A DNA stretch of 64,000 bases from Longimicrobiales bacterium (GTDB lineage: Bacteria; Gemmatimonadota; Gemmatimonadetes; Longimicrobiales; Gaopeijiaceae). Below, piece after piece: positions 1 to 64,000 of the stretch (within the stretch, counting starts at the first letter, position 1; each line of letters opens with the position of its first letter). Under the pieces are notes generated by a model that was not told the origin of the DNA, ran no database searches, and worked only from the letters and a program-made list of their open reading frames with translations. The translations under genes were made by a program, and so were the position numbers. The DNA is taken from the NCBI GenBank assembly GCA_965238005.1, contig OZ250165.1, forward strand, positions 2,656,001-2,720,000, read 5' to 3'.

Positions 1-116
1 CACACTCCGGCCCGCCAGGGGGACCCCACCGATGTCGGCGAGGGCCTTGGAACGACCGAACCGGCGGCTCGCCCCCCCGGCCAGGACCACGCCGAAGATG
101 CGGTCCTTCGGCTCGC

Positions 117-965
117 TCACCCCGCAACGCGCTCCGAACCGGCGTAGACGTTGAACCCCTCTGCCCGCGTGAAGCCCAGGAGGCTCATGTTGAAGGTGCG
201 CGCGAGGTCCACCGCAAGGCTTGAGGGGGCGCCGACCGCTGCCACGACGGGAATGCCCGCCGCCACCGCCTTCTGCATGATCTCGAAGGAGGAGCGACCC
301 GACACCGCGAGGATGGTCCTTCCCAGCGGCAGCTCTCCGGCGAGGAAGGCCTCACCGATGACCTTGTCGACTGCGTTGTGGCGGCCCACGTCTTCCTTGA
401 GGGAAACGAGCTCCCCGGTCTCGTCGAACCGGCCCGCCGCGTGAATGCCCCCGGTACGGTCGAAGAGTCCCTGTCCGGCCCGGAGGATCTCGGGCAGCCC
501 GCTGAGAATCCGTGCGTCCACCCTCAGTCCCTCATCGGGCAAGGGCTCGCAGCCCCTCACCTCCACCGCCTCCAGAGACGCCTTGCCGCACACACCACAG
601 CTCGACGTCATGTAGAAGTTCCTGGAGAGCGCTTCGGGGTCGAAGGGTGTCTCAGGGCGCAGCTTGACCTGGACGATGTTGTACGTCTGGGGTTCGTCCC
701 CCTGGCAGTAGCTGATCTCCGCGATCTGGTCGCGATGCCGTATGATTCCCTCGCCCGACAGGAAGCCGGCGGCCAGCTCGAAGTCGTCCCCGGGGGTGCG
801 CATCGTAACCGAGACGGCAGACGTCTGTCGCGTCCCGTTGCGCGTGTATTCCACGCGGATCTCCAGGGGCTCTTCGACCGTGACCACATCTTTGCGATCG
901 AGGAGGCGGCCATCCACCAGCCGGGAGATGCGAACGTGCGAAAGGCCCTTCCCTGGCGAGATCAC
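117..965 (-). CDS. fdhD: Formate dehydrogenase accessory sulfurtransferase FdhD
   Basis: Motifs EEPLEI, TMRTPG, SSCGVCGK, TGGIHAA, EDVGRHNAVDK, SGRSSFE, APSSLAV. Confidence 0.95.
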   Translation of the reverse strand: MISPGKGLSHVRISRLVDGRLLDRKDVVTVEEPLEIRVEYTRNGTRQTSAVSVTMRTPGDDFELAAGFLSGEGIIRHRDQIAEISYCQGDEPQTYNIVQVKLRPETPFDPEALSRNFYMTSSCGVCGKASLEAVEVRGCEPLPDEGLRVDARILSGLPEILRAGQGLFDRTGGIHAAGRFDETGELVSLKEDVGRHNAVDKVIGEAFLAGELPLGRTILAVSGRSSFEIMQKAVAAGIPVVAAVGAPSSLAVDLARTFNMSLLGFTRAEGFNVYAGSERVAG

Positions 966-1150
966 TTGGTCAGATGCCGGAGGCCTCGCGCGGGCCCACC
1001 GATTCCCGCGATGGCCTGGGCAACCGCCACCATGGCCACACCCCCCGCCGCCTGCGAGGTCGCGCTCTCGTCGGCCTCTACCTCCTCGTAGACCGCCACG
1101 TCGAGCATGGCGGCACCGAGCATCCGGTCCATCATAGTGCGTTCAGGCAT
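962..1150 (-). pseudogene. 5' fragment of a YIP1-like membrane protein
   Basis: MPERTMMDRMLGAAMLDVAVYEEVEADESATSQAA resembles the YIP1-family N-terminus; stops after about 60 aa. Confidence 0.5.
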
Positions 1151-1193
1151 GGTCAGCTCCGTCCCGTGGCATTCCGCTGCCACAGAAGATAGG

Positions 1194-2018
1194 TCAGGAA
1201 CCGCCCAAAGCGGAGGGAACGAACGCCACGATCCGCAGCGGTCCGCCGCTTCCACCGACGATCTTCATGGGCAAGGCGACCACGAACGCCCCCGACTCGG
1301 GGACCGCGCCCAGGTTGGCCACGTTCTCGAAGCCGGGAGTGTTGGACGAATAGAGGATCAGGTGCGTCTCGAAGCCGGTGGACTGGCCATAGTCGATGCT
1401 GGGCGTGTCGATGCCCACCGCTGCGACGTCACGCTGCTCGATGATCCAACGCGCCGCGTCCGGGTGGATCCCGGGAAAGTGGAGCTCGGGGACCGCGTCG
1501 GGGCCCGTGCGCTCGGTGCCCAGGTAACTCAGCCGGTCGGGCCAGCGATCTCCCCAGCCCGTGCGGAAGAGAAGGATGGACCCGTCGGGGATCCGTCCGT
1601 GCTCGGCCTCCCATGCCTCCATATCGCCGGCGGAGATCAGGTAGTCCGGCGTGGCCTGGGCGGACACGTCCACGACGACGGCCGGAGCGATCAGTCGGTC
1701 CAGAGGAATCTCGTCCGCCGTCATGCCACCACGGAAGAAGTGGAAGGGCGCATCCAGATGGGTTCCGCCGTGCTCGGCGGTCGAGACGTTGTAGGCACTG
1801 TAAAAGTAACCGGCGTCGGTCTCGCCATAGGCCACTTCATCCAGTCGAAATCCGTCGGCCGTCGGCCAGTAGATGGTCTCCTCCGAGTAGGCGTAGCTGA
1901 GGTCGACCCAGCGACCACCCGACCCGTCGAAGACGGCGGAAAAGTTCGGCTGCCCGGTGGGTGCCTGACAACCCATGAGCGCCATCAAGGCCCCGACGCA
2001 CACCAGTGATCCACGCAT
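1194..2018 (-). CDS. Cyclase family (kynurenine formamidase-like) lipoprotein
   Basis: EHGGTHLDAP, GIDTPSID, ENVANL, GGSGGPLR motifs; lipobox LMGC; start set at ATG 2018. Confidence 0.9.
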   Translation of the reverse strand: MRGSLVCVGALMALMGCQAPTGQPNFSAVFDGSGGRWVDLSYAYSEETIYWPTADGFRLDEVAYGETDAGYFYSAYNVSTAEHGGTHLDAPFHFFRGGMTADEIPLDRLIAPAVVVDVSAQATPDYLISAGDMEAWEAEHGRIPDGSILLFRTGWGDRWPDRLSYLGTERTGPDAVPELHFPGIHPDAARWIIEQRDVAAVGIDTPSIDYGQSTGFETHLILYSSNTPGFENVANLGAVPESGAFVVALPMKIVGGSGGPLRIVAFVPSALGGS

Positions 2019-2285
2019 GACGATCTCCTCTCTGCTGGGTCGGCCACGGGTCTCTTCACGGAAGCGGTCCTTGTGACGGGGATCGGTGCCCTGGCCCCGT
2101 CGAATCCGGTCTCGATCTCCAGAATCCGCCCGAAGCTTCTGATGGTCCGTCCGACCCCGCAACGCTGGTGGGAGTAGTGGCACTACCACTCGGGGCGGCC
2201 TGGTTGGCGAGCTACGTTCCGGCGAAGCGGACCTCACGGATCGACCCCATCCTCGCTATGAAGGCGGAGTAATACGGCGAGATGG

Positions 2286-2570
2286 TCAGTCTTCCAGCAA
2301 GGGCCTCTTGGCGTCCTTCGCTCCGAGAGCGACTCCGGTCCCAACACCGGCTCCCACCGCGATGGCGGTCCCCACACCCACGAGCGGAAGTACAGCCACC
2401 AACGGAGAAGCGACGATGGTCGCGGCCACCCCAGCGGCCAAAGCGAGTCCCGGCTTCTCCACGATGCTCGTGAAACGCAGACGACGACCGACGAACTTCC
2501 GACTCTTCACGTGTCCGAAGACGCCCGCCGCAGTCGCCAAGCCTAAGCTGATCAGCCCGAACATCATCAA
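2286..2570 (-). CDS. Small hydrophobic Gly/Ala-rich membrane protein
   Basis: 94-aa ORF with two hydrophobic segments. Confidence 0.6.
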   Translation of the reverse strand: MMMFGLISLGLATAAGVFGHVKSRKFVGRRLRFTSIVEKPGLALAAGVAATIVASPLVAVLPLVGVGTAIAVGAGVGTGVALGAKDAKRPLLED

Positions 2571-2805
2571 GTCCTAACCCAAGAGTTCTCTTGGCCGAGA
2601 TCACCGACCCACATCCTTCATACCCCTACGGACCCCCGCGAGGATCCGTTTCGATGGGCCCGAAGGGAGCCAAGTGGGCGGTATCGGATTGACCTGCGCC
2701 CGCTTCGCGGTGCTCGGTCGTCTCGGCGACTCTCACCCTGATCTCCGAGACCCTCCCGGCGCCTCGGCTCGAACCGGACCACACAGGCCGTTTCACACAC
2801 CATGC

Positions 2806-2852
2806 CAAGTGGGCGGTGGCAGATTCGAACTGCCGACCTCCTGGGTGTAAAG
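2806..2852 (-). repeat. tRNA-Val(TAC) 3'-half fragment (att core), copy 1
   Basis: Minus strand TTTACACCCAGGAGGTCGGCAGTTCGAATCTGCCACCGCCCA gives anticodon loop, T arm and acceptor 3' strand; no pairing 5' half; identical 47 bp at 14952-14998. Confidence 0.9.
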
Positions 2853-2984
2853 AATGCTCTGGACCGGTGGCGGCGCAAGCCAGAAACGGCGTAATCCCTT
2901 GTACTACCTCACCGAGTGGGTTCAACAACAACCGAATCCAACCGCTTGGGAGACGAATAATCACCGTTCTTAACCGGTTTCTGA

Positions 2985-3002
2985 GATGCAAACGGGATGC
3001 AA
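2985..3002 (+). repeat. Putative integrase arm-type site GATGCAAACGGGATGCAA (also 14865-14882)
   Basis: Identical 18-mer with internal GATGCAA direct repeat just inside both att cores. Confidence 0.65.
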
Positions 3003-3209
3003 AGGCTAGGAGCAAGCGCGAGGCCCTACTCCACCATCACCAGCTTGACCGTCTCACTACAAAACGGCATCGGCAACTGCCCAGGCTCATCCGTCACCAC
3101 CTCGAACTCCTCATGCTCCCGCATCATGCGCAGGAACCAATCGTAGGCTTCGCGAGCAGAGTGGATGCCATAGGATGGGGAGATTCTGAACGTCACCTGA
3201 GTTGGCTCC

Positions 3210-3563
3210 ATGGAGCCGCCAGGATACTCGCAGGATCTGGACATCCACGTCATCCTCGATAACTACGCCACGCACAAACATCCCAAGGTGCAACAGTGGC
3301 TCCACCGTCATCGGCGAGTCCATTTCCATTTCACGCCCACCTCCGCGTCCTGGCTCAATCTTGTCGAACGGCTCTTCAGCGAACTCACCGAGCGACAACT
3401 GCGGCGCCTCGCCGTCACCAGTGTCGACGAGTTGATCCAAGCCATCACCGACTACATCGAGTGTCGCAACGAAAACCCCAAACCATTCACCTGGACAGCC
3501 ACCGTCCGTCAGATTCTCAAGAAGCTGAACAAAGCCAATGAGACTTTGGCGACACTACACTAG
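3210..3563 (+). mobile_element. IS630-family transposase 3' remnant
   Basis: ILDNYATHK, HFTPTSASWLNLVERLF, NENPKPFTW; 5' part missing. Confidence 0.85.
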
Positions 3564-3761
3564 ATGGAACGCCTACTCCAACTGATCCACGGGATACTCC
3601 CCCGCAGTCTGTGGCAGGTGCTTGGGATCTATCTTTCCTGAATTCGAGTTTTGGCTATCGGGTGCCGATTGGTACTGCTCCCGAGGTGACTCGTTCTCAC
3701 GGTATACGTTGTTTGGCCCATATGATGGGGCACCGCTCCTCTCGCTTTCGGGACACACTCG

Positions 3762-3851
3762 ATGTCCGACGCCACCTCTCGCCTAAACGCCGCCCTAGAA
3801 GGCCGCTACGCCATCGAGCGTGAGCTGGGCGAGGAGATGAAGCAGGAATGA
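3762..3851 (+). pseudogene. Ser/Thr kinase 5' stub A (29 aa)
   Basis: MSDATSRLNAALEGRYAIERELGEEMKQE*; its TGA overlaps the next ATG (ATGA, 3848-3851). Confidence 0.85.
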
Positions 3852-4091
3852 ATCGCCGTATACTGCCGCTCCTTATGGGCTCGCTTCTTCTCCTGCTGGG
3901 CTGGGGGTGTAACGACGACCCTACCGGCCCAACCGATCCGTTCTGTAGCAGCCAGCCAGCCTCGGCCATCGTGACGTTCGAGGACGCCAACTTGGAGGCA
4001 CAGGTTCGGGCTGCACTCTCGGTCGGTGCTCAGGAGGATCTCACCTGCGGCCTGGTATCTGGGGTGGGGGTCCTACGTAACAACATCCTAG

Positions 4092-5692
4092 GAGTCTGCG
4101 CCGCAGAACCCTGCGGCGGCTATCTTTGGTGGTAGCGAAGGCATTGGGAAGGCTTGCGGATCACCGAGGGGGGTGAATGGGAACGACATTTCGACCGTAC
4201 GATCCGGAGCAGATGTTGTTGCTGCCTCCGGATCTTCGGGAGTGGGTGTCGGAGGGTCATTTGGCGCACCATGTGAGCGACCTGGTGGACGCGGTGGAGC
4301 TGAGCGCGTTCTACGGGCGGTACCGGGGGGACGGGCGGCGCAACTCGCCGTACGACCCTCGGATGATGGTCAAGGTGCTGATCTACGCGTATGCGACGGG
4401 CACCTTCTCGTCGCGGAAGATGGCGAGGAAGCTGGAGGAGGATGTCGCGTTTCGGATGCTGGCGGCGGAGAACTTCCCGAAGCACCGGACGCTGTGCGAG
4501 TTCCGCAAGCGCCATCTCGGGGATTTCCGGGCGGTGTTTGTGGAGGTGGTGATGCTCGCGCGGGCCTTGGGGCTGGCGGGGCTTGGCAGGGTGTCGGTGG
4601 ACGGGACGAAGGTTCGGGCGAACGCGAACAAGCGCAAGGCGATGAGCTACGGCCGGATGGTGACCGGGGAGCCTCGGCTGGAGGCGGAGATCCGGGGGCT
4701 GTTGGAGAGGGCCGAGGCGGTGGACGAAGCGGAAGACGAGCGCTACGGCGAGGAAGCATGCGGAGACGAGGTGCCGGAGGAGCTCAAGCGGCGCGAGGAC
4801 CGGCTGGCGGCGATCCGGGAGGCGAAGGCGCGCCTGGAAGCCGAGCAGAGAGCGGCGGACGACGCACGGGGCCGCAAGCCGGGGCAGACGCGCAACCCGA
4901 AGGGCGGCAGGCCCTACAAGCGGGAGTACGGAGAGCCGGACGAGGCGGCGCAGAGCAACTTCACGGACCCTGAGAGCCGGATCATGAAGACGAGTTCGGA
5001 GGGGTTCCAGCAGTGCTACAACGCACAGACGGTCGTGGAGGGGGAGAACCAGCTGGTGGTCGGGGCCGAGGTGACGGACAACGCGAGCGACCAGGGCCAG
5101 CTGGTGCCCATGGTCGACGCGGTGGCGCAAGCGTACGGCGAGATGCCGGCGCAGGTGCTGGCGGACACAGGCTATTGCAACGAGCGGGATCTCGAGGAAC
5201 TGGAAGAGCGAGACATCGACGGGTATGTGGCGCTGGCCCGGGAGGGCAAGGCCGCCCCCACGGTTGACAAGGAGGAATATCCGGCGAAAGTCCGCATGGC
5301 GGAGAAGCTGGCGAGCGAAGATGGCCGCAGACGCTACGCACGGCGAAAGTCGCAGGCCGAGGCGCCCATCGGCTGGATCAAGGAAGTGATGGGCTTTCGA
5401 CGATTCAGCTTCCGGGGCCTCGAGAAGGTCCGGGCCGAGTGGACCCTCGTGTGCCTGGCACTCAATGTGAAGCGGCTGCACACCCTTCAGGCGGCATGAC
5501 TGCACGAGGGTTCACCCGCATCTGCCGGCGCGAGGGCTCTCGTAGCTCTCTTGCCCCCCCAACGCATCCATTCCGCTCTCCCGATCCGTCGCAGACACAA
5601 GTCCTCAACCTCCCAATCACCCGGATCCGCCTCGCCGCGGACGGCTCGATGACCATTCGGCTCAGTCAGCTGTGCTTCTGCGGCGCAGACTC
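4092..5692 (+). mobile_element. Complete IS1182-family element, CTAG target duplication
   Basis: Perfect IR GAGTCTGCGCCGCAGAA at both ends, CTAG at 4088-4091 and 5693-5696. Confidence 0.93.
4177..5499 (+). CDS. IS1182-family transposase
   Basis: YDPRMMVKVLIYAY, VDGTKVRANA, TDPESRIM, YNAQ, LADTGY, GFRRFSFRG. Confidence 0.93.
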   Translation: MGTTFRPYDPEQMLLLPPDLREWVSEGHLAHHVSDLVDAVELSAFYGRYRGDGRRNSPYDPRMMVKVLIYAYATGTFSSRKMARKLEEDVAFRMLAAENFPKHRTLCEFRKRHLGDFRAVFVEVVMLARALGLAGLGRVSVDGTKVRANANKRKAMSYGRMVTGEPRLEAEIRGLLERAEAVDEAEDERYGEEACGDEVPEELKRREDRLAAIREAKARLEAEQRAADDARGRKPGQTRNPKGGRPYKREYGEPDEAAQSNFTDPESRIMKTSSEGFQQCYNAQTVVEGENQLVVGAEVTDNASDQGQLVPMVDAVAQAYGEMPAQVLADTGYCNERDLEELEERDIDGYVALAREGKAAPTVDKEEYPAKVRMAEKLASEDGRRRYARRKSQAEAPIGWIKEVMGFRRFSFRGLEKVRAEWTLVCLALNVKRLHTLQAA

Positions 5693-6344
5693 CTAGCGCC
5701 CGGAATCAGGAGCTTGGCAGGCATCGAGCACCTCACCAGCCTCGTCGAACTCAGCATCGGCTTCAGCTCGATTACGGACATCAGCCCATTGAGCGGACTG
5801 ACAAGCCTAAGGGTCCTCCGCCTCGGTTTCAACTCGATCACGGACATCAGCCCGCTGAGCGGGCTAACGCGCCTGACTGGTCTTTTCCTCCGAGGCAACT
5901 CAATCACCGACATCAGCCCGCTGAGCGGGCTCACGAGCCTGACGGACCTCAGCCTCCGTGACAACTCGATCAGCGACATTAGTGCGCTGAGCGGGCTCAC
6001 GCGTCTGACGACCCTGCGGCTCGACAACAACTCCGACCTCAGCGACATCCAGCCCCTGCTGGACAACACAGGGCTTGGAGCGGGCGACGAGGTCAACCTC
6101 GTTGGCACGGGCGTGAGTTGTACAGACGTGGCTGCCCTGGAAGCCAAGGGAGTGAGCGTGACGTCCGACTGCCGTGACGACGCGCTCGTCACGATGAACC
6201 GAGCCCGCTCGTTACGTATTCGAGTGAGACATTATGAGACCTACGGAAAGACAGGACGGGTCAGGGGTGCGTACGATAGGTGTGTGGTGGGTCAGCGTTG
6301 CGAGGGCTTCGCTCGATTGCCTTACGCCGTCGTTACGGGAGGCT

Positions 6345-6824
6345 ATGATGAGACCAATCGCCATCATATTGATGTGTGCTTTTTGTGCCGCCGAATCCAA
6401 GGCGCAGGTTGCTGTTGAGTTGTCTTACGGCGCTGATCGCAACGTTGAATCTGCGCAGTCAGAACGCGATGGCTGGTTGAACGGAACCGTGGAGTGGATG
6501 TTTCCCTCCGGGCTAGGGGTCGGGATCGGGACGGATCACCAATTCGAGGGCGCCGCGTTAAGCACCAGCGATCATCTCGGCTGGGCCATCTATTTGTCCA
6601 CAAGCTACGAGTATCCTACGCGCATAGTGGCTCCATTTGTTCGGGGCGGGGTCGGGCTTGGTCGGGCGCCCTGCGAGGGCGACGTTTGTAGGAGTGGTGC
6701 GCATTTGCGTGGCTCGGCGGGAGTCAGGATACGCATCGTCGAGGCACTGCGCGTCTCAGGCGAGCTTGGAATCAGTCGGGTGAGCCGACCGTTCGGCGGT
6801 GCTGGCGTATCATTTCGATTCTAG
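6345..6824 (+). CDS. Small outer-membrane beta-barrel-like protein
   Basis: Signal peptide, alternating beta strands, APFVRGGVGLG, C-terminal Phe. Confidence 0.65.
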   Translation: MMRPIAIILMCAFCAAESKAQVAVELSYGADRNVESAQSERDGWLNGTVEWMFPSGLGVGIGTDHQFEGAALSTSDHLGWAIYLSTSYEYPTRIVAPFVRGGVGLGRAPCEGDVCRSGAHLRGSAGVRIRIVEALRVSGELGISRVSRPFGGAGVSFRF

Positions 6825-6847
6825 AGCAACTCGCCCACGACCCTCCC

Positions 6848-7366
6848 ATGAGCCGCCGGGGCGGTACGAGTGGCGGAGGCGATCTCACGCTCGAACTTGC
6901 CGCAGGAACCGAGGTGGCCGCGATTGTGCCGGAAGAGCCCGCCTCGTGGCATATGGCCGGTGTGGTCACAGCCGATCTGACTGCTGCGCGTAATGCCGGT
7001 GCAGAACTGGACTACGTTCAGCTCTACCGGACAAATAGTGACCATCAGAGATTTGAGGAGAAGATTGCCCGAATCAGCAGCCCCGTCCTGATCGTGCAGG
7101 GTGATCGTCCGTCTAGGCTCACCCGTTTCAACGCTGAGGTGCTAATCCCTGAACTCCGGGCCGCAGGTAAGTCCCTGGAGGTGATAACGTATCCGGGCGA
7201 GCCTCATTCCTTTGCCTTCTACAGTATTCCTTCGCGAACACCCCGACCGGCCGTAGCCCTCAAAGCGTTCCAAGACATCGACGCCTTTATCCGGCGATAT
7301 GTCGAGACGCAGCCGGAGCCGATTGCGCCGAGTCTCGTACAACACGTCCCCGTGGGGTCTGAATAG
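6848..7366 (+). pseudogene. C-terminal fragment of an alpha/beta hydrolase (dienelactone hydrolase-like)
   Basis: PVLIVQGD, EVITYPGEPHSF; nucleophile region absent. Confidence 0.55.
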
Positions 7367-7419
7367 TGGCGTTCAGTTGGTTCACGGCGGAGATCGAGCC
7401 CGCAACTCCTTCGTGAGCG

Positions 7420-7822
7420 ATTTAAGCCACGAGGACGCTCCACCGACTCGGGGACGACCGGTCGAAGGCCTGATCGTCCATCACGACCAGGACAGCGTCT
7501 TCACGAGCTACGCATGGACGGCCCAGTTGCTCCTGGCCGACGATGTTCGGATCTCCTACGCCCTTCGCGGGGCGCGCGACAACCCGGAGATCGAGAGCTT
7601 CCACGGGCGCTTCAAAGAAGAGAATCGCTCGCTCTTCCTCGACGCCGAAGATCTCAGCGAACTCCAGGCCGTGGTCGCTCGGCGCATCCGCTATTACAAT
7701 CGTGAGCGAAGACACTCGAGCCTGGGCAACCGTTCTCCGCTGGCTTTCCTCTCCCTCGGCGGAGGGGTGGAGGATTCACAAAGCTAGGGGGTCAACTCTG
7801 TCCAACTTTCGGGGCGCACTTC
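7420..7822 (+). mobile_element. IS3-family 3' remnant (rve core and right IR)
   Basis: HHDQDSVF, DNPEIESFHGRFKEE, YYNRERRHSSLG; IR-like TGTCCAACTTTCGGGGCGCACTTC. Confidence 0.85.
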
Positions 7823-7870
7823 CGAGACGTTAGGGAGCACCAGACTCACGACGACGGGGGAGCTATACCG

Positions 7871-8383
7871 ATGAGACCGACTCGACAAGACTTTTTTCCG
7901 ATCGTTGTTGCGAGCTGTGCCATCGCCTTCCTCGGTGCGTGTCAGACCGCGCCGCCGGAAGACCAGATGGAACCACACCTGACTGGTGGGACGGATGTAG
8001 AGCGTGGTCGGTACTTGGCCATCATCGCCGGCTGTAATGACTGTCATACGGACGGCTATCTCCAAACGGATGGCGATGTCCCGGAGGAGCAGTGGCTCCT
8101 CGGGTCACCAGTCGGATGGCGTGGGCCGTGGGGAACGACGTACCCACCCAATCTCCGTCTTACGGTCCTGACCGAAGATCAATGGGTCGCGCAAGTACAC
8201 ACGCGAACAGCGTTGCCGCCAATGCCGTGGATGAACCTAAACCAACTGGCCGAATCCGATGCGCGTGCGCTGTTCCGGTACATCGTCTCGCTTGGACCCG
8301 GAGGGGAAGTGATGCCTACCGCGCTTCCCCCGGACGTGGAGCCGACCACTCCCTACTTATCGCTGATGCCCGTCGTCCCTTGA
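7871..8383 (+). CDS. Mono-heme cytochrome c lipoprotein
   Basis: Lipobox LGAC, RGRYL, CNDCH, GPWGTTYPPNL, PPMPW. Confidence 0.85.
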   Translation: MRPTRQDFFPIVVASCAIAFLGACQTAPPEDQMEPHLTGGTDVERGRYLAIIAGCNDCHTDGYLQTDGDVPEEQWLLGSPVGWRGPWGTTYPPNLRLTVLTEDQWVAQVHTRTALPPMPWMNLNQLAESDARALFRYIVSLGPGGEVMPTALPPDVEPTTPYLSLMPVVP

Positions 8384-8582
8384 GCGTGGGGCGCTGGCCG
8401 TGCTCGTCGTGTACGCCGGTGCTGCCATCCTTGCGTGGCAGTTGGCGCGCCCTGAATCTCGCGCAGCCGCATAACACTTACCTGGACCCCGAAACAAGGA
8501 CGACACCTGCTGGCTCGTGCCGGCGCCGCGGCACATCTTCCACATGGCCAGAACGCGTCTCTAGCACCAAGGAGGTAGTGCT

Positions 8583-8909
8583 ATGAAGCTCTCATGGAAA
8601 AGGCTGGCAATCGCAGCCGGCATCGGGTGGGGAGGCTCTGTTCTGCTGGTTGGCATCCTCAACCTCATCTGGCCGTCCTATGGAGTCGCGTTTCTCGATC
8701 TTGTGCGGTCGATCTATCCTGGCTACACGGACGCAGGTGGGTTCGGCGGGGTGATCGTAGGCACGCTCTACGCCCTAGTGGACGGCGCGATCGGAGGTGC
8801 GATACTTGCGTGGCTCTACAATGTGGCTCGTCCATCCGGCGTGGACGCGTCCATGGACCCACTTCCGGCGACGCCACCCACGGGTCCCAGGGACTTGGAC
8901 GCGGTGTAG
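8583..8909 (+). CDS. Small membrane protein
   Basis: AAGGAGG RBS, two hydrophobic helices, SIYPGY. Confidence 0.7.
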   Translation: MKLSWKRLAIAAGIGWGGSVLLVGILNLIWPSYGVAFLDLVRSIYPGYTDAGGFGGVIVGTLYALVDGAIGGAILAWLYNVARPSGVDASMDPLPATPPTGPRDLDAV

Positions 8910-9222
8910 CCTATCGAGATAGGGCGGTGAGGCTGGCGAGCGAAGGCAGGGCCTAGGCGACTTCCAGCCTAGGGACATTCTCGAAGCCGCGAGACCGATG
9001 GCTAAGCGTTCCATCCTCCATGTCCGTCAGATCGGCGACTGCTGGGCAGTTCGTCGATGGGACACGGCTGTGGACGCGCTTCGATAATGTGTCCGAGGAG
9101 GAAGCGGTCAGCGGTGCCTTCCAACTTGCTGAGGAATTCGAGCCGAGCGTGGTGATCGTGCACCATGAGCATGGGCCTCCGATGCGTCGGGAATTCGGCT
9201 GATGATGGGCTCTACGTGAGAG

Positions 9223-10584
9223 GTGCCACCGAGTGAAGCGATCTCTGGGCCCTCGCCTGCAATCATGATTCCGGTGGAGACCAGATACGCCGTCAACGCT
9301 GGGTCTTCGATTGCCTACCAGGTGGTCGGGGAGGGCTCACAGGATCTCGTCATGATCCCCGCTTTCGTGTCCAACTTGGAGGTCCAGTGGGAGATTCCCC
9401 CGATACGGCGTTTTCTCGAGCGGCTGGCTTCTTTTTCTCGACTGATCATCATGGACAAGCGGGGAACCGGACTCTCGGACCGAGTCCCGGTGGACCAGTT
9501 GCCCTCCCTTGAGGAGCGAGTCTCTGATGTTGTGGCGGTGATGGATGCGGCCGGCGTAGATCGCGCCACGCTGTTCGGCGTCGCGGAAGGTGGGGCGATG
9601 GGCGTCCTGCTCGCGGCAGACCATCCAAAGCGAGTTAACGGGCTCGTGCTATTCGGCTCCTATGCGAAGAAGGAGCGTGCAGCCGGTCAGCTAGACCAAC
9701 TGTCGGCTTTCGTGAAGCGGATTGAAGAGAACTGGGGGACCGGTAGCGTCTTTGCGGAGCGGAGCCAGAGCGTGGCGGATGACCCGGTTATGAAGAGCCT
9801 CCTTGCCAGATACGAGCGACACGCTGCGAGCCCACAGGCTGCCGCCGCCATTGTGCGCATGGGAGCGACCATCGACGTGACAGCGGCCCTCGGATCCGTA
9901 AACGCGCCCACCCTGGTACTCCACCGCCGCGGCGACCCAAACATCAAGATCTCGGGCGCCCGAGCATTGGCTGACGGTATCGGGGATGCACGCCTGATCG
10001 AGCTACCTGGCGTGGATCACATGCCATTCTTCGGTGACACTGATCAGTTGCTGTGTGAGCTCGAAGAGTTTGTCACCGGCACCAGACCGGAGCCGGAGCC
10101 AGACCGGCTTCTAGCCACCGTCTTGTTTATTGACATAGCAGGTTCCACGGAGATAGTGGGCCAGATCGGTGACCACCGGTGGCGGGACCTGCTAAGCTCA
10201 TTCTTCGCGACAACAAGGTCGAGCCTGAGTCATCACGCTGGTACCGAAGTCGATACAGCGGGCGATGGGTTGTTCGCGACCTTCAGAAGTCCCACGCAGG
10301 CGATACGGTGCGCCTGCGATATTCGGGACTCTGTGGGAGAGCTCGGCATCTCGATCCGTGCTGGGGTTCATGCCGGGGAGGTCGAGCGCCAGGGTCAGAA
10401 GATAGCCGGTCTAGCGGTTCATATCGGTGCGCGTGTTGCCGCTGCGGCCACCGCCGGTGAAGTTTGGGTCTCCCGGACCGTCCGTGATCTCGTGACCGGC
10501 TCAAGCATCGCGCTTGGGGATCGAGGACTTCACCAGCTCAAAGGGGTGTCGGAGTCCTGGCGACTATACGTTGTAGAGGACTAG
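9223..10584 (+). CDS. Alpha/beta hydrolase-fold plus class III adenylate/guanylate cyclase (LipJ-like architecture)
   Basis: DKRGTGLSDR, GVDH; cyclase motifs LFIDIAGST, GDG, RAGVHAGE, LKGV. Confidence 0.9.
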   Translation: MPPSEAISGPSPAIMIPVETRYAVNAGSSIAYQVVGEGSQDLVMIPAFVSNLEVQWEIPPIRRFLERLASFSRLIIMDKRGTGLSDRVPVDQLPSLEERVSDVVAVMDAAGVDRATLFGVAEGGAMGVLLAADHPKRVNGLVLFGSYAKKERAAGQLDQLSAFVKRIEENWGTGSVFAERSQSVADDPVMKSLLARYERHAASPQAAAAIVRMGATIDVTAALGSVNAPTLVLHRRGDPNIKISGARALADGIGDARLIELPGVDHMPFFGDTDQLLCELEEFVTGTRPEPEPDRLLATVLFIDIAGSTEIVGQIGDHRWRDLLSSFFATTRSSLSHHAGTEVDTAGDGLFATFRSPTQAIRCACDIRDSVGELGISIRAGVHAGEVERQGQKIAGLAVHIGARVAAAATAGEVWVSRTVRDLVTGSSIALGDRGLHQLKGVSESWRLYVVED

Positions 10585-11268
10585 GATCGGCCGAAGTAGA
10601 CGGCCCAGACATTGTCGGTGATCGCGAAGTGGGGGATCAGACCCCGCCCACCTGACGAGTAACCAGGAAGGGACTCCCCATGAGAACGGTGCGTAATCGA
10701 GTAGATGGCTGAAGCTCGCCACGGACCGAACGGAGGGGAGGTTGCGATAAATGCCTGAAGCTGGCAACCGCGAGAAGGGCGGAGCTGTCAGGCGATTCGC
10801 CGTTCGCGGATTCGGCGCGTGTGCGAATGGCGCACTGCACCACCGCGACGGAGGAAGCCCATACGGCGGACCGCCTCACGCTGGTCGTCCTCTACAGGAA
10901 CCTCATCTATGCGACGGCTCCAGAAACGGCGTTCCTTTCTGATCCGTCTCTCTCCTCGGCTGCGCTTGTCCGGTCCTCGGCGGTCTTTGATCCGACGCTC
11001 TTGCTGATCTTCCATCCATCTTGCTGGTTCCATCCATCTCGTTCCTGTTTTTTGGGGAGACGACAAACCCATGGCCGTGGTCAGGCCACGAAACCGTTCC
11101 TGCTGCTACCTAGCGTTTGGTCAGGATTCAATCTACGCGCCGACTCAGGCCGATGCCACGAGCCGGCAACCGCCAGAAGAGCAGCGGATTCGCTTGCCCC
11201 TAGTCCGGAGCGGGCGGTAGAATCAACACCAGTTAGAACGCAGGGAACCGCCAACCGCCCTCGGCCAA

Positions 11269-11703
11269 GTGAGACTTACCGTTGAAGAACACCGGGAGGC
11301 GATCAAGAGGTACGGCCACATCGAGCCGGCTCGCGGTTGGAAAACCATATTGTGCTCCTTGAGGTGCCCCGGCACTGCGCGCACCTGCTCGCGAATGAAG
11401 GGCCACGGGGGACCCCATGTCGCTCACGGCTTGCTCAAGAAGGTCGTAGCTGTATGGGATTCGGGCACTGGGGCTCAAGCGTCCGGGGAGGCGGTGAGAC
11501 ACGCTTCAGAAGCCAGGGCACGAAGCGGTCTCCGGCGTAGGAGACTAGCCGGTCTCCGGACTAAGAGACCAGTCGGGATCCTCGAGGCTCTCTGGGGCCG
11601 TGTCGTCCGCATTATGTCTTCCGTGGAGGAGATCGCCCTCCTCATCCTGTTCCTTGCATTTATAGGGTTCGCCATCCATTGGCTTCTACCGATTTCGGGA
11701 TAG
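11269..11703 (+). CDS. Hypothetical protein with C-terminal TM helix
   Basis: 144-aa ORF, Cys/His cluster CSRMKGHGGPHVAH, hydrophobic tail. Confidence 0.5.
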   Translation: MRLTVEEHREAIKRYGHIEPARGWKTILCSLRCPGTARTCSRMKGHGGPHVAHGLLKKVVAVWDSGTGAQASGEAVRHASEARARSGLRRRRLAGLRTKRPVGILEALWGRVVRIMSSVEEIALLILFLAFIGFAIHWLLPISG

Positions 11704-12057
11704 GCTGAACTCACTGTCCGGCGATCTGTCCGCCTCGCCCGGGGACGGAGCAGATCCACCGGCGGGTGGAGGAGCTGGATGAAGCGCTGATGGGTGAAGC
11801 CCCCAACCGCGAGAAGGACCCGCGGCCGATCCTCAGCTTCGTTCAGCTCCACGGGACGGGGACCGAGCAGATACATCGGCGGGTGGAGTCGCTGGACGAG
11901 ATCATGGAGAGGCTGGTAAATCATGGGTGAAGAAAGCCCGGGACCGCAGTCTTAGGCGCCCGAGGTCCCGCCTTGACCACCTGGTCGATCCGGGTGCACT
12001 ATACCCCCCTCGCCGCCGAAAATGACGCGGCGCGCCCCAATCCCCCGGGAGTCTCAG

Positions 12058-12594
12058 ATGCGCCACTTCGCCTTGAATATGTCGCTCATGGTCGCGCTCG
12101 TTCCCGTAGCCGCCTGCGCCCAGGACATGAGTCCGGAGGAGATGATCCGCAGCGCCGTGTCAGCTGGCCCCGCCTCCATCTCGGATGAGGCGGCCGTGTT
12201 GGACTGGAACATGAACGAGGTCCGCGCGGGCACCAACGGATGGACCTGCCTGCCCGACCGTCCGGATACGGAGGGCAATGATCCGTGGTGCGTGAACGAG
12301 CCCTGGCTCAACTTCCTCAGCGCGTATGTGAGTCAGACCGAGCCCACCTACTCCGAGATCGGGATGGCCTACATGCTGGTCGGCGATACCCCGGTCAGCA
12401 ACAGTGACCCGTACGCGACGGAACCCACCACGGAGGATGACTGGGTGACCGATCTCGGTGCGCATATGATGATGCTGATTCCGGGGCGATCCTACCTGGA
12501 GGGCATCTCGACCGATCATCGCAACGGCGGCCCGTGGGTGATGTGGCCCGACACCCCGTACGCGCATTTGATGATCCCGGTGGCCTCCCGGTAA
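12058..12594 (+). CDS. Exported hypothetical protein
   Basis: Signal peptide; GTNGWTCLPD, GMAYML, GGPWVMWPDTPYAHLMIP. Confidence 0.75.
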   Translation: MRHFALNMSLMVALVPVAACAQDMSPEEMIRSAVSAGPASISDEAAVLDWNMNEVRAGTNGWTCLPDRPDTEGNDPWCVNEPWLNFLSAYVSQTEPTYSEIGMAYMLVGDTPVSNSDPYATEPTTEDDWVTDLGAHMMMLIPGRSYLEGISTDHRNGGPWVMWPDTPYAHLMIPVASR

Positions 12595-13148
12595 CCCCTT
12601 TTTCCGAATCACTGGCCGGTGACCCGCTGCTTCCGGCCAGTAGCGTTCACTCACCCTGGGCCCCGCGACTTTCGTCGGCGACGCCAGCCTCGGCCGGACC
12701 GAGGTATACGCGCGGCCGTTCCGAGTGTGGGCAGGGCCACGATCGAGGGCGGCAAGCACTGAGGGACGACCAGGACGAGACTCGGTTGGTGGTCCGTGGG
12801 GTGACGACATCCGCGCGGTCAAGACCGAGGCTTTCCTCCACTATGACCAAGTAGTTGCCGTGGATGAGCATGGTGACGCATACCACCCTGGGCCTCACCT
12901 GATCGTCGATTTCGAGGGTCGAGATGACCCATTCAAGCGCGGTCGTAGGTCCCTACTTCTTCCGGGGGGCACGCGAGAGGCAGTAGACCTCTATGAGCCG
13001 CATTCGTTCTTCCCAAAGGTTCTTCCCGAAGTAAGCCAGGAAGAGCTCAATGCGGCGGTGGAAGAGCAGTCAAAGAGAGGGCAAGAGTAGGACTCTGCCA
13101 GTCGCCGCGAACTCAGACGGAAGACGGGTACCATCCGGGAGAATCAAA

Positions 13149-13983
13149 CTAGACCGCATCCTCCATGTCGGTCGTGGCGATGGGTTCCTCTTTGGCCATC
13201 GTTTCTCCTACCTTCCTGCGCTCTTCCACCACATCGTCCCTGAATAGAAGGTCCATCAACCGCCAATAGGGAGTCACAGCCACGATGCCAGCGTGCTCCA
13301 CACCCTTACCCTTACCCGTGATCCTCCGTAGGTGACCCCAATCCACCCCGAGTATCTTCTGGCCCCCACCGATCACGTTGTCCTTATGGGTCATCACAGG
13401 CGACCCGCTGGGTCCAGAACGCGACCGCATCTCTACAAGGATCGTTTCGCTAAACGCGTCCATGTCTTCGTTCCACACGGGGTCCTTCGGGATCATCGAT
13501 ATATTCCCGAACCGGACGGTCGGCGTATTAGACTCTTTCCCTGGGTGCCCGAACAACCGACCGAACATGAAGACCGGATCTCCGATTCCGTAGTGGCCGT
13601 CCTGCCATGTCTCATCGATCCCCCCCAGATGTAGCGATTGCAGTTTGAGGGTCCTAAACGGAAGCCGGAGTACGCAAAAAGCCAGGTCATCTTGAAGCCC
13701 CTCGCCGTACGGAAGCGGGTAATGCCACGGGTGGATGTCACCGAGGGAGAAGGCCCGGAATCCGCCGTCCACGTGGTTGATCCTCGCCGTACTTGATCCC
13801 CCATCGACCACATGCTTCGCCGTCACCGCGTAGGCGACTTGATCCATACCGTCTCTGCCCTCAATGGGCACGGCCAGAGCGAAAGCCGTCTCTCCGCCGT
13901 GGCGTGAATCCGTCTCAGCCGCCTCCTCTGACTTGTAGAGATAGAAACAGCATTCAAGGATTTCTGGGTCAATCGACGGCACG
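13149..13983 (-). CDS. Trypsin-like serine protease
   Basis: Catalytic triad contexts TAKH, DDLAF, GPSGSPV; start approximate. Confidence 0.7.
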
Positions 13984-14429
13984 CTTCGCCTCCACACCCA
14001 CGACAGTGTCCCGCATTCAGTAATGCTCGCAAGGCGATAGTATGGGTGGCGCCGGCCAGCGCCAACAAGGGGAGAATCATTCCCACTCGGTGGCGCCAAA
14101 CCCGACCCACCTGAGAGCGGTGCCGGGTGGCGCCAACCCGTTTAGCGTCCATTACAGCAACCGACACCTAGTGCCTCCCACTCCGGGCCGTCATTTTGCT
14201 ACATGCGCCGTGTGTTCTGGTTATTCGTGATTCTGGTCGGGTACTACTTGTTCGTTAGCTGATCCGCCCGTGCATTTGTCCCCCGGGGTCGGGTCCGTCT
14301 TCACTGCCCGTGAGACCCTGGCCTCCACCTCATCGGCGGTCAGACTCCCGTGCTCATCGAGATCCCTTGCTACATCCATCGTGGCGTGGAAGAGGCGCTC
14401 GGGCTCGATGAGCGCCAGGCTAAGCACTT

Positions 14430-14833
14430 CCCCCACGGAGGCATTCGGTGGAGGGCCGAAACGGACAAAACTGGACGCTATACCGTGACGCCGATCCGAC
14501 TGGACGTTCGCGAGGCGATGGATGCCTACCTGCGGCAAAATCCGACGGGTGGGGGACGTGCCGCTGTTCCCAGCCCCGAAGGATGACAGCAAGGCCATCC
14601 GCCGAGACCTTGCCGCCCGGTGGCTCCTCAAGGCCGAGCAACTCGCCGAACTCCCCGAGTTGGCTGGCGGGCAGTTCCACCCGTATCGCCGGCTGTGGGC
14701 TACTGAACGGAAGAATCTACCAGTTCAGGACGTGGCGGCTGCCGGTGGATGGAAAAGCATGGAGACGGTGCAGCGGCTCTACCAGCAGGCGGACGGGGCA
14801 ACCACACTGGCGGCGGTGGAGGCCGGAGAGTGA
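14430..14833 (+). pseudogene. Tyrosine recombinase/integrase C-terminal remnant
   Basis: WRAETDK in one frame, then after a frameshift near 14550 PLFP, FHPYRR, GGW, RLYQ; ends ~120 bp from the att core. Confidence 0.8.
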
Positions 14834-14951
14834 CGCAGGACCTCCTTTTCTTGTGTCCCCGTGGGATGCAAACGGGATGCAATTGAGAAAAGAGGCGGAA
14901 AACGGAACAGCACGAAAAGCTCCATAAGCCGCCTGTTTACTAGGTTCCTGG

Positions 14952-14998
14952 CAAGTGGGCGGTGGCAGATTCGAACTGCCGACCTCCTGGGTGTAAAG
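14952..14998 (-). repeat. tRNA-Val(TAC) 3'-half fragment (att core), copy 2
   Basis: 47-bp perfect direct repeat of 2806-2852; no 5' half. Confidence 0.9.
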
Positions 14999-15135
14999 CC
15001 GGATGGATGAACCACGGTTTTCGCAATTCTCAAGGGGGAATAAGGGAATCGTTCACTATTCCCGAGTACGATTTTCGGACCATACACGGGGTTAGAGTAC
15101 GCTAACGTGCACACCAACGTGCACACTTTTCAGAT

Positions 15136-15159
15136 GGGGAGGGGCTTCGGCCTCTCCCC
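15136..15159. terminator. GC hairpin GGGGAGGGGC-TTCG-GCCTCTCCCC
   Basis: 10-bp stem (one G-T pair), TTCG loop, downstream of czcA; similar hairpin at 22987-23008. Confidence 0.55.
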
Positions 15160-15284
15160 TTCGCATTTGGCCGGGCTCGAATTCCGGACTGGTCGGCAAT
15201 CGTAGCGCGAAGACCATCGGTGACGTGACGTTGGAGCAGACCGTGGCGGTGGAAGTAACGGAGCACGCGGTGTCGTCTGAAAGC

Positions 15285-18200
15285 TCAGATCTCTTGTGCT
15301 CTAGGTTCGAAGCCGCGCTCACCACCCCCCTCTTTCACCCCTCCATACCGGAGGAATAGCACGGGCACCACCACCATGTTCAGGGCCAGTGACGTGAGGA
15401 GTCCGCCCAGCACCACAACCGCCATCGGACTCTGGATCTCGTTTCCTGGCTCCCCTCCGGACAGCGCCAGAGGCAGGAGGGCCAGTCCTGCGCAGAGGGC
15501 CGTCATCATGATCGGGCTCAAGCGTTCCATGGAGCCCTGGACCACGGCCTGGCGAAGCGGCACACGCTCCTTGAGGAGGTGGTTGTAGTGGCTCACCATA
15601 AGAATCCCATTCCGGATGGCGATTCCAAAGAGGGTGATGAAGCCTACCAGCGTCGCGACATTGAGCACGCCGCCGGTGAGCCACACGGCGAGTATCCCCC
15701 CCACCAGGGCCAATGGCAGATTCACCATGACGAGGAGAGCCTGCCGTATGGAGGCGAACTCGACGAAGAGGAGCAGGAAGATGGCAGCCAGGGAGAGCAG
15801 GCTCATGAGCCCAATGGTGCGGGTGGCGTCACCCGCGGCTTCGAACTGACCACCGTACTCGATATAGTAGCCCGAGGGCAGATCGACCTCCGCCTCCACT
15901 CGCTCCCGAATGTCCTCCACCACGCTCCCCACGTCCCGGCCCGCAACGTTCGACTGGACCACAATCTTCCGCTGAACGTTCTCACGGGAGATGGCGTTGG
16001 GGCCCATGTCAAAACGAACGTCGGCCAGCGTCGTCAATGTGACGAACGAGCCAACAGGTGTGTTGAGCCGCGCGTCGCGCACGGCCTCGAGGCTCCCTCT
16101 GTACTCCGGGGCGAAGCGGACCACGAGATCGAACGCCCGCCGCTCCTCTAAGACCTGAGAGACCGCCTCTCCGGCAAACGCAACGTCAACCGCCTCGGCC
16201 AGGTGCTCGGGCGTAACGCCGAAGCGCGCCATGGCAAGTCGCTTCATCTCCACACGGATCTGGGGGACGTCTGCCTGTTGCTCCATGGCGACGTCCACCG
16301 TGCCCTCGACTCCCTCAGCCACGGACTCGATCTGCCTTGCCAGCCGTCGAAGCTCATACAGGTCGGGGCCAAAGATCTTCACGGCGATGCTGGCCCGCGT
16401 CCCCGACAGCATGTGGTCAATCCGGTGGCCGATGGGCTGGCCGATCGTGATCTGGGTTCCTGGTACGGCAGCCAGGCCTGCGCGGAGCTCTTCCAGGATC
16501 GCGTCGTATTCATAGTCGGCCAGGTCGAGGCGCGCGTCGATCTCGGCGGCGTTGACCCCCTGCGCGTGCTCGTTGAGTTCGGCTCTGCCCGTTCGGCGAG
16601 CCGTCTCCACCACTGCGGGATGGGCAAGGAGGATCCGCTCGATCCTCCGGCCGAAGGCGTCGGATTCGTCAAGAGATGTGCCCGGGATTGTGAGGGCGCT
16701 GATCACAAGCGAGCGCTCCTGGAATTCCGGTAGAAAGGAGCGACCCAGGAACGGAACGACCGCCAATGACGCCACCGCGAGCGCAGCGGCACCCGTCATT
16801 ACTAGCCCTGGATGTCGGAGGACAGGATCTAGCGTCGCCGCGTAGGCTCGCTTCAGCGTTTGCACGGTCCAGGTCTCCTCCTCCTTCTCGACGGCCTTCG
16901 AGCGCGTCAAGAGATAAGCGGAGAGAGCCGGCGTCACGGTGAGCGCCACCACCAGAGACGCGAGGATCGAGACCATGTAGGCCAGTCCAAGGGGCCGCAG
17001 CATGCGACCCTCGATCCCCGAAAGGAAGAGGATCGGCACGAACACCACGATGATAATCAGCGTGGCGATGACGATGCTGGTCAGGATCTCCTTCGACGCT
17101 TCGAAAACCACGGTGTTGACCGGTCTGCGCCCCTCTTGAGGCATGTGGTGGTTTTCTCTCAGGCGCCGGAAGACATTCTCGACCACGATGACCGCATCGT
17201 CCACGAGTGCCCCGATGGCGATGGCCATACCGCCCAGGGTCATGGTGTTGATGGTGATATCCAGCATCTTCAGCGCAAACACCGTGGTGATCAGCGAGAG
17301 TGGGATGGCCACCACCGAGATGAACGTGGTTCGGAAGCTCCAGAGGAACAGGAAGAGGATGAGGATAACCAGGATCGATCCGTCACGGAGCGCCTCCATG
17401 ACGTTATCCACCGCTGTCTCTATGAAGCTGGCCTGCCGGAAAATGCCGCGGTTGATCTCCATTCCGGGCGGGAGGCTCTGCTCGATGTCGGCCAGCTCCT
17501 GATCGATTCTCTCCGTGAGCTCCAGCGTGTTCGTGTTGGGTTGCTTTTGAATCGTGAGGATGACGGCCCGGCTGGCGTTGGCGGATCCGTCACCCAGGCG
17601 GGTGGCAGGCCCAATCCTCACCTCAGCCACGTCGCCAACGGTGACGGGCGTGCCCTCCCGTACGGCTAGCACGGTCTGCGCGATGTCGTCGAGGTGCTGA
17701 ACACGCCCGGTCGCACGGATGAGGTATTCCTGTCCCCGGTCCATGAACACGCCACCGGATGCGTTCACATTGGACCCCTCAGCCGCCCGCAGTACGTCTT
17801 CGAGCGTCACATCGAAGGCCTCCAGCCGGACAGGGTCGACCAGAACCTGGTACTGCTTCACCTCGCCCCCCAGGGGGACTACCTGCGCCACTCCCGGAAC
17901 CGCCAGAAGACGTCGGCGGATCGTCCAGTCGGCCACGGAACGCATGTCCATAGGGGATACGGACGCGTCCCCTGTCACCGCGATGAGCATGATCTCGCCC
18001 ATGATGGACGAGATCGGGGCCAGTGTGGGGTTTCCCACCCCGCCTGGGAGCCCCGATGCGACAAGCTGAAGCTTTTCGTTCACGATCTGACGGGCCCGGA
18101 AAATGTCGGTACCCCAGTCGAATTCCACCCAGACAATGCTGATCCCCTGTGAAGTGGCGGAGCGGACCCGGCGCACTCCGGTAGCGCCGTTCACCGCCGT

Positions 18201-18410
18201 CTCGACCGGGAAGGTGACGAGGGTCTCCACCTCCTCGGGCGCCATCCCGTGGGCTTCCGTCAGAACCGTTACCGTGGGGGCCGTAAGATCCGGGAAAACG
18301 TCCACCGGCATACGGATAGCAATAATGGTTCCGGCCACCAGAAGGAGGCCGGCCGCGACCAACACCAGGAAGCGATTGTCGATGGACCAACCGATCATAC
18401 GGTCTAGCAT
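15285..18410 (-). CDS. czcA: CusA/CzcA-family heavy-metal RND permease
   Basis: 1041 aa; DVFPDL, GMAPEEVE, GALVDDAVIVVEN, RLSPIMMTA. Confidence 0.93.
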   Translation of the reverse strand: MLDRMIGWSIDNRFLVLVAAGLLLVAGTIIAIRMPVDVFPDLTAPTVTVLTEAHGMAPEEVETLVTFPVETAVNGATGVRRVRSATSQGISIVWVEFDWGTDIFRARQIVNEKLQLVASGLPGGVGNPTLAPISSIMGEIMLIAVTGDASVSPMDMRSVADWTIRRRLLAVPGVAQVVPLGGEVKQYQVLVDPVRLEAFDVTLEDVLRAAEGSNVNASGGVFMDRGQEYLIRATGRVQHLDDIAQTVLAVREGTPVTVGDVAEVRIGPATRLGDGSANASRAVILTIQKQPNTNTLELTERIDQELADIEQSLPPGMEINRGIFRQASFIETAVDNVMEALRDGSILVILILFLFLWSFRTTFISVVAIPLSLITTVFALKMLDITINTMTLGGMAIAIGALVDDAVIVVENVFRRLRENHHMPQEGRRPVNTVVFEASKEILTSIVIATLIIIVVFVPILFLSGIEGRMLRPLGLAYMVSILASLVVALTVTPALSAYLLTRSKAVEKEEETWTVQTLKRAYAATLDPVLRHPGLVMTGAAALAVASLAVVPFLGRSFLPEFQERSLVISALTIPGTSLDESDAFGRRIERILLAHPAVVETARRTGRAELNEHAQGVNAAEIDARLDLADYEYDAILEELRAGLAAVPGTQITIGQPIGHRIDHMLSGTRASIAVKIFGPDLYELRRLARQIESVAEGVEGTVDVAMEQQADVPQIRVEMKRLAMARFGVTPEHLAEAVDVAFAGEAVSQVLEERRAFDLVVRFAPEYRGSLEAVRDARLNTPVGSFVTLTTLADVRFDMGPNAISRENVQRKIVVQSNVAGRDVGSVVEDIRERVEAEVDLPSGYYIEYGGQFEAAGDATRTIGLMSLLSLAAIFLLLFVEFASIRQALLVMVNLPLALVGGILAVWLTGGVLNVATLVGFITLFGIAIRNGILMVSHYNHLLKERVPLRQAVVQGSMERLSPIMMTALCAGLALLPLALSGGEPGNEIQSPMAVVVLGGLLTSLALNMVVVPVLFLRYGGVKEGGGERGFEPRAQEI

Positions 18411-18422
18411 CGTCGTCCCCCC

Positions 18423-19913
18423 TTAGTGGGCGTGGCCGCCGGCGAAGTCACCGCCAGACAGTGAAGCGAGCCGGACCTGATAGGCGCCTACGGTCACAAC
18501 CATCTCCCCGAGGCTGAGCCCTGCTAGCACTTGCGTTCGAATGCCGTCGCGTTCGCCGAGCGTGAGGCTCCGGCGTGCGAAGGTCTCGCCGCCAGTCTGC
18601 ACGTATGCCACCGGGGTCCCATTGTCATCCAGGATGACCTCGTTCGGAACGGCGATGCCCCTCACCGTGCCGCCGATCGGGACGGTCGCCCGGGCCAGCT
18701 GGCCGAAGGTGAAGAGCCCCCCAGCCTCTTCCACCTCGAACACCACGGGTACGGTCCGCGTCTGACGGTTCATGACCGCTCCCACCGACAGGAGTCGGGA
18801 CGTGTGGAAGACGTCGTCTGAGTCCTCCGTTGTGAAGGTGGCTCCGGTAGCGTTGGCGACTTTCGTTGCCGTCGTGGCAGACATCTGGACCCGGAGCCAC
18901 GCCGTTGCGGGATTCACGATCGTAAAGAGCGGCTCCCCAGCCTCTACACGCCCCCCAGGCAGGAAGCTTCGATTGGCTATCACCCCAGAGATGGGGGCCC
19001 GGAGACTCAGTCGGTAGACGCCATCCGTAACCCCACCTATGGCGTCCAGTTCGGCCCGAGCGATCTCCAAGTCGTGACGGGACTCCTCAAGGCGCTTGCC
19101 GGCGATGGCCCCGGCCGCGAAAAGCCGTTCGCTCCGCTCCACCTCGCGTTGCAGCCGTTCTACTTGCCCGCGCGACTGGGCAAACCCGCCGCCCTGAGCG
19201 GTGGGAGCGAGGACGACGAGAATCTGTCCCTCACGAACCCTCTCACCCACCGATGGCGCGTCACGGTTCTCATCGGCAGGTGCGATCCCGTCCACTAGCG
19301 CGCTCACCCCGACGAGCGCACCATCGGGCGGGACGATCTCAGCGGGACCCGTGACGGTCCGCTGGACCTCGTGCTCATCCAGCGGGTGAACTGCAAAGGG
19401 GATCACCCACTGCTGTTCCTTCAAGAAGGAGATCCCACCCTCGTCCTCCACCGCCTCGGCCATGAGGGCCTCCTCGACACTGGAGTAGACGCGGACCTGC
19501 GCGAGGATATGCTGGCTGTTCACCTGCGGGCTGGTGAGCACCAGCTCCACGCGGTAGAGACCGGGCTGCCGCACTACCGGATCCACGAGGAAGATCCCGT
19601 CCCGAGTCGGGGCATCCACTTGGAACGTCTCGGCCGTGGCCTGGTCATTTACGAAGTTGACCGTCAGAGTCCCTGAGCGAATGGGCTTGAAGTCCTCCAT
19701 ATCGGTGAGGTGGATAGCCCAATTGCCCGTCTGTTCCCCGGCAACCACGTGGGGATACTCGAGGAAGAGCTCAGTGGAGTCATTCCACTGAGTCACCACG
19801 ACCGCACCGATCTCTGGCTCGAGCTCGCCCTCCGCGTCGCCGCATGCGCTAGCCAGCAGGATCGTCGCGGCCATCAGCGTCTTGAACTCGGCTTGAACTC
19901 TCTTGGCGATCAT
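18423..19913 (-). CDS. RND periplasmic adaptor (CzcB-like) lipoprotein
   Basis: LRAPISG, TRTVPV, C-terminal GHAH; position in operon. Confidence 0.88.
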   Translation of the reverse strand: MIAKRVQAEFKTLMAATILLASACGDAEGELEPEIGAVVVTQWNDSTELFLEYPHVVAGEQTGNWAIHLTDMEDFKPIRSGTLTVNFVNDQATAETFQVDAPTRDGIFLVDPVVRQPGLYRVELVLTSPQVNSQHILAQVRVYSSVEEALMAEAVEDEGGISFLKEQQWVIPFAVHPLDEHEVQRTVTGPAEIVPPDGALVGVSALVDGIAPADENRDAPSVGERVREGQILVVLAPTAQGGGFAQSRGQVERLQREVERSERLFAAGAIAGKRLEESRHDLEIARAELDAIGGVTDGVYRLSLRAPISGVIANRSFLPGGRVEAGEPLFTIVNPATAWLRVQMSATTATKVANATGATFTTEDSDDVFHTSRLLSVGAVMNRQTRTVPVVFEVEEAGGLFTFGQLARATVPIGGTVRGIAVPNEVILDDNGTPVAYVQTGGETFARRSLTLGERDGIRTQVLAGLSLGEMVVTVGAYQVRLASLSGGDFAGGHAH

Positions 19914-21197
19914 CGTCCGTTCTCCATCGAAGTCGTCCCTGGTCCAGCGGGAGTGTCGAAGCCGCCCACCGCCCGTTCGAGGTCATAGTAGGCAGTCCAC
20001 AGGTCGGCTTTGAGCCGTGCCTGGGCCGTGTGCGCGTCCCAAAGCGCCTCGGCGGCGTCCAGGAGCTGCACCAGATCCATCTCCCCGGCGTCGTATGCCA
20101 CTTGGGCGATCTGAAGGAGATCCGGGTCCTCATCCAAGAGGTTCTCCCCCAGGAGCTCGCTACGGCCACGGAGGCTCCGATAAGACTCGATCGCCCCGCG
20201 CACATCGTTCTCCACTTGCCGCGAAGTCAGTGCAAGACGCTCCTCGGCAAACCGGACCTGTGCTTCGGTGGCCTCTACGGCTCCAGCACTCCGGTCGAAC
20301 AAGGAGAGGGGGATGGACAGGCCCAGGAAGAGGCCACGGAAACCGTCGGATTGCCGTTTGGAACCGCCGGTGGCTGTGATGTCGGGAATGCGTTCTGCTC
20401 GAGCGAGGCGGACCCCCGCCCGAGCGGCCTCCACCTCCGCACGCGCTGCCGCGACCTCCTGTCGCCGAGAAATCGCACCCTCCAAGACGCGGTCCAGAGT
20501 CGGCTCGGGGGGTGAGACGCCGAGTGGGTCGCTGGGGGGCACCTCCGCAGCCTCTGCCTCGGGAAGAACCAGGAGGGCCAGGGCTCTTCGAGAGGCCGAA
20601 ACGGCCAATCGGGCGTCGGCGAGCCGGCTCTCGTAGCGTGTGCGTTCCACGATGAGGCGCCGGAGCTCGTAGAGGGAGATGTCCCCCTCCGATTCTCGCA
20701 CCGCCGCACTCCGAGCACCCTGCCGGAAGACTTCGGCGACTCGCTCCGTTACAGCCAGGCGGTCCTCTGCCATGGCCGCCTCCACAAAGGCTTGTTTCAC
20801 CGAAAAACCGAGGCGTGCACTGTCGGCCCGCATGCGTGCCTCGGCGGCCCCTAGAACCCCGTTCGCTGCCGCAGCCCGGGCGCTGCGCTCGCCCGGCAGT
20901 TCGAAGCGTTGGCTGACGGTGACATACGTCTCAGAGTAGTCTTGGCCATCCCGGGAAAGCGGCTCATGTGTGACGGATGCCGTTGGGTTTGGGAAGGCAT
21001 TCGCCTGCCGTGCGAGGCCCGCCGCCTCCGCTCGTCGGGAGCGTGCGAGGCGGAGCTCCAGGTTGTTCGCGGCGAAAAGCCGAAGGGCTTCCTCTAGACT
21101 TACTCGCCTCGTGGGTTCTTGGGCCGCTGCGGTGGTGGTCAAGAAACCGAGGGTGGCCACCAGCAAGAGGATCTTGGTCGTATGGTTCACGAGCATG
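19910..21197 (-). CDS. TolC-family outer-membrane channel (CzcC-like)
   Basis: SLEEAL, FPNP, AYDAGEMDLVQLLDA; 4-bp overlap with the adaptor gene; start set at ATG 21197. Confidence 0.88.
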
Positions 21198-21311
21198 ACT
21201 CCGGGTTTCGTATGCCGATTCGGCACCGCTGCAGTGGGATGGGCGCCGAAGCGTCTGTGTTCTAGGGAACTACGGCTTGGGGTCCGGGCGCCGGAGGGCG
21301 CTCGGTATTTA

Positions 21312-22125
21312 GGGCCTGTTAACACTATCTGAGGGCTTCGACGATGAGCGCGAAGTGAATGAAGGCCGTAAACATCACGTCGAGCTTATCGAAGCGGGAG
21401 AAGATTCTCCTAAAACCTTTGAGTCGCCGAAACAACCGCTCTATTTCGTTGCGGCGGCGATACATGACTCGGTCGTATTGCCACGGGCTAACACGCTTCT
21501 GTTTGGGTGGCACGACGGGGGTAAACCCCAGCTCCAACACCAATTGCCGTGTTTCCTGCCCCTCGTACGCCCGGTCCATGATCATGCACACCGTGGGGTG
21601 TACCGGCCTCAACGTACGTAGCAGTTCCCGTCCTTCCGGCGCGTCGTGCTTGTGGCCTGGCGATAGCGAGAAGGTTATCGCGGTTCGAGCATCTGCGGCA
21701 ACCATATGAATTTTGGTGGTCCAGCCTCCACGCGACTTACCGATGGCCTGCGGGCCGTTTTTTTTAGCGCGCCCGTGCCATCAGGATGCACCTTGACGAT
21801 GGTACTGTCGATCGACAGCGCTTCGATCTTGATCCGGATGATTTGCTGGTCTTGCAAGGCCGCAAAGACACGATCCAGCACACCTGCCCTGGCCCAGCGA
21901 TTCATTCGGGTGTAGATCGTATGCCAGTTACCGAAGCGCGGAGGCAACCCGCGCCATTTGCAGCCGTGTTCGGCCACATACAGGATCGCGTTAAGCACTT
22001 CGAGATTGGAGAGGCTCACATTGCCGCGCTGACGCGGAAAGCAAGCCTCTATCTGACGATATTGGGACTCTGTGATTTTCATAGCCCCAATATACTACAA
22101 ATTGCTCCGTAGTGTTAACAGGCCC
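21312..22125 (-). mobile_element. Complete IS5-family (IS427-like) element with orfA/orfB joined by a probable -1 frameshift
   Basis: Perfect IR GGGCCTGTTAACACTA, TA duplication; orfA 21675-22082 (GCKWRGLP, IDST), orfB (MDRAY, ERLFRRLK); A8 run at ALKK. Confidence 0.92.
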
Positions 22126-22460
22126 TAGATGGAGAGGGGGGGTGCGCGTGGGGAGGTGGAAGGGGGAGCGCGCTCGTGTGGAAGGTCGCCTTGGGGGGGC
22201 GGGTCCGCGGCCGCGACCAACACCGGACGATCGGCGATCCTCGTCGTTCCGGCGGGCATGGCATGTTGAACAGCGACCGTGGGGATTTGGTCCGTCTGCT
22301 CCGTCAGTATGACCCCGTGCCCGTGGTGGTCGGGGACGACAAGTTCGATGACGTCATCTCCAGGCACCCCGTGACTGTGGGACGGAAGGCCAGTACCCAG
22401 TGCTCCGAGGATTAGGAGCAGGATGCAGGACAACAACCTGAAGGATGATGATCGTCGCAT
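22125..22460 (-). CDS. His-rich small exported protein (CzcI-like position)
   Basis: Signal peptide, HSH and HHGH, C-terminal PRAPP; first gene of the efflux operon. Confidence 0.65.
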   Translation of the reverse strand: MRRSSSFRLLSCILLLILGALGTGLPSHSHGVPGDDVIELVVPDHHGHGVILTEQTDQIPTVAVQHAMPAGTTRIADRPVLVAAADPPPQGDLPHERAPPSTSPRAPPLSI

Positions 22461-23026
22461 GGGTGGGATCATGGGCGGCAGGCAGGGTTGAGTCAACCCG
22501 GGACTCCTCGGGGATGCGATGCCGAGCCCGGAGCCAGGCTGGGGGAACCGTTCGCCAACCTTACTGAAACTTCTGCGGGCTTTTCATCGGGCTAGGAACA
22601 GCGACTAAGCCCTTCTCCTGCTCTATGAACAGGCGGTCAGCAGCGGGTTAGGCCCCTATCCAGGCCAACCCCACGGCATCGTGCGCATGTTGGTGTGCAT
22701 GTTCGGCTTCGTAAAACGCCAAGTGCGATCACGGCTCCCTGTTATGGGAGTCCCGTTTCCTCGTGGGATGGAGTGATACTGACGTTGACTTGTCTCGTCC
22801 TACGGCATTCCCTTTCGGTCGTGGGTCATTCAGACCGATTGGAGTTCTCCCGCTGTGTCCGTCTAAGTCCCAGAGAGTCCGTATTCTATGGGGTTTCGGA
22901 GACTACCCACTCCGTGGGTTTCCGGCTAAGTCCGGCTAGTTCCGTCCTGTCGGGTAACACTTCGGGTAACACCCCCCACTTCAGGTGGGGGAGGCTTCGG
23001 TCTCCCCCGTCCCCGCTTCCTTCAGT

Positions 23027-23057
23027 GATTCGAACCGGCGACCCCCTGAACCCCATT
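23027..23057 (-). repeat. tRNA-Pro(GGG) internal fragment (att remnant)
   Basis: Minus strand ATGGGGTTCAGGGGGTCGCCGGTTCGAATC gives anticodon loop to T loop. Confidence 0.7.
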
Positions 23058-23234
23058 ACACATAGGTTATACGCCAAATCACGGGAGATGCCCGGTTTCC
23101 TTCGCGTTTCGGAGAAAATTTCCTGGAGTCGGAATCGCCGTTTCCGGGCATCCAAATACGTCAAGTATTGGAGCGCGCCTTCGGGAGGATCTCGAATCGG
23201 GAATCGCTCCCCCTGGGACTTTCCCTTCGAGAGG

Positions 23235-23364
23235 TGGGACCGATTGCAGCGACGGCGGCCGCGGCCGCGGAGAGGATGAGCTCGTAGCCGGGGATGAAGC
23301 GACGGATCGTCTCGTCACAGGCGTCGATGTCGACACGCAGATGTTGTCGGGCGCTGTAGGGCAT
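23235..23364 (-). pseudogene. 5' fragment of a class I SAM methyltransferase
   Basis: MPYSARQHLRVDIDACDETIRRFIPGYE; breaks before the SAM-binding motif. Confidence 0.5.
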
Positions 23365-23436
23365 GACGTGAGACTTCAGCGGGCGGTGGGGCTCCTCAAC
23401 CCCGGTCCAGCACATCGTGGACTCCGTCTTCGCCGT

Positions 23437-23874
23437 CTACGAGGGCTCCAGCCGGAGCGTCACCGCATAGTCGCCAGCGGGGATAGTGGAATCTGAAGTC
23501 GGGCTCGGCGTGACTTCCAATAGGGTCACCACCACGCCGTTCCACTCCCCCGACTGTGGCTCGAGGCTAGTGTTCAGCTGGAGCGCGTGCGTCGGCCCCG
23601 TGCCCGCGCCGATGCCCACCTGCACGCTGGCATTTCCCTCCCACACACACACGACGTCCGTGGCGCACCGGGAGTCCTCCAGTACGGCTTCGAAGCTGAT
23701 CCGGATCAACGTCCCTGCCACGAAACGGTCCTCCCCGTGCTGGAGCGTGACCTCGATGGGGCCGTTGACCAACGCTCTCTCGAGATTCACCTCAGGCCCG
23801 GTGTTCGATCCACAGCCGGACAGGGCGGCCACCGCCGCCACGCAGAGCATCTTCCTCACCACCATCCTCCTCAT
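23437..23874 (-). CDS. Lipoprotein
   Basis: Lipobox LSGC; EDSRCATDVVCVWEG. Confidence 0.8.
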   Translation of the reverse strand: MRRMVVRKMLCVAAVAALSGCGSNTGPEVNLERALVNGPIEVTLQHGEDRFVAGTLIRISFEAVLEDSRCATDVVCVWEGNASVQVGIGAGTGPTHALQLNTSLEPQSGEWNGVVVTLLEVTPSPTSDSTIPAGDYAVTLRLEPS

Positions 23875-24029
23875 CGTTGATACTGGTCTTCGTTCAGACG
23901 TTCATACGCTGAATGAACGAACCAATACCGCCGAATGTGACACCCTCGAATATAAAATATGCCTCGTGCCGCAGGGCTACGAGGTCGCGTGGTGCGGCCC
24001 TACACCCGTTGGGACGTCCCGACCTTCCG

Positions 24030-24269
24030 TTATTCCGCCGTTCGAAGGTGACTGAAACCCGAATCTTCCCCGAGCATCTGCTCGTCGAGCCACCGGTCGA
24101 GGATGCTCTTTCGAAAGCGCCATTCCTTTCCAAGTTTGGTGGCCGGAATGCGCTTTTCCTGGGCCCACTTATAGATCGTTTGGGGCGTCAGACGCAGGTA
24201 CTCGGCGACCTCTTCGAGAGTGAGGATGTCGTGGCTGGCATGTGCGGCGTTCCGGCGGCTGTCGGTCAT
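24030..24269 (-). CDS. Excisionase-like (HTH_17/BldC-like) DNA-binding protein
   Basis: ILTLEEVAEYLRL, TIYKWAQ, IPATKLGKEWRF. Confidence 0.9.
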   Translation of the reverse strand: MTDSRRNAAHASHDILTLEEVAEYLRLTPQTIYKWAQEKRIPATKLGKEWRFRKSILDRWLDEQMLGEDSGFSHLRTAE

Positions 24270-24273
24270 ACGA

Positions 24274-25089
24274 TCATTGCAGCGTGTCGGAAGTGTCGGC
24301 GGGCTGAAGGAGCTCCTCGATGCGGAGCTGCCCCACGCTATCCGGGCTCACCTCTCTTGGTCGGTCCTCCCCTTGAAACAACTGGTTCACGGAATAGACG
24401 ATAGCTGCGTAGAAGTTCCCCTCGTAGTCTCGGAACAGGGTGAAGGGCTGGCCGCGGTCCCCGAGGAAGGGGCGCAGATTCCACGCCATCTGGATGCCGA
24501 CGAAGGCAAAGAGCACAGCCCATGCCCGCATGATTGTAATTGCCTTCTTGGGATACACGCCTCGTTTCTCACAGACGAGCGTGAGGCCCTCGTGCAAGGC
24601 GTACATACCCAGGAGGCCAGCTGTGAGCACAATGAGAACGTGCAGCAGTTCCAGGAAGTAGTAGTTCGCGCCAGTGATCATGAAGAACGCGGTGATGGGG
24701 ATGAAGGCCGCGAGCAGGATCGCTGTCAGTGCGAGCGCGCCGAGTACGAACACCAGTAGCTGGAGGAGGCGCAAGCGCGAACCAACCAGGATTTGAACAA
24801 CGAAAAACGCGGGAAAGCAAACTGCGAAGGTCGCAAGTAAGAGGAGCGGGAGCTTGAGAGCGGCGGACAGAGCTTGAAGGCTGCCTGAGTAGACGCCGGC
24901 TACCGCCCCGTAGAAAGCCGCCAGTCCAACCAGTGTCGCCAGTGCATAGCGGAGCTTGCCCGTCAGATCCGTTCCTTCGACGACCTCGCTAAAGAACCGC
25001 TCTCGGTCGCTCAGTAGCGAGAAAAGGAAACCCTGATAGCCGGCTTGGACGGGCTGGGATTCAGACGGTCCGGAGGGTGGTGTCATCAT
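24274..25089 (-). CDS. Multi-pass membrane protein
   Basis: About 5 TM helices; KLPLL, QMAWNLRPF, NFY. Confidence 0.75.
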   Translation of the reverse strand: MMTPPSGPSESQPVQAGYQGFLFSLLSDRERFFSEVVEGTDLTGKLRYALATLVGLAAFYGAVAGVYSGSLQALSAALKLPLLLLATFAVCFPAFFVVQILVGSRLRLLQLLVFVLGALALTAILLAAFIPITAFFMITGANYYFLELLHVLIVLTAGLLGMYALHEGLTLVCEKRGVYPKKAITIMRAWAVLFAFVGIQMAWNLRPFLGDRGQPFTLFRDYEGNFYAAIVYSVNQLFQGEDRPREVSPDSVGQLRIEELLQPADTSDTLQ

Positions 25090-25120
25090 GGGTACCTCGC
25101 GGAGCAGGACCCGTAGGTTT

Positions 25121-25185
25121 GTCAGTGTTTGATAGTGTTTACATAGCTATCCTACGCTTTATTAGTGTTTGATGCAATTTGTCAA
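25121..25185 (-). promoter_or_regulatory. Promoter (TTGACA at 25185-25180) with phased AGTGTTT repeats
   Basis: AGTGTTT at 25124, 25134, 25164 in an AT-rich patch upstream of the membrane protein/HTH operon. Confidence 0.6.
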
Positions 25186-25461
25186 AACGACCACACGGGG
25201 AGTTCCGAACCCACTCGGCTCCCCCGCACCCTCCATCGCCTTCTCACCGGCCCCTACGGCACCCTCCCCCTCCCGATCGTGTTCGTGTCCGTCCCAAACC
25301 AGATGGTCCGTGTAGCCTCGTGGAAGGGATAGGCCATTCCCAAAGGCCTTTGGCCGAGTTCAGCATCCTCCTCGGGCGAGCCGAGGCACCTCAAGGACAT
25401 CCCCTTGCGAGGCCGTGCCCAGTTCAAGGTGCACGCTCGCCGTTCGCCCATGCAAGGACGA

Positions 25462-25608
25462 GCCGACAACGCCCCTCTAAGCCACGAGTACGCTCCGGCC
25501 TACCTCCTCCCAGATACCGAATAAAACCTGAAGACGCGCAGAACGCGCTCTCAGGCGTTCTGCTTGCGCCTACTGGACCACTCTCGGATGTTCACCACGG
25601 TCTGATCC
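25462..25608 (+). repeat. ~150-bp kinase-leader repeat, copy 1
   Basis: CTCTAAGCCACG..ATACCGAATA..GAAGACGC..CAGAAC..GTTCTGCTTGCGCCTACTGGACCACTCTCGGATGTT..CTGATCC shared with 26835, 31032, 32143. Confidence 0.92.
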
Positions 25609-25629
25609 TCCGATGCTGGGGAACGCTCG

Positions 25630-25791
25630 ATGTCCGATCCCATCGTCCGCCTGAACACAGCCCTAGAAGGCCGCTACGCCATCGAGCGTGAGCTTGGTGA
25701 AGGTGGGATGGCTACGGTCTATCTGGCCGACGACCTACGCGATGAACGGAAAGCCGTGCTAAAGGTCCTCAAACGTGAGGAAAATCGGTGA
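25630..25791 (+). pseudogene. Ser/Thr kinase 5' stub B (53 aa)
   Basis: MSDPIVRLNTALEGRYAIERELGEGGMATVYLADDLRDERKAVLKVLKREENR*; GTGA overlap with the next ORF. Confidence 0.88.
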
Positions 25792-26180
25792 GTACGGACG
25801 ACGGCGGCGTTTGGGATCGTGCCCAGAAAGCCCTGGACGAGAGCTCGTCGCACATGGCCGAGCGGAGCGCCCTCAGGGTGCGACTCACGGCGTACATCGC
25901 TGAGCGGAGCGCCTGCGAGGCTAAGGGCACAGTCCCTCGCGGCGTTCGGAGACGGGGGGAGCGGCTCCTCGAGGAAGTCTCCGCTCTTGAGGAGCGCTTA
26001 GACCCGGTCGCCGATCGGATAGCAGAAGGAGACGCAGCCGTCCTCGTGGACGATGGAGCCACAAAAGCAACCGCCCCCACACGCCGCCTTGACACGGTGG
26101 GGGGAGAGGCTAAGCCTCCGCCTCCGCCACCTCCTTCGCCTCGAGTAACGCGTCCTCCGAGCCGAGGGTGTGGGGGTTGA
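25788..26180 (+). CDS. Hypothetical protein with Pro-rich tail
   Basis: 130-aa ORF; GTG start overlaps the stub B stop. Confidence 0.45.
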   Translation: MSTDDGGVWDRAQKALDESSSHMAERSALRVRLTAYIAERSACEAKGTVPRGVRRRGERLLEEVSALEERLDPVADRIAEGDAAVLVDDGATKATAPTRRLDTVGGEAKPPPPPPPSPRVTRPPSRGCGG

Positions 26181-26235
26181 GAAGGCGCTCGAAGTCCCGG
26201 CGAGGTCTGAGTAGCATCCACTCAGGAGGGCATCT

Positions 26236-26763
26236 ATGTCGGGCAAGGCGATACGGAAGCACGAACTGCGGAAGGCGGCTCGTGAGCACGTTGACCACGA
26301 AATGGCTCGATTCCTTGACTTGCATGTCGAGATCAATCGGGGATCGCACCAAGGGATCGTGCTCGGTGCAATTCTCACGGCGTACGCTTCTCACGCTCGC
26401 AACCTGCTCGAGTTCTTTAAAGAACGCACGCCCACGAGACCCGCGCTTCATCCGGGAACGGCCTACTTCAGTCTCTACCTCCCTTCGGGTGTCTTGAACC
26501 GGTTTGCGGGGCTGTACAACGGGCCAGAGGAGCACGTTTGGTCTCGCGCTACACAGCAGGTGGCGCACTTGAGCGGCTTCCGCGCTGGGGCCGATCTAAG
26601 ACGAAAGCGCTGGCGAAGGCTCAAGGAGTGGGGCAGCCGCTATCACCGAGACGCCATCCTCCCGAAGATCAGAACGGCCCTGGACGAAGTGCGGGGTGCG
26701 GCCACAACCTTCCCGAGCACCTTCGCTGCCTTCAGACGATGGGAAGCGGCAGGAAAGCCTTAG
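26236..26763 (+). CDS. Hypothetical helical protein
   Basis: AGGAGG RBS; HARNLLEFF and QVAHLS are reminiscent of HEPN-like proteins (weak). Confidence 0.55.
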   Translation: MSGKAIRKHELRKAAREHVDHEMARFLDLHVEINRGSHQGIVLGAILTAYASHARNLLEFFKERTPTRPALHPGTAYFSLYLPSGVLNRFAGLYNGPEEHVWSRATQQVAHLSGFRAGADLRRKRWRRLKEWGSRYHRDAILPKIRTALDEVRGAATTFPSTFAAFRRWEAAGKP

Positions 26764-26834
26764 CTTGGTCATCGCGTGCTTTTCGCGCTGGGGCTGCCAT
26801 TGGTGTGGCTGTAGCGAGCCGTCCGAGGCCGAAC

Positions 26835-26985
26835 CCGTTAACGGCGTTCTAAGCCACGCGAGCGTTCCAGCCTACCCAGGATACCGAATAAACCCCGAAG
26901 ACGCTCAGAACGCGAATACAGGCGTCTGACAGGGTTCTGCTTGCGCCTACTGGACCGCTCTCGGATGTTGAGTACACTCTGATCC
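26835..26985 (+). repeat. ~150-bp kinase-leader repeat, copy 2
   Basis: Starts CCGTTAACGG; same blocks as copy 1. Confidence 0.92.
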
Positions 26986-26995
26986 CGGAGTGCCC

Positions 26996-27496
26996 ATGTC
27001 CGATCCCATTGAACGCCTCAATACCGCTCTAGGGGGCCGCTACGCCATCGAGCGAGAGTTGGGTGAGGGCGGCATGGCCACGGTCTATCTCGCCGAGGAC
27101 CTCAAGCTTCACCGCAAGGTCGCCTTGAAGGTCCTACGACCGGAACTGGCCGCGGCACTCGGCCCCGAGCGTTTCCTCCGCGAGATCGAGATTGCCGCCA
27201 AGCTGCATCACCCACATATCCTTGCGCTCCACGACTCGGGCGAGGCCGATGGCTTTCTCTACTACGTGATGCCTTACGTCGAGGGCGAATCACTCCGCGA
27301 TCGCCTGAATCGGGAGAAACAACTTCCCGTCGAGGACGCCCTGCAGATCGCTCGGGAAGTGGCGGACGCGCTCGGCTCCGCCCATCGCCACGACGTCATC
27401 CACCGCGACATCAAGCCGGAGAACATCCTGCACGGCGTCGTCCACCGCGACATCAAGCCGGGCAACATCCTGTTGAGCGAGCAGGGAAAGCCACTC
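26996..27496 (+). pseudogene. Truncated Hanks-type Ser/Thr kinase (stub C, subdomains I-VIb)
   Basis: LGEGGMATVY, VALKVL, HPHIL, HRDIKP twice; no DFG or APE. Confidence 0.92.
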
Positions 27497-27515
27497 GACA
27501 CCGGAGGGGAACATC

Positions 27516-27905
27516 ATGCGGTATCTCATCCTGGCCCTGGCTCTGAACACCGGCCTCACCGCCTGCGCCAGCGGCGGTGCGGGGAGTGGGGGAGCCGGCG
27601 GGGCGCGGAACCTGATCACCTTCGAGGAGATCAGGCGGGTGGACAATCTTCGTGATGCGTACGAGATGGTGCAGATTTTACGGCCGCTCTGGCTCCGGGC
27701 CCGCGGAACGGTCAGGCCGACAGATCCGAACGCGAGCCTGCCCAGGGTCTACGTGGACGAACTGTGGTTCGGACTGGGGCTCGAACACCTGCGGAGGATC
27801 ATCTCCACCACGGTCCATCAGATGCAGTTCCTCGATCGATCTGAGGCAGAGATGCGGTACGGGTCGGGGCACCCGGGCGGGATCATCATGGTCCTGACCC
27901 GGTAA
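27516..27905 (+). CDS. Small lipoprotein, TonB-plug-like
   Basis: Lipobox LTAC; ITFEEI, LRPLWL, PRVYVD, RYGSGHPGGII. Confidence 0.75.
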   Translation: MRYLILALALNTGLTACASGGAGSGGAGGARNLITFEEIRRVDNLRDAYEMVQILRPLWLRARGTVRPTDPNASLPRVYVDELWFGLGLEHLRRIISTTVHQMQFLDRSEAEMRYGSGHPGGIIMVLTR

Positions 27906-27919
27906 GGCGGCGTGCGCGC

Positions 27920-28278
27920 ATGGGCCTAAAGCTTTTCGCAGTCGGCGCTGTGGTCGCTGCCATATTTCCGGCACCGTCACTAGCGGGCCAAGGCAATTGG
28001 CGTGGAGACTGCTGGCCATTGGCTACATCATGGCGTTCGCAGGGTGGATCGCGTTTGCTGTTCCGAATCTCTGGTCGCAGGCCCTTCCTCGTTGGAACCG
28101 ATTGCCGCTGTTGATCGGGCTGATCCCAGTGGCGGGGGCGGTTTTCATTTACCTAAGCGACTGGGTTCTAGCCATCGGGGCCGGCCTCTTCGGCGTGGCA
28201 TGGCTCCTACTGGGCTACGCCGTCTGGTCCGCCGAAGGTGTCCCTGCCGGAGGGACCACGGAGACGCCCCAGGCTTGA
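27920..28278 (+). pseudogene. Membrane protein fragment, probably frameshifted
   Basis: Hydrophobic helices split across two frames; ALPRWN, GVAWLLLGY. Confidence 0.4.
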
Positions 28279-28777
28279 ACACGCCATTGTCGCCGAAGTT
28301 CAGGACATCGTCGTCCAGAACTGCTGAGTGCTGTCAGGACCTCAGTTTGAGATGTCCTCGAACAAGCTGATCCGCTTCGAGGACCGGGCTTTGCGCCACT
28401 GGAATGGCATTCCCCTCATTATCGTACTGCTGCTAACTGGATGGATGATCGAGTCTCCCAGATGGATGCCATTGCTGCTCATGACGTTGTTCGGTGTGGG
28501 TTGGGTGATGCTCGGCTATGAACTCTGGCGCGTTACCCGATTGGATCACGGTAAAGCCACGATAATCCGATCAGGCTGGGCCAGCCCGTTCATATCTTCT
28601 GGGGGCCACGCATCAGTCCGATCCAGCCATCGCCCAACCTCAGCATCACCCATAGCTTGAGCGCATGGGCATGGTGAGGCTGTCGCGGTAGGCATCCGGC
28701 TCGCGTACTTCGCTTGCGGTCGGCATCTTGGACGCGCAGTAGAGTCGCAGAGACGTTAGACCGTCGGGAGGATAGCC

Positions 28778-29422
28778 ATGGCCGAAACTAAAGAAGTCAC
28801 GAAGCCGCGGGACTACCGCCGGCGGCGGTTGCCGCTGCTTCTCTGTTGGCCACTTTGCTCGTTTTTGATCACCGGATGCCGTGCATCGGAAGAACAGCAG
28901 ACGCTCAGTGATGGCCCACGTTACCTAAATGGAACGAGCCTTGTGCGTCCAATTGACTATCGCGAGTGGCCATTCGTTGGTTCGGCTCTCGGCTTGACGT
29001 ATGAAGCCGAAACAGCTTCGTCAGATGCGCCGCCCATTTTCACGAACGTTTTCGTGAATCCCTCTTCGCACCGCGGCTTCATGGAGACGGGGGTGTGGCC
29101 GAGCGGCACCGTGTTCGTTCTAGAATTCAGGCGCTCTCAGACTGACGCAGCCCCAAATAATAAGGGAGGGCGATTTCAAGGCGATTTGTTGGGCTTGGAG
29201 GCCGAGGTAAAGGATTCCCGATTTTCGGACGGATGGGCGTTCTTCAACTTCGGAAGGGGCACAGATCTAACAGAGGTTGCGGCCCCGCTGTCAGGTGCTG
29301 CTGCGGCTCCGTGTGTACAGTGTCACACGAAGGAAACGGCCGTGGAACGCACGTTTGTACAGTTCTATCCCACGCTGCTACAAGTGGCTCGCCACAAAGG
29401 CACGCTGAAACCGGGGTTCTGA
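28778..29422 (+). CDS. Cytochrome P460-family protein
   Basis: DYREW, NVFVNP, WPSGT, EVKD, GWAFF, CVQCH, FVQFYP. Confidence 0.85.
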   Translation: MAETKEVTKPRDYRRRRLPLLLCWPLCSFLITGCRASEEQQTLSDGPRYLNGTSLVRPIDYREWPFVGSALGLTYEAETASSDAPPIFTNVFVNPSSHRGFMETGVWPSGTVFVLEFRRSQTDAAPNNKGGRFQGDLLGLEAEVKDSRFSDGWAFFNFGRGTDLTEVAAPLSGAAAAPCVQCHTKETAVERTFVQFYPTLLQVARHKGTLKPGF

Positions 29423-29429
29423 AACGGGA

Positions 29430-30312
29430 GCCTGTATGAGCGGTACCCCTCAAACAACTCGTAGTCGGCGCTCGAGCGGGTGACCACGGCGAGTCCGGCA
29501 TAGGCCCACAGGTTGCGCTTCGTGCGGAAGCGCCAAGGCGTACCAATGGTTGCCAACAACAGCGCGATACGCACGGGCCCGCAGTAGGGGATCGTCTCGA
29601 GCACCCCAAAGGCCGGATCGCGCTTCGCTTCAGCGACCATGGCCGCCTTGGTCTTCTTGCGCTGAGTCCGAAGCACATCGAGCTGAGCGTACAGGGTCTC
29701 GGCACGTAGCCGAGCACCGTGCTCGGGTAGCTGTGCGACCCAGGCGGCGCGCCCCTTCGGCTGGTAGACACCGCCGCCCGTGGTTCGGATGGCCCGCGCA
29801 CGGAAGAGTGCCTTGAGCCGCAGCATCACGCGCGTGCCGTCCTCGACGAGGTTGCGATAGGCTCGAGTCAGCTCCTTGAGATCGGCCCGGCCGTGTGCGC
29901 CGTGGTATACCGCTCGCAGGCTGCCGCACCGCAACTGCTCCGACAGTTCGTCGGCATCGACCTGGTCCCCCTTGTTGCCCGATCGCTTCTCGCCTCTGCG
30001 GTCGCACACGATCACCCGGTCTACACGAGGACTCAGTAGGTCGTAGAGCCACTGCGCCTGTGTTCCCTCCTCGAACACCACGTGCACCGACCCAGCCATC
30101 GCGCTGAAGAACTCCCTTATCGATTCGTCGCTCGTCTCCACCACGCTGCGCGCGATCACACGCCCCCCTTCGCTCCGAACCGTCGCCACCGTCATTGCCT
30201 GGTGCACGTCGAGCCCCACATACTTGGTGTTCCGCTTCATGAGAGCCGCCCTCTGCTGTGGTCCATGGTTGTTTCGCAACTCCACGGTACCCACAGGGGG
30301 CGTGCTTTCAAG
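29430..30312 (-). mobile_element. IS110-family element, 3'-truncated transposase (ATG 30240)
   Basis: YVGLDVH, FEEG, KGDQVDA, IPYCGP, YAGL; ends just after TRSSAD. Confidence 0.85.
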
Positions 30313-30385
30313 TTGTGTTAGAGCGCAGCTGGCCGGCACAGGTGAGTGAGGCTGATGCCAATGCTCGCCACGTGCAGTGGCTCGC

Positions 30386-30811
30386 TTAAGAGCGGTTCAA
30401 GATGATGCGGAGTGTGGCCGCAACGGAAGAACCGCTCCCGAAGTCGAACTGGCTGGCCGGGTTCGTGAGCGTCAGAACGTTTCCGTTCCGAGACGCATCG
30501 AACGGGGCGCCTGCGAGCGTGAGCGTGGTTCCGGACGAGTTCAGGGTCCCGGAGTCCGAACTGCTGCCACCAACACCGTCGTCGAACAGAGTGCTCGCAC
30601 TTCCGGCGGCATCCACGGTAAGCGTAAAGCTCGCGCCGTCGCGCTGGATGATGTCGGCGACATTCTGAGAGTTCGCGTTATCTGTGAACTCATAGACGGA
30701 GGCGGTCCAGGTTCCCTCTAGATCAACCGCTTCTAGGCCAGTACCGTCGTCACCGCAGCCGACGGTGACAACGGCCAAGGCAAGAATGGGCAGTAGACGA
30801 TGGAGCTTCAT
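30386..30811 (-). CDS. Beta-rich lipoprotein
   Basis: Lipobox VGC, LEGTW. Confidence 0.75.
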   Translation of the reverse strand: MKLHRLLPILALAVVTVGCGDDGTGLEAVDLEGTWTASVYEFTDNANSQNVADIIQRDGASFTLTVDAAGSASTLFDDGVGGSSSDSGTLNSSGTTLTLAGAPFDASRNGNVLTLTNPASQFDFGSGSSVAATLRIILNRS

Positions 30812-31031
30812 TACCTGAGTCCTTTTCGGGGGATGGAAGGCGAGTTGAAGTAGGGGCGCTGCAAGGGGAGTGCCAGCCTGAAGACCCTGCACAGGTCCTA
30901 CAGGGCGTGGTGTCTAGCTGGTCGGCGGGGTGGACCCTTGTGGAACAACATTGCCGCCCTCAGCAACCTCTTTGCCCCCCCCGCCCGCCGTGCTGCCGCT
31001 GGTGCTGCGTTAGTCGCGAACAGATCAGCAA

Positions 31032-31199
31032 GCCGATAACGGCCCTCTAAGCCACGAGCACGCTCCAGCCGGACCCAAATACCGAATACACCCCGAAGAC
31101 GCTCCAGAACGCGAATACAGGCGCCTGACACGGTTCTGCTTGCGCCTACCGGCCCGCCCATAGGATCTTGCTCAAGTGTGATCTGCCGTAGCCGAGGAC
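31032..31199 (+). repeat. ~150-bp kinase-leader repeat, copy 3
   Basis: GCCGATAACGGCCCTCTAAGCCACG..GTTCTGCTTGCGCCTAC..GCCGAGGAC. Confidence 0.9.
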
Positions 31200-31205
31200 A
31201 TCCAG

Positions 31206-32078
31206 ATGTCCGATCCAGTTGACCGCCTGAACGCAGCCCTAGAAGGCCGCTACATCATCGAGCGTGAATCGGGCGAAGGCGGGATGGCCAGAAACCTTCT
31301 TCGAGGGAGCCGCGGTCGATCCCCTCGAGCTGGTGCAACAGCCTTGAAATCGGCCACGAAAGCGGACGTTATGGTCAAGAACAACAAGAGTACGCCAGCC
31401 ACGTCACCCGAGGCGGGAATCTCCATCATCGGCATGGGGATGATGCTGAAGGGAGAATGCGAGACGGACGGCGCTCTCAGGATCGAAGGGACCGTCAACG
31501 GGGACGTTCACGCAGGCAAGGCCGTGGTGATCGGCAAGGAAGGGCTCGTGGACGGCAACATCTACACTCAGGACGCGGTCATCGCCGGTCGGGTGCTCGG
31601 CTCTGTTCACGCGTCACGTCTCGAGCTGCAATCCACGGGTTACATCGAGGGGGAGGTCGTAGCGCTGCGCATGCAGCTTGCTGAGGGTGCCACACTCACG
31701 GGTCAGGTGTCGGTAGGTGAGTCCCAAGCTCCGTCCCGCGGGAAGGCTGCCACTCGTGGGGAGGGTGCCGTAATCCACGGTCAGGTGTCGGTAGCGGACT
31801 CTCAGGCCGCGTCTGGCGGGCAGGCTTCCGCTCGTAAGAAGGGGGCCCCCGAGGGCACGCCGGAGGATGGTAGGAGAGAGCATGTAGGCGCGTTCATCGC
31901 GTCGGCGTCAACGGCGATCAGGAAGGCACTGGCGTCCCCCGGGTGGCCGAAGCCCCGGGCGTTGCCCGCGACGTCACCCGGGATGAACCCGGACGAGCAA
32001 CCCACACTGCCTCCGGCCCAAGGCGAAGGCCGCCCGAGCCAGATGCCGCAGCAGCCCCCGACGACGCGGCCGACATAG
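31206..32078 (+). CDS. Kinase stub D fused in frame to a bactofilin-like protein
   Basis: MSDPVDRLNAALEGRYIIERESGEGGMA, then SIIG, LRIEGTVNGDV, VIGKEGLVDGNI; alternative own start ATG 31371. Confidence 0.85.
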   Translation: MSDPVDRLNAALEGRYIIERESGEGGMARNLLRGSRGRSPRAGATALKSATKADVMVKNNKSTPATSPEAGISIIGMGMMLKGECETDGALRIEGTVNGDVHAGKAVVIGKEGLVDGNIYTQDAVIAGRVLGSVHASRLELQSTGYIEGEVVALRMQLAEGATLTGQVSVGESQAPSRGKAATRGEGAVIHGQVSVADSQAASGGQASARKKGAPEGTPEDGRREHVGAFIASASTAIRKALASPGWPKPRALPATSPGMNPDEQPTLPPAQGEGRPSQMPQQPPTTRPT

Positions 32079-32142
32079 TCTTTCCACAACCGTGGAAACG
32101 CCCGTTATGCTGTTGTGGTGTATTGGGTTCAGAGGAGAGCAC

Positions 32143-32300
32143 GCCGTTAACGGCCCTCTAGGCCACGAGGGCGTTCCAGCCTACCCCAGGATACCGAAGA
32201 CGCTCAGAACGTGTTTGCGAGCGACTGACAGGCTTCTCCTTGCGCCCACCGGACCACTCTCGGATGTTGACCTCGGTCTGATCCTCTTCGTGCCGAGGAC
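32143..32300 (+). repeat. ~150-bp kinase-leader repeat, copy 4 (no kinase codons)
   Basis: GCCGTTAACGGCCCTCTAGGCCACG..CTTGCGCCCACCGGACCACTCTCGGATGTT..CTGATCC..GCCGAGGAC. Confidence 0.9.
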
Positions 32301-32407
32301 TTCGTGAAATCGAGCTCGCATTCCCCCGGACGTGGAGCCGACCACTCCCTACCTATCGCTGATGCTTGTCGTCGCCGGAGGGTGATTCCGCGTAGGAAGA
32401 CGGTTCT

Positions 32408-34354
32408 ATGGAGCGAAAACTCGCGGCGATTCTGAGTGCGGACGTCCAGGGCTACAGCCGTCTCATGGGGGACGACGAGGTGGCCACGATCCGCACTCTC
32501 ACGGCCTATAGAGAGGTGATGTCGGCTCTGATTCAGCAACGCCAGGGCCGGGTGGTGGATTCGCCGGGAGACAACCTACTCGCGGAGTTCGCCAGTGCCG
32601 TCGACGCGGTCGAGGGAGCGGTCGAGATCCAGCGTGAGCTCGGGACCAGGAACGCGGAGCTCCCCTCCCGTCGCCGGATGGAGTTCCGTATGGGGATCAA
32701 CGTGGGCGACGTCCTGGTGGAGGAAGAGCGCATATACGGTGATGGCGTCAACATCGCTGCTCGTCTCGAGAGTCTGGCGGCTGGCGGGGGGATCTGCATC
32801 TCGGGGACCGTCTACGACCAGGTCAAGAACAAGCTGTCCCTGGGCTTCGCGTATCAGGGTGAGCAGGCGGTGAAGAACATCGCAGACCCGATTCGCGTGT
32901 ACACCGTCGGGCCGGACACCCTCGAGTCGCGTACGATCGAGTCGGACACAGCGGTGGAGAGGCCCTCCATCGCGGTTCTGCCGTTCGTCAACATGAGCCC
33001 CGACCCCGAGAACGAGTACTTCTGCGACGGGATCTCGGAAGAGATCATCAACTCGCTTGCGCAGCTTCCCGAGCTCAAGGTCGCGGGTCGGACATCGGCA
33101 TTTTCGTTCAAGGGGACGGATCTGGGAGTGCCGGAGATCGGGACCAAGCTGAAGGTCGCCACGGTCCTGGAGGGGAGCGTGCGCAAAATGGGGGACCAGC
33201 TCCGGATTACAGCGCAGCTCATCGACGTCGAGAGCGGATACCATCTCTGGTCCGAGCAGTTCGACCGACAACTCGACGACATCTTCGCGATTCAGAACGA
33301 GATCGCGACGAACATCGCCGAGCGGTTGGAGGTGACGATCGGAAGTGGGGCGCGAGGGCCGAGGCTGCAAACCGACAACGTCGAGGCCTACGAGCTCTAT
33401 CTGAAAGGCCGTGTCCTGCTGTATCAACGCGGAATGGCGATGTTCCGGGCGCGGGAATGTTTTGAGGAGGCGCTTGCCCTGGATCCGCAGTACGCGTTGG
33501 CCCACGCCGGTCTGGCCGACAGTTACTCGATCCTCGGCTACCACGGATTCATCGCGCCCCCCGAAGCATGGCCGCCTGCCCGTCAGGCCGCCGAGCAGGC
33601 CGTCGCGCTAGCGCCCGAGCTCGCGGAGGCGCACAATGCGCTCGCAATCGTTGCCTTCGCCCGGGATTGGGACTGGGTGACGGCGGGCCGTGAGTTTAGG
33701 CGCTCCCTCGAGCTTAATCCGGGCTACGTGCAGGCCCGAGTTTGGCACGCCGTGGCTTGCCTGCAGGGGACGAGGGGGGACCATGACGCTGCAATCGCAG
33801 AGGCGCGAGTGGCGGTGGACATCGACCCTCTATCCGCCTACACCCACACAATGCTCGCGTATGTCTTGACGCAAGCCGGCCGAGCAGAAGAGGCGGTTGA
33901 GGAAGCCCGAAGAGGGGTGGAATCCGATCCGGATTCGTACTGGGGCCAGTTTGTGCTGGCGACCGCGTACCACTGCGCCGCCCGCCTTTCGGAGGCGGAA
34001 GGCGCGTATCAACGGGCGTTGTCCGCATCGGGACGTAATCCTTTGGCCCTGGCGAACCTGGGCAGGCTCTATGCGGAGTGGGAGAAGCCAGCGGACGCGG
34101 CGGCGGTTGACGCCGAGCTCATGGCCCGATCCCGACAGAAATACGTGCAACCCATCACTGTCGCGCTAGCCGCGGCGTGTGCCGGCAGGGCCGAAGAGGC
34201 CCTCGCGCTACTCCAACGGGCCTGCGAAGAACGCGATCCCTGGCTAGCATGGGGTGCGCTCACTTCGCCATGGTTCGAGCCCTTGCGGGCATTCCCGGAA
34301 TACGAGGAGATACTGACGCGAATGAAGCTGCCAGTAACTGGCAGCGATTCGTAA
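32408..34354 (+). CDS. Class III adenylate/guanylate cyclase with TolB-N-like and TPR domains
   Basis: ERKLAAILSADV, GDGVNIAARLE, SIAVLPF, VLEGSVR, TPR helices. Confidence 0.93.
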   Translation: MERKLAAILSADVQGYSRLMGDDEVATIRTLTAYREVMSALIQQRQGRVVDSPGDNLLAEFASAVDAVEGAVEIQRELGTRNAELPSRRRMEFRMGINVGDVLVEEERIYGDGVNIAARLESLAAGGGICISGTVYDQVKNKLSLGFAYQGEQAVKNIADPIRVYTVGPDTLESRTIESDTAVERPSIAVLPFVNMSPDPENEYFCDGISEEIINSLAQLPELKVAGRTSAFSFKGTDLGVPEIGTKLKVATVLEGSVRKMGDQLRITAQLIDVESGYHLWSEQFDRQLDDIFAIQNEIATNIAERLEVTIGSGARGPRLQTDNVEAYELYLKGRVLLYQRGMAMFRARECFEEALALDPQYALAHAGLADSYSILGYHGFIAPPEAWPPARQAAEQAVALAPELAEAHNALAIVAFARDWDWVTAGREFRRSLELNPGYVQARVWHAVACLQGTRGDHDAAIAEARVAVDIDPLSAYTHTMLAYVLTQAGRAEEAVEEARRGVESDPDSYWGQFVLATAYHCAARLSEAEGAYQRALSASGRNPLALANLGRLYAEWEKPADAAAVDAELMARSRQKYVQPITVALAAACAGRAEEALALLQRACEERDPWLAWGALTSPWFEPLRAFPEYEEILTRMKLPVTGSDS

Positions 34355-34387
34355 TGGCTGAAGAGACCTGAGCTGAAGACTAGGCCC

Positions 34388-34531
34388 ATGACCGACCCCA
34401 TCACCCGTCTGAACGCCGCCCTGGAAGGCCGCTACGCCATCGAGCGTGAGCTGGGCGAGGGCGGAAGGGTGCGTACCATCTATGATCAGAGCTTGACCCG
34501 ATGGGGCCTCCCGGTCCCGCCGCCGCAGTAG
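34388..34531 (+). pseudogene. Ser/Thr kinase 5' stub F
   Basis: MTDPITRLNAALEGRYAIERELGEGG, then unrelated sequence. Confidence 0.88.
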
Positions 34532-34600
34532 ACGCCCCGCAGGACGCCCGCCCCAACGACGAACCCGGAGCAGTGTTGAGCCGTGCGCCGGAGGTACGTC

Positions 34601-35662
34601 ATGAAGCGCTTCCCCTTGCTCCTGTGGACAGTCCTGATGCTTGCCGGGTGTCAGGACCTTGCACAGCAAGCGATGGGTCCGCCCGAGAACCCCGGTCCGC
34701 CCGAGAACCCCGGTCCGCCTGAAGACCCCGGTCCGCCTCCGTTCCTGGACCCTCCCAAGATCGCCTTTGTCAGCAGCCGAGACGGGAATATCGAGATCTA
34801 CACGATGAGCGCAGACGGATCGGGCCAGGTCCGCCTCACCAATAATAGCGCACAAGACCGCCTCCCCCGTTGGTCGCCGGACGGGACGAAGATCGCCTTT
34901 CAAAGCAACCGAGACGGAAACAGCGAGGTCTACGTAATTAACGCAGACGGATCAGGCCTGGCGAACCTCACTAGCCACGCGTCGCGTGATGACACCCCGC
35001 AATGGTCACCGGACGGGACGAAGATCGTCTTTGTCACCAATCGCGACGGGAACGATGAGGTCTACGTAATGAACGCCGACGGATCCGGGAAGACGAACCT
35101 CACTAACGATTCCGCCACCGATGCCCCCACGTTCGTCCGCGCCTGGTCACCGGACGGGTCGAGAATCCTTTTTAGGAGCCAGCGCGACGCGAGTCGTGGC
35201 CTTTACGTGATGAACCAAGACGGCTCGGGCGTGACTCGTCTCACGAGCATCACGGCCTTGAACGGCAGCTGGTCACCGGACGGGACGAAGATCGTATTCG
35301 ACAGCAGCGGTGACATATGGGTGATGAACGCCGACGGGTCGGGCCAAACCAACCTGACCAATGACCCAGGCAGAGGAGATTCCTTTCCCCATTGGTCGCC
35401 CGACGGGACGAAGATCACTTGGGATGCGGAGGGTGAGGTCTACATAATCAGCCCCGACGGAATGGGCCAGGCGAATCTCACGAACAACGCGGCCTACGAT
35501 TTTCCCCAATTCTTCCTGCCGGACGGGGCGAAGATCGTCTTTGGCACGACTCGGGACGGAAACGATGATCTCTACGTGATGAACGCCGACGGATCGGGGC
35601 CGCAACAGCTTACGAATAGCCCCGCGCTCGACGACGAGGCAGATCTGTGGCCAAAACCGTAA
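34601..35662 (+). CDS. TolB-like (PD40 repeat) beta-propeller lipoprotein
   Basis: Lipobox [12 protein letters not shown] repeats; N-terminal GPPENP-type repeat x3 (18-bp tandem). Confidence 0.92.
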
Positions 35663-36447
35663 GGCGGGCCTCCCCACATGCGCTGCGTGTTTACCAAGGC
35701 CAACCCGCGCTACTGACGGCGTCTAGTTTGCGGTACGGCTGACGAGAGGACAGAGGAGAATCCTGGGGGGGATAGGTATCCCAAACAGTGCTAGGTCACG
35801 CGGTCTACGATCACCGGTCGAGGGCGCTCCACGATGGCACTCCGTTTCCCCTCCCTATGTGCGAAGCCCCTTACAAACATCAGGAGTGGGAAGCTCCCTC
35901 AGAGATCCCGACTGGGCTAGCAACACACGCAGAAAGTGGAACATGGGTTAGGGAGGACACACCTATGCTACTCCACACCTTTGAGTACATCGTCCGAAAT
36001 GCGCTTCTGAAGTGGTGGGCATCCCTTACGACGGATGGTGGCCAGAATCTCTCAGATTAAGCTGCCCCCACGCACGTCGGACTTCCCCACGCTCCCTCAA
36101 TATCAGGCAGCAAGTAGTAGCCCCCGCTCGTTACTGGTTCAGTTTGGGCGGGAGTCAAGCCAGGGGCAATTCGAGCACGCCTTCTAGCAAGCGATTAGTG
36201 TTGTCGCGGTAGGCGACGTGAACACCAGCGAGCCGCGCCCCGGTTGCCGTAGTCGCAATGGACGAGCAAGCCGTTAACGCGGCTTCAAGGTCGGGGCAGA
36301 TGGCTGTTCGTCGTTCGCATTCTTCGATCTGTTCCCGGCGCAGTAGACAGGGCCTTTGGTGAAGGCGTGAGCGTGATCATCGCGGCGGGGGGCACAGTGG
36401 GAGCCACGGCCACAAGTAGGTTTGACACCCCGCTATAGCATGAAAAC

Positions 36448-36557
36448 TATAAAGTGTTGTGAATCATATAGTTAGCGTCACTCATATGGATATCGTTCCC
36501 TCTTTATATCCCTTTTTCAGGCCGGGATTCCAATAGAACCTAGCGGACCTTCGCGGA
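36448..36557 (+). repeat. AT-rich 110-bp island-end (att-arm-like) sequence, copy 1
   Basis: Ungapped 70/110 match (hand count) to 56281-56390. Confidence 0.7.
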
Positions 36558-36596
36558 CAGGTTGTCGGGGTGTGCCAACGAGCGGTGGCGGTCGCA

Positions 36597-39500
36597 TCAA
36601 CCGGCACCGCGACGTGCCTCATCCGCCTCCGACCTGGTCTGGAACGCGTCGGGCCAGCGGCCATGGGCATCGATGACCTCGTCGATCTCGGCCATGATGC
36701 GGATGGTCTCATTCAGGGCGACGACGATCTTCTGGTAGTGGGCAACGTCCTCGTCCGAGAGCGTGCGGCCTTTCCGGTCCTTGAGCCACTTGTGGCAGAC
36801 CTGGTAGCCGCCGATCTGGAAATCCCAGACCTCCTCGGGCACGCCCTGAAAGCCGATGGTGCCGGGCCTGGTCGCACGCTGGCCCTCGCGGGCGTTGGTC
36901 TTGCCGGCGTCGAGCCAGACGGTGCCGTCCGACCAGCCGACGCGGCCGACTTCAGGGTTCTTGGGGCCGGTGTAGGTGGTGATGAACTCGTCGAGCTCTA
37001 GGGACTCGAGCACGTGTAGGACCAGCAGGTCATGACCAGCCTCCGCCAGCTTTCGGAAGAGGTCGACACTTTCGGGCAGCGGCACGCGGGGGAAGTCGAG
37101 CTTGAGCTGGGCCTCGTAGCGCTCGCGGTAGCCGGGGCTGTGGAACACCGAGTAGATCCAGGCCAGCACGTCCTCGGGGCCGAAGGTCTTCCGGAGATCG
37201 CCGCGGCCATCGCTGACGAAGCGCAGTTCGGTGGCGGTTGCAATCTGCTCGACGAACCCCATGTCCAGATTCGGCGTGCGACCGTCCTTGCCCTTGGCCC
37301 AGCGGCTGAACAGCGAACCGTCGGCCTTGCCGACTCCGGGATAGAGGTATAAGGGAAAGAGCGAGTTGATGTCGTAGGCCGAGCAGGTCTTGTGCGCGAT
37401 GATGTTGGACGTCGCTAGTGCGCCCCACTCGTCTTTTGTCTGCCTCGTCGTAATAAGGCCGACATTCTCTCCCGCGAGCATGTGCCCCATGACCTCCACT
37501 ACAGGCCAGCCAATGAAGCCCCGGCTTCGCCCAGTGTAGTAAATGAAACGCCTATCGAATGGCCGGTAAAGGATGGGCGTGATGCAACGCCTTGAGGGAC
37601 CGCTATCGCGGACATCCTTCTGAGCCCAATCGAACTGCCAATCACGTACATCGGGAGGCAGACTGAAATGCGTTCGCGCTTCCTGTTGGGACAGACGAGC
37701 AAAGGTTGTTACTGTGTTCCAGACGGTGTCAGGGTCGAAGCGTATGGATAGTGCATCACGCTTTGTTATCACTCCTGTGCCGCCTATCTGAAATATCTCT
37801 CGAACTGACGTCCATTCTTCGTAGTTATCTCCACGGCTTGCGAATGGCTTGAACAAGTAGAAGCGAGCACGTGGTGCAATTCTTTCCCAAGCAGTTTCTG
37901 ATGCCGTATTGGCAATGAGACAGTCGTACTTGTGTGCCCTCGCTCCCCAGCAGTTCGCATGGCGCACACGGGGGTAAGAAACCTCGTGAGCCCCGGGAGA
38001 CGTTTTGACGAACAGACCGATTGCGACGCCCTGTTCGATGTCGAAGACGTTCTCGTCCTTGTGACCGTCGGGGGTCACCTCTTTCTTCTTTACGTTCCCG
38101 TGTAGGTCCAGCAGGAACAAATGGTCGAAAGACGCTAGCAATGCCCATCGCATGCCACGGAACGTCGGATTGTCGATATAGCTGTGATTCGTGATGAAGC
38201 CGTGGATTCCCATGCCGGACAGTTCCAACAACCAATTAGAGAGCCGCGTGAATTGGACGTAGAGGTCGTTCAACCACTTCGAGTTGCGCTCGTTCAGTGA
38301 CTCGCCGTCCACCTCGAAGTAGCTCAAAGTCTTGCAGCCCATCCGGATCTCCCGACCGCGCATGAGCGCAGCGATCCAGTCACCGCCGCGCCCGGCCTCG
38401 GCGAGGTACGGCGGATTCCCGATCACCACCGTGAACCGCCGCTTCCGCTTGATCTCGCTGACCGCATTGGCCTCGTGCGCCAGCGCGGGCAGGAAGTCGA
38501 GCATGAGCTGCTCGTCCGCCGCCGGCTCCAGCGCATTCGTGAGGTACACCCGTGCCCGCTCGTCGCTTTCGAAGCGGTAGCCGGTCTCGTAGAGCTTGAG
38601 CCCGATCTTGACGTGCGCGATGGCGTACGGGGCCATCAGCAGCTCGTACCCGTGCAGGCGCGGCAGCAGGTGCTTCGGGACGTACTCGTTCCAGAGTGTC
38701 CGAATCTTCTTCTCGCCGTGGCCCTGCGACTTCCACTTCACAGCCATCGTGTTGTGGATGAGATCGATGACCTCGACGAGGAAGGTGCCGATGCCGGTGG
38801 CCGGGTCGAGGATCTGAACGAAGGTCTGGGTGGGCGAGGTGCCTTCCGGGATCTTCAGATCCTCGTGGCGCTTGGCCATCTCGCCCCAGGCGGTGGTGTC
38901 GGCGAGGCCGTCGGTGAGAGCGAATTCGCTCCGCAAGAGCTCGTCCACCGAGCGCACGATGTAGGAGACCACCGGGCGTGGCGTGTAGAAGACGCCGCGG
39001 CTCACCTTTTGCTTCTTGTCGTAGGCGGCGAGGAAGTGCTCGTAGAAGTGGATGACCGGGTCTTCCTGGGGGTTCCGGTCGCCGAAGTCGCGGACGACGG
39101 CCTCCATGTTGGCCCGGTCGAGGAGTTCGACCACCTCGGAGACGCCCAGCTCGTCGAAGTCGATGCCCGGGCCGCCGGCCCTGCCGCGGCGTCCGCCCAC
39201 GCGCAGGAAGGTCTCCATCAGCTCCCGGAGGAACGGGTTAGTCCGCATGTGGGCGGCGAAGTCGTCGGCGGTGCGCCGCGCGGGGTCGGTGATGCGGGCC
39301 GAGAGCAGGCCGTATGCGATGGTCTGGGCGTACATGTCGGCGAAGCCGGCCTCGTCCAGGTCGTGGACGAGCGCAGTCCGGAACGCCTTCATGAGCTTGG
39401 TGAGCGGCCCGGACTCGGTCTCGATCGCAAGCACCGTCCGGATGCGGTCGCGGATCGCGCGGGCCAGCTCGGCCAGGCGCTCGGAGAGCTGCTTCGAGGT

Positions 39501-40106
39501 GCTGACGACCTCGCGGTGGCGCAGTGTGAAGGCAGCGCGCCAGCGGTCGCGCCAGGCGTCGGAGTCGCCCTCGTCATCGGGCCAGGTGAGGTGGTCGGTC
39601 AGCTCGCGGGCGACGGCGTCGAGGTGGAGCGGCGTGTCGAGGTTGTCCCAGCCGAGCACCTTGAGGGTCGGCAGGTCGTGGCCGTCCTGGGGCTTCGAGA
39701 AATGGGCGAAGGCGATGCGGCGCTCCTCGCCCTCGCCGTAGTTGGAGACGAAGAGCAGGTCGTCCGCGGCCCAAGCCTGGCGCTCGGACTTGTTGGCCGA
39801 GGCGCGCTTCTTGAGCGCCACCTGGCCGAGGATGCGGCGCAGCGCCACCACGGGCAGGCGCTTCGGCTCGAACTTGACGAAGAAGATGCCCCAGGGCTGG
39901 CCCGGCACGAGCGGGCGCAGGCGCTTGATCTCCTGGATCTTGGCCGCGCTCTTCGCGTCGATCCCTAGCTCCTTCGGGGTGTACTCGAAGGTCAGCTCAT
40001 CGAAGTCGTCCGAGTCGATCGGCCAGCCGAGCTCATCGCGCAAGTAGGCGACGAGCTGGTCGAAGCGGCGGATGCGGGCGAGGCGTTCGCGGTGGTCGGT
40101 TGCCAT
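36597..40106 (-). CDS. N6-adenine DNA methyltransferase with Type ISP-like C-terminal specificity region
   Basis: GVFYTP, ILDPATG, GNPPY, YRPFD, DFPRVP, IGGYQV..KWLKDRK. Confidence 0.88.
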   Translation of the reverse strand: MATDHRERLARIRRFDQLVAYLRDELGWPIDSDDFDELTFEYTPKELGIDAKSAAKIQEIKRLRPLVPGQPWGIFFVKFEPKRLPVVALRRILGQVALKKRASANKSERQAWAADDLLFVSNYGEGEERRIAFAHFSKPQDGHDLPTLKVLGWDNLDTPLHLDAVARELTDHLTWPDDEGDSDAWRDRWRAAFTLRHREVVSTSKQLSERLAELARAIRDRIRTVLAIETESGPLTKLMKAFRTALVHDLDEAGFADMYAQTIAYGLLSARITDPARRTADDFAAHMRTNPFLRELMETFLRVGGRRGRAGGPGIDFDELGVSEVVELLDRANMEAVVRDFGDRNPQEDPVIHFYEHFLAAYDKKQKVSRGVFYTPRPVVSYIVRSVDELLRSEFALTDGLADTTAWGEMAKRHEDLKIPEGTSPTQTFVQILDPATGIGTFLVEVIDLIHNTMAVKWKSQGHGEKKIRTLWNEYVPKHLLPRLHGYELLMAPYAIAHVKIGLKLYETGYRFESDERARVYLTNALEPAADEQLMLDFLPALAHEANAVSEIKRKRRFTVVIGNPPYLAEAGRGGDWIAALMRGREIRMGCKTLSYFEVDGESLNERNSKWLNDLYVQFTRLSNWLLELSGMGIHGFITNHSYIDNPTFRGMRWALLASFDHLFLLDLHGNVKKKEVTPDGHKDENVFDIEQGVAIGLFVKTSPGAHEVSYPRVRHANCWGARAHKYDCLIANTASETAWERIAPRARFYLFKPFASRGDNYEEWTSVREIFQIGGTGVITKRDALSIRFDPDTVWNTVTTFARLSQQEARTHFSLPPDVRDWQFDWAQKDVRDSGPSRRCITPILYRPFDRRFIYYTGRSRGFIGWPVVEVMGHMLAGENVGLITTRQTKDEWGALATSNIIAHKTCSAYDINSLFPLYLYPGVGKADGSLFSRWAKGKDGRTPNLDMGFVEQIATATELRFVSDGRGDLRKTFGPEDVLAWIYSVFHSPGYRERYEAQLKLDFPRVPLPESVDLFRKLAEAGHDLLVLHVLESLELDEFITTYTGPKNPEVGRVGWSDGTVWLDAGKTNAREGQRATRPGTIGFQGVPEEVWDFQIGGYQVCHKWLKDRKGRTLSDEDVAHYQKIVVALNETIRIMAEIDEVIDAHGRWPDAFQTRSEADEARRGAG

Positions 40107-40110
40107 CGGT

Positions 40111-43100
40111 TCAGCCCTCGTTCAACTCCATCCAGCAGCGCAGCTGCGGCTTGACACCGACCGGGGCATCCACGCGCTTCAGGTAGCTGTTCTTGATGTG
40201 CTTCTCGATCCGCTTGCGGATGTCGAGGAGCGTCTTCTCCTCCGTGGTGCAGCGCTGGGGAGTCTCGGGCTTCGAGCGGATGCTCGCAACGATCTCGCCC
40301 GGCTCCTCGAGGATGGTCTCGCGGTCGAGGTTGTAGAGGTACCAGCGGGTGGTGCCGGCCTCCTCGGTGAACGCGTTCTTCTCCTTGTCGAGGGCGGGGA
40401 GCGCGTAGCAGAAGAAGACACCGCGCACGCCCTTCGCCGGGCGCTTGCGGCCACTGAAGATCGCGCCGGGGAAGCGAGCGAGCCGCGCCTCCAGCTCCGG
40501 GTCGCTCTGGAGCAGCGCCTGGTACTCGAGGTGCATGTCCTCGACGGCCGTGCGCGTGCCCTCGTACGCGTGGTGGAACTCCTTCAGCGCCGCGTAGTCG
40601 TCCTCGGGGGTGAGAAGCTTCCGGCCCTCGATGCCGAGGGTCTTGGAGATCAGGAGCGTCTTCTGCGTGACCTTCGTGTAGAGCGAGAGGATCTCGTTCA
40701 GCTCCTCGGGCGGGAGAAAGTTCCAGAACCAGACCTTGTCGCGCGAGGCGGCCGCCTCGGGATGGTCGGCGACGAGCCGCTTCTCGATTGCGGGATTCAT
40801 GCGCCGGTCCACCCGGCCGATGCGCTGCATGAGGCGCACCGGGTTCCAGTGGATGTCGTAGTTGATCATCCGCGAGGCGTCCTGAAGGTTGAGACCCTCG
40901 GAGAGGACATCCGTGGAGATCAGGACGCGGATCTCTTCGCGGCCCTGCTCGGCGAGCTCCGGGGATGAGAGGCCGTTGTAGTAGGGCGCGAAGCCCTGGA
41001 TGACGTCTGAACGGTTCTTCTTCGTGGCACTGTCCACCTGCTCGACACCCTCGATACCGGCCTCGTCCAGGTGACGCTTGAGGTAGCGGGCCGTGTCGGC
41101 GAACTCGGTGAAGACCAGGATCTTCTGGTCGGCCAGGGCCTTTGACTTGAGCAGGCGGATGAGCTTCTGCAGCTTGTCGTCGTGCTTTGGCTCGAACTTC
41201 CGGGCCTCGTCCAAGAACTGCACGATCTGGTCGAGGTCGAGGAATGTCTCGGGCATCATCTCCTCTACGTCGTACCCGGCCCGGTCCAAGCGCTCGGCCG
41301 CGTCGAGCATTTCCTGGGGGACGACGTCTTCGTCGTCCGCCTCCCTACCTTCTTCGCCCCAGAGCTCGAGGTGGCGCTGGACGGCGTAGCCCAGGACCTC
41401 GGCGTTCTGCGCCTTCCAGCGCTCGAGGCGCTTCTTCTCGGCGGCGCTCTCGCTGTGAACCTCAAGGAAGGCGAGCAGTTTTTGGAGGAGGCGGTCGCAG
41501 GAGAGCTCGAAGGCGGCGACGGAGCTCTCGAAGCGCTTGAGGAAGTTGGTCCGGATGAGGCCGACCACTTGTCTCTGGCGGTTCTCGTCGAACGGGTCGA
41601 TGTCCTTGTCCGGCCCCCTGTACCAATGCAGGGGGTAGTACATCGGGAGCGTGAAGAGCGGGCTCCGCTTCGCGAAGGCCTTCTCGATCAGGTCGAGCAT
41701 CCGCCCGTAGGTCTTGCGGATCGAGTACGCCGCTACCTGAGGGTCCCTCCGCTCGGGAAAGGCTGCTGCTTTGCCGTACTCCCGAATCTGGCTCTCGCGG
41801 GCGTATGCGCGGCTCCGCTGGACGACGAGCTGGCGGAAGAATGCGTCGGAGAAGAGGATCCCCTGGGCTTCGGTCATGTGCTCCGCGGCATCCGCCTCGT
41901 CCTGCCCCACACGGCTGCGGAGCGTCTTTTCCATCTGGTTGAAGTGCGCCCGGAGGTTGTTCACGCCGATCGTGCGCGCGAAGTAGGCCTCGTCGCGACG
42001 CGTGAAGAGCTCGGTCATGTGGCGGAAGTCGCTCAGGCGGTTGTTGATGGGGGTGGCCGTCAGCATGAACAGGGTCTTGGGGCGTTCCGTGTTGTCGAGC
42101 AGCTCTAACAGGCGGTAGTAGCGCGACGGTTCGATTCCCCTGTCGGGGTCACGCCGCCGGCCCGGATTGCGGAAGTGGTGCGCCTCGTCGATGACCACGA
42201 TGTCGGCGAGTTCCGCAATGCGCTGGAATCGCTCCGGGAAGTCCCCCTTTCGTCCGAGGTCGGTGTGGCTGAAGACGGCCAGGTTGCTGAAGTCCGCGCC
42301 ACCGCCGACGCCGCCGATGTGCGGAAGCCACCGACGCAGGTGGGGCTCCCATACCCCCTCCTTGGCCGCCTTCGGTGCGAACAGCGCGACACGTTTGCCC
42401 TCGTGAAGGATGAGCCGCTCGATTAGCATCAGACCGACGAAGGTCTTGCCAAGACCCACGCCGTCACAGAGGAACGCGCCGCGGTGCTGCCGGGCGATCT
42501 TCATGAGCGCCCAATACGCCTCCTTCTGATAGCGATCGAGGTGCGGGAACATGCGCGACCGTGTCTCGTCCCACTCGGTCGCGGTCAACTCATGCCCCCG
42601 GAGGAACTGCTGCAGGGCCTTCGCATAGACGTCGAACGGCGAATACAAGTGCGTATGGCGCGAGATCGTCTCGATGACGGCCTCGGTGACCCCGCTCGCT
42701 TCGTTCCAGTGCATCTCGAACCACTCCTGGAGCTGCGCGACCTCGCGCGCGCTCTGGATCTGGACGTTCAGCTCGACGTTCTTCGTGAGACCCGGCCGCG
42801 TGAAGTTGCTGGAGCCCACCAGCGCCTGGGCACCCACGACCTCGAGCTTTGCGTGGGTGATGTAGGCCTTGGCGTGGAATTTGTGCTTGTCGTAGACACG
42901 GCATTCGATCTGCCCGGAACGGAGCGCGTCGAGGATCGCAGGGACCCCGTGCAGGAAGGGGTTCGGCTCCTTGTCCTCCTCAATGCTTTCATCGAGCCTG
43001 TCGAGCGCTTGCGCCCGGACCGCTTCGAGAATGGCCTTCCGAGTCCGATGGGTGGTCTCCGCTCCCATCAGGATCCGGATCTTGTCGAGCCCCTGCCATC

Positions 43101-43260
43101 TGCCGTCAAGGGTGAGCAGGGCGCCGATCTCGAAGTATCCGGTCGCGATGTCGAACGCCTTCGCGATGCTGGACCACTCCTCCAAGTACCGGAGCCCGGT
43201 CCAGCCGGAGACACTGTTGTCGACGATGAAGAGCTCGCGGCCCTTGGAGTCAACGGTCAT
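40111..43260 (-). CDS. PLD-nuclease plus SNF2-family helicase
   Basis: FHAKAY..GSSNFT; DGVGLGKT, DEAHH, TATP, SEGLNLQ, QRIGRVDR. Confidence 0.9.
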   Translation of the reverse strand: MTVDSKGRELFIVDNSVSGWTGLRYLEEWSSIAKAFDIATGYFEIGALLTLDGRWQGLDKIRILMGAETTHRTRKAILEAVRAQALDRLDESIEEDKEPNPFLHGVPAILDALRSGQIECRVYDKHKFHAKAYITHAKLEVVGAQALVGSSNFTRPGLTKNVELNVQIQSAREVAQLQEWFEMHWNEASGVTEAVIETISRHTHLYSPFDVYAKALQQFLRGHELTATEWDETRSRMFPHLDRYQKEAYWALMKIARQHRGAFLCDGVGLGKTFVGLMLIERLILHEGKRVALFAPKAAKEGVWEPHLRRWLPHIGGVGGGADFSNLAVFSHTDLGRKGDFPERFQRIAELADIVVIDEAHHFRNPGRRRDPDRGIEPSRYYRLLELLDNTERPKTLFMLTATPINNRLSDFRHMTELFTRRDEAYFARTIGVNNLRAHFNQMEKTLRSRVGQDEADAAEHMTEAQGILFSDAFFRQLVVQRSRAYARESQIREYGKAAAFPERRDPQVAAYSIRKTYGRMLDLIEKAFAKRSPLFTLPMYYPLHWYRGPDKDIDPFDENRQRQVVGLIRTNFLKRFESSVAAFELSCDRLLQKLLAFLEVHSESAAEKKRLERWKAQNAEVLGYAVQRHLELWGEEGREADDEDVVPQEMLDAAERLDRAGYDVEEMMPETFLDLDQIVQFLDEARKFEPKHDDKLQKLIRLLKSKALADQKILVFTEFADTARYLKRHLDEAGIEGVEQVDSATKKNRSDVIQGFAPYYNGLSSPELAEQGREEIRVLISTDVLSEGLNLQDASRMINYDIHWNPVRLMQRIGRVDRRMNPAIEKRLVADHPEAAASRDKVWFWNFLPPEELNEILSLYTKVTQKTLLISKTLGIEGRKLLTPEDDYAALKEFHHAYEGTRTAVEDMHLEYQALLQSDPELEARLARFPGAIFSGRKRPAKGVRGVFFCYALPALDKEKNAFTEEAGTTRWYLYNLDRETILEEPGEIVASIRSKPETPQRCTTEEKTLLDIRKRIEKHIKNSYLKRVDAPVGVKPQLRCWMELNEG

Positions 43261-43759
43261 GACGCTCCCTGCTCGGCCGGTGAACGCACTTCGACAATCC
43301 GCGTATGCCCGCAGCGTCCTTCTCGCCCCTCAGCCAACACGCCGGCACGTTCGGGATCTTGCCGGGATCGAAAACCATGGCCACATCCCGAATCCTGATC
43401 AGTCGGTCCTCCAACGGGCTAAGAGTCTCTCTGCGCCTTGGGCGCCATAAAGGTAGAGCCCTGTGGCAAGATAGTCAGGTTCCCGGATGCCTCAGGGTGG
43501 CGGTACGTGAACAGCCTAGTAGCGACCGCAACTGGGCCGGGTCGCGATTGAGGCTCTTTTTAGGCTCTTCGGGAGGCGATGGAGGCGCCGTTGGCGGAGG
43601 CCGATCCGCATCCGGGACTACGCTGGAACACCTGGGACATCGCCGTTTCGCCCGTTGTTGACACGGCCTAAACCGGGCTCCTCAATGTACGGGTATGGAG
43701 ATGTTGACGGCGCAGGTTTCCAAGCGTCGGCGGACGAGTTTGCCGGTCGCACGGGAGGC

Positions 43760-43831
43760 ACGTAAGCCAGCCCACGCAATGTCAAACATTGCGATCTGGC
43801 GAGGGGATGCTGCGCCCCCCTTCGAACCCCC
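43760..43831 (-). other. Putative ColE1-like (MOB-P5/HEN) oriT
   Basis: Minus strand GGGGCGCAGC..hairpin CGCAATGTTTGACATTGCG..CTGGCTTA, the ColE1 nic context; adjacent to mobC. Confidence 0.65.
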
Positions 43832-43905
43832 AGCGTTCCGCGCCGCTGCCGGAGCAGCGGGCGGGTGGGGTGCGCCGCCCCCCGAACCCCGTCACCGGTG
43901 CGTCC

Positions 43906-44121
43906 GTGGCTGAGCGCCGGACCGTCACGGTCGCCGCCCGCGTGACGCCGGCGGAGCACGCCGCGTGGCAGGACAAGGCGGCGGCGGCAGGCGTGTCGCC
44001 GTCCGCGTTGCTGCGGCAGGCGATGTCGCGGACGCGAACGTGGACCGCGCCAGCGCTGGCCGTCGAGCGCGAGCGAACCCGCCAGCTCGCGCGCATCGGC
44101 AGCGGACTGTCGGTGGTCTGA
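43906..44121 (+). pseudogene. mobC: Truncated MobC relaxosome accessory protein
   Basis: RHH RTVTVAARVTPAEH..AGVSPSALLR; breaks at LARIG before the NLNQ motif. Confidence 0.7.
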
Positions 44122-44722
44122 ATCACGGCAGGAAGTCACGTAAGTCAACCAGGACTGCACGATCTGCCATTCTTGCCGTTGGACGATGCCTGATTCCACG
44201 GGACTGAAATAGCGGGGAAACCGCATCAAGTGGCGGGAATCCGGGTCGTCCCGTTGTCAGCCGCTCGTCTTCAGTTCCTAACCGCTTGGTGTTTCCGTCT
44301 TGTTCGCGCAGCGCCCGCGCCGCCTCCCCGCCCTGCGCGCGTTCGCTTCGGCAGTACCGATGTCCTCCACACCCTGCGCGCCCGCCGCTCGCCTCGCCGT
44401 TCCGTCCGGTACCGGCCTCATCGCCCGGGTGAAGCTCGCCGGGTCGCTCGCGCCTTCAATCGCGGCGGGCGCCGAGGTCGGATCGAGTTGACACGGATCG
44501 CGGTTCGGCTCGGCTCTGGCTTCGGTTCGCCCGAGCCGGGGCCGGCCGGGCGATCCAGCGCGCGCTCCGCCCCCCGCCAATTTGACGGTTGCGGTAGGGC
44601 GGGTCGCGTCGGTAGCATTGTTTACGGGCGGGCGCAGGAGGCTCGCCCTTCGAGGAATTCCGGCGCCGTCGCGCGGGACGGCATCGGGTCCCGAGTCGGT
44701 CTACTTTGAGAAGTGCGTGGGC

Positions 44723-46417
44723 ATGAGCCGTCATCGAGTGCTGGTCTTCGCGGCGGCCTCGCTGACGGCCTCGCTGTAGGCCTATGCGTGCGGCGGGGAC
44801 GGCGCGACGGAGCCTCCTCCCCCCGAGCCGCCCCGGGCGACCACGGTGACGGTCACGCCCGCGACCGCAGAGCTCGGGGCCGTGGGCGCGACCGTGCAGC
44901 TCACGGCCGAAGTGCGCGACCAGAACGGGCAGGTGATGTCCGGCGCCACCGTCACCTGGTCGAGCAGCAGCGCCGCCGTGGCGACGGTGGACGGATCGAG
45001 TCTCGTGACGGCGGTGGCCAACGGGACGGCAACGATCACGGCTACGGCGGGCGGGGTGTCGGGGAGTGCGGCCGTCACCGTGGCCCAGGAGATCAGCACG
45101 GTGGCGGTCACGCCCGCGGCCGACACCCTGGTGGCGGGCGACACGCTGCGCCTGGCCGCGGAGGCGACGGACGCGAACGGCCATGCGGTGGCGGGCGCCG
45201 AGTTCACGTGGGCGTCGAGCGACACGCTGGTCGCCGCGGTGGACGATGCGGGCCTCGTGACCGGGATCGGGGCGGGCGAGGCGGAGGTGACGGCCACCGC
45301 GGCGGGGGTGGCGGGCGGGGCCGCCCTGGCGGTCGCGGCTCCGGCGCCGACGACCATCGCGGTCGCCCCCGACACGGTGGCCCTGACGGCCCTCGGACAG
45401 ACCGCGCAGCTCGCCGCGGAGGTGCGCGACCAGGCCGGGCGTATGATGGCCGGCGTCCCGGTTGCCTGGTCGAGCGCCGACACGACCGTCGCGGCGGTCG
45501 ACTCGGCCGGGGTGGTGACGGCGGCGGGGAGTGGCGCGACGACGATCACCGCGGCGGCGGGAGAGGCCTCCGGCGACGCGTGGGTGACGGTGATGCAGTC
45601 GGCGGGTTCGGTCGTCGTGTCGCCGCCGGCGGACACGATCGCGCCCGGTGACACGCTCCGGCTGATCGCGGAGGCGTTCGACGCGAACGGGCATCCGGTC
45701 GAGGAAACCGAGTTCTCTTGGGCGTCGAGCGACACGCTGGTGGCAGCGGTGGATGATGCAGGGCTGGTGCGGGGCGTCGCCGAGGGTAGGGCCACGATCA
45801 CTGCGATGGCGGGCGAAGCCCAGGGGACCTCGGAGATCACCGTCGAGAACCCCGGACCCCGAGTGGGCTTCACCGCCGCAGTGGCGTACGCGCTGGAGGG
45901 CGAGGCCGTGGTTCTCGAGGTCGTAGTGGACGAGCCGCCCGAATCCCCCATCGCGGTCAGATACACGACAGGTACCGACGACGACCCTGGGACCGCTGAC
46001 GCGGAGACGGGCGATTACGGCGACGACAATGGCGGCTCCGTGCGGATCGCGCCAGGAACCACAGGTGCGGCCGTTGTGATCCGCATCCACGACGATGATG
46101 ACGCCGAACCGGCGCGCGAGATCTTCACGGTCACGCTCAACACGCCCGATCACGAGGCAGGATATGTCTTGGGCCCGGTCTTCTCAGCCGTGGTTGTGAT
46201 CGAGGAGGGCGTTTGCGATCGTACGCCCAACATCCGGGACGAGGTTCTGGCGGCCGTTGGACTAGACAAATGCTCACAGCCCGACACTGATGACCTGGCC
46301 AGCATTCGGAGGCTGGATCTGAAGAGATCCTCAATCACGGTCGAAGTGCGTTCTATACGGGGGGGCTTCCTAGCTATAGCAGAGTCCAGGCGAACCGCTG
46401 CGCTCGTCCGGTCGTAA
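44723..46417 (+). pseudogene. Ig-like (Big_2) repeat plus Calx-beta-like surface lipoprotein, disrupted
   Basis: In-frame TAG at 44777 in the signal peptide; repeats WSSS..VATVD..GLVT; breaks at the start of an LRR region. Confidence 0.8.
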
Positions 46418-46541
46418 AGTGACGCGTTCCGCAAGACGGCTGGTGGCCGGCACCGGAGAGGCTGACGATACATTATGCTTAGGATGACTCGTGGCGATGA
46501 TACCGGTAAACCGGCATCCTGCCTGACAGACGGGGATTGAG

Positions 46542-47366
46542 ATGAACGACACGGTTGAAATCGAATACCGAGATAAGCTCGGAGAGGAGTTCGGAGCCAT
46601 ATTCCACCGTCTGCGGATCCACTGGGCGTTTTCCGTAATGAGATCCAAGGAGTTCGAAGCGTTGTTCAGCGACGCGGCGACCGTTGAACTCCTAAGCGCA
46701 ATTGGTGGTGGCGGGTTCATTCGGGATATCCAGAATATACTCTGGGACGACTTGATACTGCGCATCACAAGGTTGACAGATCCGATTCAAACAGCACGGA
46801 AGGACAACCTTACGGTTCGAAAGCTGCCGGAGTTCTGTGAGAATGGGTTGCGTAGCGAAGTGGAGGATCTCGTCAAGTCTGCGGGCCAACGCACCGCGTT
46901 CGCACGCGACTGGAGAAATCAACATATTAGCCACACAGATCTAACCCGCGCGATCGACCCCGACGTTGAGCCTCTGGCTCCTGCCAGTCTGCAACAAATA
47001 AACGCGGCATTGAACGCGATACATGCCGTTCTGGACCGGATCAGCTCATGCCTCTTGAATGAGAACATACGCAACGATATCGCTTACAGGCCAAGAGCCA
47101 GTGCATTCGTAGCATATTCAAGACAGCTTGTTGAAGCTGTCAAGTACATCGACTCGCTCATAGATTCTAGCGGGACGGCACACATCACCGATGTGGATGT
47201 CGCCGGCGACTTTCTCCGGAGACTTGGATGCGAACCCACAGCGGATCAGGTAAGACAGATAATTGAGTTGCGGGATGCCGGTCGTAGGTTCAAGGCGGTT
47301 CCGTCTCAGGGAAGGCGGTCTAACCGACGAGGGACGCTGTATTCGCGTCATAGGCATACCGGGTGA
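46542..47366 (+). CDS. HEPN-domain (AbiU2-like) protein
   Basis: LRITRLTD and RNQHISH (Rx5H); lower GC than flanks. Confidence 0.7.
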   Translation: MNDTVEIEYRDKLGEEFGAIFHRLRIHWAFSVMRSKEFEALFSDAATVELLSAIGGGGFIRDIQNILWDDLILRITRLTDPIQTARKDNLTVRKLPEFCENGLRSEVEDLVKSAGQRTAFARDWRNQHISHTDLTRAIDPDVEPLAPASLQQINAALNAIHAVLDRISSCLLNENIRNDIAYRPRASAFVAYSRQLVEAVKYIDSLIDSSGTAHITDVDVAGDFLRRLGCEPTADQVRQIIELRDAGRRFKAVPSQGRRSNRRGTLYSRHRHTG

Positions 47367-48504
47367 TCGTTCCCTTCCTGATCTTCTCGACGGCATCGTC
47401 GATTGTGCCGAGAGGCACCAGGAACCATTCGCGGGGCACGACTGGGTTTCCTAAGCGATCCTTAATCTCGACCTCGAGGCGGGCGGAGGAAAAGACGCGG
47501 TGGATCAGGTGTTCGAGCTTGCCGCGGTCGATGTTGTAGAGCTTGTAGGTGGCGACGACCTCGACGTCGGCCATGAGGAAGGTTGGTTGCAGCCTTGCGC
47601 CCGCGATGCGCTCCTCAACGCTGCCACTGGTGACGCCGATCTTGTGGATCAGGTCGCGGTGTTCTGAAACGAACGGCAGATCAGACTTGCTCCGGAGCAC
47701 GTAGATCGTGCCGCTCGCCTCGTCGCCGTCTGTGGTGTGGCCGGCAAAGAGTGGCCCGGCCGTCGGCTCGGTGATCCGCCGACCCGCCTCGTCCTTGTGG
47801 AGCGCCCGCTGAAGCGACCGGCGGAGCATGTTGTTCTCGGTGCCGTTGTCGAAGATCACGCGGAGGCGTGCATCCTTGTCGCCGTACTCCTGAGTGAAGA
47901 TCTCTCCCATCTCGGCGACGTAGGCTTTCTGGCCACCCACGATGAAAAACCGGCCGGGCTCGATCTCCAACTTCCGCTCGAAGGGTCGTGTCTGGCGGAT
48001 GCCCGCGTCGAGTTCCCTCTGGAGCTGCTCGAAAAGCGGCCGGAAGCGCTCGAAATCCTCACACCTCGCCCGGCTCGCGATCTCCTCTGCCTCCCGCTTC
48101 TCGGCGCTCGAGCGCACATGGTGCAGCTCGGTGATGTCCGCCGCCGTGGCATCGACACCGAGCTCGGCGAGGAGCGCGTCGTCGTCTATCGCGTCCGGGC
48201 GGGGCGGGGCGGCTACTGCGCTACTGCTCAGGAGTGCCTGCCGGTCCATCGGTGCCAGGAGTGTCCGGCACTCTTCCTGCTCGCGGATGCGGTCCAGCCG
48301 CACGGCATAGAGCCGTTCGAAGACGTCGCGGTCCTCGCCCCGCTCGGGGACGCGGCCGTGCGTATCGACGAAGCGCTGGATCTCCTCGAAGCCCGCAACG
48401 ATCGACTCCTCGCGAGGCGGGAGGTGGGAAGCCTTCTCGGGCACGACATCGACACCGAGCTCGGCGAGGAGCACGTCATCGTCCTCGGTGAATGTCTTAG
48501 TCAT
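47320..48504 (-). CDS. GIY-YIG/T5orf172 nuclease, YeeC-like
   Basis: GTIYVLRS, HKIGVT, LEHLIH, PREWF. Confidence 0.88.
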   Translation of the reverse strand: MTKTFTEDDDVLLAELGVDVVPEKASHLPPREESIVAGFEEIQRFVDTHGRVPERGEDRDVFERLYAVRLDRIREQEECRTLLAPMDRQALLSSSAVAAPPRPDAIDDDALLAELGVDATAADITELHHVRSSAEKREAEEIASRARCEDFERFRPLFEQLQRELDAGIRQTRPFERKLEIEPGRFFIVGGQKAYVAEMGEIFTQEYGDKDARLRVIFDNGTENNMLRRSLQRALHKDEAGRRITEPTAGPLFAGHTTDGDEASGTIYVLRSKSDLPFVSEHRDLIHKIGVTSGSVEERIAGARLQPTFLMADVEVVATYKLYNIDRGKLEHLIHRVFSSARLEVEIKDRLGNPVVPREWFLVPLGTIDDAVEKIRKGTITRYAYDANTASLVG

Positions 48505-50572
48505 CGGCCGCTGCCGCCTTCATGCGAACCAGAACGGCGATGCCTTCGGCCATGCGCCGCTCCCACGGGTCCGCCGCCGTGAGAGACGGGATCCGACCGC
48601 GCTCCTGCTTGAACCTGAGGGCTCGCCTCGCGAGATCCCGGGCCTCGTCCGGTGTGATCTGGACCTTTTTCGCCGTGATCACGGCGGCCACCTGCCTGAG
48701 GCTCTCCTCATTCATCGTCTTTGCAAGGATCGCGTAGGCTTCGCTAAACGGATTGATGCGGTCGATCAGGTCGATATCGAGATCCCGCACATCCATCACG
48801 AACCGCCGCACGCCGTCGATCAGGGCCGTGTTCCCGCCCTTCTCCTTCCCGTCACCCTCCTCCTCACCGCCGCCGTCGCCCGCCAGGGCGATCTCTTTCG
48901 CCTTCTGCGTCAGGTTCAGCGCGGCGACCGCATGCTCGCGAACGGCCTCCTGATCCCCCTCATCGAGGTCCGGGTACTTTTCCTTGATGATCTTCCCCAT
49001 CCGCACCTGGGTCAGCTCCTCGGGCACGAGCTCCTCATCGAAAAGCCCGCGTTCGACGGCGACCTTGTCCTGCATGAAGGCGGAGATCACCTCGTTCAGG
49101 TCCTCCCGGCAGATGCGCGTGGCCGCTTCGCTCTTCGGCTCCGCCAGCCCCTTGATCTCGACGGTGACCTCACCGGTCTTTTCGTTGACCCCCACATTGC
49201 ACTGCTCGGGGTCGTAGCCCTCCTCGCCGTAGTCGAGCCCTTCCACCGGCCCGCTCGACTCAGTCTTCGACGTGAAGTTGAAGCGCGGAGCGAGCACCTG
49301 CTCCATGAGGAGGCTCGCAGCGATGGCCTTGAGCGTATCGTTCACGGCTTCGGTGACGGCCTCCTCGGAGGCATCCGGCTCCGCGATGAGATTCGTGAAG
49401 CGGCTCCGGGCCTTCCCCGGGGCGTCGCGCGTGGCGCGGCCGATGATCTGCACGATCTCCGTCAGGCTCGACCGGTAGCCGACAGTCAGCGCGTGATCGC
49501 ACCAGACCCAGTCGAAGCCCTCCTTCGCCATCCCGAGGGCGATGATGATGTCCACGTGGTCCCGGTTGTCCTTCTGCGCGGGATCCCTGAGCGCGGCCGC
49601 GACCCGGTCCCTCCGGACCGGGTTGTCGTCGACGAGATCGGCGATCCGGAGCACACGCCCGTCGGAGGTCTTCACCATCTGGAAGCCGGTCTCGGGGTCC
49701 GCCCCCTTCCACTCGCCCAGCTCCTCGAGGATGTGCTCGACCTCCCGGATCTTGTCCTTCGTGCTCTCCCGCGAATTCACGCTCGGGATGTGGACGATCG
49801 TCTTCTCGCCCGGGTCGAGGACCTTCAGGATGTCGTCCGCGTAGCTCCCCGTGTAGAAGAAGTAGCCGATGTCGAGCCGCTTCAGGTGTTCGTAGCCGTT
49901 CAGCTGCTCGTAGTAGGTGTAGGTAACGGTCTCGAACCGCGCCTCGTCCTCGGGCACCAGCACGGGCTCGGCATCGCCACGGAAGTAGGATCCCGTCATC
50001 GCCACGATGTGGGCCTTGTCGCGTGCCATGAACTGGCTGACGTGCACGCCGAGCCTGTTGTCCGGATTGGCGGAGGCGTGATGGAACTCGTCCACCGCGA
50101 CGAGCCGGTCGTCGAAGGCCCCCACCCCGCACTGGTCCACGGCAAATCTGAAGGTCGCGTGCGTGCAGACGAGTACCCGGTCGTTGCTACCCAAGAACGC
50201 CTTCAGCGCTTTGACCTTGCCGCCGTCCGTGCCGGGCGCGCCGCAAAGGTTCCACTTCGGCCGGACGGTCCAGTCGGCCCAGAAGCCGAAGCGGCTGAGC
50301 GGCACGTCCGCGAAGCTCGCGCCGATGGTTTTCTCGGGGACGACGATGACCGCCTGGCGCACGCCCTGGTTCACGAGCTTGTCGAGCGCGATGAACATGA
50401 GCGCCCGGCTCTTCCCCGAGGCCGGCGGCGATTTGATCAGAAGATACTGCTCCCCGCGCTTCTCCCAGGCCCGCTCCTGCATCGGGCGCATCCCGAGCTC
50501 ATTGGACCGGATGGTGCGTCCCGTCCGCGCGTAGCTTACGGAGACGGACGGGATGCTCTTGGCGTTGGTCAA
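48497..50572 (-). CDS. SF2 DEAD/DEAH-type helicase, YeeB-like
   Basis: PPASGKS, DEFHH, MTGS, KEGFD, QIIGRATRD; TTG start overlaps the yafQ stop. Confidence 0.9.
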   Translation of the reverse strand: MTNAKSIPSVSVSYARTGRTIRSNELGMRPMQERAWEKRGEQYLLIKSPPASGKSRALMFIALDKLVNQGVRQAVIVVPEKTIGASFADVPLSRFGFWADWTVRPKWNLCGAPGTDGGKVKALKAFLGSNDRVLVCTHATFRFAVDQCGVGAFDDRLVAVDEFHHASANPDNRLGVHVSQFMARDKAHIVAMTGSYFRGDAEPVLVPEDEARFETVTYTYYEQLNGYEHLKRLDIGYFFYTGSYADDILKVLDPGEKTIVHIPSVNSRESTKDKIREVEHILEELGEWKGADPETGFQMVKTSDGRVLRIADLVDDNPVRRDRVAAALRDPAQKDNRDHVDIIIALGMAKEGFDWVWCDHALTVGYRSSLTEIVQIIGRATRDAPGKARSRFTNLIAEPDASEEAVTEAVNDTLKAIAASLLMEQVLAPRFNFTSKTESSGPVEGLDYGEEGYDPEQCNVGVNEKTGEVTVEIKGLAEPKSEAATRICREDLNEVISAFMQDKVAVERGLFDEELVPEELTQVRMGKIIKEKYPDLDEGDQEAVREHAVAALNLTQKAKEIALAGDGGGEEEGDGKEKGGNTALIDGVRRFVMDVRDLDIDLIDRINPFSEAYAILAKTMNEESLRQVAAVITAKKVQITPDEARDLARRALRFKQERGRIPSLTAADPWERRMAEGIAVLVRMKAAAADD

Positions 50573-50895
50573 TGGAACAGCTCCGCGTGAGTGCCGGCCC
50601 GAGCAAAGTAAACCGAACCGCTGGGGCCGTCCGTGTCGTCGATGCGATAGATCAGAAGGAAGTCGCCACCGACGTGGCATTCCCGGTAGTGCGCCCATGA
50701 GCCTTTGAGCGCGTGATCCCTCCGTTCGGGACCGAGCGGGGCCTCGTTGGCAATGAGAAGGAGCATGACCGCCTTCAGCCGATTCATATCGTATCGGCCG
50801 GAACGCGAAAGCCGCTCCCAGTCCTTGAGGAATTGCCGGGCGTAGTCGACCCGGCGCGGGAGGTTGGCCCGTTTACTGGCCGCTGGCTTCTTCAA
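50569..50895 (-). CDS. yafQ: YafQ-family toxin
   Basis: DHALKG, RECHVGGDFLLIY, GTHAELF. Confidence 0.9.
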   Translation of the reverse strand: MKKPAASKRANLPRRVDYARQFLKDWERLSRSGRYDMNRLKAVMLLLIANEAPLGPERRDHALKGSWAHYRECHVGGDFLLIYRIDDTDGPSGSVYFARAGTHAELFH

Positions 50896-51154
50896 GCTCC
50901 GCAAACATCTCGTCCGCGTTGGCGAATCGCGCGGTGCGCGTCTTCACCATCTCGTCGATCTCGGCCATGGCCCTACGGGTTTGCGCGTTCGGTACCTTGA
51001 GTTCGAGCGGGAATGCCTGATCGACGGCGATGCGGTGGAAGAGCAGCCGCACGGCCTCCGAGGCCGTCAGGCCCATCGCCGCCAGCGCTTCCGTCGCCTT
51101 CTGCTTCATCTCGGTGTCCATCCGGACATGGAGCATTGAGCTTTGTGTCCTCAT
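50873..51154 (-). CDS. dinJ: RelB/DinJ antitoxin
   Basis: LHVRMD, MGLTASEAVR, FPLELKVPNAQTRRAM. Confidence 0.9.
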   Translation of the reverse strand: MRTQSSMLHVRMDTEMKQKATEALAAMGLTASEAVRLLFHRIAVDQAFPLELKVPNAQTRRAMAEIDEMVKTRTARFANADEMFAELEEASGQ

Positions 51155-51166
51155 CCGTGCCTCCTG

Positions 51167-51182
51167 TATCGCAATTGCGATA
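51167..51182. promoter_or_regulatory. 16-bp perfect palindrome TATCGCAATTGCGATA, probable TA operator
   Basis: Immediately upstream of the dinJ RBS. Confidence 0.7.
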
Positions 51183-51222
51183 TAGCATGTCATGTCGGGG
51201 CGGCCCAGTCAACCCGATGCGA

Positions 51223-53972
51223 TCAAGCAACCGTCTTTCTGCCTGCCATCTTCGTGTACAGCTCGAACAACTTCTCCAGCCGTTCCGTATCGTTTCGGAA
51301 GCGTCGGCCGATGTAGATGCGCTCGAGCACTTCGTCGTTGCGGTCATGGGCGGCGCGGAGATTCTCCGGCATGCGGTCAGAAGCGTAGAGATCGGCGATC
51401 GTCGCGGGGAAGTGCGCCTCTTGCGCCAACAGGATGTGCTCGGCGCATGCCGTCAGGTCCGCCCTGTTTTTCTCGGTAAGCGTCGGCACGGGAAACGTGT
51501 TCCAACCCAAGGTGTTTGAATACTAGAAATCCGTCCGCAACCGAACACAAACCGTGCCGATCCAAACCCAATGGAGCCGTGACGCGACCAGCGCCATGTT
51601 CCAGAGCGGAGCATCGAAGAGGCCGTAGCACTTGTTCGATATGATGACTCCAGGCGGTAACAGGCCACATGGCAGGTAATCACGATTCTCTGAAGTAATT
51701 CCCGGAACGACGATCGTACTTTCGATTCCGATATTCATCTCGCGAAACTGGTGCGCTCGACTAGCCATCTGGTTGGCACCCTTGTCCCTGCTCTCGAGCC
51801 GCATGGCACGCACGGCCTCCACGCGGCTTCGGATCGACGGAATCGCAAGCGCTTCTTCCAGGTGTTCGTCCTCAATCCACAGGCAGTAACGTGAGAGCCC
51901 GCGAATGAACTCGGCCGAACCGTAGATGCGCCGGATGAATCGGGCCTTCTGTTCGGGGGTCAGTCCCAAGCTCTCTACTTCATCGCGGGTGAGGAGCAGG
52001 TTCCCGCCATCAACAGCCTTGTTGCCAAAGCTCATGTCAGTCAACCCGGACGATGGCGTGGAAGCCTTGTTTACGATCACGTTCGGCCCTGCCACCAAGT
52101 ACACATTGATACTCTTGGCCTCTCTCCGGATCGTCTCCCCATCTTTGCCGACGGAGTAGAGCCTTCGAACGGGCCCCGCGTCGTTCGACATTCCTACGAT
52201 TGCGACGGTTACGCCTGCGTTGTGGCTGGCCAGGTTCGTCCACTTGAAGCTGGTGTGAGCGAAGGCGATCTCCTGGCCCGTGGCAAAGACCGCGGGCCAG
52301 AGGATCGCCGCCTGCTGTCCCTGATTGAGCGAATTCGTGGTCACCAAGGCCGACGCCGCACGGGTCGTCTCCATGTAGCCGGCCGCCTTCATGAACCACC
52401 CGGCCACATAGTCGAGCAACCGCCACTGCTTCACCCTGCCCTTGAAGACCTGCTCGAGGTCTGCCTTCTGTGCCGACGACTGCCACGTACTCCCGAGGTA
52501 CGGGGGATTCCCGCAGATGTACGTCTCCCCGCCCTCGTTCTCGAAGTCGATCTCGGGTTGATCCAGTGGCGTGTGGAACAGGTCATCGCCAACGTGCTTC
52601 ACTCCGGTCCCCGTGGGTGGGCAGATGCCGCTCCAATCCAGCCGCAGGGCGTTCGCACAGGTGATCCAGTTCTCCTTGTCGAGCGGCAGGACCACGGCCA
52701 CTGCCTCCTTCTGCCCGAGATAGAGCACGTTGCACTGATACTCGGCGATGATGAGTGCTAGGCGTGCGATCTCGGCCGAGAAGTCCCTGAGCTCGATCCC
52801 GCGAAAGTTGGTCAGCGGAATGTCGGAACGGCGCCCGCTCTCCCGCCGGCGCCTGTTGATCTCCGCCTCGATCTCCCGCATCTCCTTGTAGGCGATGACA
52901 AGGAAGTTGCCCGAACCGCACGCCGGGTCGAACACCCGGATCCGAGCCATGCGGTTGCGCAGATTCAGGAGCTTGCGGTTGTTGTCACCGGCCTCCTGGA
53001 GCTGCTCGCGCAGATCATTGAAGAACAGCGGGTTGAGGACCTTAAGGATGTTCGGCACGCTCGTGTAGTGCATGCCCAGGTCGCCGCGTTCCTGCTCATC
53101 CGCGACCGCCTGGATCATCGATCCGAAGATGTCCGGGTTGATCTTTTTCCAGTCGAGACTGCCGATGTGAAGAAGTAGGATCGCGCGATCCGGCTGAAAC
53201 GCGGTACCTCCGTCGAGTCCGAGAACAGTCCACCGTTGACGTATGGGAACACTGCGGCCCAGCGGGAGAGGTTTGCCGTCTCGCGTTTCTCCATACTGGT
53301 GTTCATGGCACGGAAGATCTCGTCGATTACCTCATGGGTGTTCGAACCATCGGGGGTGCTCATCTGCTCGATCGTGCCGGTGAACGGGGCCTGGTCGGGG
53401 AAGATATTGGTGTCCTCCGCGAAGAAGCAGAAAATGAGCCGCGCCATGAAACGGTTCATGTCATGCTGCCGGTCGGTGGCGCCCCAGTCGGCGTTGTCCT
53501 TCAGCAACTCGACATAGAGCCGGTTCAGCCGCCCAGTGGCCTTGATGTCGAAGGCGCTCTCGCGGATCTGCGTGACGGTCGTGATCCCGGCGAGCGGCAG
53601 GAAGAAACCGAAATGCTCGTGAAAGTCGGGATATTCGCAGACGACGATGTCGCCGCTCTCCACATCCTCGGCGTGGAACTCTCGCCCGTCGGTCGACAGG
53701 ACGAACTTCGCCTTGGCCCGGGTGGTCTCTGGACTCGCCTTCAGGGCGGCCAGCGCAGCCGCGGCCTCGCCCTCCGGGGCGACCTTGATATGGATGTTGT
53801 TCCGCTGGAGGACCCCACCGATATCGGACCGATTCGTAGTGCCGGCGCGGAGCCGCTTGATGGTTGTCCGCTTGTTTCCGAACGCTTCCAGGAAGGTGAA
53901 GGGAAACTCGCCCGGATCGAACAGCTCCCCGGCGAGGTCGGAGACAGCCTCTTCAATCTCGACGGCATTCAT
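51223..53972 (-). pseudogene. MmeI-like DNA methyltransferase (YeeA-like), disrupted
   Basis: RLIFCFFAED, PYVNGGLF, GMHYTS, DPACGSGNF, GNPPY, YSNTLGWNTFP; frameshift near 53175 and TAG at 51523-51525. Confidence 0.9.
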
Positions 53973-54361
53973 CGGTCATTCTAGATTCGCCTCGACCATC
54001 GTGGACCCCATCCGACAACCGCAAGATAACACGGGCGAAAGACTGCCACCGAGAATCCTCCGCGACCCGCGATCCGCGTTGCGACCGCGCCCCTCTGCCC
54101 GGCGATTTCGATGCAATCGTCACGGTCGACCTCGCGCACGATCTCTGCCGCCCAGCCGTGCAAGCGGAAGGGTTTCAGCACCGTCCGCTCCACCTCCCAC
54201 CGAAGAAGGTCCAGACGCGGGTTCGCAGAGATCACTCGGCCCCTCCATGTCGGCAACTCTCCCTCGGGCTCCGGCAGGAGCCGGAAGAACGAGGACGCAT
54301 CCCCCGGATGGACGCGCAGCGTCCCGCCGGCCGATTCGAGCATGTGGACGATCGCCGACCT

Positions 54362-54513
54362 CCGCGGGCCAGACCGACCTCTGCCTCCCGCAGTGCAGTG
54401 ATGATCTGCTCCGGAGTGTGTCGCTTCCTTCCCATCCTGACCTCCTCGCTGAAAAGCTTTAGACCAGGTCGATCCTAACATTGCACCTGGTCTCGTTTCA
54501 GGGGGTCAGGTCA
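54362..54513 (-). mobile_element. IS3-family left-end remnant
   Basis: TGACCTGACCCCCTGAAAC end and MGRKRHTPEQIITALREAEV; truncates AbiEii. Confidence 0.75.
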
Positions 54514-54921
54514 CCCGGCGCGTGCAAGCCCTTCCTGGACGAACGGGCCGGCCCGCCCGCGGACCCATTCGGCAAGGCGGGGACGGATCGCCTTTGTCCA
54601 GCGCCTCTCCTGACTGCGCGTGAGCGGCAGCGGCTCGTCGCCGGCACCGGCAACCAGATCCGGTGCGAAGCCGCGGATGTCGTAGGTGATGTCGATGTCT
54701 TCCGAGAACCGCCGGATCGCGCGCCACACCTTGGACAAGGAGGTGCCGCCCTTGAACACCAACTGATAGCCGAACGGGGCGTCGAACAGGACGCCGAGGG
54801 TTGCGACCACCCAGATGTCTTTCTCGAGCACGAACGCCGGGTGCGGGCATTCGGCTTGAGCGGCACGCAAGGCATGACGGCGCTCTTCGGACGCCAGGCG
54901 CTGAAACAGTGCTTCAGCCAT
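54511..54921 (-). pseudogene. AbiEii/AbiGii nucleotidyltransferase toxin, 3'-truncated
   Basis: EKDIW, FKGGTSLSK, RFSEDID. Confidence 0.88.
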
Positions 54922-55276
54922 GCGCCAGACGCGTGCTCAGCGGCTCCGCCATCCACACCGACTCTCGAAGCCCTTGATCCGTTGCCGCGGCAGGCACGGC
55001 ATCCCGCTCGGCGACCGCCCCGCGCCCCGGCATGTGAAACCTGTCACTTCCGTGTGGGCGACGCCAAGTCGGCCGTGCCCGGGCCGACCTTCCGGTCGAG
55101 CCCTAAGACCCTTGACGGGAACCTCTGGCGAGCGCTGCGGAGGGTGTGTCTGCCATGCCACTGGCGGAGCCATCCAACAGCTCGCGTACCGGACTGGCTA
55201 TCTCTAGACACTACAGGCATTTAGGATATTTCCTAAGAGTTGACTTCCTTGCATGCGGGTCTTCACCGTTGTGGCC

Positions 55277-55792
55277 ATGGAGACGCTGGAGCAGCAGTTC
55301 AACTCGCGGGTGAGGGTGTTCCTCGGAGGCACGGGCCTGAGTTCGACGGCGTTCGGCATGAAGGCGCTGGGCGACCCGAACCTGATGCGCCAGATCGACG
55401 GCGGACGCTCGCTGTCGCTGAGAACGGCGGACCGGGTTCTGGCGTTCATGGCGGACTACGACCTGGACTCGGGCGGCCCTCGGACTCCGCCCCGAGGCCA
55501 CCGGCGCCGGAAGCCTTCGTCACGGGCGAGGAGAACGAGGAGGAGCAGAGCGATGAGTGAACAACCGATCGAACAGAGAACGAACCCGCCGACCCGCTTC
55601 CTGCGGCGGCCGGAGGTGACGGCCCGCACGGGCCTGTCGCGGAGCACGATCTAGGTGCGGCTGGCCGAGGGGCGCTTCCCCCGGCCGGTCTCGCTGGGCT
55701 CGCGCGCCGTGGGCTGGATCGAGGCGGAGCTGGACGAGTGGATCCGCGAACGGATCGCGGAAAGCCGGGACACGGAGAGTGCCGCCCACTGA
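55277..55792 (+). pseudogene. Cro-like HTH ORF in frame with an AlpA regulator (AlpA ATG 55553, TAG at 55652)
   Basis: STAFG..GDPNL..GRS; FLRRPEV..TGLSRSTI*..FPRPVSLG..AVGW. Confidence 0.8.
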
Positions 55793-55817
55793 CCCTTAAG
55801 GAGATAACGAACAGACG

Positions 55818-56027
55818 ATGAGAAACGTTGTTGAGGACGGTGACGGCCGACTTCGATCTCGTCCACCTCAGGGACGGACAGGAGATCCGGCGCGAGCGCT
55901 GGTCGCTCATGCTGCGGTTCGAGTTCCTCTACCGCATCCCCCCGAGCTCGTCGTCTACAACCCCATGGGCATCCTCATCACCTACCTCCAGGTCGACCGG
56001 GCGCTCGTGACCGGGGACGGGCGATGA
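55818..56027 (+). pseudogene. VirB8/TrbF-like C-terminal fragment
   Basis: Frameshifted RERW..LVVYNPMGILITY (NPxG motif). Confidence 0.55.
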
Positions 56028-56299
56028 TCGCCCATTTGCGTGGCCGCGAACAGGCGCTCGAGCCCTTCGGCTGGAAGGAACGCAAGGCCGAGTGGATCGC
56101 GCTCGCCTGCCTCCACAGCGGCGCCTTCACCCGCGCCCAGGCGACGCGGTTCCTGGACACGCATCACGAACGGGCGCGCCGCCTCGTCCACGCGCTGATC
56201 GCGCATGGCCTGGTAGCGGAGGAGACCGTGCCCCGCGTCCGGGGGATCGGCCGCGTGTGCCGGATCCACGCCGACTCCGTTATAACTTATTATGGATAA
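56024..56299 (+). pseudogene. Truncated ICE-type hypothetical protein
   Basis: AEWIALACLHSGAFTRAQ; runs into the AT-rich end sequence at 56281. Confidence 0.5.
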
Positions 56300-56390
56300 T
56301 ATACTTAAGACTACTTAACCCACTCTGCTCCCCTTATTACACCCCTCTTTCTGAACGGGAATCCAGTGGACCGTAACGGAGGTTCCCGGA
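56281..56390 (+). repeat. AT-rich 110-bp island-end sequence, copy 2
   Basis: See 36448-36557. Confidence 0.7.
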
Positions 56391-56485
56391 GGAGGCGAAG
56401 GAGAAAACCTTGCGGGAGGGCAGTTTGTCGATGGCCCCTGTCCTCTCTGATTGCGAACGATTCAGATGGTTATCGTCTCAGATCA

Positions 56486-56710
56486 CTACGCGTTGCCACG
56501 GCTCGCGGCGATCTGTTCTCGGATCCACGCATCCACCTCGGACTCGATCCAGCCGACGGCGCGCGCGCCTAGCCGGATCGGTTGGGGAAAGCTCCCGTCG
56601 GCCACCCGCACGTAGATCGTGCTCCGCGCCAGCCCGGTGCGGGCCTGCACTCGAGGTAACCGCAGGACGCGCGCGGGCGCGTCCATGCCCTGTTCCATTG
56701 CTCTGGTCAT
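56486..56710 (-). CDS. alpA: AlpA-family regulator/excisionase
   Basis: VLRLPRV..TGLARSTIY..FPQPIRLG..AVGWIESEVDAW. Confidence 0.9.
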   Translation of the reverse strand: MTRAMEQGMDAPARVLRLPRVQARTGLARSTIYVRVADGSFPQPIRLGARAVGWIESEVDAWIREQIAASRGNA

Positions 56711-57346
56711 CGGTCTGCCTCCGTTCTGTTCGGGGAAAAATTCCGGGGCGCGTTGCCCCGGGAGGGAACAGGGGCCACTTGGGCCCGGCTGCAGGCTCGA
56801 TGGACACCGGGACCTGACAGGCCACCGCCAGCCTCGGGGATCGGCCAGGACGGAGCTGACGCACCAGGTTGAGATAGCCCACCGCCTGTGCAGGCCGAAC
56901 GTCGACGGCGTCACGCCCGTGCGCTCGAGGGATGCATCCACTCGCGATTCGAAGTGCCTCGTCAGCGTCTCCATGGCAGTTGGGGTCGAGACCGGGCATG
57001 TGAGGACCCGCTCATGCACTGCGGCGCGTGGCCGAGCGCGACCGGATGCCGCCCCGGAGGGTGGTGCTAAGTGAGTCGAAGGCCAGCCGACGGATCGCGG
57101 CGAAGGGCTGCACCGTGCGGTGCATTGACATCGATGCCGGCAGGGCGGCCAGTGCGGGCGGCCGCGACTAGAAGCTGACGCCACAGGGGAGCCATGAGAT
57201 GTTTCGACCGCAGGATCGAACCGGGCCTGCGGCCGGCCGCGCGACAAAGCCGCCCTGGCCCACCGCATGCGGGACGGCCATCGCCCGGAGTACGACCCTC
57301 GCAAGGACACCCGGATCCGCCGGGGACACTACTCGTCCGCCGGCGC

Positions 57347-60300
57347 CTACCAGCCCACTGTGAGTCGGCCCACCAGGCTGTGGTCGGCGTCTCCCCGGCC
57401 CAGGCTCTCGCGGCGCTGGGCGTCGAGGCCGAACTGGAAGCTCATGGCGCCACCCTGCACGACAGCCAGGCTGTAGCCCAGCCGGTAGTCGCGCCCGTAC
57501 TCGGAAGTCGTGACGCCGAACCTCGGGGTCCCCACCAGCCGACTCCCGACCGGCAGCGCATAGCCGAGCTCGGCGTCGATGCGGTCGCCCGATCCCGGGC
57601 CTGCCGCCCCGAGCCCCTCCATCGTATCGCGGCCCCAGAGCGCGTCGGCACCGCTCATCGCCTGACCGCCCCAGGACGGCGCCACCCGCGCCGTCAGCCC
57701 CAGCGGCGTCTGTGGCGTCGGGTCGTAGCTGAACGACACCGACACGCCCCGTTCCCTGAACCCTTCGTCCTGATGCACGAGCAGCGTCCGCACCCGCACG
57801 TCGACCGACAGCCCGGTCAGCGGGTCCGATGCGATCAGGCTCGCGGCGACGTCCGCGCCCGCGCCCGTCTCCGCGTCCCCGCCATCACGCCTGAGCCCGA
57901 CCTCGAGGCTCGGCCGCAGCACGATTCCATGCCCGAACACGTAGCCCCTCGAGGCCTCGAGCGCTGTCCGCACACGCGTCACCACCGCTTCGGTCCCAGC
58001 CAGGCGGCCTGCCGGACCGTCCACGGCCTCGCTGCCCGTGCCGACCCACAGCGCGTCCGCCTTGAACGCAAGCCCGAACCCGCCGACACCGGCATCCACC
58101 AGATCGCCCCTCACGCCCCCGGCGAGCATCGACATCGAGAGCCCGCCCTTGAGCGACGTCGGGGACGTCAGAGGCGTCGAGAGCGCCAGTGTCTCGCCCG
58201 GTGTCAGGCTCAGCGAGCCCCTCCCGTATCCGGTCACGCCCCAGAGCGTGACCCGCTCAGTCAGCTGGTAGCCCACCCAGGGGTGGAGCCCCGTCACCGA
58301 CGAGGCCACCTGGCCGATATCGGTCCCCTGGTAGCCGCCCAGGCCCCGCCGGTGCGAGAGCATCAGCCCGGCCATCAGCGGCCCCTTCGCGTAGTCGGCC
58401 CCGAACATCGTCGTCCTGACCCCGCCGTCGAGCGACAGCTCACCGTCCCGGCCGCCGAACCGCGACTCCATCCCGCGGCTCCAGAGCGACACGCTCGCGC
58501 CCCCGCCCGTCTCGCGGTTCAACACGAACCCCGAGCCCATCAGCAGGTCGCCGCCTCCCAGACCCCTCCGCAAGAGTTCCGCGCCGCTCAGATCGGACTG
58601 GACACCCGTCGTATCCCGGGCACCCGCAACTGCGGTGGACTGAAGCCGGCTCAGGAAGTTCCGGCCCATATCGCGCTCCATCCCACGCCTGAGCTCACGG
58701 CCCGCGAACCGGCCCCGGAAGCCCGAAGCTCTGGACGCCTCCAGCCGCGCCTCCACCTGCTCCATCACGTGCAGCGCCGTCGCCCGCCCGAACCGGGCCA
58801 ACAACGCCCGCGGCAGCGGATCGGTGTTCTCGATCGTTCCGGTCGCCTCGGCGTCCGCGACGGCCGCCCCCGAGGGACTGCTCAAGGTCAGCGTCAACGT
58901 CTCCTCGCCCTCGTTGTGCGAATCGTCGAGGACCGTGACCGAGACGGTCTTCACCGTGTCCCCGGCCGCGAACGTCAGCGTGCCTCTCGTGGCCGTGTAG
59001 TCCATGCCCGCCTGTGCGCTGCCGTCCGCCGTGGCGTAGTCGACCGTGACCGTCTCCGACGCCGGGCGGCTCAAGCTCACCACGAAGTCGAGCGTTGCGC
59101 CCGGAGCCTCGTGGACCTCGGCATTGGCGACCGAGAGCGAGGCGGGACCATAGACCGTCAGGCGAAGGTCGCCGGTCAGCAGCTGTCCGCCGGCGGTGCA
59201 GACGGCGTGCGCCTCGGAGCACGAACTCGCGGTGCGCACGGCGATGCGCACGTCTTCGTTCGCGTCGGGGGTAATGGTGATGGCCCAGCCCTGGTTCTCG
59301 CCCTTGGTGAGCCGCTTGGCCCGCGTCACGGTGCCGCCGGTGACGTCGAGCAGGTGGTCGCGCACCGTGCGGTAGCTGAGTCCCGCGGGGTTCTGGTTCT
59401 TGCCGAGCTGGAGGTGGAAGGTGAAGGCGCTGCCGTCGTGCTCGCTCGGTGTGCGGTCGAAGTAGGCGAGGAATGGCGTCACGCTCGTGCGCACCGTCGC
59501 GGAGAGCGTGCTCGTGAGCCTTCGCCCGTCGACGGTGCAGAGCGCCCCGTCGGCCGCGCAGTCGGTGGTGGCGGGCAGCGCGACGGTGACATCGCCTTGA
59601 CCGTCGGGCGTCACCGTGACGGCCCACTTGGCCGTCTCGCCGGCGACGAGCACCGCGGCGGTCACCGAGCCGCCGGTGACGTCGAACGCGCCGCGGACGG
59701 CTGCCGCGTCCGCAGTGACCGCTTCGCTGAACGCCACGCGGAACGAGAAGGCGCTGCCGTCGTGGGTCTCGGGCATGCCCTCGAACGCCGCCGTGAGCGG
59801 GTCCTGCACCGGGATCACCGGGCTGCCCGCCCGCGCCGCGCCGACGTGCGACCGATCCGCCGCCACGCCCGTCGCGCCGTCGATCGCCCCGCCGTTGAGC
59901 ACCAGCGTATTCGGCGGCACGATCACCGAGGACACGGTCCCATCCGCTGCGGCCACCGGGTAGCGGAACACCAGGGACCTCGTCTCGGACCCCCGGGCAT
60001 ACGCCGCCGCCCGCGGCGCGGTCCCGTTCAACTGCAGCCCGATCGAGGGCGTGCCGCCGCCCGTCTTCACCGTCACCGCCTCGCTGAACGTCAGCGTCAC
60101 CTCCACCGCCTCGCCCGGCGTCCACGCGCCATCGGCGCCGGGATCCGACACCACCGGAGCCCCCGCAATCGTCGCCGGCGCGTCCTCCGCCGTCGCCTCC
60201 GCCGTCGCCGTCGCCGGCACCACCTGCACCCGCACCTCCGGCGCACTGAACTTGCCCGACGCCCGGTGCTCGATCCGCACAGGGCCGAGCGTCGCGTCCC

Positions 60301-63300
60301 CGGCCGCCACCACCGTCACCTCCCGCGACCGGAACCAATTCGCGGGAACGAACGTCAGACGCTCCGGCGTCACGCGGACCCCGGCCGACTCGGACGGCGG
60401 CGTCGGGCGCACCGTCGAACCCAGGCTGGTCGTCCCCACGACCCACACCCCCGGGCGCATGAGGCGCACCCGGTACGAGGTCGTCCCCCCCTGCTCGACC
60501 GTGACCGAGGGGGGCGACACCTCCACCCGGTACCGCGTGCCCGGGTTGCCCTGGGTCAGCAGCCGCGTGAGCGCCGGCAGTTTTTCGAGCTCCGCCAGCG
60601 GGACGCTCTGCAGCCGGTTGTTCCGCAGGTCCAGCCACTCCAGCGACGTCAGCCCGTCGAAGACCCCCGATCCCAGCGAGCTCAAGCGGTTGTCGCTCAG
60701 CACCAGCTCGGTGAGCCCCCGCAACGGATCGAACACGCCCGGGGAGAGCGAGGCGAGCTGGCCGCGTTCAAGGTTCAGGGACCTAAGCGACGTCAGCCCG
60801 TCGAACACCCCAGCGGGCAGCGACGTCAGCGGCTGATCGAAGAAACTCAGCCGCCGCACCCCCGTCAACCCCGCAAAATCCCCGCGCCGCAAACTCGTGA
60901 CCGGCCCGTCGTCGTCCTGGAACTCCAGGTACGTCGCCCGCGCCAGCCAGTCCGCCGTCACCCCCGAACACGTCCCCGTATACCCCGGGCTCACGGCAAG
61001 CGTGAGCACTCTCAGGATCTCGTTCCTCACCGCCGCCGTGCGCCCGCAAATGCCCGTCCCGACACTCGCCACGCCCACCGTCACGATCACCGTGGCCGTC
61101 GCCGTCGCCTCCCCGTCGCTCACCGTGTAGGTGAACCGGGCCGTGCCCGTAAAGCCACTGCTCGGCGTATACACCACCCGGGTGTTGTCCGCGTTCGGCG
61201 CCGCGGTGCCGGAGGTGGGGGGCGTCACCGCCGCCACCGTCAGGGCATCGTCCTCGGCGTCGCGGTCGTTGGACAGCACATCGATCGTCACCGCCTCGCC
61301 CGCCCCGGTCGCCACGTTGTCGTTCGCCGCCACCGGCGCGGTATTCACCGTCGTCGGGCCGGTGACGACCGACCGGCTGCCGTCCACCTTGTGCCCCGCG
61401 TGATTCGTCGCGTCTATGCTGTGTGTGAGCACCGCGTCCCGCCCGCCCAACCCCTGGATCGTGCTGCCGCCGGTGAGCTCCACCGCGGGCGAAAAACCGG
61501 TATAGACGCCGTCGTCATCCATGTCGGTCGCCTGCACCACGTACACGAACGACAGCGTGGCCGTGCCCGAGCCGCCGTCGTAGTCCGCAAACTCACGATC
61601 CGGCGGGGCCAGCGGAATCCCCAACTCGAACCGCGGCATGCCGCTCACCACCACCACCTGGTCGAACTCCACCTCGAAGCGGATCTCTTCGTCCACCCCG
61701 TAGGTGTCGTCTTCCAGCACCGGCGTCGAGACCACCCGGAGCGCGGTGATCTGCGGCTGCGTGTTGACCTTGTGCGCATCCTGCCGGCCCCGCCCGCCGT
61801 AGGCGTCCACCACCGCCGCAACGTCGTCCGCCGTGATCGATCCCATGTTCAGCTCCAGGGCGCCGTCGGTCGCGCCGTCACGCAGGAACACCCCGTCGTC
61901 GTCCTGGTCTTCCGTTTCCACCGTGTAGCGGAACACCAGCGTGGTCGTGCCCGACCCCGAGATGTAGCCCGCCTTCCTGGCGCCCCGCGGGTCGATGCCG
62001 ATCTGGTGGCTCGGCGTGCCGTCCGTCGTGTCCACCGTCACCGCCTCGCTGAACACCACCGACACCTCGATGGTGTCGCCGGTCACGTAGCCGGTCACGA
62101 CGGGCGGCGTGGACGTCAACGCCACCGACGTCACCGTCGCCGCGCCGGTGTTCGTGGCGCCATCGACCTTGTGGTTCGGCTTATCTCCTCGGCCGACGGT
62201 GAGGGCGAGGTTGGCCGCGGTTTCCGTGTCCTTGGCCACGATCACGCCGTTCGAGCCCAGGGTGATCGCGCTGTTCGGGGTCACGTCGCTGTCGTTGACG
62301 AGGAAGATGCCGTTATCGTCCATGTCGCCGAACTGCACCGTGTAGGCGAACACCAGCACGGTCGTGCCCGTGCCGGAGGCGTAGGCCGCGTCGGTGCTTA
62401 CCGCTTCCCCGGCATTCCCCATCGAGAACGTCAGCGACGGGGTGCCCCTCACGTCCACCGCCGCGCTGAAGGTCACGGAGATCTCGATCGTCTCGTCCGT
62501 GTCGTAGGTGTTCGCCGCGACGGGGGTCGAGGTCACCGCGAGGCCCGTGATCGTCGGTGCGCCGGTGTTCGTGGCGCCATCGACCTTGTGGTTCGGCTTA
62601 TCTCCTCGGCCGACGGTGAGGGCGAGGTTGGCCGCGGTTTCCGTGTCCTTGGCCACGATCACGCCGTTCGAGCCCAGGGTGATCGCGCTGTTCGGGGTCA
62701 CGTCGCTGTCGTTGACGAGGAAGATGCCGTTATCGTCCATGTCGCCGAACTGCACCGTGTAGGCGAACACCAGCACGGTCGTGCCCGTGCCGGAGGCGTA
62801 GGCCGCGTCGGTGCTTACCGCTTCCCCGGCATTCCCCATCGAGAACGTCAGCGACGGGGTGCCCCTCACGTCCACCGCCGCGCTGAAGGTCACGGAGATC
62901 TCGATCGTCTCGTCCGTGTCGTAGGTGTTCGCCGCGACGGGGGTCGAGGTCACCGCGAGGCCCGTGATCGTCGGCGCGGCAACGCCGGTAGTGTTGGTGA
63001 CCGCCTGGTCGGTGAAGGTCGCCACCTCGTTGCCGTTCGCATCGACCAGCGTGTTGTTGCTGCCCGAGGCGGGCTTGGTGTAGCTCACCTTGACATCGGT
63101 GTCCGTGCTCACCACCGCCGCGGCCAGGGTCAGGGTCACCGTGGCGCCGCTGATGGACGGCGTGTCGCTCAGGGTGACCTCTGCCTCGGTGCCCGCATCC
63201 GGGGTCTTCTTCACCGTGAAGGGGGTGTTCACCAGGGAGGTGGCGGCGGCGAGGTCCTTATCGAAGGTGATGACCAGCGACGTGCCGTCGACCGTGGCCG

Positions 63301-64000
63301 AGCTGACGATGGGGGCGACGGTGTTGTTGGTCACCTCCTCGTCGGTGAATGTGGGCGCATCGTTGCCCGCGGCGTCCTGAACCACCCCGGTCTGGTCCCC
63401 GGCGGCATCGGTGTAGCTCAGCGTCACCGTCTGCCCGGCGGTCACCGCCGTCGCCGGGGTCAGCGTCACCGTGCGGCCCGAGACGGCGGCGAAGCTGCCG
63501 GTCCTCAGCGTCGCCGCCACATTGTCGACCTTGAGGGCATACCGGTCGATCGCAAGGTTGACCGAGCCCGCCCCGAAAAGGTCCTCGTCGTAGGTGAGGA
63601 CGATGGTCGCGCCGTCCGTGGAGGTCGCGGCGCTCTCGAGGGCCGGATAGGCGAAGTTGACCCGGTGGTCGGCATCCCTGTCCACCCTGGTGTGGCTCAG
63701 AACGGCGGGGGTGTTGTCCGATACGGCCACGATCGTGCCGCCGTTGAGCTCGAGGGTGTTGCCGTCAATCCTGATGCCGGCGGCGGCGGACTCGTCGCTC
63801 GCGACCACCGTGTAGCGGAAGACCAGCGCCGTCGTGCCCGAGCCGCTGTCGTAGTCGGCCCACCGATTCCCTGAGTTCGAGACCGTCAGAGAAAGTTGAA
63901 TCCGCGGCGTGCCGTTCGTGGTGTCCACCGTCATCGCCGTGCCGAACGTCACCGTCACCTCGATAGAGTCGTCCGTTACGTAGTTGTCGTCGCTGCCGGG
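57347..64000 (-). CDS. Giant repetitive surface protein with autotransporter-like C-terminal barrel (5' end outside the window)
   Basis: >2200 aa; YxSGSGTxxLVFxYTV repeats, SwmB-like repeats, NTAPVA..D Ig unit, LRR (LPAGVFDGLTSL), Calx-beta, beta-barrel ending in W. Confidence 0.9.
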   Translation of the reverse strand, partial: PGSDDNYVTDDSIEVTVTFGTAMTVDTTNGTPRIQLSLTVSNSGNRWADYDSGSGTTALVFRYTVVASDESAAAGIRIDGNTLELNGGTIVAVSDNTPAVLSHTRVDRDADHRVNFAYPALESAATSTDGATIVLTYDEDLFGAGSVNLAIDRYALKVDNVAATLRTGSFAAVSGRTVTLTPATAVTAGQTVTLSYTDAAGDQTGVVQDAAGNDAPTFTDEEVTNNTVAPIVSSATVDGTSLVITFDKDLAAATSLVNTPFTVKKTPDAGTEAEVTLSDTPSISGATVTLTLAAAVVSTDTDVKVSYTKPASGSNNTLVDANGNEVATFTDQAVTNTTGVAAPTITGLAVTSTPVAANTYDTDETIEISVTFSAAVDVRGTPSLTFSMGNAGEAVSTDAAYASGTGTTVLVFAYTVQFGDMDDNGIFLVNDSDVTPNSAITLGSNGVIVAKDTETAANLALTVGRGDKPNHKVDGATNTGAPTITGLAVTSTPVAANTYDTDETIEISVTFSAAVDVRGTPSLTFSMGNAGEAVSTDAAYASGTGTTVLVFAYTVQFGDMDDNGIFLVNDSDVTPNSAITLGSNGVIVAKDTETAANLALTVGRGDKPNHKVDGATNTGAATVTSVALTSTPPVVTGYVTGDTIEVSVVFSEAVTVDTTDGTPSHQIGIDPRGARKAGYISGSGTTTLVFRYTVETEDQDDDGVFLRDGATDGALELNMGSITADDVAAVVDAYGGRGRQDAHKVNTQPQITALRVVSTPVLEDDTYGVDEEIRFEVEFDQVVVVSGMPRFELGIPLAPPDREFADYDGGSGTATLSFVYVVQATDMDDDGVYTGFSPAVELTGGSTIQGLGGRDAVLTHSIDATNHAGHKVDGSRSVVTGPTTVNTAPVAANDNVATGAGEAVTIDVLSNDRDAEDDALTVAAVTPPTSGTAAPNADNTRVVYTPSSGFTGTARFTYTVSDGEATATATVIVTVGVASVGTGICGRTAAVRNEILRVLTLAVSPGYTGTCSGVTADWLARATYLEFQDDDGPVTSLRRGDFAGLTGVRRLSFFDQPLTSLPAGVFDGLTSLRSLNLERGQLASLSPGVFDPLRGLTELVLSDNRLSSLGSGVFDGLTSLEWLDLRNNRLQSVPLAELEKLPALTRLLTQGNPGTRYRVEVSPPSVTVEQGGTTSYRVRLMRPGVWVVGTTSLGSTVRPTPPSESAGVRVTPERLTFVPANWFRSREVTVVAAGDATLGPVRIEHRASGKFSAPEVRVQVVPATATAEATAEDAPATIAGAPVVSDPGADGAWTPGEAVEVTLTFSEAVTVKTGGGTPSIGLQLNGTAPRAAAYARGSETRSLVFRYPVAAADGTVSSVIVPPNTLVLNGGAIDGATGVAADRSHVGAARAGSPVIPVQDPLTAAFEGMPETHDGSAFSFRVAFSEAVTADAAAVRGAFDVTGGSVTAAVLVAGETAKWAVTVTPDGQGDVTVALPATTDCAADGALCTVDGRRLTSTLSATVRTSVTPFLAYFDRTPSEHDGSAFTFHLQLGKNQNPAGLSYRTVRDHLLDVTGGTVTRAKRLTKGENQGWAITITPDANEDVRIAVRTASSCSEAHAVCTAGGQLLTGDLRLTVYGPASLSVANAEVHEAPGATLDFVVSLSRPASETVTVDYATADGSAQAGMDYTATRGTLTFAAGDTVKTVSVTVLDDSHNEGEETLTLTLSSPSGAAVADAEATGTIENTDPLPRALLARFGRATALHVMEQVEARLEASRASGFRGRFAGRELRRGMERDMGRNFLSRLQSTAVAGARDTTGVQSDLSGAELLRRGLGGGDLLMGSGFVLNRETGGGASVSLWSRGMESRFGGRDGELSLDGGVRTTMFGADYAKGPLMAGLMLSHRRGLGGYQGTDIGQVASSVTGLHPWVGYQLTERVTLWGVTGYGRGSLSLTPGETLALSTPLTSPTSLKGGLSMSMLAGGVRGDLVDAGVGGFGLAFKADALWVGTGSEAVDGPAGRLAGTEAVVTRVRTALEASRGYVFGHGIVLRPSLEVGLRRDGGDAETGAGADVAASLIASDPLTGLSVDVRVRTLLVHQDEGFRERGVSVSFSYDPTPQTPLGLTARVAPSWGGQAMSGADALWGRDTMEGLGAAGPGSGDRIDAELGYALPVGSRLVGTPRFGVTTSEYGRDYRLGYSLAVVQGGAMSFQFGLDAQRRESLGRGDADHSLVGRLTVGW
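62142..62974 (-). repeat. 417-bp (139-codon) tandem duplication
   Basis: Two copies at period 417 that look identical at nucleotide level. Confidence 0.92.

Follow-up and report, generated by a model that had tools for sequence, protein, structure and literature searches.

The window analysed here is a 64,000-nt stretch of contig OZ250165.1 from the genome of a Longimicrobiales bacterium, in a region rich in insertion sequence (IS) fragments and restriction genes. A first-pass annotation described in it a cassette-like array, from 25462 to 36279, in which a non-coding leader repeat and the first codons of Ser/Thr kinase genes are followed by unrelated genes. Using nhmmer, we recovered the four leader copies, each about 170 nt long, at 25461, 26833, 31031 and 32142, and all five kinase starts are present on the plus strand, at 3762, 25630, 26996, 31206 and 34388. 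The amount of kinase sequence retained varies as described, being approximately 24, 50, 219, 28 and 27 codons, respectively. A Pkinase domain match covers 26990-27655 (E 2.7e-35), a 53-aa stub gives a weak match, and tblastn of the three full-length kinases of the genome onto the window recovers the stub homology.

The first stub (3750..3834, profile positions 1-73, homology ending at 3829-3834) has no leader. Downstream of it lies an LRR lipoprotein gene that is split into 3848-4087 and 5697-6418 (LRR Pfam match on 5672-6418) by an IS1182-like insertion sequence of 1609 bp (4088..5696, plus strand) with CTAG at both ends and matches to DUF772 and DDE_Tnp_1. Leader A (25461..25629, plus strand, nhmmer E 6e-46), which comprises an upstream region, a promoter-like motif and a Shine-Dalgarno sequence, runs into stub A (25630..25791, plus strand), a 53-aa ORF with kinase homology to about codon 50; the stretch 25693-26259 is a 98.6% copy of genome positions 1676254-1676818, where an IS cuts the stub. 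Leader B (26833..26995, plus strand, E 4e-52) is preceded on the same strand by the remnant of a small upstream segment ('..LFALGLPLVWL*', 26762..26814) and followed by kinase pseudogene B (26996..27655, plus strand). This pseudogene has about 147-160 homologous codons, with the Pkinase match on residues 18-147; at 27389-27472 its catalytic-loop motif is duplicated in tandem (42 nt), after which comes a stop. A segment at 27480..28579 (plus strand), containing a 129-aa lipoprotein ORF at 27516-27905, is 97-100% identical to genome positions of approximately 423.0-421.9 kb on the minus strand. Beyond it lie the core of a tail repeat (28604..28673, plus strand), a cytochrome P460 gene that may be either neighbour or cargo (28778..29422, plus strand), and an IS110-family transposase gene on the minus strand (29365..30339), copies of which, 94-96% identical, are numerous in two related genomes (G011 and G001, introduced below).

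Leader C (31031..31205, plus strand, E 2.4e-49) is followed by stub C (31206..31290, plus strand), whose 28 codons now lie in the 5' region of a bactofilin gene (31371..32078, plus strand, PF04519). The likely true start of this gene is ATGGTCAAG at 31371, and it has a paralogue at genome positions 4422930-4422148. Leader D (32142..32310, plus strand, E 1e-46) has no kinase codons and precedes a cyclase-TPR gene (32408..34354, plus strand) whose TPR half matches, at 88% identity, a gene of G011 with a different N-terminus. The last stub, E (34376..34470, plus strand, profile positions 1-82), is again without a leader; it lies 34 nt past the cyclase stop and is followed by a PD40 (TolB-like) beta-propeller lipoprotein gene (34583..35662, plus strand).

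Repeats as long as 170-300 nt may cause misassembly, and short-read contigs of public runs do break inside leaders, either of which might point to an assembly artefact at kinase paralogues. We nevertheless consider an artefact extremely improbable: the copies are 70-85% alike, not near-identical, and units like these are present in two further genomes of the genus. In addition, contigs from the public runs X8 and X9, with no differences from the window, span several junctions of unique and repeated sequence, bridging 26220-26895, 30298-31050 and 31225-32281, the last of which spans stub C through bactofilin to leader D; these runs may be of the source sample and are therefore not independent of the assembly.

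Leader and tail repeats

The pattern is genome-wide, with 44 leader matches in clusters (nhmmer), so that 25462-36279 is not a local cassette array. Leader copies are 70-85% alike, and in a 28-copy alignment many begin sharply near AGATCAGCAAGCCGATAACGG. The GCCGWYAACG element occurs seven times in the window, against 0.85 expected. However, the left end is not constant as had been proposed: 10 of the 28 copies that reach the leader start extend approximately 65-90 nt upstream into a common segment ending '..FALGLPLVLL*', 16 of the 44 genome matches begin at model position 18 or later, and the kinase starts at 3762 and 34388 lack a leader altogether. What had been noted as a possible trace of a further 5' end at 36266 is just the 10-mer, where the leader profile has no match.

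The last 65 nt or so of the leader contain a promoter-like motif (TTGCSS and SATSTT, 17-18 nt apart), a short 5' UTR and a GGAG ribosome-binding site. The motif ends 7 nt or about 27-28 nt upstream of the start codon; counted in the same sequences from which it was derived, it is found in 22 of 35 and 14 of 22 upstream regions, compared with fewer than 0.1 in shuffles. Intact kinase genes of G011 carry the leader's last 60 nt or so, or a second variant of the bipartite motif, directly upstream of the start. Judged from its sequence, the 3' half of the leader looks like the promoter of the kinase family, and the 5' part, of about 100 nt, is a genus-specific upstream region. A sigma-70 consensus scan of 25300-34600 returned no sites, the proposed motif being weaker than the scan threshold. 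Rfam gave no match at the gathering threshold in the whole window and none at E<=1 in 25300-28900, and RNAalifold on 22 leaders (-7.4 kcal/mol forward, -12.5 kcal/mol reverse) gave no convincing RNA structure. Leader and stub bins are also covered in an RNA-library run (X5), whose contigs come from mixed organisms and carry no weight in the reading given here.

The first-pass annotation overlooked a second conserved repeat, the tail, made up of the last part of the kinase ORF and about 170 nt more, with approximately 20 copies in the genome. Its core corresponds to the sequence following the stop codon of intact family members. The copy at 28604-28673 closes the unit begun at 26833; tails follow only some units. 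The repeat is 95-100% alike in two congeners, and single tails fold no better than their shuffles (z -1.2 and -0.9).

Kinase 5' ends in the genome and its relatives

We compared this genome (G000) with two congeners (G001 and G002) and with a genome of a sister genus in the same family (G011). The N-terminal kinase motif has 24 matches across G000, three of them within full-length frames. A 347-nt profile of the kinase 5' region gave 53 genome matches, 36 of which are 5'-anchored; 33 of these 36 kinase 5' ends are truncated, and the other three are full-length genes. G001 has one intact member, and G002 has solely split or short frames. In G011, at least 21 members are intact, with frames of 885-980 aa, several in tandem; this figure counts matches aligned over nearly the whole of a 921-aa query, and there are more long frames besides.

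The copies are old. Over the first 21 codons, those of G000 differ at 2.09, 1.35 and 7.73 sites in the first, second and third codon positions, respectively (82% identity), and the intact paralogues of G011 at 1.72, 0.73 and 7.10 sites (85% identity); in this comparison copies from the two genomes are intermixed as nearest neighbours. Differences between stubs are likewise concentrated at third codon positions. Because the stubs have diverged from one another as much as the intact G011 paralogues have, they are relics of old paralogues and not recent copies. For window positions 22500-40500 we found no synteny in G001, G002 or G011, with only repeats and IS matched. One leader locus is orthologous between two genomes (G000 4171.4 kb and G001 L005, 90.5%), and a stub is present in both; at two further leader loci the flanks are an IS copy or are too short for use as empty sites. 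Without synteny for the window in the relatives searched, decay is demonstrable at the level of the family and not position by position. A limited search of the literature on Gemmatimonadota protein kinase paralogs found nothing relevant.

The distribution of breakpoints sits uneasily with simple decay. Among the 36 5'-anchored copies, 28 break at scattered positions before nt 175, one breaks at nt 309, and seven run on, three of these being the genes. Plain random deletion in a gene of about 2.7 kb does not predict such crowding into the first 175 nt, and under decay it needs an extra assumption: either that the space between a promoter that is kept and the following gene shrinks progressively, or that long truncated kinases are selected against. 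The stubs also have few first- and second-position changes, which makes them look fresher than expected of old neutral DNA; gene conversion would explain this appearance, exchange having been seen in just the two cases described below.

The crowding could also arise if the conserved 5' kinase sequence were a hot spot of breakage or repair, where deletion end points or templated patch insertions accumulate. A Chi-like site could cause this, as could break repair that copies from a template present many times, and the product would be many short 5' pieces, some of them truncated at both ends. Many short fragments are indeed cut at both ends (for example, profile positions 79-131, 98-154, 100-165 and 120-200), the stubs at 3762 and 34388 lack leaders, and the breakpoints are clustered, though not at one site. 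Against this, no common motif or microhomology was evident at the junctions we inspected, and some of the internal pieces are the far sides of IS insertions or belong to other kinase families. We regard a hot spot as distinctly improbable.

Selection offers another account of the same crowding. The leader and the first 20-50 codons might form a portable expression module that homology-anchored recombination has repeatedly placed before accessory genes, such as those for bactofilin, cyclases and lipoproteins, bringing them under the regulation of the kinase family. If the retained 5' coding stretch were needed for expression, as a translation initiation region or an upstream ORF, the position of the breakpoints within the first 175 nt would be explained. 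Most downstream genes lie on the same strand as the units: 30 of 34 are co-oriented, or 28 of 34 if stub ORFs are skipped, compared with 64% for neighbouring genes generally, on gene calls made crudely from ORF length and GC3. The excess hints that retention may not be purely passive. Leaders also directly precede cyclase-domain genes at genome 85.7 kb, 4328.7 kb and 4342.0 kb and at window position 32142, and copies exchange sequence. Furthermore, the leader-stub-bactofilin junction is common to G000 and G001, with a conserved promoter block. In G001, however, the stub contains an in-frame TAG and many replacements, the bactofilin start lies later, and preservation is better in the promoter block and in the bactofilin gene than in the stub between them. 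This stub is a case of decay: with a stop codon in it and faster decay than in the flanking sequence, its coding sequence is not needed there. In addition, 4-6 leaders face no co-oriented gene, and the copies are old and diverse. We judge a selected module to be unlikely.

Sequence exchange and proposed mobilisation

Comparison of the units with the rest of the genome revealed mosaic identity. Over the leader and kinase, unit B is 54-76% alike to a copy at genome 423.7 kb, yet for the 1.1 kb that follow, as far as the tail, the two are 97-100% alike, and the 42-nt catalytic-loop duplication is located where identity switches. Leader C and its first 24 codons are approximately 94-97% alike to the same 423.7 kb copy, compared with about 75-80% between most copies. 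These identities show that copies exchange sequence by homologous recombination, in line with the earlier proposal that they are homology anchors for the exchange of intervening DNA. As we read it, the locus shows how conserved gene ends that outlast decay continue to be recombination anchors and shuffle accessory genes.

Insertion sequences have contributed to the disruption of the family. The IS1182-like element is present in 45 genome copies at an identity of at least 99.4%, marking a recent burst, and five of the 45 sit inside kinase N-terminal sequence, at CTAG sites. It had been stated that the unit has no transposase, terminal inverted repeats or target duplication. An IS110 transposase gene does lie inside the array (29365-30339), although it is not part of a unit; the rest of the statement stands, with only short scattered inverted pairs, none joining unit ends, and no target-site duplication in the flanks of the 28-copy leader alignment, so that the units do not look like a transposon or MITE.

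The first-pass annotation had further suggested a one-ended mechanism, which would be rolling-circle mobilisation of the IS91/ISCR type, or mobilisation by another transposase, with an origin at the left end of the leader and read-through into cargo. The sharp start of many copies is what such a mechanism would leave, intact IS91-like elements exist in G011, and at genome 375.8 kb an IS91-type fragment lies directly upstream of a leader. That fragment proved to be a chance neighbour: its intact homologues (about 500 aa) have '..FDQSLPD' as their C-terminus and lack the pre-leader segment, which is therefore not the transposase's end. IS91-type Y2 transposases (PF04986) are represented by four fragments in G000 and have no matches in G001 and G002, despite the many leaders there, and the IS91-like loci of G011 have no similarity to the leader. 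Y1 transposases (PF01797) have no match in the genome, and a single weak partial RVT_1 match to reverse transcriptase lies far from the units. Tyrosine recombinases (PF00589) have 48 genome matches, none in the window, the nearest being about 12.9 kb beyond its end. The copies themselves are 70-85% alike with coding-type substitutions, both of their ends vary, and they have no terminal inverted repeats or intact HUH transposase to accompany them. A dedicated capture mechanism is not borne out, and we consider mobilisation of this kind highly unlikely.

Decay of a kinase family as the probable source of the units

Taken together, our comparisons suggest that the units are probably relics of a kinase family that has decayed in this lineage, and not a gene-capturing mobile system. 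The scenario named at the outset as the one that would overturn the capture hypothesis, decay of a kinase array, fits best, at the level of the family. The idea of a reusable handle survives in part: the repeats are the upstream region and 5' end of an expanded Ser/Thr kinase family, and they do act as exchange anchors, but a dedicated capture mechanism finds no support.

In the history we propose, Hanks-type Ser/Thr kinases of about 900 aa would have been encoded in the lineage by dozens of paralogous genes, frequently arranged in tandem clusters on one strand. Members share a near-invariant N-terminus (M-S-D-x-x-x-RLNAALEGRYxIERELGEGGMATVYLA..) and, in this genus, a conserved upstream region of about 170 nt and a conserved stretch of about 170 nt after the stop. 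Most members in this genus appear to have been destroyed by independent deletions, replacements and IS insertions, after which the conserved pieces (leaders, first codons and tails) would still be recognisable. With only these pieces remaining, a decayed same-strand cluster resembles a cassette array punctuated by leaders. The relics go on recombining through their conserved parts, by gene conversion or exchange, which refreshes stubs and moves DNA lying between two anchors. In some cases a deletion would leave the promoter facing an intact gene, such as a bactofilin, cyclase or lipoprotein gene, and the promoter probably drives that gene now. Of this history, our comparisons show the kinship of the copies to the family, the decay, the age of the copies, the IS insertions and the exchanges; promoter activity and the expression of downstream genes are inferred.

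Read in this way, the finding is one of ordinary genome decay. It records how a large family of Ser/Thr kinases has collapsed almost completely in a single genus of Gemmatimonadota, as a lineage-specific event, with 1-3 intact genes compared with 20-30 in the sister genus, and it provides the family with a candidate promoter motif and a conserved upstream region of about 170 nt, neither of which is in Rfam. If the crowding of breakpoints and the downstream co-orientation did reflect selection, the genome would represent a natural example of promoters reused on a large scale, in which accessory genes were recruited to a regulon that formerly served the kinases.

Several known systems resemble the locus to different degrees. 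Integron cassette arrays also consist of unrelated genes on one strand separated by a recurring element; integron cassettes, however, are promoterless and end in a structured attC-like site, whereas here the recurring element lies 5' of each gene and carries a promoter-like motif and a gene start, the window has no tyrosine recombinase match, and the tail folds no better than its shuffles and comes after only some units. Capture by IS91/ISCR elements, which is one-ended and proceeds by rolling circle, gives units that all begin at one point, end at varying distances and adjoin unrelated genes. The likeness is superficial, since here the copies are old and diverged, the start varies, the units contain no transposase gene and there is no intact HUH transposase. 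With concerted evolution by gene conversion between dispersed repeats, the locus shares tracts of 94-100% identity bounded by conserved parts at loci otherwise 54-80% similar, although here the exchanged tract can carry unrelated genes between its anchors in the catalytic-loop motif and the tail. Where an expanded family of paralogues has left pseudogene relics in a decaying region rich in IS, truncated copies, intact paralogues elsewhere, scattered independent breakpoints and IS insertions are found as in our units, and here there has been a recent IS burst and intact members abound in a related genus. What distinguishes the present case is a strong bias of the relics towards the first 175 nt and the upstream region, that they stay near the family consensus, and that many of them face other, intact genes.

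Leaders, kinase starts and tails across the genome

The repeat finder placed a ~170-nt non-coding repeat, the leader, at 25461, 26833, 31031 and 32142 (leaders A to D) in the window, and an 83-nt repeat made up of the kinase start codon and first ~24 codons at 3750, 25618, 26984, 31194 and 34376, all on the plus strand; two of these five kinase starts have no leader. A profile built from those same four leaders recovered them at E-values of 1e-46 to 4e-52, and Pfam identified a protein-kinase N-lobe at 26990-27655 (E 2.7e-35). Leaders and kinase starts therefore stand as the first-pass annotation reported them, but its description was incomplete, having missed a tail at the 3' end. This tail recurs about 20 times and joins the stretch that ends an intact kinase ORF (~40 nt, '..NWFEELKxRVPN*') to the ~170 nt beyond it. 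One copy lies at 28604-28673, and the unit beginning at 26833 therefore has both the family 5' end and the family 3' end, separated by 1.84 kb as against about 3.1 kb. The tail core (~50-70 nt, at 28604-28673) is 93-100% identical in the two congeneric genomes, G001 and G002, much better conserved than leaders or stubs. Neither a significant fold nor an Rfam match was found for this core, which is a candidate terminator, binding site or small RNA.

Contigs of two public sequencing runs, which may represent the source sample, are identical to the window and span several junctions, for example 31225-32281 (stub C, bactofilin, leader D).

Across the source genome (one contig, 4.84 Mb, 64.8% G+C), the leader profile has 44 matches on both strands, for the most part clustered, so that what had been described as a local array is a genome-wide pattern. 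The left end of the leader, reported as constant, proved variable. Most of the 28 aligned copies that reach the leader start share a beginning near AGATCAGCAAGCCGATAACGG, but 10 of the 28 run on upstream for another 65-90 nt into a segment reading '..GFVSVIIVSGIFALGLPLVLL*', two different upstream sequences recur in other subsets, and 16 of the 44 matches lack at least the first 17 positions. The short conserved segment (M)GFVSVIIVSGIFALGLPLVLL* ends ~20 nt before the leader in 7-10 copies (window 26762-26814 and about 30992-31012; genome 1356743, 375794, 17785 and others), and its last codons vary synonymously. The segment is absent from all long ORFs of the genome and may be either a very small hydrophobic ORF or what is left of an upstream gene's end. 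The window is enriched in the 10-mer GCCGWYAACG (seven matches, 0.85 expected), which alone accounts for the suggested leader trace at the right end of the array, where the leader profile finds no homology at 36270.

The genome has 24 occurrences of the N-terminal peptide motif, three of them in full-length frames (889-913 codons, counted from the motif). Searching with a nucleotide profile of the kinase gene's first 347 nt gave 53 matches, of which 36 begin at the gene start; the other 17 lack the 5' end or are more distant kinases. Among the 36 5'-anchored copies, homology is lost at scattered points before nt 175 in 28, at nt 309 in one, and continues to the profile end in seven, which comprise three complete genes and four longer pseudogenes. 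The comparison of full-length with stub copies proposed in the first-pass annotation thus yields three complete genes among 36.

The kinase family in relatives and exchange between copies

The leader is multi-copy in G001 and G002, while in G011, a genome of another genus of the same taxonomic family (its record labelled Longimicrobiales), chiefly the last ~60-100 nt of the leader are present; the remaining 37 relatives searched gave no leader match. With a full-length source kinase as query, G011 has 21 matches across nearly the whole kinase, with open frames of 885-980 aa, and further long frames, several of them head to tail. Near-full-length matches number three in the source genome and one in G001, and G002 has split or short matches only. 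Related kinase genes are widespread in Gemmatimonadota assemblies (623 confirmed stretches). The family is large and old, and has collapsed in this genus. No syntenic match to window positions 22500-40500 exists in G001, G002 or G011.

Over the first 21 codons, copies in the source genome differ pairwise at 2.09, 1.35 and 7.73 sites at codon positions 1, 2 and 3 (82% identity), and intact G011 paralogues at 1.72, 0.73 and 7.10 (85%); kinase starts of the two genomes are 82% identical, with nearest neighbours intermixed. The divergence by codon position and the intermixed neighbours therefore mark the stubs as separately diverged, once-selected paralogues; they are not a recent burst from a single source.

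Copies also share tracts of higher identity. Unit B is 54-76% alike to a copy at 423.7 kb of the genome across leader and kinase (26835-27479), as opposed to 97-100% across 27480-28579, and similarity ceases where the tail ends; the switch point falls at a 42-nt duplication of the catalytic-loop motif. Leader C and its 24 codons are about 94-97% alike to the same copy, compared with 75-80% for most pairs. Such tracts represent homologous-recombination exchanges anchored in conserved parts.

The leader as a putative promoter

Upstream of 35 kinase genes in G011 and G002 we found a bipartite motif in two variants: CTTGCGCC..GGATGTTGA followed by ~27 nt with GGAG, which is the leader 3' end, and CTTGCCGCC..GCATCTTGTCC, which stops 7 nt short of the ATG. 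The pattern TTGCNN-N16-19-[ACG]AT[CGT]TT is present in 22 of the 35 upstream regions and 14 of 22 source-genome copies, against fewer than 0.1 in shuffles, a circular comparison in that the motif was derived from the same sequences. We infer a putative sigma-70-like promoter with a short 5' UTR. A sigma-70 consensus scan of 25300-34600 found nothing, and searches for the leader returned neither an RNA family nor a conserved fold; its 5' ~100 nt are genus-specific.

On crude gene calls, 30 of 34 downstream genes (28 of 34 if stub ORFs are skipped) are co-oriented with the leader, versus 64% for neighbouring genes. Random deletion predicts neither this excess nor a concentration of breakpoints in the first 175 nt. 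Both would be explained if neutral sequence separating a retained promoter from the following gene shrinks, and both also if the leader is selected as an expression module. The leader-stub-bactofilin junction is common to the source genome and G001; in G001 the stub is interrupted by an in-frame TAG and has accumulated many replacements, with better conservation of the promoter block and of the bactofilin gene. The actual bactofilin start is downstream of the stub, at 31371.

The genes between units encode, by Pfam, a cytochrome P460, an IS110-family transposase (minus strand), a bactofilin, a cyclase-TPR protein and a PD40 propeller lipoprotein. In its TPR half (32966-34354) the cyclase-TPR gene shares 88% DNA identity with a G011 gene whose N-terminus is different and of membrane type; the gene in the window is apparently a domain chimera. 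Two copies of a 64-nt repeat (89%) are present, one at 32321-32384, after leader D and before the start of the cyclase-TPR gene, the other at 8325-8388, ~0.8 kb upstream of a hydrolase-cyclase gene (9223-10584).

Mobile elements and the origin of the array

The chromosome is unusually rich in mobile elements, and transposase fragments and restriction genes abound in the window. Directly after the array, on the minus strand (36597-43260), are a Type ISP restriction-modification gene (1169 aa) and a PLD-nuclease/helicase gene (1049 aa), and a NikA-like mobilisation protein is encoded at 43789-44121. A 50-nt direct repeat (98%) at 2803-2852 and 14949-14998 resembles, in reverse complement, the 3' half of a tRNA, although ARAGORN finds no tRNA in the window; the two copies may be attachment-site remnants bounding a ~12-kb island, within which lie the 3762 stub, IS copies and hydrolase/cyclase genes.

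The genome carries 45 copies of an IS1182-like element (1609 bp, CTAG at both ends), one at window 4088-5696 and 44 elsewhere, all at least 99.4% identical, a recent burst. The window copy interrupts the LRR lipoprotein gene that follows the 3762 stub. Five of the 45 lie within kinase N-terminal sequence at CTAG sites, which are supplied by A-L-E-G or E-L-G codons, and the sequence 98.6% identical to window 25693-26259 forms the far side of one of these insertions.

G011 carries at least 16 copies (94-95% identity) of the IS110-family gene at window 29446-30322; these stand in series, each ~770 nt after a 78-nt element matching window 28680-28757, around 465-489, 647-654, 2207-2222 and 3542-3568 kb, and adjoin seven identical IS91-like elements carrying a tyrosine recombinase and a 402-aa Y2 transposase.

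The first-pass annotation had proposed a cassette-like system of gene capture, and had suggested looking for a co-occurring HUH or tyrosine recombinase. Tyrosine recombinase matches number zero in the window and 48 in the genome, many falling within 0.66-0.88 Mb and 2.73-2.84 Mb. No Y1 transposase was found, and Y2 (IS91-type) transposases are limited to four fragments in the source genome, with none in G001 or G002. One fragment adjoins a leader, a link we rejected because intact homologues (~500 aa) end differently and lack the pre-leader segment; nor do the seven IS91-like elements of G011 show leader similarity. With variable ends, no terminal inverted repeats joining unit ends and no intact Y2 in the source genome, G001 or G002, the cassette interpretation is unsupported. 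The array is best read as a decayed cluster of family kinases; its conserved ends persist, still undergo recombination and at some sites probably drive the adjacent genes through the putative promoter.
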